The notes under the pieces are model-generated. The model did no database searches and had not been told where the DNA came from. It worked only from the letters and a program-made list of their open reading frames with translations. DNA of 61,931 nt from a virus (taxonomy: Duplodnaviria > Caudoviricetes): positions 1 to 61,931 of the IMG/VR virus record IMGVR_UViG_3300008267_000131, one strand, 5' to 3'. Below are positions 1-61,931 of the stretch, in pieces; position 1 is the first letter of the stretch, and the number at the start of each line of letters is the position of its first letter. A program made the position numbers and the translations under genes.

Positions 1-1
1 C

Positions 2-3000
2 CATGCTCTCGGCCTCGTCATCAGTCAACTCATAAGACTTTAGGATTCTGTCAATAGCCTCCTTTGTTACTTCTTTAGCGTTTTCCGCAGACCATCTTTC
101 AGCAATTGCTTTGATATCTCTGCGAACACGGGCTCTGGTAGACTCTTCTTCTGAAGACTTATCAAGGCTATCGTATCTGTACGCTGCCTTCCAGCCGATT
201 GCTCCTTCACGAACAATTCGTTTAGTCAGTCCACCACCAGACTTCATGATTTCTCCAAAACCTTCGGCCGGACGAACAGTTCCTTCTACTATACCAGACT
301 CAACAAGTCCATCATAAGTGAGGTTGTCTGTTGCAGAGAACGCAAGACGCAAGAAGTATTGGTTGTCTATCTTGGTGAAGAGCTTTTCAAATGCCACTTG
401 TGCTTGTTTTGGCTTAAGTCCAGTCTTCTGGCCAAGATATACAAATGTAGCGTGTGTCTTATCGTCATACTTATCGCTATCTCTAAGTTCTAAGTATCCA
501 TTTCTAAATACTTCCGCATCCTCAGAACCAAGAAATGTGTCCTTATTATAGTTGTATGCAATATAAGCTGCGACCGTTGGCACCTGACCAATTGTTCCAG
601 TAATTGCACTAATAAACGACTTATTCTCAAGTCCTTGAGCTACTGATTGCCCCACAACAGGCATATAGTATTCAGCCCCAAGTATTAAAGCACTTTTTAA
701 GTTGTGTGGGTGCTTGTCTCCAAAAATTGGATTAATACTTTCTGCAATTTGCTGGGTAAGTCTAATAAATGGAGCAACTTCATATGGTATGCCCAGAACA
801 TATGCCTCTGGGGTTGCCGATTTAGTCCATCCCGTGACATATTCACCAGTGTTTTTGTCTTTCCAGCGACCCGTAAGGATGACCATATTTCTGTCCTTAG
901 TTTGAGGAGAGAAGTATTCAAGTGCGTGTGAGCGCTTTTCTCCGTTCTCATCAAACTCTTCATCAGGTTCGCCGATGAAGTTGTTGAATGCCATAATCGA
1001 AGCGTATCCAACTGCAAACTCAGTAATCTTAAGGAAAGACCATCCGTTTACAAGTCGCTCATCACTAGACACTTGACTTCCAAACAGCTTGTTCCCAGCG
1101 GCTGGAGAAAGATAGTAGATGCTCGTCTCAATCGCTCTTGTGGCGGCGTTGGTGTACGGCATGAACTTCTCGACTAGGTAAGACGCCTGGCCGCTGATAG
1201 CGTAGTCCATGTGTTGTCTAGCCTTGGCGGCAGCCAACGTAATGAGCTCATCCTCAGACAGCGACGGATTTGCCGCCTTTAGGTCTCTGTAGGTCTTCTC
1301 GAAAATCGCAAGTCTCGTGAGCTTCTCCGACTTCTCCTGAAGGAACAGCATTCCTTCTTTGAAGTACGTGAGAGCAAGCGATACTTTGTTTGCTGCGTCT
1401 CCAGAGCGTCGCTCGGTGATTGTTCTAGACACATTTCTGAATCCAAGCGGAGACTCTGAGATGAAGTCCATGGCATATCCACCCTTTTCAGCAAGCCTAG
1501 ATACACTTCTGTCACCAGCGAGTCTATTGACTACGATTGGGGCCGCATACTTAAGATAGTTGGCCATGCTGGTAGTCAAGGTATTTCCGAATGCATTAGT
1601 GAACGTGTTCACGAACAGGAAGTCACGGAATACGTTGACCACAGCAAACGCAGGGTTGACAATCGTGGCCGCAAGTTTCAACTGTGAAGAGCCTGTGGCG
1701 AAACCGATAAGTTCAAAGAACGTCTTGGATGCATCAGTTCCAGCTCCCCACGTCTCAAGACCTCTCCAGCTCTTGTAGAACTCCAAGTCTACACGCATTC
1801 TAACAATGTCATTGTTCTTGTTGTAGAACTCGATTACAGTGGTTCCGGGAGCCATCTTCGGCGGGTACTGAATCACACCAAAACGGTCACGCTTAACGGA
1901 ACCATCTTTGTTTGTCAGCGGCTGTTCGATAGATATAACCTTGTTTTCCGGGCTATTAGACACGTAGTCGTACAGCCTAGCGGTAAGCTCATTTCTGCGC
2001 ATCGTTCTTTCGTGCGACACGATTGTAGCAGCAAACAGCACAACTGGGTTGGTAACCATTGCATCTTCCGTTCCGGAGCCAAGCTTTTTAAGGCCATTAG
2101 ACGGATTCTGAGACAGCACTCCAAGCTCTGCCATAATCTCACGGTCAACGAGGCGCTGGAGCACAATTCTTGGGCTGTATCCGTAGTCCTTGAGGGCGTT
2201 GTAAACCGCCTCAGAAATGAGACCAGCCTCAAACTTTTCTTTAAGAATACGCTTGGTTTCCGCAAACATTTTATCTACTACGCCATTTGCGTAGGCAAAC
2301 AGCTCAGGATTGTCCTTCTTGCGTTGGTCAATATGCTGAACAGCCTGCTCGTAGGTCATTCCTCCCGGATTCTTGATTGGGTCTTCAAGTTCCTTGATTC
2401 TGGTGTCTGAGCCAGTAATAACCTTAACACGAGTGGCGAGCGAAGATGCTGCGTCTTCTGCCTGAATAAGAGACGCTCCGTAGACAGCAATGTCTGAAGA
2501 CAGCTGTGCTTGACGGGGAAGGTCTCCCGTGCGGATAGCTGCATCGAGTTGACGTTCAGCACGCTTAATGGCTGCACGCAAGTCCATACGCTCTTTTCTT
2601 GCCGCCTCAAGGTCAGTCTTGATTTCAGAAAGAGATGCGCCAGCAAGGGCATCTTCTTTTCTCTTGTACTGCTTGGCAAGCATTGCATCACGTCTGTCTT
2701 GAATCTCGATGATGGTGCGAGCGCTCAAAAGCTCCTCAACCTCATCCATTTCGACCTTGGACACATTCAAGACATTCTTTCCGAATGCCTCACGAGCCTT
2801 CTCTTCAGCCAGCTTAGATGCGTAGATAGACTTACCACCTTCAGTGCGGATGTATGCTTGAAGGAGTTCTGCCGGAGCTACGTTTTTAGCGTTCAGGTTC
2901 TTGTTGATGAAATCAAATACTCCAACCTTCTTGTCAAGAATGCCTTCTCTGAATCTTTTTGCTGCTGGTGATTTGCCAGCATCAAGGACTCTTGCCTGCT

Positions 3001-6000
3001 CCTTGCGGACGGTGTTGAACTTGTTGCTGAATTCAGTATTTGAAGGCTTGTATGCAGAAAAGCGAAGTGACTTAGACACCTTTACTTCTGCATTCTTAAG
3101 GTCTTCAGTAGCGTAATATATAGCGTCATCAAGTTCTACTTGGTAAGTAAGCCTATTAGCACTCTCTGCACGAGCTGTGACTTGAAGTCCTTTATATACA
3201 CGACCAACCAAGTAGTCCATGATTAAGTTGGCATCAACAGGTTGGCCGGAAGGTATAACAATGTCCATGTCTGTAAATACCTCAAACGGTGGCCTGTCAA
3301 GCCCGGTGTTTTCATATACCTTTTCGGCGAACATATTAATGAACTCGGTGAGATTCATGTCCTCGCCTTCTAACGTAATAGTAGTATTTTCGTCAGTCAA
3401 GTACATAGACTCAAGCTGTATCTCGGACAAAATGCCATCTGGAGTCACAGCTCCACCGCCAAGCTCTTCGATGAGCTTTTTGGGGATTTCAATTTCAAAT
3501 CCAGAAACAGGCGTAGTCTTATTAACGAACTTGTCTGACGGAGCAAATACAACGTCATTCGTGTTTTCGTTACCAAATACCATGTGCGATGCAACAGTTT
3601 TTACCGCATCGACAACCTCTTGGTTTGCGCCTTGAGACATGATAGCCACGGTATATAGACCGATTCCAGATTGATTCTGCCTACGGATTGCAGCAGTCAT
3701 TCTAGTCAGCTCTTCAGCAGATGGCTTTCCGTCCTTGCCTTTTGGAACATAGAAGAAGTTAACATCCTTAAGCACAAACTCTTGCGAGAACATGTTCTTG
3801 TTCACCGTCAAAAGTGCGACATTCGTAAATCCAGGATTAGACGAAAGTACGGGGCTACTATTCAAGATGTGTACTTGCTCAACTAGCGCCCTCGGAAGAA
3901 CGAGGTCAGCTGAAGAAGGTCCGGTCTTAGCAGATATTACATTGCCAGACATCAATTGGCTAAGTCTAACACCAGTAGAGCCAGCGCTCATAGGCTTGTA
4001 CGGTGCATACAACACCGGCACAGAACTAATGTCTGGATTGTTGTAGTCTTTAATGATATTGCCAAGAGTCTCTTCGCCAATCGGTGGCATAAATGAGAAC
4101 TTGTCACCATTCAACACAATACTTCCACCGTAAACACCCTCTCCAAGGATTTCTCCATACATCAGGTGAACTTGGATGTCGCCCTGAGATGGAGATGGGA
4201 TATCCATTGGGTGGTTATGCAGGATGAATACCTTATTGTTTGAAGGTCTAATACCACGCATCAACTCGAATCTAGCGCCAGCATCACTTACGGTATTGTA
4301 CATGCCGCTAGTAGTAGCACGATAGTCGACCAGTCGACCATTTGGGTCTACCTCGATAATCAATGAGTTCTCTTGAATCGTGCTTCTGAAGAAACTAAAT
4401 GTCTCTGCGATGTCTTGAATTGTCTTGAACTTAGAGCCAATACGTGGTGCCTTCTTGAGTTTAACGACACGTCCACGGCTGAGTCCAGCCTCTCCAGCGA
4501 ACACGTCGTCGGGAGTGACCCCCTTAAGCTCCATCGCAACATCTGGAGTTCCAGTAAGCAATGTGGCGGCAAGCATTTCCTCTGCCTCTGTAGCTGGGGC
4601 ATTTATTAGCGCCGCAGCCATAGACTTAGATATCTGCTTAGACGACTCAAATGTTGCGAACTCAACATCCTCTGGGTTTACGGCAACAATCCTTGCAAGC
4701 TGCGCAATCGGAGACATACCGTTTTTAGCGGCAATCTTGGATATTGCATTTACGGTAGACACAGGAGCTACCCCTTTTACCGGCTCAAGCTTAATGCTTG
4801 ATGACATGGCCTGCTGCAATGTGTTGACGAACAGAGCGTGAGCTGATTGAGCAATATCTATTCCGAGGGCAGCCTGCAACCCAACAAACATTCCGGTACT
4901 TATCTCTTGCGCTGAATTGTATGCATACTGCAAGAACTCAAACGAAAACGCACGGCCATCAAACGGAGATAGTCCAGTGTCCTGCTTGTAGGAAGATATC
5001 AGCGTATTGAATTCATTCAAGAACGCACTCTTGGTATCTTTTATCGCTCCAGCTAAAACCGATGCTATCTTAGACGCTTCACCCAGTTGGGCCTCGTACT
5101 TGAGGTTTTCAATGTCATCATATAGAATTTTTATTTCCTCCTCACTTAACCCTTCTGTGATTTTGTCATTGATGAAGTCACGAACAGGAGACAAGTCAGA
5201 TAGACGTGCCTCAAATGTTCCATTCTCATCAGTGATAATAACAAGCTCTTCTCCAATGATGTGCTTCGATGCAAGTATTGCAGCAGTAACGATGTTTCGC
5301 TCTAGGCTTGCACCGTTCATGTCTGTCATTACAATGGCAGAAAGGTTATCAGATATATCAGTTTTTGGTACAAGCTTGAACACCTCGTCTACCAATCCTC
5401 CAGCCACAAATGGACTGTAGCGGACGGCAAGACGAGCCTTAAGCTCTTCCTTCTGCTTGAAGTCTAAGAAGTTGTACGTGGCCATCTGGTCCGGAGTCAT
5501 CTGCACATTGGCCTTGTACATTACGTCGAACATAACAAGGTAGTCGTATGCATCTTTTCCGTACTGAGAAACAGCATAGAAGTATTGGTCATAAAGCTTT
5601 ATGGCTTTCTCGTCATCTTCTATTGTTCTTTGAATCTCTAGTTCAATACCGCCAGGATTGAGATTGTTCTTCTTTTCCAAGAAGGCTACGATTTGGCGGG
5701 CGGCCAAGGAAGCCCTTGTGTCAGACTCCACGACATCTTGAGCAAGAGAAAGGCCATCAAGCGAAGCTTTTGCTGCACTGTCGAGTTTATACTTAAGCGT
5801 CTTCCCTTTAAGTCCATCTTCAATTGAAGTTGGGACCTTGCCTTCTGCCGCAACAGTCTGGTTGGCTTGACGAATTTTCTTCTTTGTCGCTTCTAGCTTT
5901 TTGGCACGCTTAGCAGCCGCCTCAGCCTCACGCTGTAGAAGGTCCGTCTCCTCGTCAAGAATAGGCTGAATGGTCTCTGTCAAGTCTAATGACAGTGCAG

Positions 6001-9000
6001 CCATACGAGCCTTGACCTCCTCTTGGAAGTCAAGTTCACCGCTGTTGATGCGCTCTTGAAGCGCCTTAACTGCAGCATTAAATTTCTTGCGGTCAGTGTA
6101 CTTAGTCTCGATGAATACCTTTCTGCGGGGCTCACGCTCAGAAATGGTCATCGTGTTTGGATTAACCACTACGGCCACTTCCTTACCACGCTTACCTAAG
6201 TCCCGCAGCAGCTCTGCAATAACGAGGTCGCCGGGGCCCTGCATCTGGCCCTGCTCCGCAGTAACTTCAGGCTTGGCCTTTTGCTCTGTTACCTCGACGA
6301 CATTATCAAACTTCTCACGAAGCTGGTCTGCTACAGACTTTCTGCTTCCGGTCGGGAAGTTGCGGATGTAGTCTACTGTGAAGTCGCTTTCATTCCTAAA
6401 TGCATACCAACGAATGGTGCCATCCTCCATGTATGTGCCACGACGAAGGCGCTGAGGCTCGTATACTCTCCACTGCTTTCCGTCTTTCTTGACCTCAATA
6501 CGCTCGGTTACCTTTCTGCGTTTTGGAGCCTTAGTGGCGATTACATCCTTTAGACTTAGTTTGGTAGCACGCTCAATAAGCGCAGCAGTTTCTTCTTTAG
6601 CAGCACGGGCAGCAGCAGCAGCCAAATCCTTTTTAGTAGAAGCGCTTGGCTTTTTCTCTTGAGCCGATTTTTCTGTTTTTTGAGCCGATTCCTTTTCGGT
6701 AGCCACTGTAGCAGTAGCCCTTTCCAAGAACTCAATAGTGCCGACATTTGGGAACAGGCCGATTGCCGCCTTTGAGCCTTTTGCGTTGCCAATGGTGTTA
6801 CCATCTGCGTCTACTGCGGTCCACTGCTTCTTTTTGCCACGGCCAGTCTGTGATATGGTACCAAGGACATCACCATTAGACTTGTCTACGATGTTCCATT
6901 TGCCACGAATACCAGCATTTGCAGCGACTACTGAACGACCAGTAACCTCAGCCGGTGGGGCGGCCTTTCTTTCCCTCTTGGCCTTAGGCGTTTCTGCCGT
7001 GGGTTCAGGAGTAACTTCAGCAGGAGCTGCGGGAGCTGGAGCGGGCGCAGCCGGCGCTGGGGCAGGCGTTACTTCCGCTTTAGGTGCTTGAAGAACTCCA
7101 CCTGCCGGAGCCTCTTCTGGGCGTCCTTCTTCGACAGGGGCTTCGACAGGGGCTTGCCCTGCTTCGACACCACTTGGTACTTCTGTCCGACTTTCTTTAA
7201 CATCTCGGTTTATTGCATTAGATATGGTTTGTATTGATTCTTCTGAGAAGAAGTCTTGGTTTTCTACCTCCGCAATCGCATCGTTGGTGCTTACAGACTG
7301 GATGTTGTACATCTTGTCGGCAAGTCCGTTTAGTCCCATGTACTCAAATACACGTCCTACAGCACGACGAGCCGAAGGCGCATTGTTTGCGTTAATGCGA
7401 GCCTCAAATAGGTCGCCCATCATTTCAACGATAGACTCGACTTTTGCGTCTTGGTCTGGCATTATGGACTGAATAAAATCAGCCCATTGTCCATACGTCT
7501 TAATATCTCCAAGCTGAGCTTGCTGGTCCTCTGTAAGGCCAAAGCGAGTTGCCAAATCAGCAACAGCGCCCTTGGGCATCTCAACATCTTTTACCTCATT
7601 GTATACAGCAGTAAATCCTTCTGGGTCAGACTCCATCATGAATTCAACAAACGGGTGGCTGAATTCGTGGGCGTACACGTTGTTCACATATGCCGCAGTA
7701 TTTACAAATATCGTATTTGATTTTGCGTCAAAGAACATCGCCCCACGAGACGGACCAAACTGAGCCGTTTGAGACGGAGACATTACAACCTTAGTATCTG
7801 GTCCAGCAATCTGCGCCATACCCTTGGCTTGTTCAACCATTCTACGAACAGCAGAGCGTTGCTCGGGACTTGGGGCCTTGTAAAGTTTAGACAGGATATC
7901 GGTGTATGAAACTGTCTCTAGTTCACTAGCGGTGAACATTGGAGCCTGCTCGCCACGGGTGGTCTCTGGAATGGCCGCTCCAAATTGCTCAACCTGAGCC
8001 TCCATTTGCTCAACGATGTTGCGAACGTCGTCGTTAATCTTTTGAATTTCAGCATTCAAAGACGGCTTCAAGGTCTCGTCAACCTTTTCCATTTCAGTGC
8101 GCAGGTCGAGCTTTCTAGACAAGAGGTCAAACACCTTTCTGCGAGATTCAAGCTGATTGTATCGGTTCATGGTCCGAGACGGCATCATGTCGGCAACCAT
8201 TTTAGCCTTTGACAGGGCTTCAAGCTGTGCATTACCTTCTGCATCTGAAATCTTACCAGCAGCAATAGAGTTGTTGATTGCAGTCATCTGCTCTTGGAAG
8301 AGCTGAGGATTACGCACGGCCATCTCAAAATTGTAGAACTCGCCGTTTTCCATCATGTCGCCAAGTCGGTTGTCCTGAATTGCTCCAGTAACCATGCTGC
8401 GGCCACCAATGATAATAGCGCCCAAGCCCTCTTGAACACCAGCTTTGTTTACCTCATAGGCAATTTCTCCGATTCCAGTTGGATTGTCAAAAAGGTTTTT
8501 CTCTACTGATGCATCGTAGATTGACTTGATGCCAATGTCAGCAAGCTGTTGTGCTGCACCAGTCTCGTATTCTGCTGCAAAACCAGTTGCAGCACGAATG
8601 CCAAGATTAGCAGTGATGCTACGAGCCTCTGATGCAATAACACGCTCTAGCGCCGCTTTCGTTGGAGTTCCGGCCGGAAGGCGCTTGATAGCATTCAGCG
8701 CAATGTTTTTTACAACTGACTTGTTAGACAAAAGGTTTCTAAAACCAATACGCTCCAGTTGACCCATTACTAGGCCAGTGGTAGACTTCAGCAAAAGTTT
8801 GTGCTCCTCGGGCATTTCAGCCAACTCGGGGTCAGCTTCAAGCTCCTCAGCCATAAATCCATACATCTGGCCAGTCATTGCAACCATTCCCGGAGTAAGC
8901 ATTGCTGGGATGGACTGCATTGCGCCAACGTATGCGCCTCCAAGCCAGCTACTTCTGGACAGCTCTTCGGCATACTCTGGAGTAGACATCATTCCTCCAA

Positions 9001-10036
9001 CGGGAGTGATTCCAGTTAGCGACATGGCACGAAGGTGGTCTTTGTATCCCTGACGTGCGTTACTAAATCCTTCTGATACAGACTTTCTAGCTCCCGCTTC
9101 AAGGGCGGTAAGGTCTTCTGGGGTGTCCGCATTAGCGACAGCCTTTCTAGACAAGGCAACACCCTGCCCGCCTTGAATCATAGCCTCGAGGGCAAAGTCA
9201 GCAAAAATCTGGGCAGTGCCTAAAACAGCGTCACCGGCGCCTTTAACAAGCGAGTATAGACCAGCTCCAATGATGCTGCCATCATCAGATAGCGCTTCCT
9301 TAGGCGCCTTGGTTTGGGCTTGTCTGTAAATCTGGCTAGCGAGAGCAGCTTCATATTGCGTGGACTTTTCTGATACATCTCCAGATACTTCGTTGTATCT
9401 CAGTTTCTCAGAGTCTACAAACTTCATTTGAGCCTCGATGTTTTTGAACTTCTCGAGGTCTTCTTTATTAGAGAATGCGTATGTGTTGCCGCTGGTAGTT
9501 ACCGCACCACGTGATTGTGCATCTGCGATAAAATCATCAAGCGCTGTTTTTACTTGAGACTCTGTGGCGCTAATCTGCTGACCAAGAGTCTTTTGCATAT
9601 TGATTCCAGTCTCAAGATTAGTCTTGAGGGCTGAAACCTCTTCGGGAGATGCTACGGGCGTGACAAAACCACGGACCGCAGCCGATACAGCAGACGGGTC
9701 AGTGAACGAAGTAGATAGGCCATCTGAAGCGAATGCGCCAGAGAGCGGCAATTTTTTTTTTACTTCAACAGGCGTGAATCCAGTAGACATTGGGGCCGGT
9801 GCGGCAGGCGCCACAGGGACAGCGGGAGCTCCAGTTACGATTCTGTTGAACTTCTCAAAGTCTCCAATCATGCTCTCGCCTCCAAGACCTTTGTACACCG
9901 TTTGTACAAACGCAGGGTCACTTGCAAGAGTGCTCTTGAAATTATCAAGGCTAATTCCTTGAGAATTAAATCCACCTAGGGCTTCATAGATACCGTTTAG
10001 GTACTGTTCCCTGCTAAGTTTTTTAGGCTCGGGCAT
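2..10036 (-). CDS. Giant polyvalent virion/ejection protein, >3345 aa, runs off the left edge; zincin HExxH, JAB/RadC and LPD38-like regions
   Basis: Not in the ORF track because it has no stop in the window. Manual translation from ATG 10036 (MPEPKKLSREQYLNG...) stays open to base 2. In-frame motifs: HEFSH at 7655-7669, HNHPMDIPSPSQGD at 4178-4219, and NPAFAVVNVFRD / DYAISG..FMPYTNAA in the distal part. Last gene of the virion module. Confidence 0.88.
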   Translation of the reverse strand, partial: MPEPKKLSREQYLNGIYEALGGFNSQGISLDNFKSTLASDPAFVQTVYKGLGGESMIGDFEKFNRIVTGAPAVPVAPAAPAPMSTGFTPVEVKKKLPLSGAFASDGLSTSFTDPSAVSAAVRGFVTPVASPEEVSALKTNLETGINMQKTLGQQISATESQVKTALDDFIADAQSRGAVTTSGNTYAFSNKEDLEKFKNIEAQMKFVDSEKLRYNEVSGDVSEKSTQYEAALASQIYRQAQTKAPKEALSDDGSIIGAGLYSLVKGAGDAVLGTAQIFADFALEAMIQGGQGVALSRKAVANADTPEDLTALEAGARKSVSEGFSNARQGYKDHLRAMSLTGITPVGGMMSTPEYAEELSRSSWLGGAYVGAMQSIPAMLTPGMVAMTGQMYGFMAEELEADPELAEMPEEHKLLLKSTTGLVMGQLERIGFRNLLSNKSVVKNIALNAIKRLPAGTPTKAALERVIASEARSITANLGIRAATGFAAEYETGAAQQLADIGIKSIYDASVEKNLFDNPTGIGEIAYEVNKAGVQEGLGAIIIGGRSMVTGAIQDNRLGDMMENGEFYNFEMAVRNPQLFQEQMTAINNSIAAGKISDAEGNAQLEALSKAKMVADMMPSRTMNRYNQLESRRKVFDLLSRKLDLRTEMEKVDETLKPSLNAEIQKINDDVRNIVEQMEAQVEQFGAAIPETTRGEQAPMFTASELETVSYTDILSKLYKAPSPEQRSAVRRMVEQAKGMAQIAGPDTKVVMSPSQTAQFGPSRGAMFFDAKSNTIFVNTAAYVNNVYAHEFSHPFVEFMMESDPEGFTAVYNEVKDVEMPKGAVADLATRFGLTEDQQAQLGDIKTYGQWADFIQSIMPDQDAKVESIVEMMGDLFEARINANNAPSARRAVGRVFEYMGLNGLADKMYNIQSVSTNDAIAEVENQDFFSEESIQTISNAINRDVKESRTEVPSGVEAGQAPVEAPVEEGRPEEAPAGGVLQAPKAEVTPAPAPAAPAPAPAAPAEVTPEPTAETPKAKRERKAAPPAEVTGRSVVAANAGIRGKWNIVDKSNGDVLGTISQTGRGKKKQWTAVDADGNTIGNAKGSKAAIGLFPNVGTIEFLERATATVATEKESAQKTEKSAQEKKPSASTKKDLAAAAARAAKEETAALIERATKLSLKDVIATKAPKRRKVTERIEVKKDGKQWRVYEPQRLRRGTYMEDGTIRWYAFRNESDFTVDYIRNFPTGSRKSVADQLREKFDNVVEVTEQKAKPEVTAEQGQMQGPGDLVIAELLRDLGKRGKEVAVVVNPNTMTISEREPRRKVFIETKYTDRKKFNAAVKALQERINSGELDFQEEVKARMAALSLDLTETIQPILDEETDLLQREAEAAAKRAKKLEATKKKIRQANQTVAAEGKVPTSIEDGLKGKTLKYKLDSAAKASLDGLSLAQDVVESDTRASLAARQIVAFLEKKNNLNPGGIELEIQRTIEDDEKAIKLYDQYFYAVSQYGKDAYDYLVMFDVMYKANVQMTPDQMATYNFLDFKQKEELKARLAVRYSPFVAGGLVDEVFKLVPKTDISDNLSAIVMTDMNGASLERNIVTAAILASKHIIGEELVIITDENGTFEARLSDLSPVRDFINDKITEGLSEEEIKILYDDIENLKYEAQLGEASKIASVLAGAIKDTKSAFLNEFNTLISSYKQDTGLSPFDGRAFSFEFLQYAYNSAQEISTGMFVGLQAALGIDIAQSAHALFVNTLQQAMSSSIKLEPVKGVAPVSTVNAISKIAAKNGMSPIAQLARIVAVNPEDVEFATFESSKQISKSMAAALINAPATEAEEMLAATLLTGTPDVAMELKGVTPDDVFAGEAGLSRGRVVKLKKAPRIGSKFKTIQDIAETFSFFRSTIQENSLIIEVDPNGRLVDYRATTSGMYNTVSDAGARFELMRGIRPSNNKVFILHNHPMDIPSPSQGDIQVHLMYGEILGEGVYGGSIVLNGDKFSFMPPIGEETLGNIIKDYNNPDISSVPVLYAPYKPMSAGSTGVRLSQLMSGNVISAKTGPSSADLVLPRALVEQVHILNSSPVLSSNPGFTNVALLTVNKNMFSQEFVLKDVNFFYVPKGKDGKPSAEELTRMTAAIRRQNQSGIGLYTVAIMSQGANQEVVDAVKTVASHMVFGNENTNDVVFAPSDKFVNKTTPVSGFEIEIPKKLIEELGGGAVTPDGILSEIQLESMYLTDENTTITLEGEDMNLTEFINMFAEKVYENTGLDRPPFEVFTDMDIVIPSGQPVDANLIMDYLVGRVYKGLQVTARAESANRLTYQVELDDAIYYATEDLKNAEVKVSKSLRFSAYKPSNTEFSNKFNTVRKEQARVLDAGKSPAAKRFREGILDKKVGVFDFINKNLNAKNVAPAELLQAYIRTEGGKSIYASKLAEEKAREAFGKNVLNVSKVEMDEVEELLSARTIIEIQDRRDAMLAKQYKRKEDALAGASLSEIKTDLEAARKERMDLRAAIKRAERQLDAAIRTGDLPRQAQLSSDIAVYGASLIQAEDAASSLATRVKVITGSDTRIKELEDPIKNPGGMTYEQAVQHIDQRKKDNPELFAYANGVVDKMFAETKRILKEKFEAGLISEAVYNALKDYGYSPRIVLQRLVDREIMAELGVLSQNPSNGLKKLGSGTEDAMVTNPVVLFAATIVSHERTMRRNELTARLYDYVSNSPENKVISIEQPLTNKDGSVKRDRFGVIQYPPKMAPGTTVIEFYNKNNDIVRMRVDLEFYKSWRGLETWGAGTDASKTFFELIGFATGSSQLKLAATIVNPAFAVVNVFRDFLFVNTFTNAFGNTLTTSMANYLKYAAPIVVNRLAGDRSVSRLAEKGGYAMDFISESPLGFRNVSRTITERRSGDAANKVSLALTYFKEGMLFLQEKSEKLTRLAIFEKTYRDLKAANPSLSEDELITLAAAKARQHMDYAISGQASYLVEKFMPYTNAATRAIETSIYYLSPAAGNKLFGSQVSSDERLVNGWSFLKITEFAVGYASIMAFNNFIGEPDEEFDENGEKRSHALEYFSPQTKDRNMVILTGRWKDKNTGEYVTGWTKSATPEAYVLGIPYEVAPFIRLTQQIAESINPIFGDKHPHNLKSALILGAEYYMPVVGQSVAQGLENKSFISAITGTIGQVPTVAAYIAYNYNKDTFLGSEDAEVFRNGYLELRDSDKYDDKTHATFVYLGQKTGLKPKQAQVAFEKLFTKIDNQYFLRLAFSATDNLTYDGLVESGIVEGTVRPAEGFGEIMKSGGGLTKRIVREGAIGWKAAYRYDSLDKSSEEESTRARVRRDIKAIAERWSAENAKEVTKEAIDRILKSYELTDDEAESM

Positions 10037-10062
10037 GTCTCTTTATGTCTATTTTCAGAGCA

Positions 10063-10070
10063 TAAAGATA
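10063..10070 (-). promoter_or_regulatory. Bacteroidota-type -7 box variant (TATCTTTA) upstream of the giant gene
   Basis: One mismatch to TAnnTTTG, 26 nt upstream of ATG 10036. Confidence 0.5.
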
Positions 10071-10078
10071 CAAAATGT

Positions 10079-11692
10079 TTATTCGAAGTCTACGTTGTCT
10101 ACGTTGAATGAAGACGAAGGTTTAGACCCTGATGACTTAGATTGCTTAACTCCAGGAATAGATGCAATTGCGCTATTGTAGTGCCCACGAAGGACGCCAA
10201 CAGTAGAACCAGTTCTCATCAGTCGAGAATCTACTCCGATTCCCTGAGCGATTTGAACTGCAGCAAACTCATCCGCATTTACAATCTCGTTGGGATTGAT
10301 ATCCAAAACCTTTACTTGCGCCTGAGCACCGGCTGGGGCTCCGGCAGCGAGTTGGCTAAGTTGAGATTGCACCTGCTGAGCAGTCATTGGACCATCGGCC
10401 ATAGACATAAGCGATTGGATGGCGTTCTGAGACGTTCCGTCAGCCTTAATCAACACACCGCCACGAAGTTTAACAGCCTCTCCAGATACTGCCCATTCGT
10501 TTGGAAGCATGTAGTACTGCTCACCTTTGTATTGAACAGGAACCGGAACTTTTCTTGTCTTGGCCGGAACAGACATAAACTGAATACCGTTTACGATGTT
10601 TGTTCTGAAGCTAAGTGTTTCGGGCTGATTGGTCGTGCCAAACTGAATTCCTCCGTTTACGTACTTGAATGATTGTGAACGGAAGCCTTCAGGTACGGTG
10701 CTAAGGTTGTATTTACCTGCAGCTACATTGTCAAGGAGCTCGCCAACACGAAGGTTCTTTGCTCGGTTAATTTCGTCTGGAGTCATCTTCTCACGCTCGG
10801 CCAATACCTCACGGTAGAACATAGACGAAGCAGGATTGTCATCCGCATATCCGTAAAGACCTACACGCTGCACATCTTCCCAGTCAGCAGGAAGCGCACG
10901 ACCTTGGCGCTCAAAGCTTTCAGCAACACGAGAGTATGCCTCGTATGTCACTGCATCATCTGCAATTCTTGAAAGCAACGGGTTTTTGAGGGCCTCATTG
11001 AAGACCTCTTCTACTACAAGGCCACCAGATGCTCTCTTGGCACGAAATCCGCCAGCAGGAGACTTCTCAAATAGTTCTTTAGCAACCTCAGTTTGAGCAA
11101 TGTAATCTCCCTTGCGTAGGTCTTCTACGCTAACGCCGTAGGCTTTTGCGAACTCTTCTGCAGCCTTTGATTCGTTGATTAGGTATGAGCCAAACGGCAA
11201 CTGGGTGTATGCGCCAGACTCGTTAATCTTGGCGTAAGCCAGTGCCTTCGTTTCTGGGTCGAGACCTCTTCTGCTAACGACCAAAGAGTTGAATTCTTGA
11301 ACACGCTCTGGAATGTATCCCCTAGCATCAGAACTTTTAACAAGGTCATCGCCGAGTTTGTATCCTCCGTTGATGGTCTCAGCCAATGAATTTAGTCTAT
11401 TCGCAGACTTGGATACTTCCACTACAGTAAGCTCTCCAGACTTAGCCAAGCCCTGTAATCGGTCAAGCTCTTGGTTCTGGATGATATCAAAATCAGCACG
11501 TCCACGTGCGTCAATGTTTCTGTCTTTGGTGAGGACATCCATAGACATTTTTTGCATCTGGAGCTCTCTGTCTGCACGGAGCTTGGCAGCCTGCATCCCC
11601 ATATTCATAAGGGCATAGGCTTGACGTGATGCGCCAGCCACCGCACCTTGGGTGTTCAGAACTACTGCAAATCCCTTTTTACTTGGTGTCAT
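10079..11692 (-). CDS. Putative internal virion/DNA ejection protein (537 aa)
   Basis: Long ORF between a pilot-like gene and the giant protein, the usual podovirus ejectosome position; no catalytic motif recognised. Confidence 0.55.
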   Translation of the reverse strand: MTPSKKGFAVVLNTQGAVAGASRQAYALMNMGMQAAKLRADRELQMQKMSMDVLTKDRNIDARGRADFDIIQNQELDRLQGLAKSGELTVVEVSKSANRLNSLAETINGGYKLGDDLVKSSDARGYIPERVQEFNSLVVSRRGLDPETKALAYAKINESGAYTQLPFGSYLINESKAAEEFAKAYGVSVEDLRKGDYIAQTEVAKELFEKSPAGGFRAKRASGGLVVEEVFNEALKNPLLSRIADDAVTYEAYSRVAESFERQGRALPADWEDVQRVGLYGYADDNPASSMFYREVLAEREKMTPDEINRAKNLRVGELLDNVAAGKYNLSTVPEGFRSQSFKYVNGGIQFGTTNQPETLSFRTNIVNGIQFMSVPAKTRKVPVPVQYKGEQYYMLPNEWAVSGEAVKLRGGVLIKADGTSQNAIQSLMSMADGPMTAQQVQSQLSQLAAGAPAGAQAQVKVLDINPNEIVNADEFAAVQIAQGIGVDSRLMRTGSTVGVLRGHYNSAIASIPGVKQSKSSGSKPSSSFNVDNVDFE

Positions 11693-12348
11693 TATCTCCC
11701 GAGTCTTCTGTTAATGTCTAGTTGCGTGCGATATCCAGGAACATTCATAAATGGATTTCCACCGCCTGCGGCAGCTCCAGTTGCTGAACCACCGCCGAGG
11801 CCATACATGCCTTTATAGATGTCCATCATCTGCTCGTTTTGCCGAGCCGCAACGCCACCGCTAAGCGCACCAAATACATTTTGAATTCCTGCAGAAATTA
11901 ATTGGTCTTTAGCCGCATTTTCTTGCATGGCAAGTTGATTCTTCAATCCCTGCATTCTTTCCTTAGCGCCAGCGGTTGCCATCTTGGCGGCACGAAGAGA
12001 TTGTAACTCGTTCGACTTCTCTCTCAGTTCGGATTGGTATAGTGACCCTATCGATGACTGCTGGGCTCTTGATATTTGCTGCTGAGCACGCATAAGTCCA
12101 GCAACGCTTCCGGACGAACGAAGGGCAGCTGCACGAGCAGATGCAGCCTCTTGTCCCATGGACTGTCTAGCAAGCTCATACGATGCAGACGTTGATTGAG
12201 CAGCGTTCCGAGCAATTTCTTCAGCCTGCTTGTACTCTGGCTGTATAGACGTATCTATCTTTTTTCTGGGCTTAGCAAGCCCTGCGATAGTTTGCCCAGC
12301 TCCGAAAAGAGCCTGAGCACCAAGTAGTCCTAAAGTGATTGGGTCCAT
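11692..12348 (-). CDS. Putative DNA pilot/ejection protein (218 aa)
   Basis: MDPITLGLLGAQALFGAGQ N-terminus and Ala/Gln/Gly-rich helical body typical of small podovirus ejection proteins; follows the nozzle gene. Confidence 0.6.
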   Translation of the reverse strand: MDPITLGLLGAQALFGAGQTIAGLAKPRKKIDTSIQPEYKQAEEIARNAAQSTSASYELARQSMGQEAASARAAALRSSGSVAGLMRAQQQISRAQQSSIGSLYQSELREKSNELQSLRAAKMATAGAKERMQGLKNQLAMQENAAKDQLISAGIQNVFGALSGGVAARQNEQMMDIYKGMYGLGGGSATGAAAGGGNPFMNVPGYRTQLDINRRLGR

Positions 12349-12349
12349 T

Positions 12350-15300
12350 TTAATGTCCTGTTGAATCTTTTAATTCCGTATAAATTCTTTTTACGCTAAA
12401 GGCACTCGGCATGCGTAACAAAGATAGTAATTTACTTCCTCGCACTCTCTTGCCGCTCAGAATGTTTCCACTAATCTTGTCTCTCTTAAAGCTAGCCCTA
12501 AAGAAGCCTTCTTGCTCCACATAATCAGATGGAACGAGCTCGGTTGCGTGGGTCTCGCTCTGAAGTCTTGACTTCGCCGGAGCCGCTGCCGATTCTACTG
12601 AATGGGAAACTGGGATAGATACCACATTTTGGTAGTCGAGATAGTAAGAAAACGCAGTAGGATAAGTAATTCCGTAAAAAGAAGCGGTAGTTCCTTGATG
12701 ATGTTTGTACATCAATCCGTTCTGGAAGGTGTACAACGTGTTGTCTACAATAGCAGATGCCTCAGAGAAATACATATCGTACCCACGCCATTTGTTTGAA
12801 GGCTCACTGAATGCGTGAGTAATCGGCATGTGGTGGTGTACCTGAGAATAGTCGTGGCCGTATTTTTTTATTTGAACCACGGTATCTGGAGAAACTACTG
12901 GGTCTGGTAATCCGGTAATCAAAACATTGCCAGATGCGGCCGTAGGCACAAATCTGATGTATAATGTATTAGTAGATTCGAAGACAGTAGTTCCAGACGA
13001 GTACACGGCATTTCCAGCAAATGACACTCGAATATTTCGCATTTGGTTTCCGGTAAGAGTCTGGATTCGGACTTCTACGATGTTGTCCAAAGACAATCCA
13101 GAAACGGGAACGCTTAATGAGCCGCCAATCGTGCTAACGCTTGCGCTGTATAATACAAGTGATTCATAATCAGCCAAAGAGAACGTAGTATCACGGAGCG
13201 GGTCAGACACGCTAAGCATGTACTCGTCTTGGATGGGGTCATAGTGTCCAATCAGTGAAGCCTTTGATGACAGGCCAGTAGTGAACTTATTTATGGTAGA
13301 CTTATACTTATTCTGAGATATTGGCGTGATTCCATTTCTGCCGTATCTAACAACCTCGGCGTTTATTGAGTCGTACCAGTAAATCGAACCATTTCGTTCA
13401 ACAACAGTGGACGCATGTAGCGTTCCATATCCGCCATTTAAAATGTTTACGCTACCTACTACGCTTCTGTTCACGATGAGGTCAGCATCAGAAGATGACC
13501 CAACAAGCTGCGCCTCACCAATGTAGATAGACGCAGTGTTGTTCCTCCCAATCGAAAGCATTACCGTCCCAATCTCGGAAGTTTTTGAAGCTGCGATAAG
13601 CTTGTTTACCTCTCCGAGTTCTGAGGGCAGAATAGTCTCGTCATTAACCTCAAGAAAATTGAGGTTGTTATTTTTAGTCCCTGACGTATAGATTCCAGAA
13701 AACATAAGTCCTGTCTTCTTTTGGTCGCCAAGGATTAGGGAGGTCAGGTCAAAAGTGATTAGGTCTCTTCCAAAATACTCATCGTAAGTTCTTACAAGGC
13801 TATTTGGGTTTGCTTGAGAATTAATCAAATAGACTTCTTTGGTTATCTGACTTATGTTGGTAGGGTTGAACTGATTCAAATACTCAACCACATACTCGCT
13901 CTTGAAGAATGAACAGTCTCCATAAACCGTAACCGATGCGGGAATGCTCGAGGTACTAAACGTGACACCCGTTTCGTAGAATAGACTTTCTTCAATCTTG
14001 GCCGGTCGGCGAATCGTACAAACTCCGTAATCAGTATTTTTTACTGGAGTCAGTGGTCCCTGAGAGTATAACAGAGTAGAATCCGTAGTATATCCAAGGT
14101 ACTCAGTGATATCTTCGCCGACCTTAGGGAAGATGATATGGCCATCAATTACGTCAATAATCTGACCGCTTACGACGTATTCCTTGTATCGGCTAGTAGT
14201 TGAAGATAATTGCTCGTACTTCAAAAATGAAACTTCAATAGTATCTCCGGGAAGGTAGTCCCAGCCAAGTGCGTCGTCTGTTGCGTCAGAAAGTCTAACG
14301 GCGTAGTATTTCATCGGAGCTGGGTCAGCTACTGAATCCGCATCGTAGGTGTATGTCTCCCGAATGTATTTTGCACTATTCGCAAACACATACGTGCCAT
14401 CGTCCAGCTTGTATGCATACCTGAGCCCAAACTGATACTTAACGATTGGAGAGTCGCTTACCTCAGCATTGTTTTTACAGGTAAGGTAAAACTGGACAAA
14501 ATCGCCATGAGCCCTGTTATTGCTCACCATAATTTCAGCAGTCTTTGCCCAAGATGGAATCATGTTGCTGGTCACGTTAGACAGCGAAACACTTACACCT
14601 TCAATGAAATTAGTGAACGTACCTACGTCGTAGTTGGTGTCTGGTATGTGTATAACTGCAGCGTTTTGCGTTGGAGACACATACGAACCATTCAAGTGTC
14701 GACTGGGGGTCTTGAATGAAGAGTTTAATTTGTATACTGGTGAAGTTCTACCCTTCTCGTCAAGGAATCTTATTCCAAAATTATACTGAGTTCCTTCAGC
14801 AAAGCACTCCCCACTGCCAAACAAAATAGTAACATCACTTTTATTTAGTTGTGTTACTGCAGCAGTTACGTTCTCGATGCTTACAGATGCATCATTCTTT
14901 AGGCTGTCCGAATAGTTTGAGAAGAATAATCTGCTCTTAATCGATGCCATTGCTTTTACGTTGTTCGGTACGGCAAATGACGTGATGAGCATATCGGCCT
15001 CAGCAACATTGCCAAGCAACGCCTTTCCATCAAAGGTAGACCTGATAAATGCGGTTCCGGCATTGTGATTCGCAAACAGCACTTGGTCAGATATTACCTG
15101 CGTTAGGATGTATGCGTTTGCATCTTTCTGATATGCAATGAATTGTATTTTAACAACGCCAGTAGGTATTTTCTGAACCGTGGGGATGTCGACGTATATC
15201 TTGTCCATCCCAAAAATGTCGTAATCAAATACGTTCCTTAATTTACTTGCTGGAGAAGCCGGGCTAATCCTTCCGTCGGCATACTCGAAGCGGTAAAAAA

Positions 15301-15898
15301 ATCTGTACTTATGAATAGAAATGGGTAGATTTCTATTGACCCCAGTAGCAACATTTGCGGTCCAAGTTGGAGCATGAACCGGAGCAATCACATTCAAGTC
15401 AATAAACGAAGGAGTTACTCCGGTAGGTGTATTGCTTCTCCAGTAGGTTGTGTCGATTGCTTTTACTTCACCGGTTCCCGTAGAGTAGACAAGGAAATCA
15501 CTTACTACGGCAATAGCCGTTACTCTTGAGTATCCAAAGCCAAGAGTATTACCTCCCCCGGAAAACTGGCCGTTTGATACCAATTTGGTGAAGCCACCAG
15601 ATTGGTTGAACTCATAGATTCCGTGATTCGCAGCGTTGTCATGATTGAAAATGAGGAAATAAATTCTCGAGTTGTTCTCGTCGGAAATGACTCCAATACA
15701 CGTAGACTGCCCCGTCAGAAGGGCACTGTTGGTTACCAAGGCGTTGCCAAGTACGTTTTGGATGTCCCCCGTATCGCCATCTACAAAGTCTACAATACGA
15801 GTGTTAACCATACTAACCGCATCAGTTGGCTGATGGGCCTTGTATGAATCATCTGCGTTTACACCAAGTAGACTATTGAGAACCTGTTTTCTAATCAT
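12350..15898 (-). CDS. Tail nozzle/stabilisation protein (P22 gp10 or crAss muzzle-like, 1182 aa)
   Basis: N-terminal GVNADD...GDIQNVLGN...CIG, central YRFFYRFEYADG and RLFFSNY, distal GYGTLH..YWYD..VVRYGRNGITPIS pattern; position after the ring genes. Confidence 0.7.
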   Translation of the reverse strand: MIRKQVLNSLLGVNADDSYKAHQPTDAVSMVNTRIVDFVDGDTGDIQNVLGNALVTNSALLTGQSTCIGVISDENNSRIYFLIFNHDNAANHGIYEFNQSGGFTKLVSNGQFSGGGNTLGFGYSRVTAIAVVSDFLVYSTGTGEVKAIDTTYWRSNTPTGVTPSFIDLNVIAPVHAPTWTANVATGVNRNLPISIHKYRFFYRFEYADGRISPASPASKLRNVFDYDIFGMDKIYVDIPTVQKIPTGVVKIQFIAYQKDANAYILTQVISDQVLFANHNAGTAFIRSTFDGKALLGNVAEADMLITSFAVPNNVKAMASIKSRLFFSNYSDSLKNDASVSIENVTAAVTQLNKSDVTILFGSGECFAEGTQYNFGIRFLDEKGRTSPVYKLNSSFKTPSRHLNGSYVSPTQNAAVIHIPDTNYDVGTFTNFIEGVSVSLSNVTSNMIPSWAKTAEIMVSNNRAHGDFVQFYLTCKNNAEVSDSPIVKYQFGLRYAYKLDDGTYVFANSAKYIRETYTYDADSVADPAPMKYYAVRLSDATDDALGWDYLPGDTIEVSFLKYEQLSSTTSRYKEYVVSGQIIDVIDGHIIFPKVGEDITEYLGYTTDSTLLYSQGPLTPVKNTDYGVCTIRRPAKIEESLFYETGVTFSTSSIPASVTVYGDCSFFKSEYVVEYLNQFNPTNISQITKEVYLINSQANPNSLVRTYDEYFGRDLITFDLTSLILGDQKKTGLMFSGIYTSGTKNNNLNFLEVNDETILPSELGEVNKLIAASKTSEIGTVMLSIGRNNTASIYIGEAQLVGSSSDADLIVNRSVVGSVNILNGGYGTLHASTVVERNGSIYWYDSINAEVVRYGRNGITPISQNKYKSTINKFTTGLSSKASLIGHYDPIQDEYMLSVSDPLRDTTFSLADYESLVLYSASVSTIGGSLSVPVSGLSLDNIVEVRIQTLTGNQMRNIRVSFAGNAVYSSGTTVFESTNTLYIRFVPTAASGNVLITGLPDPVVSPDTVVQIKKYGHDYSQVHHHMPITHAFSEPSNKWRGYDMYFSEASAIVDNTLYTFQNGLMYKHHQGTTASFYGITYPTAFSYYLDYQNVVSIPVSHSVESAAAPAKSRLQSETHATELVPSDYVEQEGFFRASFKRDKISGNILSGKRVRGSKLLSLLRMPSAFSVKRIYTELKDSTGH

Positions 15899-15904
15899 AG
15901 CCTA

Positions 15905-16696
15905 CTATTTGATTGCTAGTCCATACGAAGCCTTAAAGGACTGTAGAATGTCTTCTTTGGTGAGCTGGAATCTGCGAGCACGCATTACACGATGGGCATT
16001 CTGCCACTCTCTGGTAGCCAGCTGCTTATCGGCAACACCAACAGAACGCTTGCCCTCGAGGTACTTGGCTTTGATGTAGGCAGTGAGAGCCTCGACAGCG
16101 ATTGGATTAACAACCGTTGCTGGAGTTTTCTCATCCGCATCGCTTAAGTAAGTCAGGTAGACATCCTTATCTGCTGCGTTTACAACAGCAAGCTGCTTAG
16201 TAGCAAAGCTGTAACGAAACTGAGTAGGATTACCAGCCGCTGCGCCAAAGAGGCGTCCTTTGGGTTCGCCATGAATATTGAAGTTAAAACCGTTGTACTC
16301 GTATTCGTTTCCGATAGTCATTCCAGCACGTACCGCCTTCGTCTCGTCAGTACGTCTTACGGTAACATATCCGTTGTTGCTGAATGAGTATAGGAAGTCG
16401 TTTCCAGAAGTGGAAACTGGAGCAGTAGAAAGGCGTTCAAGCGATAGGCTATCGTTCTCTGGAACAGCAATAAAGTGACCACCGTTGAGGTAGCGAACAC
16501 CCACAAACATACCAAGCTTGAAGTCTAGACTAGCAGAAGCTTGCGGTAGCTTAACCTCACGGATTGTGCCAAGAGTGTCAATCTCCATCTCTTGCAGTCC
16601 GTGGATTGCGAGGTTGTAAAAGAAAGGGTATTGGTGGATGGTGTAGCCCATCTCCATGATAGTCCTCCGAACGATTTGGTCAATGGTCATGTTCAT
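15905..16696 (-). CDS. Head-tail adaptor/ring protein (263 aa)
   Basis: Third of three similar-sized genes before the nozzle; distal EALTAYIK motif. Confidence 0.55.
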   Translation of the reverse strand: MNMTIDQIVRRTIMEMGYTIHQYPFFYNLAIHGLQEMEIDTLGTIREVKLPQASASLDFKLGMFVGVRYLNGGHFIAVPENDSLSLERLSTAPVSTSGNDFLYSFSNNGYVTVRRTDETKAVRAGMTIGNEYEYNGFNFNIHGEPKGRLFGAAAGNPTQFRYSFATKQLAVVNAADKDVYLTYLSDADEKTPATVVNPIAVEALTAYIKAKYLEGKRSVGVADKQLATREWQNAHRVMRARRFQLTKEDILQSFKASYGLAIK

Positions 16697-17373
16697 CGTG
16701 CACTGCTGTCATCAATAACCTTGTCCTCCGGGAGTCTAGCCCGAAGTAGGTTCATTACACCTTCTATCACAGTGGCCTCCATATCGGCAGGAATCGGGAG
16801 GATGTCCGTGTCATTCATACCTGCAATATCCACCAAGAGCAACTTGATTTTTACCGTGTGACCAGTGGCAAAGTCTGAGCTGTTAAGCAGGACCTTTCTT
16901 CCGCCATCCCAAGAGTACCATCCGCCAGTTGCGCCGCCAAAAGACTCGCTAAATGCGTAAAACTTATTTTTCCAGTTAGGGTACAGAGACAAGAATGTTC
17001 TCAGGTATCCGCTTGGCACTGGAACCATCTCGTACTCAATGTTGTCTACGGTATCTACTACAACAACCTCATACAGTCCCATACCGTGGGGTGCGGCAAT
17101 CGGGAACGCAGGAAGCTCAAAGTAACTGCGGTCACCTTCGGCCACCACTGTAGATACAGTGTAATTACTTATGATGGTCGTATCGGGGAGACGGTAGTCG
17201 TTCAGATTCATCTCCTGCAGACGTTCTGTCTTGAGGAGTCTATTGATTTGCTGAACTAGTAAATACTTAATTTCTTCTTCCGTAGTCTTGACACCGGTAA
17301 GCATGGTGCTTCCGCTGTACAGAAGGTTAATCTGTTCAGCTAAGCGACCAAGTGTTAATGCTGCCTTTGCCAT
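16693..17373 (-). CDS. Head-tail adaptor/ring protein (226 aa)
   Basis: Size, position and C-terminal PIP..ME..VIE..M helix; 4-nt overlap with the next gene. Confidence 0.55.
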   Translation of the reverse strand: MAKAALTLGRLAEQINLLYSGSTMLTGVKTTEEEIKYLLVQQINRLLKTERLQEMNLNDYRLPDTTIISNYTVSTVVAEGDRSYFELPAFPIAAPHGMGLYEVVVVDTVDNIEYEMVPVPSGYLRTFLSLYPNWKNKFYAFSESFGGATGGWYSWDGGRKVLLNSSDFATGHTVKIKLLLVDIAGMNDTDILPIPADMEATVIEGVMNLLRARLPEDKVIDDSSAR

Positions 17374-17374
17374 A

Positions 17375-18031
17375 TTACGAACCTGTTACTACCTGAGAGC
17401 TTCCAAACTGAAGGGCAGGTACGTTTTGAGTATTGACAGATAGAATCTTAATCGCCTCGTTCATGATTTCGTTTAGCTGTGGCTCTTTCCACTGAAGGGT
17501 AACGGAGCCAGACAGGCTAGGCTTGACGGGGCGACGAAGGACGTCTACCGTGACAAGCGAGGCGAACGAAGCAGGAAGGAACTGCATCTTGAAGGTTGTT
17601 GCAGACTTACTGAAGTCGTACAGACGTGCAATGGGTCCAGTGAGTGATGGGCTGTGAATCTTGCTGTCTCTTCTGTAGTGAAACTCTTCTTCGTTTACGA
17701 TGTCAACCTCCGAGGACGCTGAGCTGGCAGACACCACTGACATGATATCCACCAATGAAGAAAAGTTAAACGTGGCGATTCCAGAAGAGGGAGTGGCGGT
17801 AACCTGTGCCTTAAACGGGTAAAGCGCTTCGTCTACTGTACTGGTGATTCCATATGCTGCTCTCGGCACAGGTCTGCCCGCTTGATATTCCCTGGTGTTG
17901 CCTAGGTAATGTCTAAAAATAGACATCTGAGCCCTGTCTAGTGCAATGTCTATCTCTGCGGACGACACGTAACCACCGGTATCTTTGTCTAAGACAAATA
18001 GGATGTAATCATGTATTTCTTGGATGGTCAC
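17375..18031 (-). CDS. Head-tail adaptor/ring protein (218 aa)
   Basis: TIQEIH..LDK..GGY...EIDIALDRAQ start and LRRP near the end, a pattern of crAss-like ring proteins; GTG start with upstream -7 box. Confidence 0.65.
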   Translation of the reverse strand: MTIQEIHDYILFVLDKDTGGYVSSAEIDIALDRAQMSIFRHYLGNTREYQAGRPVPRAAYGITSTVDEALYPFKAQVTATPSSGIATFNFSSLVDIMSVVSASSASSEVDIVNEEEFHYRRDSKIHSPSLTGPIARLYDFSKSATTFKMQFLPASFASLVTVDVLRRPVKPSLSGSVTLQWKEPQLNEIMNEAIKILSVNTQNVPALQFGSSQVVTGS

Positions 18032-18046
18032 TTCGCCTGCATTTTA

Positions 18047-18059
18047 TTAGACAAATATA
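18047..18059 (-). promoter_or_regulatory. -7 box TATATTTG overlapped by TTGTCTAA motif
   Basis: Exact TAnnTTTG at 18052-18059, intergenic, upstream of the ring-protein operon. Confidence 0.7.
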
Positions 18060-18066
18060 CGAATTG

Positions 18067-18432
18067 CTATAATGTCAAATAAAGTAGTGCAGAAGAGAAT
18101 GTAATAAAGTATAATGACATCAGCACATCCTGCTGCGTCATTTTTTTGAAGCTGGGCTTGATAAGAAGTTTGCGATTGAGGTCAGCAATGACTGAATCTT
18201 GTCTAGCCAAGGCTTCACTTGCTTGATGATACTGATGATATTTGAACTTGTAAGCTTCATTGTATGCTTTTATTGTTGAATCCATTGACAGGAATCGCTG
18301 GTTCATAGCGACCGCCTGCGCCTTAGTCATTACGACTACTGTGTCGTTATTTTCTATCCGCTGAATCGGGTACACCGATTGCGAGTACATCGAAAGGCTG
18401 CACAGGAGCAGACTTGATAGTAGTAATCTCAT
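18067..18432 (-). CDS. Exported/membrane protein, possible spanin-like lysis accessory
   Basis: Signal-peptide-like N-terminus, coiled-coil middle, hydrophobic C-terminus; overlaps the upstream gene by 86 nt. Confidence 0.45.
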   Translation of the reverse strand: MRLLLSSLLLCSLSMYSQSVYPIQRIENNDTVVVMTKAQAVAMNQRFLSMDSTIKAYNEAYKFKYHQYHQASEALARQDSVIADLNRKLLIKPSFKKMTQQDVLMSLYFITFSSALLYLTL

Positions 18433-18688
18433 TTTGCATCACTGTTACTTGTTCAACGAGCAGTTCCTTCTCTTCCACAAGAACTTCTATAGTCTCCTTC
18501 ATCTCGCCAATCTTTTCTGACACCTGCTGGTCAACCTTTGCAGAAACTACGCTTGCTTGGCGCATCGTTTGATTGGACTTTTCGATAATCAAGTCAACCG
18601 GGTCAACTGGTTTCGTTGGTTCAGTTTTCTTGGCGACTAAGGCACCAACCATGATGCCTGCTGCAATGAGGAGAACTGTACGTGTCAT
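18347..18688 (-). CDS. Membrane-anchored coiled-coil protein (i-spanin-like)
   Basis: Single N-terminal hydrophobic helix followed by a heptad-rich segment. Confidence 0.45.
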   Translation of the reverse strand: MTRTVLLIAAGIMVGALVAKKTEPTKPVDPVDLIIEKSNQTMRQASVVSAKVDQQVSEKIGEMKETIEVLVEEKELLVEQVTVMQNEITTIKSAPVQPFDVLAIGVPDSADRK

Positions 18689-18936
18689 TTCGTTTGAAGA
18701 AGCATTTCGTTTTTAGCACTGGTATAAGCAAGGGCCGAGTCGAGCCTTCTAATGTGTTCGGTGTATTTATCCACCTTCACCTCTAGCTCAGAAACCCTTG
18801 TTTGGCATCTGTTATCCACCTTGCTGTTCATCATCTTCTGGTCTACATACAGGTAGCCAATTGCCACTAGGCCGATGAATGCGATTGCTGCTACTGGGTT
18901 CTTTTGAAACTGGTCAAAAGATACGGGCATCTTCAT
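18685..18936 (-). CDS. Small membrane protein, holin-like (83 aa)
   Basis: One TM helix (PVAAIAFIGLVAIGYLYV) plus coiled coil; ATGA overlaps on both sides. Confidence 0.5.
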   Translation of the reverse strand: MKMPVSFDQFQKNPVAAIAFIGLVAIGYLYVDQKMMNSKVDNRCQTRVSELEVKVDKYTEHIRRLDSALAYTSAKNEMLLQTK

Positions 18937-19157
18937 TTTTTGGAGAATATCTTACCGGCTTCAGCAATTCCCAAAGAACCGATGGTTATGATAACGAATG
19001 AATTAAAAATTGTGTCGCTAATAACCAACTCTTTTCCGATAATGCCTGTGACAATATCGGCGCCAGCAAAAATACTCATAACAGCAAACGAAAGAAATCC
19101 AATGATTGTCTTCTCATTCCAGGTATTGTCGTCCTTAAAAATGTCTACGAATTTCAT
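18933..19157 (-). CDS. Two-TM holin-like protein (74 aa; start revised to ATG 19157)
   Basis: MKFVDIFKDDN..NEKTIIGFLSF, two hydrophobic helices; a -7 box lies inside the longer track ORF. Confidence 0.55.
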   Translation of the reverse strand: MKFVDIFKDDNTWNEKTIIGFLSFAVMSIFAGADIVTGIIGKELVISDTIFNSFVIITIGSLGIAEAGKIFSKK

Positions 19158-19168
19158 ATTCCGTTTGT

Positions 19169-19206
19169 TTAGACAAAGATAGGGAATAGACATAAAATTT
19201 AGACAA
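19169..19206 (-). promoter_or_regulatory. -7 box TATCTTTG with three GTCTA motifs
   Basis: TAnnTTTG at 19174-19181; TTGTCTAA at 19169-19176 and 19199-19206, ATGTCTAT at 19186-19193. Confidence 0.7.
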
Positions 19207-19207
19207 T

Positions 19208-19233
19208 AAAAAAGCCCCCGGTCAGGGGGGCTC
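19208..19233 (-). terminator. Intrinsic terminator
   Basis: GC stem (AGCCCCC/GGGGGCT) followed by a T-run on the minus strand. Confidence 0.8.
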
Positions 19234-19255
19234 TTGAAAGGTTATTATCCCACAC

Positions 19256-19534
19256 TCAGGGCTTCACAACCTTTAATTCCGGGGTTTCTTGCTCTTGAAC
19301 GGTGAACTCACCAGTCTCAAGGTTTAGGGTTCCGTGGCCGTGCTCTTCGGCAAGTTCGTTCATCAGAGACTGAATCTCCTCACCGCTCTTGCGAAGTTCT
19401 GCAACGAGGGCCTCCTGACGTGCTGCGAGGTCTTTCTCGCTTACGTAGAGTGCACCAAGTTCCATTTGGATTTGTTGCTGCTTAGCACGAATCTCACGTG
19501 CAGAATTTAATTGGGCTTCAGAAATCTGTGCCAT
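19256..19534 (-). CDS. Small coiled-coil protein (92 aa), possible tail fibre chaperone
   Basis: Coiled coil ending in HGHGTLNLETGEF; lies downstream of the fibre genes. Confidence 0.5.
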   Translation of the reverse strand: MAQISEAQLNSAREIRAKQQQIQMELGALYVSEKDLAARQEALVAELRKSGEEIQSLMNELAEEHGHGTLNLETGEFTVQEQETPELKVVKP

Positions 19535-19561
19535 AGTGAATTAAGATTTGGGGGTTATTGT

Positions 19562-19942
19562 TTAGCAGTCTACAGCGTCTTCGTATCCAGCCTGAGCCTT
19601 AAGATGGTCGTAGGCTTGTACGAGGATGTCAGCAGATTCAGCCTCGAGCACGGGCTCAAAGCTAAAGTGCGTGCGGTAGATAGGTTCAGCGTGCGCCTCA
19701 CGAGTCTCCTCAGATGCGTAGGTAGCTACTTCGTAGTGGCAGAAGTTCTTCTTAACCCAAGCCTCGGTCGGAGGGGTAGGCATCGGAGGTACTGGATTGC
19801 CATCAGCATCTACTGAGGGTTCTGCGGGTGCAGCGTATACATAGGTCTTTTGGTCGGTAGACTCGTACGTGAGACGGGTTACCTTGTGATAAGCGTCGGC
19901 GAAGGTGATGCCGAACTTGTCTACAGTTGCGATTACAGCCAT
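19562..19942 (-). CDS. Tail fibre-associated/assembly protein (126 aa)
   Basis: QAYDHLK...AVDC C-terminus typical of small fibre-adjacent proteins; own -7 box at 19965-19972. Confidence 0.55.
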   Translation of the reverse strand: MAVIATVDKFGITFADAYHKVTRLTYESTDQKTYVYAAPAEPSVDADGNPVPPMPTPPTEAWVKKNFCHYEVATYASEETREAHAEPIYRTHFSFEPVLEAESADILVQAYDHLKAQAGYEDAVDC

Positions 19943-19976
19943 TGTGATAACTAATTAGTGGTTACAAATATACAAA

Positions 19977-22900
19977 TTAAACTGGATTAACGGCGGTCAG
20001 TGCGCCCTTGGTGAATGTTAGTTCCATATTGCCACCGTCGGTCATTACTACTATAGTGTAGTCAATACCAACAGGTGCTGCTCCAATCTCAGAAACACTC
20101 CAGCTAAGGTTAGCACCACCATTAAATGCCTTGCCAGTATTTCCAATGGTAAGCGTTCTAGCAGTTTGAAGGGTTGTGGCTGTAGATGCATTACCAGCAG
20201 ATGATGCGTAGTTGACAGATTGAGACCCGATGTTGCCAGAATGGACAACATATCTCCATCCGCTATACTGGTCATTGTTCCACTGGGTCTTAAAGTAAAA
20301 TTCACCAACGTGAGAAGCCCAAAGTTGGAATCCAAAGTTATCTCCACGCATACTAAGAACACCTCCATAGTTGTATCCACCTGGAGGATTTGAGTGCGTA
20401 TTGTAATCGTTTATTTGGTCGAAACGAATAACGCTATCTGAAGATTGATATGTCTGAAAGTCAGATGCTGCGTTTATTCCACGGTAGTATAAGTAGCGAG
20501 ATGAACTCCTTCCATCTAGGTTTGTTGAGTTACCAGCTCCGCTAGCGTAATTTACCGATTGGCTACCAATATTACCAGAAGTAATAAGAGTTCTCCAGCT
20601 ATATACCGTACCATTAGTTACTCTGCGGATGTAAGCGTCATCACTGTGGAATGCGTGAGATATTTGGAATGCGTAGTTGTTAGATGACTGCCAAGAGTTT
20701 CCAGCAATGGTCATCCAGTTCCACCAATCATCAAACGGTCTACCTGTTGGGTTGTCTTTAAAGTAAAAACCAGACTTTTGGTTGGGGTCGTTCATTGACC
20801 CATCATAGTTGCTAGCCCTTCCAGTGCCTCCGTATACAATTGCTGATGAGTCAACTCCATCTACACTTCCAGCATCGCCAGAAATGTTAATTCCCCAAGT
20901 TCCAGAATTCAATACTACACGAGTTCCGTTAACGTATAGGTCTTGGTTGAAGTAAAATGACAAATTAGAATATATGTGTGCCCAAGAACCATTAGCTGGT
21001 CCAAATTGAATCCAACCTGAATCAGTAGTAAGTCTTACACCCCAGTCACCATTGCCAGAAAGCGTACCATTATTAGTTGACGTACCAAAACGAATAGCGT
21101 TCATTACTGACGTAGACGCAAAGTCTCCGTAGTATCCAGTATTATTGGAATCGTAGAAGATTGGAGCACGCATAGAGCCATAAGCCTCAACACCACGGTT
21201 CCAAGTTCTTAGTACCCAGTTTCTATCCTCTGACAAAAATCCAATCTCATTAGACGTTGTCCAGTGAATGTATCCACGAGCCGTTTCATTAGCTACAGTT
21301 CCAACGATACCACCATTACCTGAGCCAGTGCGGAAACGCATATCAGCTTGGTCTTGTGGATATATGTGCCAATAAGCTCCAGAGCCTTCCTGCCAGTATA
21401 TTCCCTTAGAGCCAGAGCCCATAATACGAGTCCACTCATACTGATAGTATGCATTTGCGTAAAAGTCAACACCAGCAGAACCATTCTTATATGCATATCT
21501 ATTATCAGACTCAGATTCAGTGTAGTACCTGTCATCGTGGTTGTGAGTAGATGGAGCAAATGTTGCTGGTTTATTCTGAACACTAGTCCACTCTACAGAA
21601 CCCGAAGACGCAGAGTATCCTGATTCGTCAGCATAGTTTACAGAAAAGTTACTTGGATTCCATACATAGAAGTTCTCTCCGTCATTTGAACCCCACAACC
21701 AAGTAGGCTGTCCGCTTTGGCCTGACCAGTAGAAGTTAATGTTTGTTCCATCAGAACGTCTAGGATACGCTCTACCATCTGTAGTAATCCAGTTTCCGTA
21801 GTTACCCAACTGGTTTCTAACGTGAGCAAGGCTAGATTTTCTAGACCATCCATCTCCATTAGAAGTAATGAAACTACTAATTGCTGGGTTTTCTGTTTCT
21901 GGCGTGTTAAAGTTTATGTGGTTAGCATATATGTATCCATTGCCATCACGTTGAACAACGTGATTTGCTGATACTCCTGTTGAGTAGCTAAAGCCTAAAG
22001 AAGTCAAGAATCCACCATAGTTCCCCAAGTCATTAGTGAACTGAGACAATGCCGTTGGACGAGAACTTACATTAGTCCAAGCCACAGAACCAGCGCTTGA
22101 CGCATAGTTAACCGACTGGCTTCCAATGTTGCTTGTGTTAATCGCAGTAGATGCAGCCTGGTATCCAGCCGTGGCGTGGTTACCCCAACCATATGCTGTA
22201 TTCCAGTTGTTTGAGTTTCCAGTGGCGGCATATATAACCCCACCAAAGAACATATTTCTATCCGCATCCCAGTCATAAAGTCTAGTGAATCCAGAGTATC
22301 CACCCATTAGACCGATGTGGCCTACGCTAATTGAGTTATTTGGGAAATCATTATTGTGGTTTAATTCAAAGACAAAACGTATGTCTCTAGTATCCCACCA
22401 CCCACTTACGTTTGAGTGCTTTGTAAATGTATATCCAGGCCAAGAACTGATTCCATTTTGACGAAAAGCCTCAGTGAAGTTGTTTCCGTTAAGGTCAGAC
22501 TTTTGGAATACAAAGTTGAAGCTATGTCCGTTTGTTGAGTGAGCAAGGGTAAAGTGAGAGAAGAAATGGTAACCAAAGTTTACCCAAGTCATTCTAACAT
22601 ATCTCCATCCACCGACATTGTTTCCGACAGCCATATTAAAACCACCCCACTTTCCGAACATCTTATTGTCCCAAAGCCCAGTGGTTGCAGTCGTGGCTGT
22701 CCAGTTGACACCATCAGTTGAATACTCAATAGAGGTTGGTGGTCTAAATGCTAAAAGGTTCTGTACAGAATCAGTACCCCACAGCCTCTGGTGAGTTCCG
22801 CTGCCGTAGATGTCTCCAGTGGAATATCCATTGTCTGTGGATGCTGGGTAGAAGTAATCAGCGTGTCTTCCGTCTACGGTGTCTGCGTTGCCAGCGCTAC

Positions 22901-23531
22901 TAGCATAGTTTACTGACTGAGAACCTATGTTGCTAGTTGTAATAGCGGTAGAAGCGTTTTGTTTTGCTCCCAATAAGTTAGATAACCAATCTCCAGCCCA
23001 AGACATCCACAGGTTTCCATCTCCAGCAGCAAAATATGCTTTTGTAACATTTGCATTTTGAAAATACCAGTTTCCGCCTTCTGTTCCGAACATCATATGA
23101 CCAGACGAGCGATAAAGACCAGCGGAACCCCATATCTCGCCAACTCGCACATTATAGTTAGTAAAAACGTATGAGTCAGTAGTCATACTGCCATAAACCG
23201 TCATACCAGCGCTATTACCATACGCTATAGTTGCGCCACCATATGTAGACAAACCATACCCAGGAGTACTTCCCTCACCCTGACCCCAACCGCCAGGATG
23301 TCCAATTCCAACCTTGTGATATAAGTGAATGTATTCGTTAGTAAAACGACCACGGATTCCATACAGGTTTAAAGATTCACCATTAGAAAAGTAAGTTATA
23401 CCAGCAATAGTCTGACCACCAGAAGTGGTTATTACATTGGCTGGAACACTAGTTAGGGCATACGAACTAATGTTGTTTGAATGTACTGCGGTGTATCCGC
23501 CGATGGTGGTTCCTGATAATAATGAAGCCAT
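19977..23531 (-). CDS. Tail fibre / receptor-binding protein 2 (1184 aa)
   Basis: Gly/Asn/Trp-rich; four NIGSQSVNYAS.AG repeats, HNHDDRYYTE, distal LQTARTLTIG..KAFNG.ANLSWS..EIGA fibre motif. Confidence 0.85.
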   Translation of the reverse strand: MASLLSGTTIGGYTAVHSNNISSYALTSVPANVITTSGGQTIAGITYFSNGESLNLYGIRGRFTNEYIHLYHKVGIGHPGGWGQGEGSTPGYGLSTYGGATIAYGNSAGMTVYGSMTTDSYVFTNYNVRVGEIWGSAGLYRSSGHMMFGTEGGNWYFQNANVTKAYFAAGDGNLWMSWAGDWLSNLLGAKQNASTAITTSNIGSQSVNYASSAGNADTVDGRHADYFYPASTDNGYSTGDIYGSGTHQRLWGTDSVQNLLAFRPPTSIEYSTDGVNWTATTATTGLWDNKMFGKWGGFNMAVGNNVGGWRYVRMTWVNFGYHFFSHFTLAHSTNGHSFNFVFQKSDLNGNNFTEAFRQNGISSWPGYTFTKHSNVSGWWDTRDIRFVFELNHNNDFPNNSISVGHIGLMGGYSGFTRLYDWDADRNMFFGGVIYAATGNSNNWNTAYGWGNHATAGYQAASTAINTSNIGSQSVNYASSAGSVAWTNVSSRPTALSQFTNDLGNYGGFLTSLGFSYSTGVSANHVVQRDGNGYIYANHINFNTPETENPAISSFITSNGDGWSRKSSLAHVRNQLGNYGNWITTDGRAYPRRSDGTNINFYWSGQSGQPTWLWGSNDGENFYVWNPSNFSVNYADESGYSASSGSVEWTSVQNKPATFAPSTHNHDDRYYTESESDNRYAYKNGSAGVDFYANAYYQYEWTRIMGSGSKGIYWQEGSGAYWHIYPQDQADMRFRTGSGNGGIVGTVANETARGYIHWTTSNEIGFLSEDRNWVLRTWNRGVEAYGSMRAPIFYDSNNTGYYGDFASTSVMNAIRFGTSTNNGTLSGNGDWGVRLTTDSGWIQFGPANGSWAHIYSNLSFYFNQDLYVNGTRVVLNSGTWGINISGDAGSVDGVDSSAIVYGGTGRASNYDGSMNDPNQKSGFYFKDNPTGRPFDDWWNWMTIAGNSWQSSNNYAFQISHAFHSDDAYIRRVTNGTVYSWRTLITSGNIGSQSVNYASGAGNSTNLDGRSSSRYLYYRGINAASDFQTYQSSDSVIRFDQINDYNTHSNPPGGYNYGGVLSMRGDNFGFQLWASHVGEFYFKTQWNNDQYSGWRYVVHSGNIGSQSVNYASSAGNASTATTLQTARTLTIGNTGKAFNGGANLSWSVSEIGAAPVGIDYTIVVMTDGGNMELTFTKGALTAVNPV

Positions 23532-23532
23532 A

Positions 23533-26500
23533 TTACTTGTTTTCTAACTTGTTTACTCGTTCCGTTAACTCTTGCACAGCCTTCAGCAAAATTACGCTCA
23601 GGCGTTGGTACTGGATACCTTGAGGCTGTCCGTTCTCATTGTAGGTTACAACCTCTGGGAATAGCTCTGCTACTTCTTCTGCAATCAAACCAACTTCCTC
23701 CTCTTGTGAGGTAATCTTGGTGTATGTGACAGGATTCAACTGCTCGACCTTAGCGAGTGCTGGTTCAAGCGGTTGGATGTTCTCCTTGAAGCGTATAGAC
23801 GAGTTCTCCGTGAACGTGCCACCGATGGTAAGGTTTCCTGGGAACGTGGTGTTACCTGAGCCATCAAGTAGCGTTGCTGTTCTTGTTAGTGAAGAAAATA
23901 CTCCAGTGTACTGTCTAACGTAGATAGGCTCGGTTCCGTCATCTGCCGTTGCAATCTCTAAGTATCCAGCGTTAGAGGATGTGGCGCCGACGAGGATTCT
24001 CGCTTGGTCATTGTCGCCCATATTGCCACGGACTAGTTCGGCGGAGTTGGTTCCAGTGACGGTCCTTACAACTCCAGCCACGGTTCCAGAAGATGTTACA
24101 AAACCTTGGCTGTTTACGTAATCTTCAGTAGCGAGACCCGTTAGCGTGATGTCATTGCCTCCAGATATAGACAATAAAGTCTGACCCTGGTCCCAAGATA
24201 GCGTCTGTGCATCATTATCCGTATCGTAATCAGTCCACGTAGCCGTTAGCGTACCACCATCCTGCTGGGTTAGCGTAAGCGTCTTGGTTCCAGTTCCTGA
24301 CACCGCCACCGCTGTGATTCTGTCGTTGTAGGCAGCGTTCCAGTTGGATATGTTAGTAGAAGTGAAATCACCGCTGTGCCATACTGCATTACCAGAAGAA
24401 GCTCCTATATGTAGTCTTCCACTTGAATGACTATAGTAGTAGTACCAAACGCTATCAGATTGAGAGTACATACCTCCACCATTATTATCCCACATCCAGG
24501 TGGGTTTTCTGGTTAGAGTAAACAATTCAATACCCAAGAAGCTATTTGCTCCGCCTTCAATTCTAAACGAACCGTATGATGTTACCGCTGGGTAAAAGTG
24601 AGTTCCAGCTCCAGATGATGGCGAATAGAATCCGTGAGTACCTGTTGATTGCAGCCAAGTAGTTAATTGGAAATATGAGTTACCGTTAAGGCCAATAAAG
24701 TTGCTGTGATTGTATCCATCCAACAAGTCAGCATCTAGACCAGAGCCAGACCCATCATTTCCAGCGTGCCATACCACGTTGCCGCCAACACGAAGAGTTC
24801 CTTGGCTTACGTTTACTGAGCCGCCATACCCAGTCATATCAAAATCAACTTGGGTATTTGCAGTCTTAATAACCACACCAAAGTATCCAGCAAGTTGAAC
24901 AGTTTGCTGATTGCCGTACCAACCAGTTGATGTACTTTGGCCTATTCCGTACCAAGGTGCGCCATTAGTTACATCATCAAGATTTGAAGATGCTATCCCT
25001 ATCTTGGGAGAATAGATGCCTCCATTAGCTGTTATTTTAGTTGAAGTACTTGCACCCCTACCCGTAACGCTAGCTAACGTGTCAGTCTCCGTGTATCCAG
25101 TAATATATCCTTGAGCTTGTACCCAAGCACGAGTTGCTACCTCAGAACCTCCATATGAGAATACACCAGTGTTGCTTATTCTCGCTACATCACCAGCCGT
25201 ATTGTTTCCAAAATACAAACTAGCTCCAAATCCATAAACTCTTACATCGTTTCCAGCATTAGGACCATAGTCTGGGTGTCCCCCAATGTAAAAGAAGCCA
25301 TTATCTTTCCAACCTACTGCTCCAACACCAGCGCTGTCGCTTCTAACAAAGTTTAAGTTGTTGTGTGAGCCAGACTGTCCAACTCTAATATTTCCTCCAC
25401 CAACTACGTTTAGGTTTCCGCTATGATTTAAAGTTCCATATGATTGAATCGTGCCCCCGCCATTACCGTAGTTGAAGTATAGCGTGTTTCCATTCTTAAC
25501 ACCAAATACAAAATGACCGGTATCTCCTCTAAAGTAGGTTGATGCTCCGTGGTCACTATTGGTATTAGATATGGCAAGGTCTAAACCTGGGAAGTAAGTA
25601 CGTCCATCGGCATATATAGTCTGACGTGTAGAACCTCCAGATACAATAGCTATGTGGCTATCATTAGAACCAACAATACCTTGGTTGCTATTGCCCCATC
25701 TTATATATTGGTCAGAATCAATATAAAGTGTTCCTCCGTTTACATAAGCAGAACCTGCTACTTGAAGTTTGTAAATAGGATTAGTCGTACCAATACCGAC
25801 GTTGCCTGATGAGTTTATGGTTATACCTCTTGTTCGTTCAGTCCCATTTGTTGAGACACCAAGCGTAAGAATACCACCCCAGGTCTTTGTTAAGTTGAAT
25901 TCCCAAGGACCAAGTTCTGCAGTTGAACTAATGAACATCTGATGCCCATTACTTCCGCTATTGTAAATACCAGCAAATTCAGCTATTCTTTTTGTTGGTA
26001 ATGATGCATCGGCTGTTTGAGACTTTGCTGCAAATACAGCATTATCACCAATAATTGTAAGCTTCTCACCGGGACTATTAGTACCAATACCAAGCCCGGT
26101 ATTATTTAGGCGCATTCTCTCAGCACCTCCTTGCTGACCCCAAATCCAAGTTGGAGCTCCTGAACCTATAAGGTTGTATTGAATATTTGTTGAAGCATAG
26201 ATTAAGTGCTCTTGGTTTGAGCCGTTTCTAAGTACAATGTTACTGTACTCAGTTCCATCCCCAACAACTGACAGCTTACCAGTAGGACTAGTCGTACCAA
26301 TACCTACGTTTCCGTCTGGCGCAATATATAGACGATATGTTTCGTTGTTCTGAGCAAATGTAATCGGAGCGTTATCACTAACTGCAAATCCAAGTTGACC
26401 ACCTGGCGTCGTCTTGTATAGGGCCCTAACACCATCGGCTGCGTTTATTCTAAAGCCGTTTAGATAAGAGTAACCTTCAACATAAAGAGCCCAAGGCTCA

Positions 26501-28530
26501 TTGGCTGACCAGCCTCCATTTTGCTTTACATAAAGAATCGCATCTGGTCCGGCGCCAGTTCCAGTAGTTGTACCTTCTATATGTACAACGGAGCTTGGTG
26601 AAGCTGTCCCAATCCCCACCTTTCCAGCAGTGTAATTGATACTTCCTGTCCCAGCGTTCCAAGGTTGGAATGTAGTGAACCCTTGGCTAAGCACATAATC
26701 CTCCGTAGCCAGCCCATCAAGCGTGATGCTATTGCCGTTAGATATTGCAAGCTCTTTACTCGGGGCAGTCCACGTTAATACCTGAGCATCATTATCCGTG
26801 TCATAGTCAGTCCACGTGGCGGTAACAGTTCCACCATCTCCCTGAGTGAGTGTAAGAGTCTTAGTGCTAGTTCCTGTTACGGCAGCAGCAGTGATTCTAT
26901 CGTTGTAGGCTGTGTTCCAGTTAGCACTATTGTCGGTAAAATTTCCAGTATGGAATATCGTTCTCCAAGCTTGCTTAACTCCACCTTGAACTCTCCTAAA
27001 TCTAATATCGTCAGAAAAGAAATTCGTGGCTAATGTGTAACTATAATAAGCGACAGCATCTCCGTGCGACACACGCATACCATACCACCAGTTGTCAGCG
27101 GTCGGGTTTAAATCAGCAGTTCCAGTCTCATATAGATTCCAAGCTTGGAATGCATCTGAAGTATTTAAAGAATAATTCGTAAGGTATCTTGATGAGCGTA
27201 CATCTTGCGAACTAATATTGCTTGTAGTTATAGCAGTTGCCGCTGGTTGATACCCCGCAAGTGCGTGATTACCCCAACCATAAGCCGTATCCCAGTTACT
27301 CTTGTTGTATCCAGAGATGGGCTCAGCGCCAGAGAAGAAGTCATCAATCTCTCCTTCGTTGTAGTAGTTCAGTCCAACCCAAGTCTGCGTAGCGTAACCA
27401 GCCAATGCGTGATTTCCCCACCCGTATGCTGTATTCCAGTTGCTCTTTTCGGTGGTCGTAATAGTCTTTACGTGAGCAGGAACCGTTGGGTCTGTTTCGG
27501 TAAATGATGTGAGATACCCAGCAAGTGCGTGGTTACCCCAGGAATACGCAGTATCCCAGTTAGTGTGGTTATATCCAGCGATTGGGGTTTCGCCACCAAA
27601 GAAAGCCGCTATCTCATTCTCAGTGTAGTATCTGTCATCGTGGTTATGGACAGGGAGAGAGGTGAGGTAGTTAGGAGTCCAGTTCTTCCACAGGCCATCA
27701 GAGTCTCTACGGATAAGCTGTCCTGCCGATGGTGATGAAATCAGCACATCGTGAAGCTCGTTTAGCTCAAAGCCATTCTGTACGTTAACGAAGATTTCTC
27801 CGTTGTTGGCTTGAACCCTAGTAACCACACCCAAGTAAACCAGGTGAGCTGGCGCTACTGGCTTGTTGACCAATCCGAAGATTAGGTTGCCTCCAGTTCC
27901 TAGCCATACGGGGTCGCCAGCGGTTGCCGTAGACGTGTTCAGACCAGCGATTAGACCCTCCGTAACAACGAAGATTTGGTCGTTGATAGCACCAGTAGAT
28001 GCCGCCAATCCGATGACCTTAGACGATGTGGGCTCCGATGCGTTAGACGCAAGCCCTACAATCATATTCGTACCGTCAGAGGTAGTAACGTAAACCGCTT
28101 GACCTTTCGTTACTGCGACACCACACTTAACGAGGTGCTGAACCTTAGACACGTACTCAACGGTAGACAGCGTAGCATTCACCCACGCAGAACCGTTCCA
28201 TTGCAGAATCTGTCCAGCGGTAGCCGTGGTGATGGTTACGTCACTAAGATTATCAATAGAAGAAGATGGCGTAAGGTAGTTTGGCGTGAAGTTGTACCAT
28301 ACTGGCTGCGTCTCCCCAGAGCCCGGAGGTATGCCATAACGAAGCAGTTGACCTGAGGATGGAGATGTTAGGATTACGTCAGTTAGACCATCTAGGTTTG
28401 TGACTCCAGCACTAATACTACCCCAATAGACAGCCCCATTGCCGTCAGTCGTCAACACTTGTCCGTTCACACCATCAACTATCGGCAGGGTGTACTCCGT
28501 GTTGACGTTAATCTGAGATAAAAACTTCAT
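23533..28530 (-). CDS. Long tail fibre 1 with C-terminal intramolecular chaperone (peptidase S74-like), 1665 aa
   Basis: L.DV.I repeats, GNVGIGTT repeats, GNDGSGSGLDADLLDG, C-terminal SSIRFKENI...GLIAEEV...IQY..L. Confidence 0.9.
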   Translation of the reverse strand: MKFLSQINVNTEYTLPIVDGVNGQVLTTDGNGAVYWGSISAGVTNLDGLTDVILTSPSSGQLLRYGIPPGSGETQPVWYNFTPNYLTPSSSIDNLSDVTITTATAGQILQWNGSAWVNATLSTVEYVSKVQHLVKCGVAVTKGQAVYVTTSDGTNMIVGLASNASEPTSSKVIGLAASTGAINDQIFVVTEGLIAGLNTSTATAGDPVWLGTGGNLIFGLVNKPVAPAHLVYLGVVTRVQANNGEIFVNVQNGFELNELHDVLISSPSAGQLIRRDSDGLWKNWTPNYLTSLPVHNHDDRYYTENEIAAFFGGETPIAGYNHTNWDTAYSWGNHALAGYLTSFTETDPTVPAHVKTITTTEKSNWNTAYGWGNHALAGYATQTWVGLNYYNEGEIDDFFSGAEPISGYNKSNWDTAYGWGNHALAGYQPAATAITTSNISSQDVRSSRYLTNYSLNTSDAFQAWNLYETGTADLNPTADNWWYGMRVSHGDAVAYYSYTLATNFFSDDIRFRRVQGGVKQAWRTIFHTGNFTDNSANWNTAYNDRITAAAVTGTSTKTLTLTQGDGGTVTATWTDYDTDNDAQVLTWTAPSKELAISNGNSITLDGLATEDYVLSQGFTTFQPWNAGTGSINYTAGKVGIGTASPSSVVHIEGTTTGTGAGPDAILYVKQNGGWSANEPWALYVEGYSYLNGFRINAADGVRALYKTTPGGQLGFAVSDNAPITFAQNNETYRLYIAPDGNVGIGTTSPTGKLSVVGDGTEYSNIVLRNGSNQEHLIYASTNIQYNLIGSGAPTWIWGQQGGAERMRLNNTGLGIGTNSPGEKLTIIGDNAVFAAKSQTADASLPTKRIAEFAGIYNSGSNGHQMFISSTAELGPWEFNLTKTWGGILTLGVSTNGTERTRGITINSSGNVGIGTTNPIYKLQVAGSAYVNGGTLYIDSDQYIRWGNSNQGIVGSNDSHIAIVSGGSTRQTIYADGRTYFPGLDLAISNTNSDHGASTYFRGDTGHFVFGVKNGNTLYFNYGNGGGTIQSYGTLNHSGNLNVVGGGNIRVGQSGSHNNLNFVRSDSAGVGAVGWKDNGFFYIGGHPDYGPNAGNDVRVYGFGASLYFGNNTAGDVARISNTGVFSYGGSEVATRAWVQAQGYITGYTETDTLASVTGRGASTSTKITANGGIYSPKIGIASSNLDDVTNGAPWYGIGQSTSTGWYGNQQTVQLAGYFGVVIKTANTQVDFDMTGYGGSVNVSQGTLRVGGNVVWHAGNDGSGSGLDADLLDGYNHSNFIGLNGNSYFQLTTWLQSTGTHGFYSPSSGAGTHFYPAVTSYGSFRIEGGANSFLGIELFTLTRKPTWMWDNNGGGMYSQSDSVWYYYYSHSSGRLHIGASSGNAVWHSGDFTSTNISNWNAAYNDRITAVAVSGTGTKTLTLTQQDGGTLTATWTDYDTDNDAQTLSWDQGQTLLSISGGNDITLTGLATEDYVNSQGFVTSSGTVAGVVRTVTGTNSAELVRGNMGDNDQARILVGATSSNAGYLEIATADDGTEPIYVRQYTGVFSSLTRTATLLDGSGNTTFPGNLTIGGTFTENSSIRFKENIQPLEPALAKVEQLNPVTYTKITSQEEEVGLIAEEVAELFPEVVTYNENGQPQGIQYQRLSVILLKAVQELTERVNKLENK

Positions 28531-28557
28531 AGTTTACCAGCCTAATATAGTATCGAA

Positions 28558-28565
28558 CAAAGATA
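28558..28565 (-). promoter_or_regulatory. -7 box TATCTTTG for the tail fibre genes
   Basis: Exact consensus, intergenic, 27 nt upstream of ATG 28530. Confidence 0.7.
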
Positions 28566-28569
28566 CGAA

Positions 28570-29334
28570 TTACAATATACGCTTCCCCTTAGCTAGGTTG
28601 TCCTTTGCCCAAAGTGGCTGAATGTTAGTATACTTGTTAAGGGATAGAAGCTCAGCTTCAGTTTTTGCTGACGAGAGTGGAACTATATGGTCGAAATGCC
28701 ATTCTCCGTGATTGTCCCAAGACATACCATCTAAGAATAGACTTTCTACGTATTGCTTAAAATAAGACGTGGAACATCCAACAACGAACTCATAGCTATC
28801 AAACCTGCCTTTTATATATCTATATAAGTGAACCCTAGCCAAGTAACGTAATTTAATTTCTGGATTTTCTTTAAATATCGCCCTTAGGTATTCAGAGTTA
28901 GACATTTCAAATCCAAATCTCCTTACACCTCTCCTTTTCTTCTTCGCCCAATTTTTGTAAAGCAAACTACATCTTTCCTTGTTGCGGTTACGATACTCCT
29001 TATTCTTCTCAGATATGTGTTGCTTATTTTTTTCACGCCAAGCTTTGGCGCTTTTTTCTGTTTTCCCTTTTTGGTACTTAATGTAGAATTGTTTGTAATA
29101 CTCATCCTTACCACCATATTTTTCAAAGTTTGGCTTCCTTCCAATATGATTTCTTTTTGAATGCTTATAGTATTCTGTAGCGTCTCCAAACTCTAGTATT
29201 TTATTTTCTCTATAACGCCTATTGTATTCAGAAACACACGGTTTACATTCAGTACTTAATCCATCTGGCTTAGAGGCATTCTTTTTAAAACTAGAATCTT
29301 CTAATACTTGCTTGCACTTGCTGCACTTCTTCAT
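28570..29334 (-). CDS. HNH-type homing endonuclease-like protein (start revised to ATG 29334)
   Basis: CxxC..CxxC N-terminus, Lys-rich middle, GMSWDNHGEWHFDHIVPLS...YTNIQPLWAKDNLAKG; visibly more AT-rich than its neighbours. Confidence 0.8.
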   Translation of the reverse strand: MKKCSKCKQVLEDSSFKKNASKPDGLSTECKPCVSEYNRRYRENKILEFGDATEYYKHSKRNHIGRKPNFEKYGGKDEYYKQFYIKYQKGKTEKSAKAWREKNKQHISEKNKEYRNRNKERCSLLYKNWAKKKRRGVRRFGFEMSNSEYLRAIFKENPEIKLRYLARVHLYRYIKGRFDSYEFVVGCSTSYFKQYVESLFLDGMSWDNHGEWHFDHIVPLSSAKTEAELLSLNKYTNIQPLWAKDNLAKGKRIL

Positions 29335-29347
29335 TTTGTAAAAGTAC

Positions 29348-29378
29348 AAAAAAGAAAGGGGAGACTATTGCCTCCCCC
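29348..29378 (-). terminator. Intrinsic terminator
   Basis: GGGGAG/CTCCCC stem followed by a T-rich tract on the minus strand. Confidence 0.7.
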
Positions 29379-29404
29379 TAGTAACATATTACTGCCCAAG
29401 ATTA

Positions 29405-30580
29405 TTAAGGTGCAGTAGGTCCTTGGTTCACAACGTCATCCCCAGTGCTCTTAGCGGCAGACAGGATAGCGATGAATGCTCCGTTGGTTACCGTGCTTGC
29501 GAACGTAACAGTAACGGTAGAAATGGTTGGTCTTGCTACATCAACGTAAACAGTCTCGTAGGTCGTAGCGTCAATGATTTGAACGATTACGGCACGAGTT
29601 GCGAACGGGTGCGTGATGGTGAATACGTTACCGCTCTTAACAACAGCAGCCTGTACATCGTCAAGAGTGTACCACTTAGGTGCGCCTACGAGGTCGGCCA
29701 CGCTGTTTACGCTAGCCTTCTTAATCTCACCAGTCTCACCTACGGCATTGTCGTATACGTAGAAGAAGTCAGTACTGTCTGGAGTGATGGTCTCAACGTC
29801 ACCAACGTGGAACTTCTGGTCTACAGTTGTGAATCTGTCCGCAGCCTCGTCCCAGATGAACGATACGTTAGCGCTAGTACCACGCTCAACCTCGAAGCCA
29901 GCGTTCTGTGATGGAGTACCAACCTCGTCAGCGTTCAGCTTGATGATGGCATCACCGATGTTAACCTCGTTTGAGTTTACGCTCGTGGTCGTACCAGTAA
30001 CGATAAGGTTACCCTGAATCGTGATGGTCGGGTCGTTGTTTACGTCTACCGTGCGGATAATCGGAGCGTTCTCCAACTGACCGCCAGGGGCCCACATCAG
30101 AAGATTGTACTGAGTAAGGTTAGCGTAGTTCTTAAAGCGGATAGCGTCAGCGGTAACCTCAATACCAGAGTCGGTTGTGGCAACCACGTTAAGGGTTACC
30201 CCAGCAGTCAATTCACCACCGCCAGTCAAACCATCACCTGCCGTTACGTTAAGACCAGCGTGGTCGACGTTACGGGTGTTCGTGAGGTCAAGCTGTACGT
30301 CATTGGCGTTTACCGTGATACCAGTACCAGCAACCACGTTAAGAGTTACTGAACCACCAGCACCACCGCCAGTTAGACCAGCGCCAGCGATTACTTCTTG
30401 GATGTCACCCTTGATGTCAACCCACGCCGTACCGTTCCAAAAGTACATCGTGTTGTCGGCGGTGTCATAGTAAATCTGTCCGCTAACTGGAGAGGTAGGG
30501 GCAGTGGCAAGGTTGTGAATCCGAGCATTCTGAAGCTCGAGTTTGCCAAGGTTTATGGATGATAGATACTGAATAGCCAT
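29405..30580 (-). CDS. Tail fibre proximal/collar structural protein (391 aa)
   Basis: AGAGLTGGG repeats, GNLIVTGTTTSVNS..V.IGD.II.LN, AGFEVERG. Confidence 0.7.
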   Translation of the reverse strand: MAIQYLSSINLGKLELQNARIHNLATAPTSPVSGQIYYDTADNTMYFWNGTAWVDIKGDIQEVIAGAGLTGGGAGGSVTLNVVAGTGITVNANDVQLDLTNTRNVDHAGLNVTAGDGLTGGGELTAGVTLNVVATTDSGIEVTADAIRFKNYANLTQYNLLMWAPGGQLENAPIIRTVDVNNDPTITIQGNLIVTGTTTSVNSNEVNIGDAIIKLNADEVGTPSQNAGFEVERGTSANVSFIWDEAADRFTTVDQKFHVGDVETITPDSTDFFYVYDNAVGETGEIKKASVNSVADLVGAPKWYTLDDVQAAVVKSGNVFTITHPFATRAVIVQIIDATTYETVYVDVARPTISTVTVTFASTVTNGAFIAILSAAKSTGDDVVNQGPTAP

Positions 30581-30585
30581 CTTGA

Positions 30586-30912
30586 TTAGTTAAAGTATGC
30601 CTTGCCGCTAAAGGCTCCGACAAAAGTTAAACGAACAGAGTTTGTGGTTAAATATTCAATCTCCCCCATAACAACGGTGTCCGCTGAATCTACTACAACA
30701 ACCGAAGGTTTCTTATTTAGGTTGTGTGTAACAGTCCAGACCGCCTCAGGGGTTGATTGTGTGTGGGTATAGTGAGCGTCTGCTTTAGACGAAACATATC
30801 CTTTTACGTCAATAGATGATACTTTTGTTTCTACGACTACGGTAGAAACTGGCCCGGGTTGACTAACAACTACAGCCGGAGCTACACTTGGAGATGTTAC
30901 GTCTATTTCCAT
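30586..30912 (-). CDS. Small tail structural protein (108 aa; start revised to ATG 30912)
   Basis: TAATG coupling with the upstream stop; WTVTHNL.K.PSV.VVDS...F.GKAYFN. Confidence 0.65.
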   Translation of the reverse strand: MEIDVTSPSVAPAVVVSQPGPVSTVVVETKVSSIDVKGYVSSKADAHYTHTQSTPEAVWTVTHNLNKKPSVVVVDSADTVVMGEIEYLTTNSVRLTFVGAFSGKAYFN

Positions 30913-31280
30913 TAAATTGTAACGTCTTCGTTTATGGTGAATTTGCCCCGTAACCAAGTATATACTTCTCCACCAACAGTAGTAGCCTGTAAGTCATACA
31001 CATATTCGCCTCCGGAAATATTCATGGTGGCGGCCGTAGCAATAACGGTCATGTTGCCATTAGAAAGACCAGTAATTTCACCAGTTAACTTGGTGAATCT
31101 CAATGTAGGATTGCCTGTCTTTCGGTCGTGGCGGCGAACTTCCATTTTAAAATCGCTGTATGCAGTGAGGTCAATAGCAGCGCCAGTCTCGTCCTTAAAC
31201 GATACTTCAAGGCTAAACGTGTCATTACGTCTACACGTAATGTCTAACTGCGTAGATATGTCTAAATTAATCGAGGCCAT
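30912..31280 (-). CDS. BppU-like Ig-fold tail/fibre adaptor (122 aa)
   Basis: IDLT.Y...MEVR, G.YVYDLQ, L.GKF.I..DVT pattern. Confidence 0.65.
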   Translation of the reverse strand: MASINLDISTQLDITCRRNDTFSLEVSFKDETGAAIDLTAYSDFKMEVRRHDRKTGNPTLRFTKLTGEITGLSNGNMTVIATAATMNISGGEYVYDLQATTVGGEVYTWLRGKFTINEDVTI

Positions 31281-31281
31281 A

Positions 31282-31311
31282 GTCTATACAAAACTACGAA
31301 ATTATAGACAA
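31282..31311 (-). promoter_or_regulatory. -7 box TAGTTTTG flanked by GTCTA motifs
   Basis: TAnnTTTG at 31289-31296; TTGTCTAT at 31304-31311 and an inverted copy at 31282-31287. Confidence 0.65.
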
Positions 31312-31312
31312 T

Positions 31313-31338
31313 AAAAAAGGTGGCCTAAGCCACCCTTT
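31313..31338 (-). terminator. Intrinsic terminator
   Basis: GGTGGC/GCCACC stem followed by T6. Confidence 0.8.
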
Positions 31339-32258
31339 TACTCTTCCGTGCGAGTCCGCCCTCGGCGAGGCTTAACCTCTTCCTCTTGAGGCTCAGGCTC
31401 TGGAGTCGACAACTTGGTCACGTGGTTTCGGCCGTAGATGATGCTTTCCAGTTCGTGGAAAATCTTTACTGCTACGTCGTTAGACATATACCAGTCTACG
31501 AATGATTGGTACATATCACGCTCTGAGTTGCGTGGTAGCGAGCAAATCGTTTGATTTGACGCCTTCCAGACCCATGCGTTTTCAAGAATGTTCTTGGCAA
31601 TGATGTCTCGTGCCTCTGCACGGCGAAGCGTAGCCATGATGTAGCGCTCACGGCTCGATTGAGCTTCAACAAAACCCTTGGGGTCTCTGTCGCACCAATC
31701 AAGAGCCTTATCCTTGAGGACGTAAACATCTTCTGCTTCATTCCATCCAACAGATGCAGCGAACTCACGAAGCTCCTCTTCGGTCATTGATGCTGCAATG
31801 GTGATTGCCTGAACTCGCTGAAGGCGTTGGTCTACACGCTGCTTAGCTTTCTCCTCTGGGCGGAACACTTCGAAAAGTGGGCGAACATTCGGGTCACGGA
31901 ACGGATTGCTTCCGTTAAAGTTGCTGAGTAGCAAGAACTCCAAAATGTCTCGGTCACGAGCGGTGCGTGGATTCAAGCGCTTAAATCCGCCCTCGTCTTT
32001 CCAGAAACCAATCTCGTAAAAAGAGATTTTATCTCCAGAAACAGAAGAGATGGCACCAATATCGTATGAAACGCCGTCAATGATAACGACATCACGGTTT
32101 GGGATTTTCTTGTATACAGGGATGATTGGCTGTGAGGGATTGTCTGGGTCCATCCGGACATCCAATAGCCGAAGGATTACCGTATCAGTCAAACGGTCTA
32201 ATCCGAATTTTTTGATTACAGAGGAATCAAGGTTGTTGTAATATTTTGTGCTTCTCAT
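31338..32258 (-). CDS. Conserved post-capsid protein of unknown function (306 aa)
   Basis: Directly downstream of the capsid gene; FL.LSNFN..NP motif; basic PRRGR tail. Confidence 0.6.
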   Translation of the reverse strand: MRSTKYYNNLDSSVIKKFGLDRLTDTVILRLLDVRMDPDNPSQPIIPVYKKIPNRDVVIIDGVSYDIGAISSVSGDKISFYEIGFWKDEGGFKRLNPRTARDRDILEFLLLSNFNGSNPFRDPNVRPLFEVFRPEEKAKQRVDQRLQRVQAITIAASMTEEELREFAASVGWNEAEDVYVLKDKALDWCDRDPKGFVEAQSSRERYIMATLRRAEARDIIAKNILENAWVWKASNQTICSLPRNSERDMYQSFVDWYMSNDVAVKIFHELESIIYGRNHVTKLSTPEPEPQEEEVKPRRGRTRTEE

Positions 32259-32284
32259 GACAATTAGATTTAGTAAATCAAATT

Positions 32285-32318
32285 AAAAAAAAGAAGGGAG
32301 GAGTTTCCTCCTCCCCTC
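32285..32318 (-). terminator. Intrinsic terminator after the major capsid gene
   Basis: GGGAGGAG/CTCCTCCC stem followed by a T-rich tract. Confidence 0.8.
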
Positions 32319-32325
32319 AGTTGGT

Positions 32326-33657
32326 TTAGGCAAACTGGGCGATACCGAAGTGCTCAACACCAAGGATTTCAAGACCTTGAGCAGATTCGTATACAGCTTC
32401 CAGTACGCTGCGGCCGTCGGTCGGGGTCGGTGCAAGACCACCCAGCATCCACTCCTTGTAAGCAAGGTTGGTGTTGGGTCCCTCGAGGTAACGAACACGC
32501 ATGCGGTCTACAGTTCCGCTACCAGCATGAACCTTGATTTTGTCGTTCGGTACGAACAGAACAGTCTCAGAGGCGTTTGCGATGGCAGCTTCACCAGCTA
32601 CGTGCGAGAACTGCGGGAACGCCTTCATGATGAAGTTGCGGCCGTACAGTTTAACTTGCTCCATACCGAAGTCAACAGCGGTACCAGCTACGTTCAGGCG
32701 AACGCTAGTAACACCAGAAGAACCAAGGTTCTTGAACAGGTTGTCAAGTTGGATTTTAGCACCGGTTCCAGCGAACAGCATGTATTCGTAAGGAGCACGA
32801 GTCTTGTCCATAACCTTAACGAACTCAGCGAAGTCAGCAAGACCAGCCGTGCCCATCGTGTTCAGGTCGCCAGCAGAACCAGCGAAATCAAGACCGTCCT
32901 TACACCATTCAACAAGACCCTTGGTGAATTGGATGGGGTTGCCATCGGCATCAACAACTTGGGTTACAGCAACACCACCGATTTGACCAGCGGTCGTAGC
33001 AGCAGTGTAGTCGTTACCGAATCCAGAGAAGGTAGAAGCATTACCCTTACCGAACAACAGAGCGTAAGCGATGTCGTTGCGGAACTTCATCAGTGCGTTG
33101 TGCTGGGCAGCGTACATGTAGTACTCTTGACCATTGAACTGAACACTGATTTTGTTGGTCAACTCGACGTCGGTCAACTGGTAGCTGTTCTTGAAGATTT
33201 GAACCTTGTTGCTGTACTTCTTCAAGCCGTACTTCAGGCCAGCAGGAGCGCCAGAACCTTCGCCGTGAGCGTTAGAAATAACAACAACGGTAGCTCCGTC
33301 AGCGATAGATGTTCCAGAACCACCAAGCTTAACGATGTTAGAACCTTCCAAAGAAGCGTTGTTCTTTACGAACCACATCGTGTTGTTGGCTACGTCAACG
33401 ATAACGTCACCTTTGCGGATTTTAGCGTTGGTGAGGTTGTCACCAGCAGCCGTACCGGTCAGGGTAAGCTTTTCGTAAACGGGCTCGTTAACGTAGTTGT
33501 GGAAGATAGCGCTGCTCGTAGGAACAGAACGACGCATTCCTTCCATTACGTCGAGGAACGAGGGGTCTTCGTTCTGGACATCCAGAACTTGCGACAAGAT
33601 TTCACGCTTATCCAAGAAATGGATAGACGAGATGAAGTTTTTGTTGTAAGTGCTCAT
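32326..33657 (-). CDS. Major capsid protein (443 aa)
   Basis: Position after portal and scaffold, strong codon bias, downstream terminator; N.VQIFK...LT, AYALLFG and TKGL motifs of HK97-fold capsids in Bacteroidota podoviruses. Confidence 0.85.
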   Translation of the reverse strand: MSTYNKNFISSIHFLDKREILSQVLDVQNEDPSFLDVMEGMRRSVPTSSAIFHNYVNEPVYEKLTLTGTAAGDNLTNAKIRKGDVIVDVANNTMWFVKNNASLEGSNIVKLGGSGTSIADGATVVVISNAHGEGSGAPAGLKYGLKKYSNKVQIFKNSYQLTDVELTNKISVQFNGQEYYMYAAQHNALMKFRNDIAYALLFGKGNASTFSGFGNDYTAATTAGQIGGVAVTQVVDADGNPIQFTKGLVEWCKDGLDFAGSAGDLNTMGTAGLADFAEFVKVMDKTRAPYEYMLFAGTGAKIQLDNLFKNLGSSGVTSVRLNVAGTAVDFGMEQVKLYGRNFIMKAFPQFSHVAGEAAIANASETVLFVPNDKIKVHAGSGTVDRMRVRYLEGPNTNLAYKEWMLGGLAPTPTDGRSVLEAVYESAQGLEILGVEHFGIAQFA

Positions 33658-33668
33658 GTTATGAGTTT

Positions 33669-34700
33669 TTATTTACGTTTTTGATTTAATGCTGCATCGA
33701 GGAATGCTTGTGTCCAATCTTGAGCTGCCTGCGGTGCCTTAGCTCCAGCGGCCGGGACCTCTGGGTTTTTCAGTGTACGTTCCACATCCCCAACCCCGAC
33801 TGTCTTGCCGTGGTTGACGAGACTTCGCTCGTACACATCAGGTTCTAAGGCAAATGCCACAACTTTATACCATTTTGCTAAATCAACTTCGCCTTCCTCA
33901 TTTAGAAATAAGTTAAAAAACTTGGAATTATCCACCGTCATTTCCATGACTTGCTGAGGGTTTTCAATTTCGTAATTGAACTCCTCACCGTCAAGGTCGA
34001 TGGTTACAGCCTTTGACTGAAGCAGCTGTTGTGTAAGCGCATCGGTTTGCACCCGATTTGCCCACTCTTCCGCAAGCTGTAGACTATCATCTTGACCGTC
34101 TTTTTCTGGCTCGAGGAACTTAGACTGCTCAGACTTGAGCTGTTGACGCAGAGATTCCGCATCCTTTTTAAGAAGCTGTTTTCCGAGTTCTACGTCCTCT
34201 TCTTCGTAAGTGTCTTCGTCAAGATTGTACTTGTCTACGACCTCACGCTTGAAGAGTTTGTTGAAGGCAGTTTCAGACAGGTCCGAGTAGTCGGAGCGCA
34301 GCTTATGTCTCATAAGCTCGATTGGCTCCATCTTATCGTAGTCCATCTGCATTGCCTCCAAGAATGGCTTTAGACTTCCATTCTTTTCGTAATACTCGAC
34401 AGCGCTCTTAATAAAATCATCCTTGAATTGAGGTTCGGGAGCATCCTTCTCCGCCAACTCAAGTAATTCATCCAAAGAACTGTATCGGCCATTCGTTGCC
34501 GACTTCACGTATTCTATCGGGTCAAACGCCGGGGCTGGTTCACCACCACCTGCCGCGGGCTCTGCCGGGGCAGGGGCTGGGTCTGCTGCGGGAGCAGGTT
34601 CAGCAGCTGGTGCTGGTGCCGGTTCTGGCGCTGGGCCGTCAATGTTAATTATTGCAGGCTCTCCTGCGGGAATCGGTTCAAAAGTAACTTCACTAGACAT
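33669..34700 (-). CDS. Capsid scaffolding protein (343 aa)
   Basis: Very acidic, Pro/Ala low-complexity N-terminus, between portal and capsid genes. Confidence 0.7.
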   Translation of the reverse strand: MSSEVTFEPIPAGEPAIINIDGPAPEPAPAPAAEPAPAADPAPAPAEPAAGGGEPAPAFDPIEYVKSATNGRYSSLDELLELAEKDAPEPQFKDDFIKSAVEYYEKNGSLKPFLEAMQMDYDKMEPIELMRHKLRSDYSDLSETAFNKLFKREVVDKYNLDEDTYEEEDVELGKQLLKKDAESLRQQLKSEQSKFLEPEKDGQDDSLQLAEEWANRVQTDALTQQLLQSKAVTIDLDGEEFNYEIENPQQVMEMTVDNSKFFNLFLNEEGEVDLAKWYKVVAFALEPDVYERSLVNHGKTVGVGDVERTLKNPEVPAAGAKAPQAAQDWTQAFLDAALNQKRK

Positions 34701-34715
34701 AATTCAAATTTTTTG

Positions 34716-34742
34716 TAAAATTAGACAATTTAGAATGTCTAC
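34716..34742 (-). promoter_or_regulatory. -7 box variant TAATTTTA overlapped by TTGTCTAA
   Basis: Intergenic, upstream of scaffold/capsid; motif at 34721-34728, inverted copy at 34735-34742. Confidence 0.55.
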
Positions 34743-34746
34743 GCAA

Positions 34747-36930
34747 CTATTGCTGCGTAGGCACTCTTTGTGACGCAAGCTGAGCTTTAATCTGCTCTAG
34801 CTGTGCTTCGATTTCTCCCTTGAGTTTTTCCAGTTCCATTTTCATCTGGCCCTGTGCTTCAATCTTAGCGATATCGGCTTCACCCTTGGCTGCAACTGAT
34901 TGCTGCTGTACCGCAGCGTTCTGCTGCTGCAAGAGCATGGACTCCTTGAGTTTCTCTTCCTTGCGCTTCTTTAGTCTGTAGGCAAGTATGTATTGAGCTT
35001 TCTTCAGGTTCTCGCTGTTCTCAATAAGAACAAGGTCCTCGAAGTCAATAAGCCCTGCACCCATGTATTGACCCGCCATGGCCTTTAGCTTTTCACGCTC
35101 AATTACATCAGGCTTGTCTTCGATTTTGATTCCGAACTCACGGTAAGAAAAATCAGCGTTGCCAGAGATGTACTTGATGGTCTCCACGCCAAGCGCTTTT
35201 TTGTATGCGGGGTGGTACGTTCCGAACTTAATAAGGTCTTGAAGTCTTACGATTATCGTTTTAGCCACACGCTCAAGAATGATTCTGTCGGCCTGTACGC
35301 ATGCAAAAAGCGCATTATTAGAAGCCTCTTCCGCAAGTCTGGTTACGTTAGACAGGGTTCTTGGGTCGATGCTGCTTCCGTCCACGTACTCGTTTAGACC
35401 AGTGATATCACGAAGCATTTGCATGTTGCGAGTAATCAAGTCGTAGTACGTGCTTACATCACGACCAAGGCCGTTCTCGATTTCTTCGATTGGCTTGTAC
35501 GGGCTGGGGTTACCGCTCGGGTCAAGATACCTGTAAACGAGCGTTCCCTTCTTGTTGAATAGGTCAAGCACGTCCTTTGGTGAAAGCTCTGCTCCGCCGC
35601 TTCCCAATGGGATGTTTTCAATTGCATCAAGTGCAATCTGAATACCTTTGGGTCTTGCGATGGCGATTGCGTTCTGAAGCTTAAACCAGTTCAGCTGAAT
35701 AGAGTCTGCGATTGGGATTACCTGCTCCATGATTGAAGTGGCACGCATATCGTAAAACTCGGGAGCGAACAGGTGGTATGACATCGTGGTCTCCGTCATA
35801 TTTGACCGCTCACGCTTCATGTTAGTGCACAGGCCGTAGTCGAACAGGTACTCGGTGCCCAAAATCCACTTGGCCTTGTAGACAACCTTGTAGTGAGTGG
35901 TGGTGTAATCGTTTGTCTTGCGCTTTCTGGCTTTGTTAAACACACGACGTACTTGGTTTCCACGCTTATCGACTCTGCTTTCAATGTCAATGCTGTTTAC
36001 CGAGATGAACTCGATGTCCAATACAGGAATCTGGAAGCTATCGTAGTCGGAGCCTACGCCACGCTTGGGGGGCATGGCGCTAGGATTCTGGAATGAGTTT
36101 ACAAAACGCTCAGCAATATCATAGAACTGCTCTTCGCTAAACTCAGCACCGGCTTGTCTGCGAATGTCTGCAAGACTCATCATCTTAAGTTCACCAATGT
36201 GCTGCGCATCGCTGAAGTCACGATTCATGCAGTATGACGTAATCACGTTTTCTGGGCGAACGTGACGTAGACGAACTACGCCATCTTGAACATATTCTTT
36301 TACGCCACAAACACCAAAGTCAAAGGCGTCTTCTAAAAGCTTGTTGCGAATCTCATCGTAGTCGTTGATGTTCAGCACATTCTTGATTACCTCTTCAATT
36401 TCCTCGCTGAGCTTATGCTTGAAGCTGAAGTCCATGTGGATTTGCAGTTCCTCCATATCCCGTGGCTCGCCGTCCTCCATTGAGAATACGCCCTCATTTG
36501 CCAATGGTGAGTTCATCTTCTGAAGCTCAGAGCGCATTTTGATTTTTACCTCCTGCTTGGCCTTGTATCCTTGAATCTCCTCCTGAGAAAGGATATCGAT
36601 TGGCGTAGCGGTGATGTTGTATGAGCGCTTAGAAAGCTTGGCAAGCGCCAGGCGGCGGAATCTAGACACAACAGGAAGGATGGACCAGTCGATATTCAGC
36701 CAAGAGTCGTTTTCGCTTTCGGAAACGTCAAGCATTCGCTTGTATTTGCTGATTGACTGCGTTCCCATGGCGTAGTCACGAATGGTGGCATACGTGTATC
36801 TAGCGCCATAGAATATTTTACCGTTCATTCCATTGAACTCCTTGTGTGCAGCTTTTACATAGGCAAGAATCCAATCCCGATTTTTCTCAGAGTTTGGAAT
36901 CAAGTGTGATGGGTATCCGTACTTGCTCAT
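34747..36930 (-). CDS. Portal protein (727 aa)
   Basis: Follows terminase; WLNIDW..LPV, LRDITGLNE..DGS, Gln-rich coiled-coil C-terminal barrel. Confidence 0.85.
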   Translation of the reverse strand: MSKYGYPSHLIPNSEKNRDWILAYVKAAHKEFNGMNGKIFYGARYTYATIRDYAMGTQSISKYKRMLDVSESENDSWLNIDWSILPVVSRFRRLALAKLSKRSYNITATPIDILSQEEIQGYKAKQEVKIKMRSELQKMNSPLANEGVFSMEDGEPRDMEELQIHMDFSFKHKLSEEIEEVIKNVLNINDYDEIRNKLLEDAFDFGVCGVKEYVQDGVVRLRHVRPENVITSYCMNRDFSDAQHIGELKMMSLADIRRQAGAEFSEEQFYDIAERFVNSFQNPSAMPPKRGVGSDYDSFQIPVLDIEFISVNSIDIESRVDKRGNQVRRVFNKARKRKTNDYTTTHYKVVYKAKWILGTEYLFDYGLCTNMKRERSNMTETTMSYHLFAPEFYDMRATSIMEQVIPIADSIQLNWFKLQNAIAIARPKGIQIALDAIENIPLGSGGAELSPKDVLDLFNKKGTLVYRYLDPSGNPSPYKPIEEIENGLGRDVSTYYDLITRNMQMLRDITGLNEYVDGSSIDPRTLSNVTRLAEEASNNALFACVQADRIILERVAKTIIVRLQDLIKFGTYHPAYKKALGVETIKYISGNADFSYREFGIKIEDKPDVIEREKLKAMAGQYMGAGLIDFEDLVLIENSENLKKAQYILAYRLKKRKEEKLKESMLLQQQNAAVQQQSVAAKGEADIAKIEAQGQMKMELEKLKGEIEAQLEQIKAQLASQRVPTQQ

Positions 36931-38921
36931 TAGTAGCGTCCTTGAATTTGATGTTTTTTAAATATGTCCGAGATGGATACTTTAATCTCCTTACGCTCGA
37001 ACAGCGTATTCTTGTCAGCCATCAGTGAGTAACCAAAGGCCATCGCAGCGTCAAATTTTGTCGTTTTCTCTACTCTAAATTCAAGCAAGTCGTTAATCAA
37101 AGATTCGAAATACAGGCTACTTGCATGATTATAGACATATTCCTCCATGTATTCAGCCAATTGTCTATTGGTACGCTCTGTGGCGTGAATACCGTGTTTT
37201 CCTCCTACTTTCATTACAAAGGCATCATAACCCATCTCACAAAGGTACTGAATACAGTTTACTCTGTTTCTTTCAATTAGAGCACTGGCACCATAATAAT
37301 GAATAAGTCTAATCATGTCTTCGTAAAACATCTTGGCCATAGCTGGTCTATAGATATACTCAGCAACTGGCAAGCCAGACATTTCGTCGAATGCGTCAAA
37401 CTTCTTGAACACATAGGCAGCACCTTTAGACCCACGGTCGTCTACTGTCTGGTCCAAGTCATACGGGTCAACTCCAGCTACATATCTTATACGTTCACCT
37501 GGAGTTCGGCGTCCGTTCTTTTCAGATATTGCGTTTGGTTTATCAGGATGCTGTAGGATTTTGTATTTACCATTGATGTCTGGCACAAATACAACCTCGT
37601 CTTTTTTTGAAGCATCTTTCCAGATTAGGTTCCCAACTTCTGGCTTTGATGGAGCCCATTGAATGTGCTCAAGCTGGTCATTCAGCTTCATTGCATCAAA
37701 CAGACACTCATCTCCGTCAGTTCTAAAGGCTTCCTCTGGAGAGAATGGGTTTTTACGGATGTAGCTCGATAGGGATTTACTATCGCCCTGAAGGGCTTTG
37801 CGTTCACCGAGGTAGTAAGCTTTTGATTCTTCTATCCTTGGAAGACCATACTCATCAAAGAACAACGTCTCATATGACGGAGTAAAGTATCTCCAAAGAC
37901 CACTTATTGTCCTTCCTGAATCAGTAAGTTTTGTCTGGTCGCTGTTTCTCCAAAGCTTTTTAAATCCATCGCCTCCGCCAGACATCTCTTCTACTGTTGT
38001 GGTATACAGAGCCTTACCAATAAACTGACCGTCTTGCTCAAGACAGAACCTTACAACCATGTGGCGTTCCCAGATATCGACATCCTCCAGCTTACCAGCC
38101 TCATCCGCAACATATCTGTGTAGTTTGGCGCCATCATATGCGAACAGCTGAGAGTTCCTCCAGTCAATCCAAGATTCAAGTTCTGGGAGACGCTCGTATG
38201 CTGCGTCAACTCGGCCTCTCTTAGTCGTCTTGTAAAAGCGCATTTCAGACGTTGGCGTAACACCCTTTGCTTGGTCGTATACGGGCTTGAAGAAGTCTGG
38301 AAGGTGTTTGAACGGGTTCACTACTGCCTTTGCAAATACGTTACGCTTAGCATCGTCAGCGGTTTTAGATTGGATTCCAGCGTATTTGTTTTTACTCCTG
38401 GACGGAAGGTCGTAAAGGAATATACCAGAGCGATACGTTTTTCCCTGACGGCGTTTGGTTAGTTCTACTACGCCCATGCAAGATGGGGCCTCGATGGCTG
38501 CCTGTAGAAAGTAAAAGAACTTCCTGTCTGGGTCACGATAGCTCGGATATCCGATGTCAATCTTCCACCAGTTAAGGTACATGTAGTGGAGACCGGTCAG
38601 GTACGTTGGCTTACCATTGTTCATGAACCAGACACCGTTTAGGCGCCTGTCCCACTCTTGTTGTCTAAAGGACTCAATCTTAACATCGTAAAAAGATGGG
38701 TCGGTATCTTGCTTCCTAATCTCAGCAGCCCGCATCTTATTGTAGTCGGACGGAAGCTCAGTACGCACCCATTTCTGGTCTTTGTGTTTGGTAGAAGAGC
38801 TCAGTATTGGCCGTTTTTCAATCTGACCCGTCAGTCTGTTAAACACATATCCAGGCGCTGGTGTCCAGCACTCGATGTCGTTTATTACGTGCTTTACGCC
38901 TCCTTTAATCTTATTATACAT
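36930..38921 (-). CDS. terL: Terminase large subunit (663 aa)
   Basis: Walker A-like KRRQGKT, Walker B YVADEAGK, RNase H-like GVDPYD and KFDAAMA. Confidence 0.92.
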   Translation of the reverse strand: MYNKIKGGVKHVINDIECWTPAPGYVFNRLTGQIEKRPILSSSTKHKDQKWVRTELPSDYNKMRAAEIRKQDTDPSFYDVKIESFRQQEWDRRLNGVWFMNNGKPTYLTGLHYMYLNWWKIDIGYPSYRDPDRKFFYFLQAAIEAPSCMGVVELTKRRQGKTYRSGIFLYDLPSRSKNKYAGIQSKTADDAKRNVFAKAVVNPFKHLPDFFKPVYDQAKGVTPTSEMRFYKTTKRGRVDAAYERLPELESWIDWRNSQLFAYDGAKLHRYVADEAGKLEDVDIWERHMVVRFCLEQDGQFIGKALYTTTVEEMSGGGDGFKKLWRNSDQTKLTDSGRTISGLWRYFTPSYETLFFDEYGLPRIEESKAYYLGERKALQGDSKSLSSYIRKNPFSPEEAFRTDGDECLFDAMKLNDQLEHIQWAPSKPEVGNLIWKDASKKDEVVFVPDINGKYKILQHPDKPNAISEKNGRRTPGERIRYVAGVDPYDLDQTVDDRGSKGAAYVFKKFDAFDEMSGLPVAEYIYRPAMAKMFYEDMIRLIHYYGASALIERNRVNCIQYLCEMGYDAFVMKVGGKHGIHATERTNRQLAEYMEEYVYNHASSLYFESLINDLLEFRVEKTTKFDAAMAFGYSLMADKNTLFERKEIKVSISDIFKKHQIQGRY

Positions 38922-39507
38922 TTAGGTCGGCAATATCTTCAGGGGTTATATTCTTCACGACAACCTTAGCCGCAAGCTCTTGGTCTCCTTGGTACAGCTT
39001 GTCATAGTATGCCTCTAGACGCTTGTTGATTTCGTCCATGTCGTTCATAATCTTGGACTTAATCTGCAACGCCTGCAAAAGGTCTTTGTCACGCTCCTCT
39101 TCTGTCCGAACCAACAGCTTAGACTGGTACTCGTAGAAGACCTCCTCATTAGACACAATCATAGACCAGATTCGGTTGTTCTGATGCTTAAGGAACTCGT
39201 CAATTGAGATTATGAACAGCTCGCTCACCATATCAATCATAGCCTCTTCTATGTTTTCGTGTTTAGCGAGGCCAGATAGGTTAGAGCATTCTTTCTTGCG
39301 CTGAGTGAGCTCCGGGTAGTGCCTCTTCATTGGAGAGGACTGGTCGTACATGTAGCATATGTACTTGATAATCGGAGTGGCTACGGCTTTGTACGATTTA
39401 ATTATCTGTGCAAACCCCCTGAGGTTCTCTATGTTGGGAACATCTTTGATGTCTTTTGCGCCGTGCACCTTGAAAGACATTGAACTAAACTCAGAATCGT
39501 GAAACAT
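38914..39507 (-). CDS. Probable terminase small subunit (197 aa)
   Basis: Immediately upstream of and overlapping terL; helical; call rests mainly on position. Confidence 0.5.
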   Translation of the reverse strand: MFHDSEFSSMSFKVHGAKDIKDVPNIENLRGFAQIIKSYKAVATPIIKYICYMYDQSSPMKRHYPELTQRKKECSNLSGLAKHENIEEAMIDMVSELFIISIDEFLKHQNNRIWSMIVSNEEVFYEYQSKLLVRTEEERDKDLLQALQIKSKIMNDMDEINKRLEAYYDKLYQGDQELAAKVVVKNITPEDIADLNV

Positions 39508-39518
39508 AAAATTAAAAT

Positions 39519-39555
39519 TTGTCTAACAAAGGTATAGCCAAAATGTCTAAATTTG
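39519..39555. promoter_or_regulatory. Divergent promoter pair with two GTCTAA motifs
   Basis: Minus TACCTTTG at 39527-39534, plus TAAATTTG at 39548-39555; TTGTCTAA at 39519-39526, ATGTCTAA at 39543-39550. Confidence 0.75.
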
Positions 39556-39559
39556 TAGA

Positions 39560-39853
39560 ATGAAAGCTAAGGACCTTAAGCGTAAAGGTGGTAAGATTCA
39601 ATACCATGGCGACTCATTTGATGGCTACAATAAGCCCAAAAGGGCCCCATCTGGAAGCCCAAAAAAGTATGTTGTCCTTGCTAAAAACAGCTCTGGCGAA
39701 GTAAAGAAAATCGGCTTTGGGGCACGGGGGTATCAGGACTTCCTGCAACACAAAGACCCAAAGAGACGAGCAAATTTCAAGTCACGCCACAATTGCTCAT
39801 CTGAGACCAACAAACTAACAGCAAGGTGGTGGGCTTGTAACTATAACTGGTAA
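39560..39853 (+). CDS. Small basic protein (DUF5754-like, 97 aa)
   Basis: KKYVV...IGFGARGYQDF..HKDPKRR.NF.SRH...ARWWA..W. Confidence 0.65.
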   Translation: MKAKDLKRKGGKIQYHGDSFDGYNKPKRAPSGSPKKYVVLAKNSSGEVKKIGFGARGYQDFLQHKDPKRRANFKSRHNCSSETNKLTARWWACNYNW

Positions 39854-39855
39854 GT

Positions 39856-40227
39856 ATGTATTGCCCTTCATGTGATTTACCACTTACAGACAAGGATATA
39901 GAGTTATTAAGCAAAAGAAGAGGAGTTCCAAAGTCATACTGCCAGGAGTGTTCAAGAGACTATAGAAAATGGTCCAACATCAGAAGGCGTTACGGCATAA
40001 ACCAAGAACGGTACAATCAAATAGTAGAAGCTCAAGAAAACAAATGCGTACTATGCCATGAAGAGATTGGACCCAAATCAGTTGTCGACCATTGTCACTC
40101 ATCTGGAGTTGTTCGTGGGATTCTTTGCAACAACTGTAATGCCTTAGTTGGATTCTCAAAAGAAAGCATAGAAGTACTTAACAGGACAATAGAATATCTT
40201 AAAAGATGGAAAGAAAAAGCAGAGTAA
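39856..40227 (+). CDS. Endonuclease VII-like (His-Me) nuclease (123 aa)
   Basis: RRYGI...Q..KCVLC...VDHCHSSG.VRG.LCNNCN..VG. Confidence 0.88.
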   Translation: MYCPSCDLPLTDKDIELLSKRRGVPKSYCQECSRDYRKWSNIRRRYGINQERYNQIVEAQENKCVLCHEEIGPKSVVDHCHSSGVVRGILCNNCNALVGFSKESIEVLNRTIEYLKRWKEKAE

Positions 40228-40382
40228 ACGAGGCTGGAAACTACACCAAGCCCGGAATGAGAAAGCAGCTTTTTGAGCAAATCAAAGCTGGAGGCAAGGG
40301 TGGCGACCCCGGAGAGTGGAGCGCCAGAAAGGCCCAGATGTTAGCACGATTATATAAGTCAAAAGGAGGGGGATATAAATGA
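40206..40382 (+). CDS. Small basic protein, DUF5872-associated N-terminal half (58 aa, not in track)
   Basis: Manual translation MERKSRVNEAGNYTKPGMRKQLFEQIKAGGKGGDPGEWSARKAQMLARLYKSKGGGYK; ATGA overlap with the next gene. Confidence 0.75.
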   Translation: MERKSRVNEAGNYTKPGMRKQLFEQIKAGGKGGDPGEWSARKAQMLARLYKSKGGGYK

Positions 40383-40612
40383 AGGCTCCGCAAAAAAGTC
40401 TAAAAAAATGGACACAGCAGGAGTGGACTACTTCTGACGGAAGTCCGAGCGAAGGCAAAAAGCGCTACCTACCAAAAGCAGCGTGGAAGGCTCTTACGCC
40501 GGCGGAAAAAGCAGCTACAAACGCAGCTAAGGCTAAAGGAAACGCTGAAGGCAAGCAATTCGTAGCGCAGCCAAAATCTATTTCTAAAAAAGTAACCAAG
40601 TACAGAAAATGA
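40379..40612 (+). CDS. Small basic protein (DUF5872-like, 77 aa)
   Basis: QKSLKKWT.QEW.T...RYLP..AW..L...EK.ATN..K. Confidence 0.7.
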   Translation: MKAPQKSLKKWTQQEWTTSDGSPSEGKKRYLPKAAWKALTPAEKAATNAAKAKGNAEGKQFVAQPKSISKKVTKYRK

Positions 40613-41058
40613 AACTATCTACGAACTTCTCTCTGGGCGAACTGACCCGTAGCGACGCCGCAAAACGTCAAGGAATTGCTAACGTGCCAACCGAGCAAGA
40701 GATTAAAAATCTAAAGGCAATCTGTGAGGATATCCTTGAGCCATTACGTGCCGATATGGGATTCCCCATTTTCATTAGTAGCGGGTTTCGCTCTGCTGCC
40801 GTAAACAAGAAGATTGGCGGAAGCACCACTTCACAGCACTGTAAGGGTGAGGCCGTAGACATCGATAACGATGGTAACAACGCAGAAATTTTCCATTGGA
40901 TTCTAGAAAATGCTGATTTTGACCAACTTATCTGGGAATTCGGAAATGAAAAAGAACCAGATTGGGTTCACGTTAGCTACGTAAAAGACCGTAAAAACCG
41001 TGGCCAGATTTTGCGTGCAAAGCGTGTCGCTGGTAAAACTGTTTACGAAAAGTTTTAA
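40609..41058 (+). CDS. Endolysin, peptidase M15A family (149 aa)
   Basis: NFSL.EL, ISSGFRS..VN..IGGS..SQH..GEAVDI, WVHVS zinc-peptidase motifs. Confidence 0.9.
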   Translation: MKLSTNFSLGELTRSDAAKRQGIANVPTEQEIKNLKAICEDILEPLRADMGFPIFISSGFRSAAVNKKIGGSTTSQHCKGEAVDIDNDGNNAEIFHWILENADFDQLIWEFGNEKEPDWVHVSYVKDRKNRGQILRAKRVAGKTVYEKF

Positions 41059-41068
41059 CTTTGTCTAA
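41056..41068 (+). promoter_or_regulatory. -7 box TAACTTTG overlapped by TTGTCTAA
   Basis: Exact consensus at 41056-41063, motif at 41061-41068. Confidence 0.65.
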
Positions 41069-41080
41069 AGACCTCAGACC

Positions 41081-41242
41081 ATGAAAATGAAGATGCTTAC
41101 TCCTAAAATGTATAAGGAGATTGAAGTGAAGTCTCCTGACCTTATGGAGGCTATGAGGCAGGTGCAGGCCGCCGTGAAAGTGTGTGGCTGTACTCCGCTG
41201 TACTACGAGATTTGCGCCAAATACGAAGAAGAATCAGAATAA
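41081..41242 (+). CDS. Hypothetical protein (53 aa, not in track)
   Basis: MKMKMLTPKMYKEIEVKSPDL...; fills the gap after the promoter. Confidence 0.6.
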   Translation: MKMKMLTPKMYKEIEVKSPDLMEAMRQVQAAVKVCGCTPLYYEICAKYEEESE

Positions 41243-41243
41243 G

Positions 41244-41468
41244 ATGCCAAGTAAGAGTAAAAAATTCTACGACTCCAATCCGAAGTCTAAAGAGCTCAAG
41301 AAGAAGTACGATACAAAGTACCATTCTACTGAAGAGCGGAAGAAGTACCGTGCTTTTCTGAACAAAAAAAACAGAGACGCCGGGACTTATGGGAATGGAG
41401 ACGGAATGGATTATGACCACTCTGAAAGGAAGTTTATTAAGAAAGAACGCAATAGAGCAAAAAAGTAA
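41244..41468 (+). CDS. Small basic protein with degenerate HNH-like motif (74 aa; start revised)
   Basis: GDGMDYDH...NRA; ATG 1 nt after the upstream stop. Confidence 0.6.
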   Translation: MPSKSKKFYDSNPKSKELKKKYDTKYHSTEERKKYRAFLNKKNRDAGTYGNGDGMDYDHSERKFIKKERNRAKK

Positions 41469-41470
41469 TC

Positions 41471-42097
41471 ATGCCACAGCCAAATAAGAAGCGAGTAACG
41501 AGAGGGGAGAAGCTATCGGCAAAGGCGGAGCTTGAAATGCTCAGCAATCCGTGGTCTGGAGATGCTGGCCTAGAGGCATTTCAAGAGCAACAGCGAAGAC
41601 AAGAACGCCCAGTCCTTGATGCCGCAAAAAAAATGCGCCTTGGATGGAGCGGTCTTGCCCTTGGTGGAAAGAACGGAAGAAGCAAAGCCGAGAACTGGAA
41701 TGAGCTAACCAATAAAATGGAGACACCAACTAGCCTAGACAGCAAAGCCGTTAAGGCTTTGAAGGTTATTGGTCGTGCTACTCCTATTCCACTTGTGGCT
41801 GGGGCCGTGGCATCAGGCATGACGCCAATCGTTGTATATCCAGAACTTCGGGGCGCTGGTGATTTTGTCGAGACGGTTGTTTCCGAGTCTAGAAAAAACA
41901 AAGACTACAGAAAGGATGTCAAGGTATTGGCAAAGTCTAATCGTAAAGATGCGTCTTTGTATGAACAAAGGGCCGGAGAAATAGTCCGGGCCAAATACGA
42001 AGCACGTGGATTAAAGCAAGAGGACATAGATAAACAGAAATACGGCGCACAGCAAACCACATACGCATCCAATCAAAAAACCCTAAAGAAAAAATGA
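41471..42097 (+). CDS. Basic hypothetical protein (208 aa)
   Basis: Tightly packed ORF; no family recognised. Confidence 0.65.
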   Translation: MPQPNKKRVTRGEKLSAKAELEMLSNPWSGDAGLEAFQEQQRRQERPVLDAAKKMRLGWSGLALGGKNGRSKAENWNELTNKMETPTSLDSKAVKALKVIGRATPIPLVAGAVASGMTPIVVYPELRGAGDFVETVVSESRKNKDYRKDVKVLAKSNRKDASLYEQRAGEIVRAKYEARGLKQEDIDKQKYGAQQTTYASNQKTLKKK

Positions 42098-42198
42098 CCG
42101 GCCAAGAATTCGAAGATTGGGTAAATGACCTTGAAGAGGCAAAGCAACCCACTTGCAATATTGAAAATCCAGAACAGTGCGAAAACTGCGGAAGCTGA
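42094..42198 (+). CDS. 34-aa acidic peptide ending CNIENPEQCENCGS (RNR C-terminal tail-like; not in track)
   Basis: MTGQEFEDWVNDLEEAKQPTCNIENPEQCENCGS; ATGA overlap upstream and TGATG overlap downstream. Confidence 0.75.
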   Translation: MTGQEFEDWVNDLEEAKQPTCNIENPEQCENCGS

Positions 42199-42374
42199 TG
42201 AACGAGGCGTTCAATGACTACATCTTTCACTACAATCCATACTCTCGGGTATGGAGTGCGGTAAAGCGTGAGTATTCCAATGCCTACTTCAATGGGGAGG
42301 ATATCCCTGAGGGTGGAATTCACCGCTCTGAAGATTTGAAGATATTAACGCATTACATCAACTGGAATGGCTAA
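42198..42374 (+). CDS. Hypothetical protein (58 aa; start revised)
   Basis: YIFHYNPY..VWSA..RE....YFNG; TGATG coupling. Confidence 0.65.
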   Translation: MNEAFNDYIFHYNPYSRVWSAVKREYSNAYFNGEDIPEGGIHRSEDLKILTHYINWNG

Positions 42375-42486
42375 GAGTGCAAAAAAGCGTGGTGAGAATA
42401 CAAGCGGTAAGAAGCGTGTAAGCAAAGACCGTGTGGTAATTGGTATTAATAATTTTGAAATTGTAAATCGGTTATGGCAAAAGTAG
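42367..42486 (+). CDS. Small basic protein (39 aa, not in track)
   Basis: MAKSAKKRGENTSGKKRVSK...; overlaps both neighbours by a few bases. Confidence 0.5.
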   Translation: MAKSAKKRGENTSGKKRVSKDRVVIGINNFEIVNRLWQK

Positions 42487-42611
42487 CGGCCGTTCTGGTC
42501 AAGCGTGAGAAGAAGCAGGTATCTCGTCCTGGTGTTCACGCAAAAACAAAGTCTTCTAAGAACAAGGGCAGCAAGCTCTACAAAAAGGTCTATAAGGGCC
42601 AAGGAAAATGA
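42474..42611 (+). CDS. Small very basic protein (45 aa, not in track)
   Basis: RPGVHAKTKSSKNKGSKLYKKVYKGQGK; ATGA overlap with the next gene. Confidence 0.7.
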   Translation: MAKVAAVLVKREKKQVSRPGVHAKTKSSKNKGSKLYKKVYKGQGK

Positions 42612-43048
42612 AATGGTCGTTCATCTTAATCCCATTACTAACTGGGTGCTCAGCAAGCTGGCATCTAAAGCAGGCAGTGAAGAAGGACCCGTCTCTCCTT
42701 CAAACGAAGACCATTGTCCTTACCGACACCTTGGAGCTTCCGGGGAAGACGATTGTTGACACGTTAGAGGTTCCTACTCTTGACCAGTGGACAGCTTGGG
42801 AGAATGACTCTCTTAGAATCGAGTTGTCTTTAGTTAAGGATGCTGTGACTGGTCAGAGCCGAATCAAGTTCAAGGCTGATATCAAGCCTCAGACTATAAC
42901 CAGGGAAGTGAAGGTAGACTGTCCTCCTTCGGTAATCCAGAAGCCCTCCTCTCGTTCAAGGCTATCAAGCTTTGTGCTCTACGCTCTGGGAGCCTTGTTC
43001 GTTTATGGCGTAGGGTACCTGCACGGTCGAGTAACTGGGAGAGGATAA
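42608..43048 (+). CDS. Lipoprotein with C-terminal TM helix, unimolecular spanin candidate (146 aa)
   Basis: Lipobox LLTG-C (Cys14), beta-rich middle, hydrophobic FVLYALGALFVYGVGYL near the C-terminus. Confidence 0.65.
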   Translation: MKWSFILIPLLTGCSASWHLKQAVKKDPSLLQTKTIVLTDTLELPGKTIVDTLEVPTLDQWTAWENDSLRIELSLVKDAVTGQSRIKFKADIKPQTITREVKVDCPPSVIQKPSSRSRLSSFVLYALGALFVYGVGYLHGRVTGRG

Positions 43049-43343
43049 TACGTCCTCTTCTAGATATCCGATATACCCCATATGCTTGTTTATGGATAAG
43101 GTCGTCTTTGATGGCGTCCTTGATGTGGTCTGCGGTTACAGAATACAGCTGTGAGCCATCTATATCGTTGGAGTAGTTGAAGAATCCATCTACGTCTTCT
43201 AGGTGTGCTGCGAACAGCAGGAACATAACGGTGGGCTCACCGATATGATGGTCTTTAGCTATGTACTTGATAGCCCTATTTATTTGGAAATAATCCAACG
43301 CAGCGTCTGATGCTCTACGGATTATCTCAATATTTGACGACAT
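42894..43343 (-). CDS. Putative winged-helix DNA-binding protein (149 aa)
   Basis: IKDDLIHK...GVYRISRRGR resembles the wing of MarR-like wHTH; 3' end overlaps the convergent gene. Confidence 0.45.
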   Translation of the reverse strand: MSSNIEIIRRASDAALDYFQINRAIKYIAKDHHIGEPTVMFLLFAAHLEDVDGFFNYSNDIDGSQLYSVTADHIKDAIKDDLIHKQAYGVYRISRRGRIILSQLLDRAGTLRHKRTRLPERRAQSLIALNERRASGLPKEDSLPSLPWL

Positions 43344-43633
43344 GTCTCCATAATTACTGGGCCTTGCTCACCGAAGTCCTCATCTACAAACTCTTCATTG
43401 ATAAAGTCTATGGCCTCATCTATTTCGATGTCTTTACGTCTCATGGCTATATCAACCATTGCCCAGTAGTCATAGACAAGGCATGGTTTGAGGTTTGGCT
43501 TTACCGCTATACCGAGGAATGCGTCCTCCATATCTCTGATGGCTACAATCCCGTTTACGAATTCGTTGTCATCACCGAGTGTATCGAAGATGTACTTCCG
43601 CAGGGTGTCGTAATCGTGGATTGTTCCGTACAT
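43322..43633 (-). CDS. Conserved acidic phage protein (103 aa)
   Basis: DAFLGI...LVYDY..M...DEAIDFI...GEQGPV pattern; -7 box at 43638-43645. Confidence 0.7.
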   Translation of the reverse strand: MYGTIHDYDTLRKYIFDTLGDDNEFVNGIVAIRDMEDAFLGIAVKPNLKPCLVYDYWAMVDIAMRRKDIEIDEAIDFINEEFVDEDFGEQGPVIMETCRQILR

Positions 43634-43728
43634 GTTGCAAATTTAAGATTTCCGATTATATTAACTAGTTAGTTAGTTAACTAGTATAGTTATATACTTA
43701 GAACATATATGTGGACTTTTTTGAAAAG

Positions 43729-43843
43729 TGTACGGATTTTCCGTACATCCACCCCCCAGTTTCCGGATTTTCCGTACACGTGTTACAACTCATGTCCGGA
43801 TTTTCCGTACACCCATAATTACGATGTACGGATTTTCCGGAAA
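43729..43843 (-). repeat. Four 19-bp iterons (array B, intergenic)
   Basis: Copies start at 43729, 43760, 43793 and 43825; consensus TKTMCGGATTTTCCGKAMA, the reverse complement of the repeats in the initiator gene. Confidence 0.92.
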
Positions 43844-44002
43844 CTAGTCAGACCACTTATCCGTTGGGAGTAGTGCCATGAACGTCCACCGCATCCACGT
43901 CACACCAATCCAGTAACCACCCTCGAGTGATTTATCGTAGCCAATGGACACGCACGGCAGAACAACAAACACTCCCCAGTTTTTTAAAAAGTATGTTTTC
44001 AT
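43844..44002 (-). CDS. Small hypothetical protein (52 aa, not in track)
   Basis: MKTYFLKNWGVFVVLPCVSIGYDKSLEGGYWIGVTWMRWTFMALLPTDKWSD; stop abuts array B. Confidence 0.5.
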   Translation of the reverse strand: MKTYFLKNWGVFVVLPCVSIGYDKSLEGGYWIGVTWMRWTFMALLPTDKWSD

Positions 44003-44038
44003 GGTGTGAATATAATCATTTTCCTGACGTCAGGAACT

Positions 44039-44116
44039 TGGTGACCCCGGCACGATTCGAACGTGCAACCCACAGCTTAGAAGGCTGTTGCTCTAGTCCG
44101 ATTGAGCTACGGGGCC
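44039..44116 (-). tRNA. tRNA-Arg (anticodon UCU) with encoded CCA
   Basis: Cloverleaf: acceptor GGCCCCG/CGGGGTC, D stem GCTC/GAGC, anticodon arm ACAGC-CTTCTAA-GCTGT, T arm GCACG-TTCGAAT-CGTGC, ACCA end. Confidence 0.96.
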
Positions 44117-44120
44117 TCTA

Positions 44121-44684
44121 TCACTCTTCGAGCCAGTCGACTAGCGTGGCATCGATATCCTCTTCACACATCACGTATACGTTCTGCATGTCGAGCCTAT
44201 TCTCAAAGGCGTTGCGTGGGTGGAAGGTAACCTTCTGACCAACCATCTCTGGATTGGGGTGTACGAGCACCGTTCCCTGCTTCTCACTAACCAACCCCTC
44301 AGGACGCAATTTCAGCCCTCCTGAGAGCTTTTCTGGTAGCTTGTAAGGTACCACTGCCACATGACCATTAAAACTCTCCCAAATCGAAGAATCTGACCTC
44401 TTCACAAAGAACACAGAGTCCTCTGGCACCAAACACCTCGTATCATCGTCAATAAACGCCACAGAGCCCTCCATCTCTACCACCGTGTAGTGAAAGAACA
44501 ATCTGTCCCCTCTACCTACTCTAGAGCCCCTAGGAGACGCATATACGACCCCCTCCTGCTTAGCATAGTGCGTGGGCCTATACGTCGGGTCGACATACAA
44601 CACCCCTCCACCGTTCAACTCAATCTCCCTATTGTACGCATCCCTATTGATGTCCACAATAAAACGTCCAAATACACTGTCCAT
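44121..44684 (-). CDS. GroES-like co-chaperonin, tandem domains (187 aa; start revised to ATG 44684)
   Basis: RFIV...GG.LY...GVVYA.P...GDRLFFHY and VAV.P...SGGL...GTV...GQKVTF...VMCEEDI; -7 box TATATTTG at 44703-44710 lies inside the longer track ORF. Confidence 0.72.
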   Translation of the reverse strand: MDSVFGRFIVDINRDAYNREIELNGGGVLYVDPTYRPTHYAKQEGVVYASPRGSRVGRGDRLFFHYTVVEMEGSVAFIDDDTRCLVPEDSVFFVKRSDSSIWESFNGHVAVVPYKLPEKLSGGLKLRPEGLVSEKQGTVLVHPNPEMVGQKVTFHPRNAFENRLDMQNVYVMCEEDIDATLVDWLEE

Positions 44685-44734
44685 AATCAACTTATTTGAC
44701 CGCAAATATAACCTACCCCACACCAACCAAACCA

Positions 44735-44910
44735 ATAGCTAAATCCTATCACCTGCCTGTCTTACCCCCGTAATTTTCGAGACAAACACCATTTCCAATA
44801 GCCAAAACCTATCAGCATCCCAACACCATACCCCCATCTAAATACCCCCACCACCCAGCAAAACCACTGTAAATCAGTTAACTAACCGGGTGCCCATAGC
44901 TAAAAACTAT
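44735..44910. repeat. Three ATAG-N7-CTAT dyad sites
   Basis: ATAGCTAAATCCTAT at 44735-44749, ATAGCCAAAACCTAT at 44798-44812, ATAGCTAAAAACTAT at 44896-44910. Confidence 0.7.
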
Positions 44911-45163
44911 TAGCCAACAAACCATGTAGGTCGGGAGGAAACAATGTGAGTTGGGAGGGGCAATAACACATACAAGAAGGGGGGAGTGCCTGCGCTGCGG
45001 GAACCGCTCGCACTCACCGGGTACCCCCCGCCGGCTTTCAGCCTCACACGAGGTACCCCAACCTCCCCCAACCAGCCAACTAATGCCAAAGTAAAACTAA
45101 AAGTTTTAACCCTGCTATTAGACTGGCTAACCGGCTGAAAGTCAGTAGGGTTAGACCGGGAAC

Positions 45164-45198
45164 TTCTTGTATTATTGACGAGTCAATAAGTACAAGAA
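45164..45198. repeat. 35-bp near-perfect inverted repeat
   Basis: TTCTTGTA-TTATTGAC-GA-GTCAATAA-G-TACAAGAA, one bulged base. Confidence 0.85.
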
Positions 45199-45374
45199 AA
45201 CCCCCCAAAAACTCCCTTGGCTTGACTCGCTCTAACTTAGCGTGTGAAACTAAAGTAAGACTTTAGTCGTGTGTGAAGTTTGCGCTTGGGTTATGCTTGG
45301 GCTTTATGCGCCCTTATGCGATTACAATCCCCTTGCCATCCCTTTAGGGATGATTTCCCATTGTCTTGGATAGG

Positions 45375-45407
45375 TTTGGAAAGTTTCCGATGCTTGCCGT
45401 ATCTTTG
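45375..45407 (+). promoter_or_regulatory. Full Bacteroidota primary-sigma promoter for early genes
   Basis: TTTG (45375-45378), 21-nt spacer, TATCTTTG (45400-45407). Confidence 0.85.
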
Positions 45408-45448
45408 CAGCAGTTCAACCGGTCAACCGACCACAATTCCCCTTAATC

Positions 45449-45916
45449 ATGAAAACCACGACAACCACCCCAACCACCCGTAAGACTAACCGCAAGAGCA
45501 GCAAGGCTGCCCCACGTGTTAGTAGCAAGGCTACAAGTCTTGAATCAAAAGAGGCGAAGCCTCTGCCGAAGGACGTTTACTTCCGGCTTCGCTACCGATT
45601 GGCTTTACAAGCCAATAATCTTGGCTCTGCCAAGAAGTTTGCCAACATCCTTAAAAGGATGGAGGCTCCTTTGGAAGTTAAAGGTGAAACCTTTAAGACA
45701 ATGGCTAAAGCCATTGAGTACGTAGATTCATTGAAGGCTCCGAAGGCTACGCCGAAGGCTGCTCCGGTAGCAAAGAAGGTGCGTGAGCCGAAGGCCACGA
45801 GCGATTCTTTGGCTGAAGTGCTGAAGCAAATCAATGAGATGGCTACGAAGTACAATTGGTCTAAAGCCGAAGTAGCCAAAATGACTATGGCTGCTATTGA
45901 CAAGGTTGGTGCTTAA
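45449..45916 (+). CDS. First early gene, Lys/Ala-rich basic protein (155 aa)
   Basis: Follows the promoter; KAPKATPKAAP repeats; ends in a terminator. Confidence 0.75.
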   Translation: MKTTTTTPTTRKTNRKSSKAAPRVSSKATSLESKEAKPLPKDVYFRLRYRLALQANNLGSAKKFANILKRMEAPLEVKGETFKTMAKAIEYVDSLKAPKATPKAAPVAKKVREPKATSDSLAEVLKQINEMATKYNWSKAEVAKMTMAAIDKVGA

Positions 45917-45931
45917 GCATCAACCTTTTTT
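45902..45931 (+). terminator. Intrinsic terminator overlapping the stop codon
   Basis: AAGGTTGGTGCT/AGCATCAACCTT stem followed by a T-run. Confidence 0.75.
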
Positions 45932-45945
45932 ATTCTTTTAAATCT

Positions 45946-46071
45946 ATGAATACCTTCGAGATTACCCTTGACGGCAAGACTTACCGCATAGAGGCTTATA
46001 GCCTCCGTGAGGCAAAGACTGCCGCTGTTCTCCTTTCTATGAATCTTTATGAACTCCCCTTTGAACTTTAA
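45946..46071 (+). CDS. Small early protein (41 aa, not in track)
   Basis: MNTFEITLDGKTYRIEAYSLREAKTAAV... Confidence 0.55.
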   Translation: MNTFEITLDGKTYRIEAYSLREAKTAAVLLSMNLYELPFEL

Positions 46072-46107
46072 TTTCTTTTGTCTAATCTTTGGAATCTTTC
46101 TAACACT

Positions 46108-46641
46108 ATGAAACCCTTTTCTGACCACGAAATGAGCCGAATTCAAGCGGCTCTCTTGCAGCGATTTTTAACCACCGAAGGTGCTTATCAAGACTACCTC
46201 AAAGCATTCAAGAGCGACAACGAGGAGGGCTATTCGCTATATGTTTATACCGGTGTTTCGACACATTTATTGTATACTTATTGCGCTATAATTTCTTCCT
46301 TTAATTGGGATTCACATTCAAGAGCCGAAGGAAAAACTTGGGCTGAACTCAATTCTGAGTCTACGGATTTCATAGAGTCAGAATATAAAAAGATAGACAA
46401 GTGGGTTAGGACTTCAGTCATAGCCTATGACCTTTATAGATTCCTTGGACACGAGGTCTTCGCTTCCTTTGTTGCCAATGTAGTAAGATGGAAAGTCATC
46501 AATGAATTGAAAGAATCTGAAGGGCTCAATATCATAGATGATGCGTTCACTTGGAAAGCAACATTTGAAGGTCACGACTTTTGGTCTGACTTAAGTGCTT
46601 CTTATGATGAATTCAAGACAAGTGAAGCCGCCGCACTTTAA
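46108..46641 (+). CDS. Early protein with duplicated F.W...EG..W module (177 aa; start revised)
   Basis: ISSFNWDSHSRAEGKTWAEL and IDDAFTWKATFEGHDFWSDL. Confidence 0.7.
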   Translation: MKPFSDHEMSRIQAALLQRFLTTEGAYQDYLKAFKSDNEEGYSLYVYTGVSTHLLYTYCAIISSFNWDSHSRAEGKTWAELNSESTDFIESEYKKIDKWVRTSVIAYDLYRFLGHEVFASFVANVVRWKVINELKESEGLNIIDDAFTWKATFEGHDFWSDLSASYDEFKTSEAAAL

Positions 46642-46680
46642 TTCGGTAGCAAAATCCCTTAATCAATCAAAACCTTAATC

Positions 46681-48144
46681 ATGGAATTTTTAATCAAAAC
46701 CACGGCCGGTCAACAATTATCTTCTAAATCATTAGACACGGCACTTCGTGACGCCGGGCTTCACAAAGCCGGAGGCAGACTCACTAAATCTCAAGCCCTT
46801 TTTCGAATCAAGAAAAACGGAGCCTCTTTATACATCAGAAAGAATCACTATGAAGGCTGGACTTTAGTCGAAGACGTAGAGCAATTCACCTCGGGAGAAT
46901 CAACCTCTCAAGGCGGAAGCCCCGACGATGGACTCTCTGATTCTCAACCAATTCAATCAACCAACCCCGACATGACAACCACCACAATTCAACAAGAAGT
47001 AAAACAAAAGTCTAAAGCCGACCGCATTGCTGAACTCGAGCAAGAACTCAAGGACAAACAAGAGCGCAAGGAATCATTAGAGCAAGAGAAGCAAGAGCAT
47101 AAGAAAGACCTTGCCGAGGCTTGCGAACGCCAACAAAAACTCGAGGACATTGGTCTATGGGATGATGATTCTATGACTACTGCCCGTGAGTCTATTGAGC
47201 AGACCCAAGCCGATGCCCTAAGCCAAGCCGATGATGCTCAAGACTTGATAGAGCAGACCGAGCAGCGGATTGAGGAAATCGAGAAGGAACTCGAAGAACT
47301 CAAGGCTGCACCCGAGGAGTCTACTGATGTTCCGGTCGGCAAGAGCAAGGTCAAGCACCCAATGCAAGATGTCTTGATTCGTCGATGCAAGGCTGTTCAG
47401 ACCGCTCACAATATGAGTCAAGATGCTTTGTATCCTATGCTTGTTGGCCCGGCTGGCTCCGGTAAGACTACGGCAGCAAGGAATGTCGCTCTTGAGATAT
47501 TCGGTGAGACTGCTATCGAGGATGGCAAGTTCGGCATGATGTCTCTCAATGAAGAATCAGAACGCAGCGAAGGCTTCGGCTTCATTAGCCCTATCGACAA
47601 GATGTACAAGTCTACGGACTTCCGCAGAATCTATGAGAACGGCGGAGTATTCTTACTTGATGAGGTCGATGCTGCCAACGCCAACACCTTGACTGCTCTG
47701 AACGCTGCTATCTCGGCTCCGTTTGCTTCATTCCCCGACAAGATTGTCAAGCGCAGCCCTGACTTTATTCTGATTGCAGCAGCCAACACCTTCGGCAACG
47801 GAGCGGATGGCTTGTATGTTGGTCGGAATGAATTAGACGCAGCGACTCGTGACCGATTCTTGACTATGGTTTGGAACTACGATTGGGATGGCATTCGTGC
47901 TGCTCGCCCCGGACACAAGGCTCTTGTGACTCTTATTGAGCGGTTGTCTAACGCTGCCATTTCATTAGAGATGCAGCACATTATCTCTCCTCGGGCTGCA
48001 CTCTTTGCTCCATTCATGATTGCTCAAGGTGATTCATTGAAGGAGGCACTTGATGCTTGTGTATTCAAAGGACTACCGAAGGATGATGTAGATACTCTGC
48101 TATCCAAAGTAGGTATGTCTGTCTCTGAATTGGAAACTATCTAA
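46681..48144 (+). CDS. MoxR/CbbQ-type AAA+ ATPase with N-terminal coiled coil (487 aa)
   Basis: Walker A GPAGSGKT, Walker B FLLDE, AAANT.G.G, LDAATRDRF, ISPRA. Confidence 0.9.
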   Translation: MEFLIKTTAGQQLSSKSLDTALRDAGLHKAGGRLTKSQALFRIKKNGASLYIRKNHYEGWTLVEDVEQFTSGESTSQGGSPDDGLSDSQPIQSTNPDMTTTTIQQEVKQKSKADRIAELEQELKDKQERKESLEQEKQEHKKDLAEACERQQKLEDIGLWDDDSMTTARESIEQTQADALSQADDAQDLIEQTEQRIEEIEKELEELKAAPEESTDVPVGKSKVKHPMQDVLIRRCKAVQTAHNMSQDALYPMLVGPAGSGKTTAARNVALEIFGETAIEDGKFGMMSLNEESERSEGFGFISPIDKMYKSTDFRRIYENGGVFLLDEVDAANANTLTALNAAISAPFASFPDKIVKRSPDFILIAAANTFGNGADGLYVGRNELDAATRDRFLTMVWNYDWDGIRAARPGHKALVTLIERLSNAAISLEMQHIISPRAALFAPFMIAQGDSLKEALDACVFKGLPKDDVDTLLSKVGMSVSELETI

Positions 48145-48237
48145 TTGATTCAATATGATTATTATTGCCGTGTTCCTTGTGCTTGTTGCACTTGCTTATG
48201 ACACTTCCAAAGAAATTCACCATTAAAATTCAAAGAC

Positions 48238-49086
48238 ATGATTTACAAACACATGTATGATTCCCCTCGGGAATTGTTTCAGTTAGCCAAATCGCTGGCT
48301 ATGACCGGACAATCTTCTCACAACGGAGATGCCGATTTTACAGGTACCGAATCTTTTGAGGAGGCCGTAGCCCTAACCGACAACGGATGGAATCCAAGCG
48401 AACTCAAAGCCAAAGCCAAGTCTATTGGACTACGAGCCGAGAAGCAGCGGATGTCTACCAAGAAGGATAACCGGGGCAGCACTCTTTTGATTGACCGATA
48501 CACCGAAGGCAGTCCCGATTGCTTCCGCCGTAAGTATCGAGAGCCAAAGGAGGACAAGCATATTCCCTTAATCTTTGAGGTGAATGAGCCGGCTTCGGTC
48601 AGCAAGAATCAAATGTTCCTCAAGGCTTCGGTAATAACGCAAGTCGTAGAGAATCTGCGCAAGCAAGGAATCTCGACAAGTATCTATGCCTACTTCGCAG
48701 TCCATGGTTACGAACTTGAAATCATTGAGGCTATCCCGGTGAAGAAGCGCAGCGAGCGTCTGCAGATTCATAAACTTGGGGCGATGATGCACCCTTCCTC
48801 CTTCAGAAGAATCTACTTTGGTAGACTCGAGAACGGCAGCAAAGGTCGCAAGTCAGAGAACAATGTACTCAAAGATTGGCAGAAGATGCCCTTCGGTAGC
48901 GGCTATGGTCGACCCACCAAGGAATTGTCTACCAACGCAGTTCAGTTTATCAAAGACTCTCTGAAAATTGACCGAGCCATCATTATCTCGTCTATCTATG
49001 AATCAAGCATTAGCCTCCGCAATGAGAATGATGCAGCCAAATGGGTAAACAAGATTGTCGATGACTGCAATGCGATGTTCAAATGA
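48238..49086 (+). CDS. VWA-like partner of the AAA+ ATPase (282 aa)
   Basis: Follows the ATPase; FTGT.SF.EA, degenerate MIDAS (EVNEPASVS), HPSSFRR..F, GYG.P. Confidence 0.7.
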   Translation: MIYKHMYDSPRELFQLAKSLAMTGQSSHNGDADFTGTESFEEAVALTDNGWNPSELKAKAKSIGLRAEKQRMSTKKDNRGSTLLIDRYTEGSPDCFRRKYREPKEDKHIPLIFEVNEPASVSKNQMFLKASVITQVVENLRKQGISTSIYAYFAVHGYELEIIEAIPVKKRSERLQIHKLGAMMHPSSFRRIYFGRLENGSKGRKSENNVLKDWQKMPFGSGYGRPTKELSTNAVQFIKDSLKIDRAIIISSIYESSISLRNENDAAKWVNKIVDDCNAMFK

Positions 49087-49277
49087 AGAATCGCTATGTA
49101 TCCGCACTACTTGTTTTAGTCTTTGTCTATCTCACGACTAAAGCATTGGAGGCCGCAAGCAATGCGGCTTCCTTTCATCAGCACGTCAGATGGGATGCTA
49201 TATTCATATATGAAGGCATCCTACTTCTGATTGCAACTCTCCTCCTTGTCTTATCCTTAATCTCCAAAATCAAATGA
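49083..49277 (+). CDS. Small two-TM membrane protein (64 aa)
   Basis: Two hydrophobic segments; ATGA overlaps. Confidence 0.6.
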   Translation: MKNRYVSALLVLVFVYLTTKALEAASNAASFHQHVRWDAIFIYEGILLLIATLLLVLSLISKIK

Positions 49278-49768
49278 CACTCTCTTCTGAAATCAAATGG
49301 ATGGCTTTCAAAGCCGCACTCGAAACCAATCTCGATAGCCTTGTTCAAACCTTCCGAGGTGAGAAGGCTGGCATCACTATGAATGACGCTATGGAATTCA
49401 TAGACAAGCACTTCAAAAATTCTCTTGGTCATGACCTTGAGTATCATATTCGAAACAATGTCAAGCCCGACCACAAGGCAGCCAACAAAATGGTTGTCGA
49501 AACGCAGATGGGCGTTATACATTCTATCGAAAAGAATCTTGAAGAGCATGATGAAGTCTTATTAGACAAGCAGTCGGTAACGCAGTTTGCTCAAGCAGCA
49601 GTATGGATGCCGATAATGTTAGGGGTTGCTTTAGACATGTGCTATGTCAACTTCCAACATCATGGAATGATTGATGTTCAAATAGATTCAGTCATAGATG
49701 CCGGAACCGAAGAGGTATCCGGTGAACTCGATGACCTTCTCGGTGGACTTGGAATCACTAAAGAATAA
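49274..49768 (+). CDS. Hypothetical protein (164 aa)
   Basis: Coupled ORF with acidic LDDLLGGLGI end. Confidence 0.7.
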   Translation: MTLSSEIKWMAFKAALETNLDSLVQTFRGEKAGITMNDAMEFIDKHFKNSLGHDLEYHIRNNVKPDHKAANKMVVETQMGVIHSIEKNLEEHDEVLLDKQSVTQFAQAAVWMPIMLGVALDMCYVNFQHHGMIDVQIDSVIDAGTEEVSGELDDLLGGLGITKE

Positions 49769-49792
49769 TCTGCGCAATTAGTTGAACTTGAT

Positions 49793-49821
49793 GGGGAAGG
49801 GCGCAGCCTTCCCCTTCTTTT
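49793..49821 (+). terminator. Intrinsic terminator
   Basis: GGGGAAGG/CCTTCCCC stem followed by TTCTTTT. Confidence 0.75.
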
Positions 49822-49838
49822 AAATCCCTTAATTAATC

Positions 49839-49973
49839 ATGAACATACCACAAACAATCCAAGTCCCCGTCTACTACTACATTGCAGACAACGGACAACC
49901 CGTATTCGACATTGAACAAATGGAAGAATACTTTGCTCAAGAATTAGATAAATTGGAAAATCAAGAATACTAA
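49839..49973 (+). CDS. Small acidic protein (44 aa, not in track)
   Basis: MNIPQTIQVPVYYYIADNGQPVFDIEQMEEYFAQELDKLENQEY. Confidence 0.6.
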   Translation: MNIPQTIQVPVYYYIADNGQPVFDIEQMEEYFAQELDKLENQEY

Positions 49974-49979
49974 TTAATC

Positions 49980-50342
49980 ATGACACAACTTCAAACAATA
50001 GACAACTTCATCCTTTATATCACGTCTGCTTCAAGTAGTCAAGATGATTTATTCGATGAGCCGATGACATTCACGCCACGTCAACTATATGACTTGGCAG
50101 ATGTCTATTCTAAACAAGAATCTTCAAATGATAAGATTCATGTTTGCACCCACTTCCTTGGAACAACCGCCGATGTCGATGACTTCACGTTTGAATGGAT
50201 GAGTCTACTTGGTAGCCCGGTAACGGCAGAACTAAAGAAAGATTCTATGGGAGCGGTGAAGGCTTGGTATTGCGAGGCTTTTGTCACGAAAGACCAAATA
50301 GAATCTTTTGACATGAAATCAGATTGGATAATTAACAACTAA
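49980..50342 (+). CDS. Acidic hypothetical protein (120 aa)
   Basis: Track ORF with TAATC-ATG start context. Confidence 0.65.
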   Translation: MTQLQTIDNFILYITSASSSQDDLFDEPMTFTPRQLYDLADVYSKQESSNDKIHVCTHFLGTTADVDDFTFEWMSLLGSPVTAELKKDSMGAVKAWYCEAFVTKDQIESFDMKSDWIINN

Positions 50343-50349
50343 CACAACT

Positions 50350-50553
50350 ATGGAAACAAATCACATGGATTCTTACGGAGTCTTTTGTATGTGCGACCGA
50401 CTATTGACGTTTGGCGTATTAGACATCGATGAACTCGATACACGATGGGAAGTGTCTATTGCCGAATACAACAAGTTCCTAAAAAGCAAGTACAATGTTG
50501 ACACCAAGAGCGAACTTGACTGCATTGATGAATACATAACCAACACATTCTAA
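50350..50553 (+). CDS. Acidic hypothetical protein (67 aa)
   Basis: Track ORF, tightly packed. Confidence 0.6.
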   Translation: METNHMDSYGVFCMCDRLLTFGVLDIDELDTRWEVSIAEYNKFLKSKYNVDTKSELDCIDEYITNTF

Positions 50554-50555
50554 TT

Positions 50556-50867
50556 ATGGAAACCACATTCAACAAGTACAAGTACCTACAAGAACTAATC
50601 AATGAAGTCAAAGAAGGCATAGCCGATGGGACTATCAAAGATTGGGATGATGTATGCGACCTCGTAGACAATTCTATTTCTAATGAAGTTATATACTACG
50701 ACGACTCATTGCAAATCATATCTCAAACCGGTCTATATGATTGGTCTGGTATTGATGATGACCTGATTACCGATGTGACTCGTGTTGCCTATTGGGGCTT
50801 ACACAACTTTGTCTTTGAAGAATCAGAAGATGAGTTTAACTCAACAATCTTTAATCTACATGAATAG
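50556..50867 (+). CDS. Ocr (T7 gp0.3)-like DNA-mimic anti-restriction protein (103 aa)
   Basis: 24 D/E versus 5 K/R; KE.I....I.D.DD..D........N.V.YY.D pattern aligns by eye with T7 Ocr as I recall it. Confidence 0.62.
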   Translation: METTFNKYKYLQELINEVKEGIADGTIKDWDDVCDLVDNSISNEVIYYDDSLQIISQTGLYDWSGIDDDLITDVTRVAYWGLHNFVFEESEDEFNSTIFNLHE

Positions 50868-51108
50868 TCTTGAGTCAAAGATTAAAGCAATCCTCGAGAG
50901 GGGCGGCACTACTGCCGCTCCTTCGGGGGATGCCGAATGGAAGCCACAACGAGGAGAGATGGTGTATGTTACTGATGACCCCGAAGATTCAATAGAGCGA
51001 TGCCTACTCAGAGAATACATTGTGCAAGATGAGAAAGGAAAGCATTGGGCTTGGTCTAAAGAAAAAACGGATAAAGTATCTTGGCTTTATGTCTTCCAAA
51101 AGAAATAG
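50860..51108 (+). CDS. Hypothetical protein (82 aa; start revised)
   Basis: WKPQRGEMVYV.D motif; overlaps the upstream stop. Confidence 0.6.
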   Translation: MNSLESKIKAILERGGTTAAPSGDAEWKPQRGEMVYVTDDPEDSIERCLLREYIVQDEKGKHWAWSKEKTDKVSWLYVFQKK

Positions 51109-51241
51109 ATTTTATGAGGCATTCAATGCCGACACTCTCCGCTATGATGTCATAGACCGGAAGAGTCATAAGATAGTCCGTACCTTCGACAAGAAGTACG
51201 GGGCTATGATGTGGTCACTTATGTTAAACAACCGGGAATAA
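51089..51241 (+). CDS. Hypothetical protein (50 aa; start revised)
   Basis: YDVIDRKSHKIVRTF..KYGA. Confidence 0.5.
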   Translation: MSSKRNRFYEAFNADTLRYDVIDRKSHKIVRTFDKKYGAMMWSLMLNNRE

Positions 51242-51261
51242 TCCCACTAATCCTTAATCCT

Positions 51262-51420
51262 ATGAATGATTTAGATTTAGAACTCGTAAACATGTATATT
51301 CAAATGAAGCGGTCAGGGCATGGTCGTGCCGCTTTAGAACACAAGATTATCTGCAAAGACAAGGGGCATTACTCTGCCGTGTCTAAGATGAATCAGTATG
51401 ATGATGGAATCGAAGATTAA
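51262..51420 (+). CDS. Hypothetical protein (52 aa; start revised)
   Basis: ATG preceded by CCTTAATCCT. Confidence 0.5.
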   Translation: MNDLDLELVNMYIQMKRSGHGRAALEHKIICKDKGHYSAVSKMNQYDDGIED

Positions 51421-51625
51421 GTATGCGGTCGCAGTCGAGGGGTTATACATTGAGGTAACCCCCGACGCAGCCGATAGACTTCTCAAGGCAACCGAATACC
51501 TGGTGCTAAAGTCTAAAGGTCGTGATGTCTATCCAGCCCTTGCGCTTGCGCTCGATGAATTGGCTGAGCTCTCGGGAAAGCGTACCGAAACTGACAACGG
51601 GGATGCCCAAATAAATCTCCCGTAA
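51398..51625 (+). CDS. Hypothetical protein (~75 aa)
   Basis: Track ORF; exact start among tandem ATGs uncertain. Confidence 0.55.
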   Translation: MMMESKIKYAVAVEGLYIEVTPDAADRLLKATEYLVLKSKGRDVYPALALALDELAELSGKRTETDNGDAQINLP

Positions 51626-51643
51626 AATTTTTGGAAACTTTCC

Positions 51644-51673
51644 TTGTGTAATTGAAATTTGTTTTTATCTTTG
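51644..51673 (+). promoter_or_regulatory. Bacteroidota promoter for middle genes
   Basis: TTG at 51644-51646, 19-nt spacer, TATCTTTG at 51666-51673; intergenic. Confidence 0.75.
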
Positions 51674-51711
51674 TCGAGCAAAGTTGTTTTTGCAAAACTA
51701 AAATTTGATTT

Positions 51712-52098
51712 ATGAAACACTACGTTAAAGGGGTCGTAATCGACCCGAATCTCCAAACCGTATCTACTGCGGAAATCGCTGCAGATGAGGATGGTACGGT
51801 AAATCTTGGCGCACTATATGATGTGCTCGGATGCAACCTAGTAGATAGGTTCTCACTATCATCAGATGCCGACCTTATCATCGACGACGAGGGGCTGCTT
51901 AAGCCAAACAATCCCGGTTTTAAGATTGGAGATTATCCACGTTACTTCGCAGGCAAGGCTCTTATCTTGCGTGTAGATGGTGGCGAGTGGGTAAGCGTAC
52001 CGGCTGTAAACCTTGAGGCGTTGTACTCCATGATTGAGTGGGCTGCGCCTTCGGAGGTACAAGAGCAAGACATGAGTGTTAAAGTAACTACTATGTAA
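51712..52098 (+). CDS. DUF3846-like protein (128 aa)
   Basis: LY..LGC.LV...LIIDDEGLLK...FAG.ALI. Confidence 0.7.
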   Translation: MKHYVKGVVIDPNLQTVSTAEIAADEDGTVNLGALYDVLGCNLVDRFSLSSDADLIIDDEGLLKPNNPGFKIGDYPRYFAGKALILRVDGGEWVSVPAVNLEALYSMIEWAAPSEVQEQDMSVKVTTM

Positions 52099-52104
52099 TT
52101 AGCC

Positions 52105-52443
52105 ATGGAAAAAGTTGAATCAATTATTGAGCGCACTATCAAGGAACTTGAGAAGCGTGGCTACAACGTAAAGCAGTCTAGGAAGCAAAAGAACTCTAGC
52201 AAGTCAAAGTCCGTAGATGTTTCATTCGCAAAGAAACTGATGTTCGAGTCTATGTATCGCATACATGAGATAGCAAAAGACAAGGCTCAGTACAATCGGA
52301 TGTACTACGTTCTTAACAGCGAGGCTTCTTTTTCACACGAAGACGCAATGACTATCATTGACTTTCATTCACGTCAGTCCATGATTATACAACAATTAAT
52401 GCATGAATATTTCAAAGAAAAAACCCAAGCCATTAGTGAGTGA
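52105..52443 (+). CDS. Hypothetical protein (112 aa)
   Basis: Track ORF in the operon. Confidence 0.6.
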   Translation: MEKVESIIERTIKELEKRGYNVKQSRKQKNSSKSKSVDVSFAKKLMFESMYRIHEIAKDKAQYNRMYYVLNSEASFSHEDAMTIIDFHSRQSMIIQQLMHEYFKEKTQAISE

Positions 52444-52657
52444 ATCTCTTAAGTCAGCTTGTTTTATGATTTCGGAGACAAAGGGTTATCGTGGTATGGG
52501 CATCACGTCTATTGCCAAAGATTGTGGAGTAGGCCAAGACCGGCTGTACAAAATCATCGAAGGCAAGAGCGGGGTGCGTGGACTTCCATTCGAGGTCTAC
52601 CACAAAATGTCAAAACGATTCCCATTTGTCGAAGAACTGCTATCGAGGGCGTTGTGA
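52436..52657 (+). CDS. Cro/XRE-like HTH protein (73 aa; GTG start)
   Basis: GITSIAKDCGVGQDRLYKIIEG fits a helix-turn-helix. Confidence 0.6.
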   Translation: MSESLKSACFMISETKGYRGMGITSIAKDCGVGQDRLYKIIEGKSGVRGLPFEVYHKMSKRFPFVEELLSRAL

Positions 52658-53013
52658 CCGAAGAGTGGCGTTTGTGTGAGATGTTCCCCATGTACGAGGT
52701 CAGCAACTTCGGTAACGTAAGGAACGCAAAAAGCAAAAGGCTACGTCGTGCAGCAGACCGATACGGACATAGACAAGTACTACTTATTGTTGTCAAGGGT
52801 CGCAAAAGAAGATTCGCTACTATCGCAAGACTTGTTCTAATGGCATTCAAGCCGGAGGACATGGGGCTAACGAAGTGGTGGCACATCGATGGCGACAAGA
52901 CCAACGACCATGTAGACAATCTTAAGTGGGTGACTTGGAATGAACTTAGAAAACTGAGAAAGCGTGCTAAGCGGAAGGCACTAAGATTATCCGCACAAAA
53001 ACCTAAATCATGA
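52654..53013 (+). CDS. NUMOD4-HNH endonuclease-like protein (119 aa; GTG start)
   Basis: EEWR...YEVSNFGNVRN and HIDGDKTNDHVDNLKW; GTGA overlap. Confidence 0.8.
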   Translation: MTEEWRLCEMFPMYEVSNFGNVRNAKSKRLRRAADRYGHRQVLLIVVKGRKRRFATIARLVLMAFKPEDMGLTKWWHIDGDKTNDHVDNLKWVTWNELRKLRKRAKRKALRLSAQKPKS

Positions 53014-53447
53014 GTATAGTCCAAGGAGAAATCCAAAACATCGAGGTGACACCATTCAAAGACATGTTTCGTCACCAGCTTACTGTAAACGGCACCAAGT
53101 ATTCCGTATACAAGAAGTCTAACAATCCATTTGCAGCGATTGGCTCGTCCATCACGCTTCAAATCACCAACCCTACCGCCGGAACGGCAAAGGTTCTCGA
53201 GGTAGCAGGGTCGGCTCCGGTAACGCAGCAGTCATTTCAGCAGCCTTCATACACGCCACAACCGCAGTATGTCGCTCCGCAGCCTACGTACCAAGCGCCC
53301 GAGCCTAAGGCAGACAAGGATGTGCTTATCATCCGACAAACGTGCGTCAAGTCAGCTTGTGAGTTCTATGCCTCGCAGCCAATTGAAACGTATGATGATA
53401 TCATTGACCTCGCTCGTAAACTCGAGAACTATGTCTTGCAAGGATAG
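53010..53447 (+). CDS. Putative ssDNA-binding/annealing protein (145 aa)
   Basis: Beta-rich N-domain, Gln/Pro linker, KD.LIIRQ.C.K.A.EF C-domain. Confidence 0.5.
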   Translation: MSIVQGEIQNIEVTPFKDMFRHQLTVNGTKYSVYKKSNNPFAAIGSSITLQITNPTAGTAKVLEVAGSAPVTQQSFQQPSYTPQPQYVAPQPTYQAPEPKADKDVLIIRQTCVKSACEFYASQPIETYDDIIDLARKLENYVLQG

Positions 53448-53545
53448 AAGCGTGTTGTCTTTCATTGAGTGGATGGACAAAATTCAAAACATCTATGCTA
53501 GAAATAATTGGATGATGGATGTCGCAATCGCAAAACTGATGAGCA

Positions 53546-53692
53546 ATGAAATACGCAAACATTGATGAACTGAAGACCGACGTCATGCGCACTTGTTCGT
53601 TCCTTGAGCATTTCTATGAGGAACTTGATGAGTATGGCATGGAAGAGTACAAGAAGTTTATTAAAGTCCACGAATTCCTACAATCACTATGA
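53546..53692 (+). CDS. Hypothetical protein (48 aa, not in track)
   Basis: MKYANIDELKTDV...; ATGA overlap with the MazG-like gene. Confidence 0.5.
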   Translation: MKYANIDELKTDVMRTCSFLEHFYEELDEYGMEEYKKFIKVHEFLQSL

Positions 53693-54000
53693 GCGAAGAA
53701 CTAGAGTTTGAACACCTACGCACCGCCGTATTAGAATGGGCGGCAGAGCGTAGTCTACTGAAACCCGAGAATGCCTTCAAGCAAATGCTGAAGGTATCAG
53801 AGGAGGTCGGCGAGCTAGCCGGAGCCATTGCCAAGAATAACCGAGAGGATACCATTGATGCTATTGGCGACACACTTGTCACCATCATCATCCTATCGGA
53901 ACAACTTGGCTTAGACCCAACCGTTTGTCTATTGTCTGCCTATCAGACTATTGCCAACCGCAAGGGTAAGACTGTAAATGGTGTATTTATCAAAGAGTGA
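53689..54000 (+). CDS. MazG-like NTP pyrophosphohydrolase (103 aa)
   Basis: WA.ER.L...QMLK..EEVGELA...DAIGD.LVT...AY..I..RKG..VNG.F.K. Confidence 0.9.
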   Translation: MSEELEFEHLRTAVLEWAAERSLLKPENAFKQMLKVSEEVGELAGAIAKNNREDTIDAIGDTLVTIIILSEQLGLDPTVCLLSAYQTIANRKGKTVNGVFIKE

Positions 54001-54257
54001 TGAGCGAAGAACTTGCACACGATGATGTAGCATGCAACGTATGCGGCCGTGTCGGATTCCATGCGGATGATTGCTGGAAGCGTTCATTCATTGCATACAT
54101 ACCCAATAAGCATGTACTTGGTTTGTCTAAGGACAAGTCAAGCCTAGAGACTCTTTATGCAAATAAGGAGGGAGTTGTTATTGAGGAGCGTGACCCATTT
54201 GGAAACTATCCATATTACCACACTGAATTTTATTACCCATCACTTCGTGAAGACTGA
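53997..54257 (+). CDS. Hypothetical protein with CxxC..H..C motif (86 aa)
   Basis: CNVCGRVGFHADDC. Confidence 0.55.
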   Translation: MMSEELAHDDVACNVCGRVGFHADDCWKRSFIAYIPNKHVLGLSKDKSSLETLYANKEGVVIEERDPFGNYPYYHTEFYYPSLRED

Positions 54258-54573
54258 TTTATTTGTAAAGAGAGTGCGTGAGCGCATGGCACGTTCGATG
54301 AGCGTGTTAGACAGCAAGCGCAAAGAGTATGTGTTCAATGACAATCCATTCCAAAACTTTGAAGAGGGTGTTGGTCTAAGCGTCGTAAGCACAAGAGAGG
54401 CTGTAACCTATGGGTATGCAGTAAAGCACCTGCAGTCAGTTCGGGCTATCATCGATAATTTCGAGTCTACAGGAGCCCTTCCGGATGAGGCGGTGATACA
54501 AGAAAAGTTTGGTGATGCAATTAATTATCTAATCATCTTAGAGCAAATGCTTCTTGAGCATTTAGAAGACTAA
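54247..54573 (+). CDS. All-alpha nucleotide-modification-associated (Nmad1-like) protein (108 aa; GTG start)
   Basis: K.KEY...PFQNFE...KH...EKFGDAINYLIIL. Confidence 0.65.
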   Translation: MKTDLFVKRVRERMARSMSVLDSKRKEYVFNDNPFQNFEEGVGLSVVSTREAVTYGYAVKHLQSVRAIIDNFESTGALPDEAVIQEKFGDAINYLIILEQMLLEHLED

Positions 54574-54676
54574 TAATGGGCAGCAGCAAGTTGGTTACGC
54601 TATGCATTAGGTTGTTCCGGTGGGGCATAGCGGCTGCCTTTTTTAGACTTTTATGCAATTCATACACTTGGTACCA

Positions 54677-54937
54677 ATGAACAAGTACACCAACAGATAC
54701 GGAGACGAGTTTACGTTTGAGAAGAACGAGAACGGCAACATTGACTGGAAGGGGAACTTCAAGTACACACGATTCGGATGGGATGACGATGACAACATCA
54801 TATTCGTAGACCCAAGCGGTGGCCCATTTATATCTATTGGCTACCCACTTGAGGTCGCAGAAATCGACCGCAAGGTTGTTGGGTTTATAGACCACACAAC
54901 TCATTGGGAGATTCTAATTGAGGATAATGTGCAATGA
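54677..54937 (+). CDS. Conserved phage protein (86 aa; start revised)
   Basis: NRYGDEFTF...FVDPSGGPFI. Confidence 0.65.
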   Translation: MNKYTNRYGDEFTFEKNENGNIDWKGNFKYTRFGWDDDDNIIFVDPSGGPFISIGYPLEVAEIDRKVVGFIDHTTHWEILIEDNVQ

Positions 54938-55236
54938 AACGACTAACGAGAGAACAAAAGAAGGAGAAGGCAATGATTGACATCGTCAATAAGATGTTTG
55001 AGATTGCTGGACACGACGTTACCTACGACGACATCGTGGGCGTAGACGAGTGGTGGCAGAAGTACACTATGACTGTTGCTCAGGGAGATGAACTTGAGGA
55101 GTGGGGCAAGAAGTACCTTATGCGTGAACTCAAGATGCGAGCAGTCTACGCAGAGAAGGAAATGATGTGGTTCAGTGTAATGTGGGGGCTGAAGTATTCA
55201 GACTTTGACGAACACATTAAGAGTAAATTAAAATGA
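54934..55236 (+). CDS. Hypothetical protein (100 aa)
   Basis: MFEIAGH.VTY...WW..YTMT...WGLK; coupled ORF. Confidence 0.7.
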   Translation: MKRLTREQKKEKAMIDIVNKMFEIAGHDVTYDDIVGVDEWWQKYTMTVAQGDELEEWGKKYLMRELKMRAVYAEKEMMWFSVMWGLKYSDFDEHIKSKLK

Positions 55237-55400
55237 AAATAACACTTTGTCCATACGTACACCATTGTGGAGATGAATGTTGCTACACCACTGGGTATGA
55301 TGTGTGGGTAGATGGTAAGAGAATAGGATTTACCACTGGAGAAGATGCCCAAGAGTTAGCAGAGCTACTAAACGAAACCTTTAACACCAACGAGAAATGA
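55233..55400 (+). CDS. Hypothetical protein (55 aa, not in track)
   Basis: MKITLCPYVHHCGDECCYTTG...; ATGA overlaps on both sides. Confidence 0.65.
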   Translation: MKITLCPYVHHCGDECCYTTGYDVWVDGKRIGFTTGEDAQELAELLNETFNTNEK

Positions 55401-55753
55401 AAATCAGCACAGGAAAATACGTTGACCAATTCGCCATCGGTATAACGTGGTTACGCTACCCAAACGTAACGTGGTCAATCATCTTTGACCTTGGTCTATG
55501 GTACGTAGAAGTATCAAATGATTTCAAAGAAACAGATGAATGGATTCCATACTTCACAGAGAACGCTATCGTATGCGACAGATGCGGCTCTCCAAATGAC
55601 GTAAGCCCTCATTTCAACGACAAACAAGAATTGGAATTGGTATGTGCCGAGTGTATACGCTATGAAGACTACATGAATAGCTTAACCAATGTCAAGCCAA
55701 AGGCTGACAAAAAGAAAAGCAAAGTAAAATCAAAGGTTGACAAGAAATCATGA
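55397..55753 (+). CDS. Hypothetical zinc-ribbon protein (118 aa)
   Basis: CDRC...CAEC; Lys-rich tail. Confidence 0.6.
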   Translation: MKISTGKYVDQFAIGITWLRYPNVTWSIIFDLGLWYVEVSNDFKETDEWIPYFTENAIVCDRCGSPNDVSPHFNDKQELELVCAECIRYEDYMNSLTNVKPKADKKKSKVKSKVDKKS

Positions 55754-56055
55754 CAAAAGAAGAACAAAGCATTTACTTGGAGCGAGTTCTCGTAAAGTTG
55801 ATTATCACCATGCAGGTACAGCTTGAGCTATTTGATGAACTACAGCTAACAAAAGCATATCGGCACAACATTAAAAAGTCTACCAACATGCTGTCCAAAG
55901 ACCTCGAGGAATATCTCCGAGAGATGTATGGATACATGAACATGGACAAGGAGAAGGAGGAGTCTTTTCTAGCCATCAAGCGTGGTGTAGAAATGATGCT
56001 AAAACGCACCGTAGATGAACTTTACGATGATGGGTTTGAACCTATTAATGAGTAA
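55750..56055 (+). CDS. Hypothetical protein (101 aa)
   Basis: Coupled ORF. Confidence 0.65.
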   Translation: MTKEEQSIYLERVLVKLIITMQVQLELFDELQLTKAYRHNIKKSTNMLSKDLEEYLREMYGYMNMDKEKEESFLAIKRGVEMMLKRTVDELYDDGFEPINE

Positions 56056-56079
56056 ATTTGTACGCTAATTTTTACTGCC

Positions 56080-56337
56080 ATGAAGAACCACACCAAAGTT
56101 TATCTAACCGAAATGGGATACGACACAACCGATTTCATTTCATGCGAGGTGTGTGGCAAAAAGGCAGTAGACATTCATCACATTCAGCCACGGGGCATGG
56201 GCGGCAGCAAGCTTCTTGACACCGTAGACAACCTTATGGCGCTATGCAGAGAGTGCCATCACGAAGCGGACTTCGGAACCAAATTACCCAAAGAATCATT
56301 AATGGCTATCCACACAATGCGCATGGCCGGACTATAA
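56080..56337 (+). CDS. Small HNH endonuclease (85 aa)
   Basis: CEVCG...DIHHI..RGMGG...NLMALCRECH; -7 box TAAATTTG at 56053-56060. Confidence 0.85.
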   Translation: MKNHTKVYLTEMGYDTTDFISCEVCGKKAVDIHHIQPRGMGGSKLLDTVDNLMALCRECHHEADFGTKLPKESLMAIHTMRMAGL

Positions 56338-56342
56338 ATTTT

Positions 56343-56648
56343 ATGAGCAAAGTTGTTTATCGAAGCACCAGCGGACGTGAGGTGTTCTTCGAAAAGGTTG
56401 ATGACGAGACCATCCTCATGACCAATGTCCCAAAAGCCAACCTGAAAACACATGATAGGTGTGGCAGAATTATACTACCAAGCGTAGTTAAAATCAATTT
56501 TCCTGGTGGCCCATACCTTACCCAGCACATGAAAATGTCGCTGATAAGTCCTGAGTTCGCCAATATGTACGCAGATATCATAATCTCCAGAAGTAAAAAA
56601 ATCGGCAGCGGTTGGTATATCGTCTGCTACAAACGCTATCCAAAATGA
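56343..56648 (+). CDS. Hypothetical protein (101 aa; start revised), possible distant paralogue of 54677-54937
   Basis: SGREVFFEK...INFPGGPYL. Confidence 0.55.
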   Translation: MSKVVYRSTSGREVFFEKVDDETILMTNVPKANLKTHDRCGRIILPSVVKINFPGGPYLTQHMKMSLISPEFANMYADIIISRSKKIGSGWYIVCYKRYPK

Positions 56649-57655
56649 TTACAAACAAATCCTTACCCAAACACATCAAGGCGGTAGACACATCCAAAAT
56701 GTCCCGCAAAGAATGGGAGCAGTTCCGTGGAACGCTCACTACACTTGGAGGCTCAGATGTTGGTACATGCATCGGCCTCAACAGGTGGAAGTCTAATATC
56801 GAACTATTCTATGAGAAGCTTAAGCTATACAAGCGTGAGTTTCATGATAGCATACCTATGATGATGGGTCGTGAGCTTGAGGCTTCAATCCGAAAACTTA
56901 TTGCCTACTATGACATCGAGAACCCAGATGCATTCTTAGACAACTACCACGCTGGGAAGAAGGTCAACTTAATCCGTCAGCGTCATGCCACGTTCTTTAA
57001 CGATAACGTACCTGAGCTTCATGCAAACATTGATGGTCTAATCAAAATCAAAGGGCGTGATGATTGGGGTGTTGCAGAGATTAAGTACCAAAGCGGTCAG
57101 TCTACCCGTGTTTGGGAGAACGGAATCAACCCGTCGTACATCGCTCAGAGCATGGCATACATGGAGGTTCTTGAACTGGATTACGCTGTGCTTGTCCTTA
57201 TCGAGGATGCTAACCAGTGGAACGTGCACGTTATTGAGCGCAATGATGAATTGTGGGCTCAGTTCTATCCGACCATTAAGGATTTCGTTGAACGCTTATC
57301 TATGGCGAAGTCAATGATTGAAGATTCTGTCGATGAGTCGGAAAAATTCCAACAAGCATCCACGTTCGAGCCTACGGCTTACACGGAGCAAGCCAAGCCC
57401 TATGAATCTTTTCTCTCCGACTACGCTAAGACAAGAGACAATGAACTCGTAGTGGAAGGCGATGAAGAGACTTTGCTTATCGCCAAGGACATCGTTGAGC
57501 GAAGCGAGGAGTTAAAGGGGCTGGAAGAGCAGCTTAGACACCGTAAGAACCTTGTTAGGAAGTACATGCTCGACAATCAAGCTCAAGTTATTACCTTTGG
57601 TGACGCCGGTAACATAACCTATCGGAGCCAATTAAGATTCAACATCAAATTATGA
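56645..57655 (+). CDS. YqaJ-like viral exonuclease (336 aa; start revised)
   Basis: EW..FR...LGGSDV..IG.N.W, G.ELE, ANIDG, EIK, Y.AQ...YM. Confidence 0.9.
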   Translation: MITNKSLPKHIKAVDTSKMSRKEWEQFRGTLTTLGGSDVGTCIGLNRWKSNIELFYEKLKLYKREFHDSIPMMMGRELEASIRKLIAYYDIENPDAFLDNYHAGKKVNLIRQRHATFFNDNVPELHANIDGLIKIKGRDDWGVAEIKYQSGQSTRVWENGINPSYIAQSMAYMEVLELDYAVLVLIEDANQWNVHVIERNDELWAQFYPTIKDFVERLSMAKSMIEDSVDESEKFQQASTFEPTAYTEQAKPYESFLSDYAKTRDNELVVEGDEETLLIAKDIVERSEELKGLEEQLRHRKNLVRKYMLDNQAQVITFGDAGNITYRSQLRFNIKL

Positions 57656-57960
57656 AAGACGTAAAATTTGCAGCAGAGGGCGTGTTTGTCGGCAAAGTAA
57701 ACACCACCTCAATCGGTTCTGGAGCCGGTAAAGGAATTGTTCTTGTAGACTTTGTAATCAATAACAGCATCCAAGATAACCGTGGAGTTGTCAAGGAGCA
57801 GCCGCTCAAGATTACGGCCTACAATAAAAACGCAGCGCTGTTGGATGCAATCAAGATTGGTGACACGGTAGTTGTTAATGGGTACGTTCGTGGGAAGTAC
57901 AACGATGGTAAGGACGAGTATTGGACTAACCTCGTGATGCAAACTATCCGCATCCTGTAA
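57652..57960 (+). CDS. OB-fold SSB-like protein (DUF3127-like, 102 aa)
   Basis: DFVI...LD.IKIGD.V.V.G.VRG...YWTNL. Confidence 0.7.
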   Translation: MKDVKFAAEGVFVGKVNTTSIGSGAGKGIVLVDFVINNSIQDNRGVVKEQPLKITAYNKNAALLDAIKIGDTVVVNGYVRGKYNDGKDEYWTNLVMQTIRIL

Positions 57961-58073
57961 AAAAGAAGAGGGGCCGTAGCCCCTCATCTCCCCTTAATCA
58001 ATCATTAAACACCAACCAAAGTGTCCAACTATGACCACAAATATATGGAATAATTCCATCTAAACAAAGTTGT

Positions 58074-58886
58074 ATGAGCAGTATTTTAGAAAAAGTTGTT
58101 TTAGATGAGCGTTTGTCGCTCAAAGCCAAGGGGTTATTTGTGCTTTTGTACACCTCAGGCACCAACACTAGGAGGGCAATTTCAATGTCAAAGGATGGGC
58201 GTGACGCACATTACGCTGCCTTTGCGGAGTTGAGAGAGCTTGACTACATTCAGCACCTACCATGTACGGAAAATCCGGACATGCCATCGAGTGAGTGTAC
58301 GGATAATCCGGACACAAGTGCCGTTTCATGTACGGAAAATCCGGAAATTGCACCCGAGTTTCCGGAAAATCCGGACACATCAGAAAAATTGGTCTCCCCC
58401 CTTGACAATCCCCCCTCCCCAAAAGAGAAAGAAAAGACTACTACAAGTAGTAGTCCAAAAGAAAGAGAAAAGGGGTTCAGAGCGCCAAAGGTCGAAGAGG
58501 TCATGGTGTACATGACCGAACGTGGATGGAAGGGTGCCAAAACCCAAGCCGAGGCATTCATCGATTTCTATTCATCCAAAGGCTGGATGATTGGGAAGAA
58601 CAAGATGAAAGACTGGAAGGCCGCTGTCCGCACTTGGGAGCGCCACGGAGATGTTGAACGTATCGAGACACAACAAGACCCACGGGTTGCAAGATTGTTC
58701 GAGATAGACTGGGATTCGCAGCCAGATGAACGAGTCGTGAAAGCATCAGTCTATTGCGTTGCCAACAGAGTTAACCCTCCAAAGGCGCTTGTCAAGCGGT
58801 ACTTCAACAACCTCAAGCTTGACCACGAATTCAAAGCGGCATGCAAAGAGCAAGGACTTGAACCAAAAATGCTTGCTGCCAAATGA
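58074..58886 (+). CDS. Replication initiator / replisome organiser (270 aa)
   Basis: N-terminal D.RLSLKAKGL wHTH, iteron-encoded linker (CTENPD repeats), C-terminal F..P..EEV...FIDFY.SKGW..GK..MKDWKAAVRTWE; coupled to a helicase. Confidence 0.85.
   Translation: MSSILEKVVLDERLSLKAKGLFVLLYTSGTNTRRAISMSKDGRDAHYAAFAELRELDYIQHLPCTENPDMPSSECTDNPDTSAVSCTENPEIAPEFPENPDTSEKLVSPLDNPPSPKEKEKTTTSSSPKEREKGFRAPKVEEVMVYMTERGWKGAKTQAEAFIDFYSSKGWMIGKNKMKDWKAAVRTWERHGDVERIETQQDPRVARLFEIDWDSQPDERVVKASVYCVANRVNPPKALVKRYFNNLKLDHEFKAACKEQGLEPKMLAAK
58263..58377 (+). repeat. Four 19-bp iterons within the initiator gene (array A, lambda-like origin)
   Basis: Copies start at 58263, 58296, 58329 and 58359; consensus TKTMCGGAWAATCCGGAMA; followed by purine-rich tracts and palindrome GACTACTAC-AA-GTAGTAGTC (58436-58455). 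Confidence 0.92.
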
Positions 58887-59842
58887 AAGACGAGCGTTTT
58901 GTAAACATGGACGAGCACCTTCGCACAATCGACCTGAAGCGCAAGGGTAGACTCAAGATGGGTATGGGTATTGGCGTAGATGTTTTCGACCGCCATATCC
59001 AATTTAAGAAGGGCGAGATGACTGTGATAGCCGGACACGCCAACGCAGGGAAGACCACCGTGATTCTTTGGTACATGCTGGTCAACGCTGTGAAGAACAA
59101 CGTCAAGTGGCTCGTATACTCATCTGAGAACGATGCCTGGATTTTGATAGACAAGCTCATTGCCATGAAGCTCCAGCAGCACACCGAGGATGTTAGCGAC
59201 ATGGACTTCTACAAGGCAAGGGATTTCGTAGTCGGTCACTTCCGGTTTATCGACGACACCCGTAGCTACACAGCATACGAGTTGTTAGACATCGCACGGT
59301 CAGTGAAAGATGAATGGGATTATCAGGCACTACTCTTAGACCCATACAACTCCATTTCCAAAGACAGAAAGCTGTACGCAGAACTTGGAGGACACGAGTA
59401 CGATTACCGAGTGCTTGGCGACATCCGAATCTTCTGCAAGCAGACATCGATATCGGTATACATCAACGCTCATGGCGTAACAGAGGCACTGAGAAAGGTA
59501 CACACCAAAGGAGATGAGTACCTTGGATATGAACTCGATGGTCATCCTAGGCCATTGGCACAGGCAGACATTGAGGGCGGTTCTAAGTTCTCGTCTAGGG
59601 CGGACAACTTCTGGTGCGTGCATCGCTACACAAGACACGAAAGTCTATACAACTACACACTGATTCACGTCAACAAGGTCAAGGTAACGGAGACCGGAGG
59701 GTCACCTACGTTCTTCAATGACCCGGTTAGACTTCAGATGCGTATGGGCGGTACGTTCTTGATATCAGATAGATACGACCCTCTTGGCCAAACTGGCCGC
59801 ACAGAGGAAGTCATTAATACTAACGATGACGACGTATTCTGA
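58883..59842 (+). CDS. DnaB/SF4 replicative helicase (319 aa)
   Basis: Walker A GHANAGKT, YSSEN, LLDPYN, AH, IEGG..F..RADN...VHR. Confidence 0.88.
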   Translation: MKDERFVNMDEHLRTIDLKRKGRLKMGMGIGVDVFDRHIQFKKGEMTVIAGHANAGKTTVILWYMLVNAVKNNVKWLVYSSENDAWILIDKLIAMKLQQHTEDVSDMDFYKARDFVVGHFRFIDDTRSYTAYELLDIARSVKDEWDYQALLLDPYNSISKDRKLYAELGGHEYDYRVLGDIRIFCKQTSISVYINAHGVTEALRKVHTKGDEYLGYELDGHPRPLAQADIEGGSKFSSRADNFWCVHRYTRHESLYNYTLIHVNKVKVTETGGSPTFFNDPVRLQMRMGGTFLISDRYDPLGQTGRTEEVINTNDDDVF

Positions 59843-60138
59843 TGGATAGAGCAAACGAACTGTTGCTTTTAGCGCAACTGTTAGAGCTTGGACAAGCTCA
59901 AGAATGGGTTGCCGAATGGGCATCAAAGGCCAAAGGCGAAAGCCAAGATAGACTTATCACCTTACTACAAATTTTATCAAGAACTCAATCATCATTAGAA
60001 ACACTTAGATATGAAATATCCACACTCCAACAACAGGTCAACTCCGACCGAGCAAGAATTACGGCAGCAACTGAGGCTGAAAGAAGCGCTCGAGAAGAAG
60101 CAACTTCTCTTCGAAGAAGCATCGAAGAAGCACTCTGA
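59842..60138 (+). CDS. Coiled-coil hypothetical protein (98 aa)
   Basis: TGATG coupling with the helicase gene. Confidence 0.6.
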   Translation: MDRANELLLLAQLLELGQAQEWVAEWASKAKGESQDRLITLLQILSRTQSSLETLRYEISTLQQQVNSDRARITAATEAERSAREEATSLRRSIEEAL

Positions 60139-60148
60139 GTATACCAAA

Positions 60149-60382
60149 GTGAAGATTTATCATAAGGGTGGATTCTTTCTTGTTGGAGAGCACCTACTCA
60201 CCGCCAAAGGAAAGTTTCAGATTCTAGACATTGATGGTGCGTTCAATGAATCAACGAACAAAAGAGATTGGCTCCTCACGCTCGAGAACTTCGAGAGCTT
60301 TGTGAGGATGACCATTTGGTACAGCGACCTGCTACAACGCTACGAGGCAGGAGAAGCTGTGTTAATCACGTTTAAATCGTAG
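60149..60382 (+). CDS. Hypothetical protein (~77 aa; GTG start inferred)
   Basis: Non-overlapping part of track ORF 60011-60382. Confidence 0.5.
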   Translation: MKIYHKGGFFLVGEHLLTAKGKFQILDIDGAFNESTNKRDWLLTLENFESFVRMTIWYSDLLQRYEAGEAVLITFKS

Positions 60383-60411
60383 TTTTGTTTAATTACTAAT
60401 TTTTCTTTAAA

Positions 60412-60660
60412 ATGGAACAATACAAAAAATTGGTTGTCGCTTCAGGAAAGTACACCGTTAATGGCGAGGAGAAGACTCGCTGGATTGAGATTGGCCGAGT
60501 GCTTAAGGCACCGACCGGTTTCAAGATTAAGCTTGACAGCATCCCTGTCGAGTGGAACGGATGGGCCGAAATGGTAGACATCGAGCGTAAAGACGGAGCT
60601 GCTAAGCCAGCACCTAAGAAGACGCAAGTAGTAGCTGGCGACGACGACCTTCCTTTCTAA
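60412..60660 (+). CDS. Small SSB-like protein with acidic DDDLPF tail (82 aa)
   Basis: G.EKTRW..IG...IKLD.IP..WNGW; SSB-type C-terminus; -7 box at 60380-60387. Confidence 0.75.
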   Translation: MEQYKKLVVASGKYTVNGEEKTRWIEIGRVLKAPTGFKIKLDSIPVEWNGWAEMVDIERKDGAAKPAPKKTQVVAGDDDLPF

Positions 60661-61062
60661 GTGAAACACGAAGAGTCTAGACTCCAGCGTTCCTGCGTGG
60701 CTTGGTTCAGGCTGCAATATGCAGATAAAGCATATTGCTTGTTTGCCATACCAAACGGGGGACGCAGAGATAAGATTACTGCTGCCATAATGAAAGGGGA
60801 AGGCGTACTCGCAGGAGTCGCCGACCTCTTCCTTATGGTGCCAAATAAGTCATACCACGGTCTATGGATTGAGATGAAGACCCCAAAGGGAAGGTCTTCT
60901 GATTCGCAAAAGTTGTTCGAGTCCCTATCTAAAACCCAAGGATATGAATACAGAATCGCAAGAACTTTGGATGAATTCCAGTTCATCGTCAATGATTACC
61001 TTTGTACAAACTCGAAAGGAAATGTCGTACTACACGAACATGAATATTCGGGAGCAGATTGA
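60661..61062 (+). CDS. VRR-NUC family nuclease (133 aa)
   Basis: E..LQ..CV.WF, FAIPNGG.R, EGV.AGVADL, IEMK..KGR.S..Q. Confidence 0.9.
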   Translation: MKHEESRLQRSCVAWFRLQYADKAYCLFAIPNGGRRDKITAAIMKGEGVLAGVADLFLMVPNKSYHGLWIEMKTPKGRSSDSQKLFESLSKTQGYEYRIARTLDEFQFIVNDYLCTNSKGNVVLHEHEYSGAD

Positions 61063-61222
61063 CAACGTACTGAAGGACAATGCGATTATGTTCGCAAACC
61101 TTGGGTTAGGGTCTAGCAAGGCTGAGGTCGAGCGTGCCAAGATTATGGAACGCAAGAACCTTAGACAAGTTCGAAACCTAGACACTACGTTCGTTGATGC
61201 GCTCCTTACGGCCTGCGACTGA
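61022..61222 (+). CDS. Hypothetical protein (66 aa; start revised)
   Basis: -7 box TACCTTTG at 60997-61004 precedes ATG 61022. Confidence 0.55.
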   Translation: MSYYTNMNIREQIDNVLKDNAIMFANLGLGSSKAEVERAKIMERKNLRQVRNLDTTFVDALLTACD

Positions 61223-61318
61223 TAATCAGTCGGATACAAGCCAAGAGCCGCCCAAAGAGGGGGAAGGGAATCATTCCCCCAATTCAAACTGGATTTTTAT
61301 TTACTGGGACACCTAATT

Positions 61319-61741
61319 ATGGATTTTAACAGCGACTTCCGATACGACCTTGCTTTGGGTCAACTCGGCGAATCATTTGTTGCACAACTATTTCAAAGCA
61401 AGACAGTTGAGGTCAAATTCGACTTCGGCACTCACCGCACAGGAAACTTCTACATTGAGTATGAGTCTCGTGGAGTGCCGTCGGGACTAGCCACCACGCA
61501 GGCCGATTATTGGATGCTGATAGCAGCATCAGAGAAAGGATGTAGACACAAGGAAGAACTCGGCACACTCGAGCATGATGACGTCATGTACTGCATCTTC
61601 ATGCCCGTAGAAGAGCTCAAGATTAAGTGCCGTAAAAACTACTACAGAAAAGACGTACCCGGAGGAGATGATAACACCTCCCTCGGGGTACTCATAAAAG
61701 TTGAGAGTCTATTTCTCGGAACAACCCAGCGGTTTAGATAG
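61319..61741 (+). CDS. PD-(D/E)XK nuclease-like protein (140 aa)
   Basis: DL..G..GE, VEVK.D...TGN..IEY..RG.PSGL.TT.ADYW, GGD..TS.G.L. Confidence 0.75.
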   Translation: MDFNSDFRYDLALGQLGESFVAQLFQSKTVEVKFDFGTHRTGNFYIEYESRGVPSGLATTQADYWMLIAASEKGCRHKEELGTLEHDDVMYCIFMPVEELKIKCRKNYYRKDVPGGDDNTSLGVLIKVESLFLGTTQRFR

Positions 61742-61750
61742 TCACTATCA

Positions 61751-61930
61751 TCACTCGCCTCGGTACTCCATAAACTTCTCCTCCGTCTTCTCGGATATAA
61801 CCGTTTCTCCGGACAGCTGTTGGTATCTGAGAATTTGCTGTAGTGTCTTCCTCAGTGTTTCTTGGCCATCCTTCTCAAGAATTTGAGTCAGTATCTCTGC
61901 TCTCTTCTCTGGAGTGTTGGCACGGACAAC
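61751..61930 (-). CDS. 3' end of a gene entering from the right edge, probably the C-terminus of the giant protein
   Basis: Open frame VVRANTPEKRAEILTQILEKDG...FMEYRGE ending in TGA TGA TAG TGA. Confidence 0.65.
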   Translation of the reverse strand, partial: VVRANTPEKRAEILTQILEKDGQETLRKTLQQILRYQQLSGETVISEKTEEKFMEYRGE

Positions 61931-61931
61931 T

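Follow-up and report, generated by a model that had tools for sequence, protein, structure and literature searches.

The window analysed here, a single stretch of 61931 bases, represents an uncultured 62-kb freshwater podophage that probably infects a member of the Bacteroidota. Relatives of its terminase occur in Flavobacterium and Cellulophaga phages. It abounds in lakes, and the stretch is present in 20 of the 24 listed runs, from 11 studies. The zone under study (44902..51566, no strand assigned) is a restriction-word desert with no AGCT, CTAG, ACNGT or CASTG. It covers an early gene block, the genes and signals of which lie on the plus strand.

Genes and signals of the early block

The zone opens in non-coding DNA. 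Three 20-nt direct repeats of the CCAATAGCTAAATCCTATCA type occupy 44732..44912, a stretch that is not conserved in the relatives and holds the last AGCT (44898), ACNGT (44866) and CASTG (44865) before the desert. A conserved G+C-rich leader (44940..45200) then precedes the first promoter. The leader includes a hairpin (45163-45197) with 15-bp arms, the sequences of which differ between the lineage of the window (W) and the related lineage C3 with the complementarity kept. The promoter P1 (45373..45407) consists of TTTG, 23 nt, TATCTTTG and the palindrome TTGGAAAGTTTCC, is conserved in three lineages, and points inward from a position about 470 nt inside the desert. We take P1 to be of the Bacteroidota promoter type; the motif as such matches the window 42 times, no more often than expected (42.7). 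The second promoter, P2 (51631..51673), carries TTGGAAACTTTCC followed by TATCTTTG at 51666 (the -7 box) and is likewise conserved in three lineages. The palindrome is common to P1 and P2 only.

The first gene (45449..45916) encodes a basic, Lys/Ala/Pro-rich protein of 155 aa (pI 10.2, net charge +19), conserved across the three lineages, which matched no known family in the Pfam, PHROGs, NCBIfam and ESM Atlas searches of the zone proteins. It is directly followed by a terminator-like hairpin of 11 pairs with a T run (45902..45927). Further downstream lies a MoxR-type AAA+ ATPase of 487 aa (46681..48144) with an acidic coiled N-terminal half, matching Pfam AAA_5 (PF07728, 1.6e-10, 41.6 bits with a cut-off of 22) and phrog_249 (5.5e-35). 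The next protein, of 282 aa (48238..49086), belongs to DUF7192 and has a predicted VWA/MIDAS-type fold. Its model (pLDDT 90.8) matches the NorD VWA domain in Foldseek with an E-value of 2.6e-6 and a TM-score of only 0.33, and gives VIA Z values of 9.3 for NorD (rmsd 4.8, 195 residues aligned), 9.0 for Rea1 and 8.8 for the MDN1 MIDAS domains. NorD and Rea1, its best structural matches, act as VWA partners to AAA+ ATPases. A MoxR-type AAA+ ATPase and a putative VWA partner, assigned by its predicted fold, form the conserved core of the zone. The pair resembles NorQ-NorD, CobS-CobT and the Rea1 MIDAS system in that an AAA_5 ATPase is followed by a VWA-fold protein, whereas by sequence (10% identity) it falls outside those families. 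We know of no role of MoxR AAA+/VWA pairs in restriction or DNA entry.

After a second terminator-like hairpin (49793..49814), the zone continues into a variable island of small acidic ORFs (49839..51108; 44, 120, 67, 103 and 82 aa; pI 4.1-5.8), mostly missing from lineages C3 and C4 and partly deleted in a contig that is 95-96% identical to the window (L041). The first gene past the zone encodes a DUF3846 protein (51712..52098) and opens a DNA-metabolism block with HNH, MazG, YqaJ, DnaB-like and VRR-NUC genes. The nucleases encoded by the phage comprise HNH (twice), endonuclease VII and VRR-NUC. Among the zone proteins tested against Pfam, PHROGs, NCBIfam and ESM Atlas no anti-restriction family was found, and ten of them gave no family match to an Ocr- or ArdA-type DNA mimic in Pfam, PHROGs or NCBIfam, small acidic ORFs being present. 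Neither a DNA methyltransferase nor a known anti-restriction protein was found among the proteins scanned, and none of them matches an RNA polymerase family. The 3345-aa virion protein lacks a D.D.D motif and matches no PDB sequence.

Words missing from the zone

AGCT occurs 245 times in the window, about once per 252 bases, and CTAG 104 times. The AGCT sites that bound the zone start at 44898 and 51567, leaving a gap of 6669 where the runner-up in the window reaches only 1557; for CTAG the bounding starts are 44530 and 51838, the gap is 7308 and the runner-up 2831. At the density of the remaining window, 29.5 AGCT and 12.5 CTAG would be expected in 44902-51566, versus 0 of each. The earlier note had reported from inspection by eye that both words are absent here and common elsewhere, and its coordinates proved exact. 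The gap also withstands both kinds of null model that were run. Maximal-order Markov ratios of observed to expected are 0.00 for both words in the zone, versus 0.79 (AGCT) and 0.69 (CTAG) in the rest. Synonymous-codon shuffles of the 14 zone CDS (5838 nt, n=500), which preserve the proteins and the zone's own codon usage, give 28.2 +/- 4.3 AGCT versus 1 observed (the 51567 site) and 11.3 +/- 2.8 CTAG versus 0 observed, and for neither word do any of the 500 shuffles reach the observed count. In a second set, too, 0 of 300 reach the observation; over both sets the expectation is 27-28 AGCT and 11 CTAG in the zone. Resampling the zone CDS with late-gene or middle-gene codon usage leads to the same result. 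The control words TCGA, CATG and TGCA are normal in the zone. The purge acts on words and not on codon usage. It is visible in codon pairs, as the earlier note had noticed for Glu-Leu: the zone has 13 GAA-CTN and a single GAG-CTN, the late genes 21 and 34, and AAG-CTN is found 0 times in the zone versus 32 in the late genes.

AGCT and CTAG, the pair to which that observation was confined, are purged as claimed, but they belong to a larger set of about ten, and AGCT is spared in one of three lineages. Within 44902-51566 there are 0 ACNGT (18.9 expected), 0 CASTG, 5 CTNAG (26.4 expected) and 1 GGNCC (8.1 expected). The non-palindromic [AC]CAG/CTG[GT] occurs 13 times, a density of 2.0 per kb where the middle genes have 8.0 and the late and lysis blocks 15-21 per kb. 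There are 7 copies of CAGG/CCTG. The reduction of CTNAG, GGNCC, [AC]CAG and CAGG is 5- to 10-fold, and that of the last two is independent of the flanking base. On the coding strand of the zone ACAG is present once and CTGT three times, that is, non-palindromic words are gone from both strands. Consequently, the target would be double-stranded DNA rather than RNA. Presumably the avoided palindromes are sites of enzymes of the AluI, BfaI, Tsp4CI, DdeI and Sau96I type, whereas [AC]CAG and CAGG correspond to no restriction specificity that we can name. GANTC is enriched in the zone (58 copies where shuffles give 33.5, and none of the 300 has more), and the di- and trinucleotide composition of the zone differs from the rest of the window. 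Across the whole 61.9 kb, GATC occurs 0 times and CGCG once.

The left edges of all purged words fall at 44855-44898, within non-coding DNA, and the right edges at 51383-51838, around or just before P2, the words resuming about 100-250 nt upstream of it. This agrees with the bounds first proposed, a non-coding start and an end near the second promoter (-7 box at 51666).

Conservation and contig ends

A desert is found at the same place, with homologous flanks and the same edge layout (non-coding on the left, pre-P2 on the right), in two diverged relatives, the lineages C3 and C4, although the words concerned are partly others. Identity to the AAA proteins of the relatives is 72% and 55-58%, and at four-fold sites it is 51-65% between W and C3 and 40-42% between W and C4. 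The zone CDS of all three lineages hold 0 CTAG and 0 ACNGT, where shuffles per lineage expect 7-11 and 6-7, respectively. AGCT counts are 0, 10 and 0, so that one lineage lacks the AGCT purge. ACGT is at 0 only in C4 and GGCC is low only in W, whereas the near-absence of [AC]CAG and CAGG on both strands is common to the three. Genome-wide, CGCG is missing from W (the single copy in the window) and C3 and present in C4. As diverged lineages keep the desert at the same place, ongoing selection rather than recent import is indicated. Lineage-specific word sets are the pattern that changing host enzymes would be expected to produce.

Among distant phages of the same architecture, MW202828.1 lacks GCNGC at 42886-55027, over its early block, with 157 sites genome-wide, and the cultured Flavobacterium phage elemoF lacks ACNGT at 8723-19461, also over the early block, with 67 sites in total. 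Of four relatives at a greater distance, three (G001, G002 and G004) show no desert beyond a log10P of -3.5.

Evidence on the terminus comes from assembled contigs, since all 24 runs are stored as contigs with one depth figure per contig. Four contigs, independent of one another, begin or stop at 44.8-45.3 kb (L041, L044, L009 and one of run X10 starting at 44899), and the interval 44.7-45.4 kb is bridged by the window itself, by L002 and by contigs of runs X1, X2 and X6. We infer that the left edge of the desert is the physical genome end. Equal contig depths inside and outside the zone, 11.6 versus 11.7 and 11.4 in X2 and 22.7 versus 25-27 in X10, speak against a collapsed T5-like long terminal repeat over it, though at this resolution a short repeat may be present; one X2 contig spans 41000 to 51875.

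Proposed staged entry and its alternatives

What has to be explained is a demonstrated purge with sharp edges, conservation and lineage-specific word sets. The best explanation, to which we assign a probability of about 0.6, is that the zone is an early operon block at the leading genome end, purged through exposure to host type II enzymes during a staged entry. In this view the podophage genome is linear and the block enters first; its layout is like that of a leading end, with an inward conserved promoter, early genes of unassigned function and a variable island of acidic ORFs. Its DNA would meet type II enzymes of the host while the phage is still unprotected and, because of this exposure, every site for the enzymes met by the lineage would be selected out of it. 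The remaining genome could retain its sites because it enters later, because a zone-encoded function covers it, or for both reasons. Later entry would take the form of a T5-like stop or of a T7-like transcription-limited entry, ending just before P2. Both staged entry and the protection of the remainder by a zone product are inferred.

The principle of a site-free leading DNA has experimental precedents. The T5 example put forward in the earlier note stands: according to PMC10644984, sites make T5-like phages sensitive to type I and type II systems only when located in the first-step-transfer DNA, and the principle was shown experimentally for T5 and BF23. As that report describes them, these Tequintavirus members have a site-free terminal pre-early/early block and many unrestricted sites elsewhere, with the protecting function left unidentified; a purged block with sites elsewhere is also found here. 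The two blocks are alike in size, 6.7 kb here and about 8-10 kb for T5/BF23 first-step-transfer DNA. The T5 block lies within a terminal repeat of ~10 kb, whereas contig depth argues against a long repeat in the present phage, and it ends at a long non-coding injection-stop region, whereas the zone ends in an 86-nt promoter-bearing spacer. Two-step transfer is established for T5 and would be a prediction for the present phage. T7-like phages (Autographiviridae, including murciaviruses) carry inward host-type promoters at the leading end, to which P1 would correspond here, but no Ocr-like protein or phage RNA polymerase was found in the scanned proteins of the present phage. For murciaviruses the principle was also shown experimentally; as reported in PMC12455610, only motifs in the first-injected region sensitise, and the early region varies and carries many anti-defence genes. 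That work concerns one type I motif, whereas the purge here takes in about ten short words of the type II kind. The zone shares its kind of words and statistics with the genome-wide palindrome avoidance of phages, seen here for GATC and CGCG, but the zone purge is local, with edges sharp to ~100 nt, and superimposed on the genome-wide form.

Three other readings compete with staged entry. The zone may be an imported module that keeps the vocabulary of a donor phage pool avoiding the words genome-wide and is not yet adapted, an origin already named in the earlier note. Its unlike di- and trinucleotide composition would fit, and such donor pools exist, since elemoF avoids CATG, CCGG and GGCC genome-wide. 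The window also holds a second desert, a tail-fibre module (18650-31023, 12.4 kb) without CATG and nearly without TCGA and CCGG, adjoining an endonuclease VII-like gene. This CATG desert is larger than the zone and cannot be explained by first entry; because its edge, too, is conserved in other lineages, conserved local deserts can arise without first entry. Import of the zone is nevertheless improbable, given a desert that selection has kept at one place, between homologous flanks, in three lineages that agree at 40-65% of their four-fold sites, the zero counts of CTAG and ACNGT in each against the shuffle expectations, and word sets that vary among them. No donor was found either: none of 50,697 phage records searched by tblastn matched the AAA protein over 80% of its length.

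A slim chance of the same order is left to cooperative disarming without staged entry, in which the whole genome enters and may be cut, the site-free cassette survives long enough for its products to disable restriction, and kin infecting later succeed. The zone is self-contained, with its own conserved P1, internal terminators and freedom from about ten words, the phage is abundant in lakes, and the terminus and the staged entry of the competing explanation are themselves putative. On the other hand, a linear fragment would be exposed to exonucleases, a physical end is the better match for a left edge that lies in non-coding DNA at a point where contigs stop, and nothing speaks directly for this scenario. 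Least probable of all is a constraint unrelated to restriction, the words disturbing operon transcription signals, a DNA-binding regulator or an ejection structure, or attracting a phage nuclease. The GANTC enrichment, the unique palindrome shared by P1 and P2, the asymmetric [AC]CAG and CAGG, which are not classical sites, and the several phage nucleases would suit it. Yet the words purged to zero are type II palindromes of the classical kind, both strands are affected, the word set changes between lineages with the genes unchanged, and a phage nuclease cutting AGCT would hit the 245 sites elsewhere too.

A bolder form of the staged-entry reading is doubtful. It would have a podophage of freshwater Bacteroidota transfer its DNA in two steps with a stop before P2, a conserved zone product shield the other 55 kb sequence-independently from many unrelated type II enzymes, and the [AC]CAG/CAGG depletion reveal a defence that reads asymmetric 4-mers. 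Candidates for the shielding product are the basic first protein, the MoxR-AAA+/VWA pair or a variable acidic ORF. To our knowledge, asymmetric words of 4 nt match no described nuclease or defence specificity.

As the principle of site-free leading DNA is established (PMC10644984 and PMC12455610), the present case adds a new phage group and many words of 4 and 5 bp to its range, and introduces no new mechanism. In an uncultured phage, a site-free block would serve as a sequence-only predictor of which end enters first, of where entry or exposure stops, and of the restriction specificities in the host population, which in this case would be the local words AGCT, CTAG, ACNGT, CTNAG, GGNCC and CASTG together with GATC and CGCG, avoided throughout the genome. 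A broad anti-type II function, unidentified even in T5, could be sought among about seven conserved genes, and the cultured elemoF, with a weaker form of the pattern, may provide a test system.

The early block free of AGCT and CTAG

The record is of linear class in IMG/VR, with 61,931 bases and an estimated completeness of 98%. The late genes lie on the minus strand at 2-39507 and include the portal (phrog_6547, 1.4e-81), the large terminase (phrog_6681, 5.2e-96), a tail fibre carrying a Peptidase_S74 chaperone domain and a 3345-aa virion-type protein (2-10036) that is interrupted by the contig end. A plus-strand block with endonuclease VII and an M15 peptidase occupies 39560-44000 and is followed, on the minus strand, by a tRNA-Arg(TCT) at 44039-44116 and a 204-aa ORF. 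From a non-coding region of 713 nt (44736-45448) to the record end, the remaining genes are on the plus strand. The tRNA was the only match of an Rfam scan of 39000-53000.

In the cultured-phage collection the terminase relatives are all below 60% identity (best 31%), and 68 of their 123 records are Flavobacterium phages and 15 Cellulophaga phages. When the zone (the early-gene block at 44902-51566) and 20 kb of the late genes were compared by megablast with 50,697 phage records, nothing matched. The stretch is present in 20 of the 24 listed public runs (11 studies), which are labelled mostly as lake, freshwater and aquatic metagenomes, with three fungus metagenomes and several unlabelled runs. 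The 3345-aa protein gave a single borderline Pfam match, to a RadC-like JAB domain (residues 1874-1956, 22.3 bits against a cut-off of 22.1), and nothing in PHROGs or a PDB sequence search. Giant proteins hold the same position in the cultured Flavobacterium phage elemoF (3694 aa, structural) and in MW202828.1 (3859 aa), a phage genome of 60.85 kb from a spring with the same architecture as the window. An initial assignment to an N4-like or crAss-like type, with an RNA polymerase carried in the virion, gained no support: the 3345-aa protein lacks the D.D.D motif, and no polymerase family was found.

Upstream of the tRNA, a palindromic 23-nt unit (TGTACGGATTTTCCGTACA type) occurs four times at 43729-43847 with a spacing of 31-33 nt, and looks like an iteron or operator array. 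In four metagenome runs the contig depth is 5- to 100-fold higher over 43670-44203, which includes the tRNA-Arg, and over 54350-55417, which includes small ORFs (54934-55400) that seem to be common to other, more abundant genomes. Loose contig ends are numerous in these two stretches, at about 44050, 55371 and 55400.

AGCT occurs 245 times in the window and is absent between 44898 and 51567, the next largest gap being 1557 bases. CTAG, with 104 sites, is absent between 44530 and 51838 (next largest gap 2831). The G+C content of the zone (0.41-0.48) is inside the range of the remaining window. Five hundred synonymous-codon shuffles of the 14 zone coding sequences, which preserve the proteins and the zone's own codon usage, give 28.2 +/- 4.3 AGCT sites against 1 observed and 11.3 +/- 2.8 CTAG sites against 0 observed, and none of the 500 was that low for either word. 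The loss acts through codon pairs. For Glu-Leu, the zone uses GAA-CTN 13 times and GAG-CTN a single time (the site at 51567), against 21 and 34 times in the late genes; AAG-CTN is missing although AAG makes up 59% of the zone Lys codons. The earlier note had described both the gap and this choice of Glu-Leu codons by eye; the counts bear it out, and the codon-shuffle null that it had proposed leaves the gap standing.

Other purged words and the diverged lineages

AGCT and CTAG are thus confirmed as purged words, but the set is wider than the earlier note had it. ACNGT is absent from 44902-51566 (18.9 expected from the remaining window), as is CASTG, while CTNAG is found 5 times against 26.4 expected and GGNCC once against 8.1. 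The non-palindromic words [AC]CAG/CTG[GT] (13, or 2.0 per kb; middle genes 8.0 per kb, late and lysis blocks 15-21) and CAGG/CCTG (7) show a 5- to 10-fold depletion, on both strands and with any flanking base, in the window (W) and in two diverged lineages, C3 and C4. Since such words are depleted on both strands, the reader presumably acts on double-stranded DNA. The rarity of CCAG/CTGG extends to about 54 kb, whereas GCAG and TCAG are normal or enriched (Markov observed/expected ratio of CTGC/GCAG 2.1-2.3). To our knowledge, no restriction specificity has the [AC]CAG or CAGG form. No single IUPAC word covering every depleted word was found, CYAG, MCWGK and ACNGT each being partial. TCGA, CATG and TGCA, palindromes that served as controls, have normal counts in the zone. 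GANTC is enriched: 61 sites compare with 26 expected from the remaining window, and 58 with a codon-shuffle figure of 33.5. The enrichment recurs in C3 and C4 and may either follow from the avoidance of codon pairs or act as a signal itself. Over all 61,931 bases GATC is absent and CGCG occurs once, so that the phage has a genome-wide avoidance beside the local one. GATC is also absent from C3 and C4.

The two lineages were found with the AAA ATPase of the zone as query. C3 is a 24.4-kb contig (72% identity in the AAA protein), and C4 comprises two contigs (55-58%), one of 31 kb and one, from a metagenome, of 63 kb. An alignment rescan of viral contigs gave nothing beyond the same three loci, and none of five records of more distant relatives has the AAA protein. 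W, C3 and C4 share the order terminase, small plus-strand genes, minus-strand gene, non-coding DNA, zone genes and DUF3846 gene, and the desert takes the identical position in each, as the comparison with related genomes suggested in the earlier note now reveals. In the zone coding sequences of W, C3 and C4, respectively, CTAG numbers 0, 0 and 0 against codon-shuffle means of 11.5, 7.1 and 9.2; ACNGT 0, 0 and 0 (7.1, 6.2 and 7.1); CTNAG 4, 3 and 1 (21.8, 18.4 and 15.1); AGCT 0, 10 and 0 (27.3, 20.9 and 18.1); and ACGT 9, 9 and 0 (19.6, 14.7 and 9.5).

A recent import of the segment from a phage lacking these words, the alternative named in the earlier note, is disfavoured by two observations. 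At the four-fold sites of the AAA and DUF7192 genes, W is 51-65% identical to C3 and 40-42% to C4: the silent sites have largely turned over between the lineages while purged words are still missing. Each lineage also has its own set of words, AGCT being kept in C3, ACGT purged in C4 only, GGCC low in W only and CGCG present in C4 (36 sites in its contig L004). Because the sets differ by lineage, they speak for a continuing selection by changing enzymes and not for a recent import. A donor of the zone was looked for among cultured phages and none was found.

Genes and edges of the zone

Seven zone genes are kept in the three lineages. They encode a basic protein of 155 aa (the first gene, pI 10.2), an AAA_5 ATPase of 487 aa, a DUF7192 protein of 282 aa, a hydrophobic protein of 64 aa, an acidic protein of 164 aa and two small ORFs of about 50 aa. 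The small acidic ORFs at 49839-51108 are mostly absent from C3 and C4 and partly deleted in one contig of 95-96% identity. With 869 representative clusters at E <= 0.001, the DUF7192 family is large. A model of the protein built from 66 sequences (pLDDT 90.8) has as its best match NorD of NorQ-NorD complexes in Foldseek (E 2.6e-6, TM 0.33) and in VIA (Z 9.3, rmsd 4.8, 195 aligned), followed in VIA by the MIDAS domains of Rea1 (Z 9.0) and MDN1 (Z 8.8). The predicted fold is of VWA/MIDAS type and, together with the AAA_5 ATPase, would make the conserved core of the zone a MoxR-type AAA+/VWA pair. We know of no role of such pairs in restriction or DNA entry. Neither Ocr, ArdA or another anti-restriction family nor a methyltransferase was found among the proteins scanned, which took in part of the small ORFs. 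The ESM Atlas gave no usable feature match to either the first-gene product or the 164-aa protein (query-normalised TM below 0.4 in every structure row), and NCBIfam gave no more than weak sub-threshold ATPase and coiled-coil matches for 10 zone proteins.

The final sites of the purged words on the left cluster at 44855-44898 and the first ones on the right lie at 51383-51838. The zone is bounded by two promoter-like elements, P1 at 45373-45407 (TTTG-N23-TATCTTTG) and the conserved P2 at 51631-51673, and in all three lineages the purged words return 100-250 nt upstream of P2. TAnnTTTG with an upstream TTTG is the promoter type of Bacteroidota. Since TANNTTTG is no commoner in the window than expected (42 matches against 42.7), the promoter calls are drawn solely from conservation. 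The 13-mer TTGGAAAsTTTCC has exact copies in the window only at 45376-45388 and 51631-51643, in both bounding promoters, and copies with one or two mismatches ahead of genes at 46089, 48130 and 54199; this palindrome could serve an early regulator as its operator. Within the non-coding region, conservation across W, C3 and C4 covers the right part (about 44940-45448), which contains a G+C-rich block, and does not extend to the left part, where three 20-nt direct repeats lie. Upstream of P1, a hairpin with 15-nt arms (45163-45197) varies between W and C3 with its complementarity kept. The 276-nt leader folds better, as DNA, than 200 of 200 shuffles (z -3.25), and two hairpins resemble terminators, one at 45902-45927 after the first gene and one at 49793-49814 after that of the 164-aa protein.

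Possible first entry and other local deserts

The 24 listed public runs are all stored as contigs, with one depth figure per contig. Four independent contigs start or end near the left edge of the zone, at 44825, 44899, 44963 and 45274, and the region is crossed by the window, by the contig L002 and by contigs of the runs X1, X2 and X6. Crossing contigs are expected with concatemers or a short terminal repeat, and equally with a site that is not terminal. As one figure per contig, the depth inside the zone is 11.6 in X2 (11.7 and 11.4 outside) and 22.7 in the run X10 (25-27 outside). Such equal depth indicates that the zone, unlike the long terminal repeat of T5, is not a collapsed repeat of that kind. 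The titles and abstracts of the Elemovirus papers found mention neither entry nor termini.

Local deserts are found elsewhere in these phages. In a wider scan of about 80 palindromic patterns per genome over seven genomes, seven patterns of the window had a gap below log10P -4. CATG (165 sites) is absent from 18650-31023, a block of 12,373 bases (log10P -15.7) that contains the tail-fibre genes together with one resembling endonuclease VII; TCGA and CCGG are nearly absent from it, with no TCGA in 23744-28553 and no CCGG in 19279-25517. The lineages L009, L011 and L013 keep the edge near 31.0 kb, including where the tail-fibre DNA has ceased to align. This desert cannot be put down to first entry. 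Its likeliest origin is the exchange of host-range modules within a pool of CATG-avoiding phages, for example of the elemoF type; no donor of the module was found among cultured phages. A conserved local desert alone is therefore no proof of a leading end.

Among the wider relatives, MW202828.1 (L048/L049) lacks GCNGC over the 12.1 kb of 42886-55027, which span its plus-strand early block (157 sites genome-wide, log10P -14.8), and lacks GATC and CCGG throughout its genome. In elemoF, ACNGT (67 sites in total) is missing from 8723-19461, across the early small-gene block (log10P -4.5), with CATG, CCGG, GGCC and CGCG avoided genome-wide. Four relatives are more distant: the palindrome-gap scan showed no desert in G002 and G004, a borderline gap in G001 (log10P -3.5) and one CCWGG gap in G003 (log10P -5.0).

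The best explanation of the zone, to which a probability of about 0.6 may be given, is that type II restriction words are purged locally from an early operon that would be the first part of the genome exposed in the cell, the entry of the DNA being staged or limited by transcription. A literature search on restriction-site and palindrome avoidance in phage early regions turned up no systematic survey of local deserts. According to a study on T5-like phages, these resist type I and type II systems unless the first-step-transfer DNA has sites, and the protecting function is described as still unidentified (PMC10644984). In murciaviruses, type I motifs matter solely in the first-injected region; the authors of that study argue that restriction selection concentrates on the leading segment, and note that bioinformatic surveys had left the location of the sites aside (PMC12455610). 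The principle is already known; what is unusual in this phage is that so many words are at zero, that the edges are so sharp and that the lineages conserve the purge.
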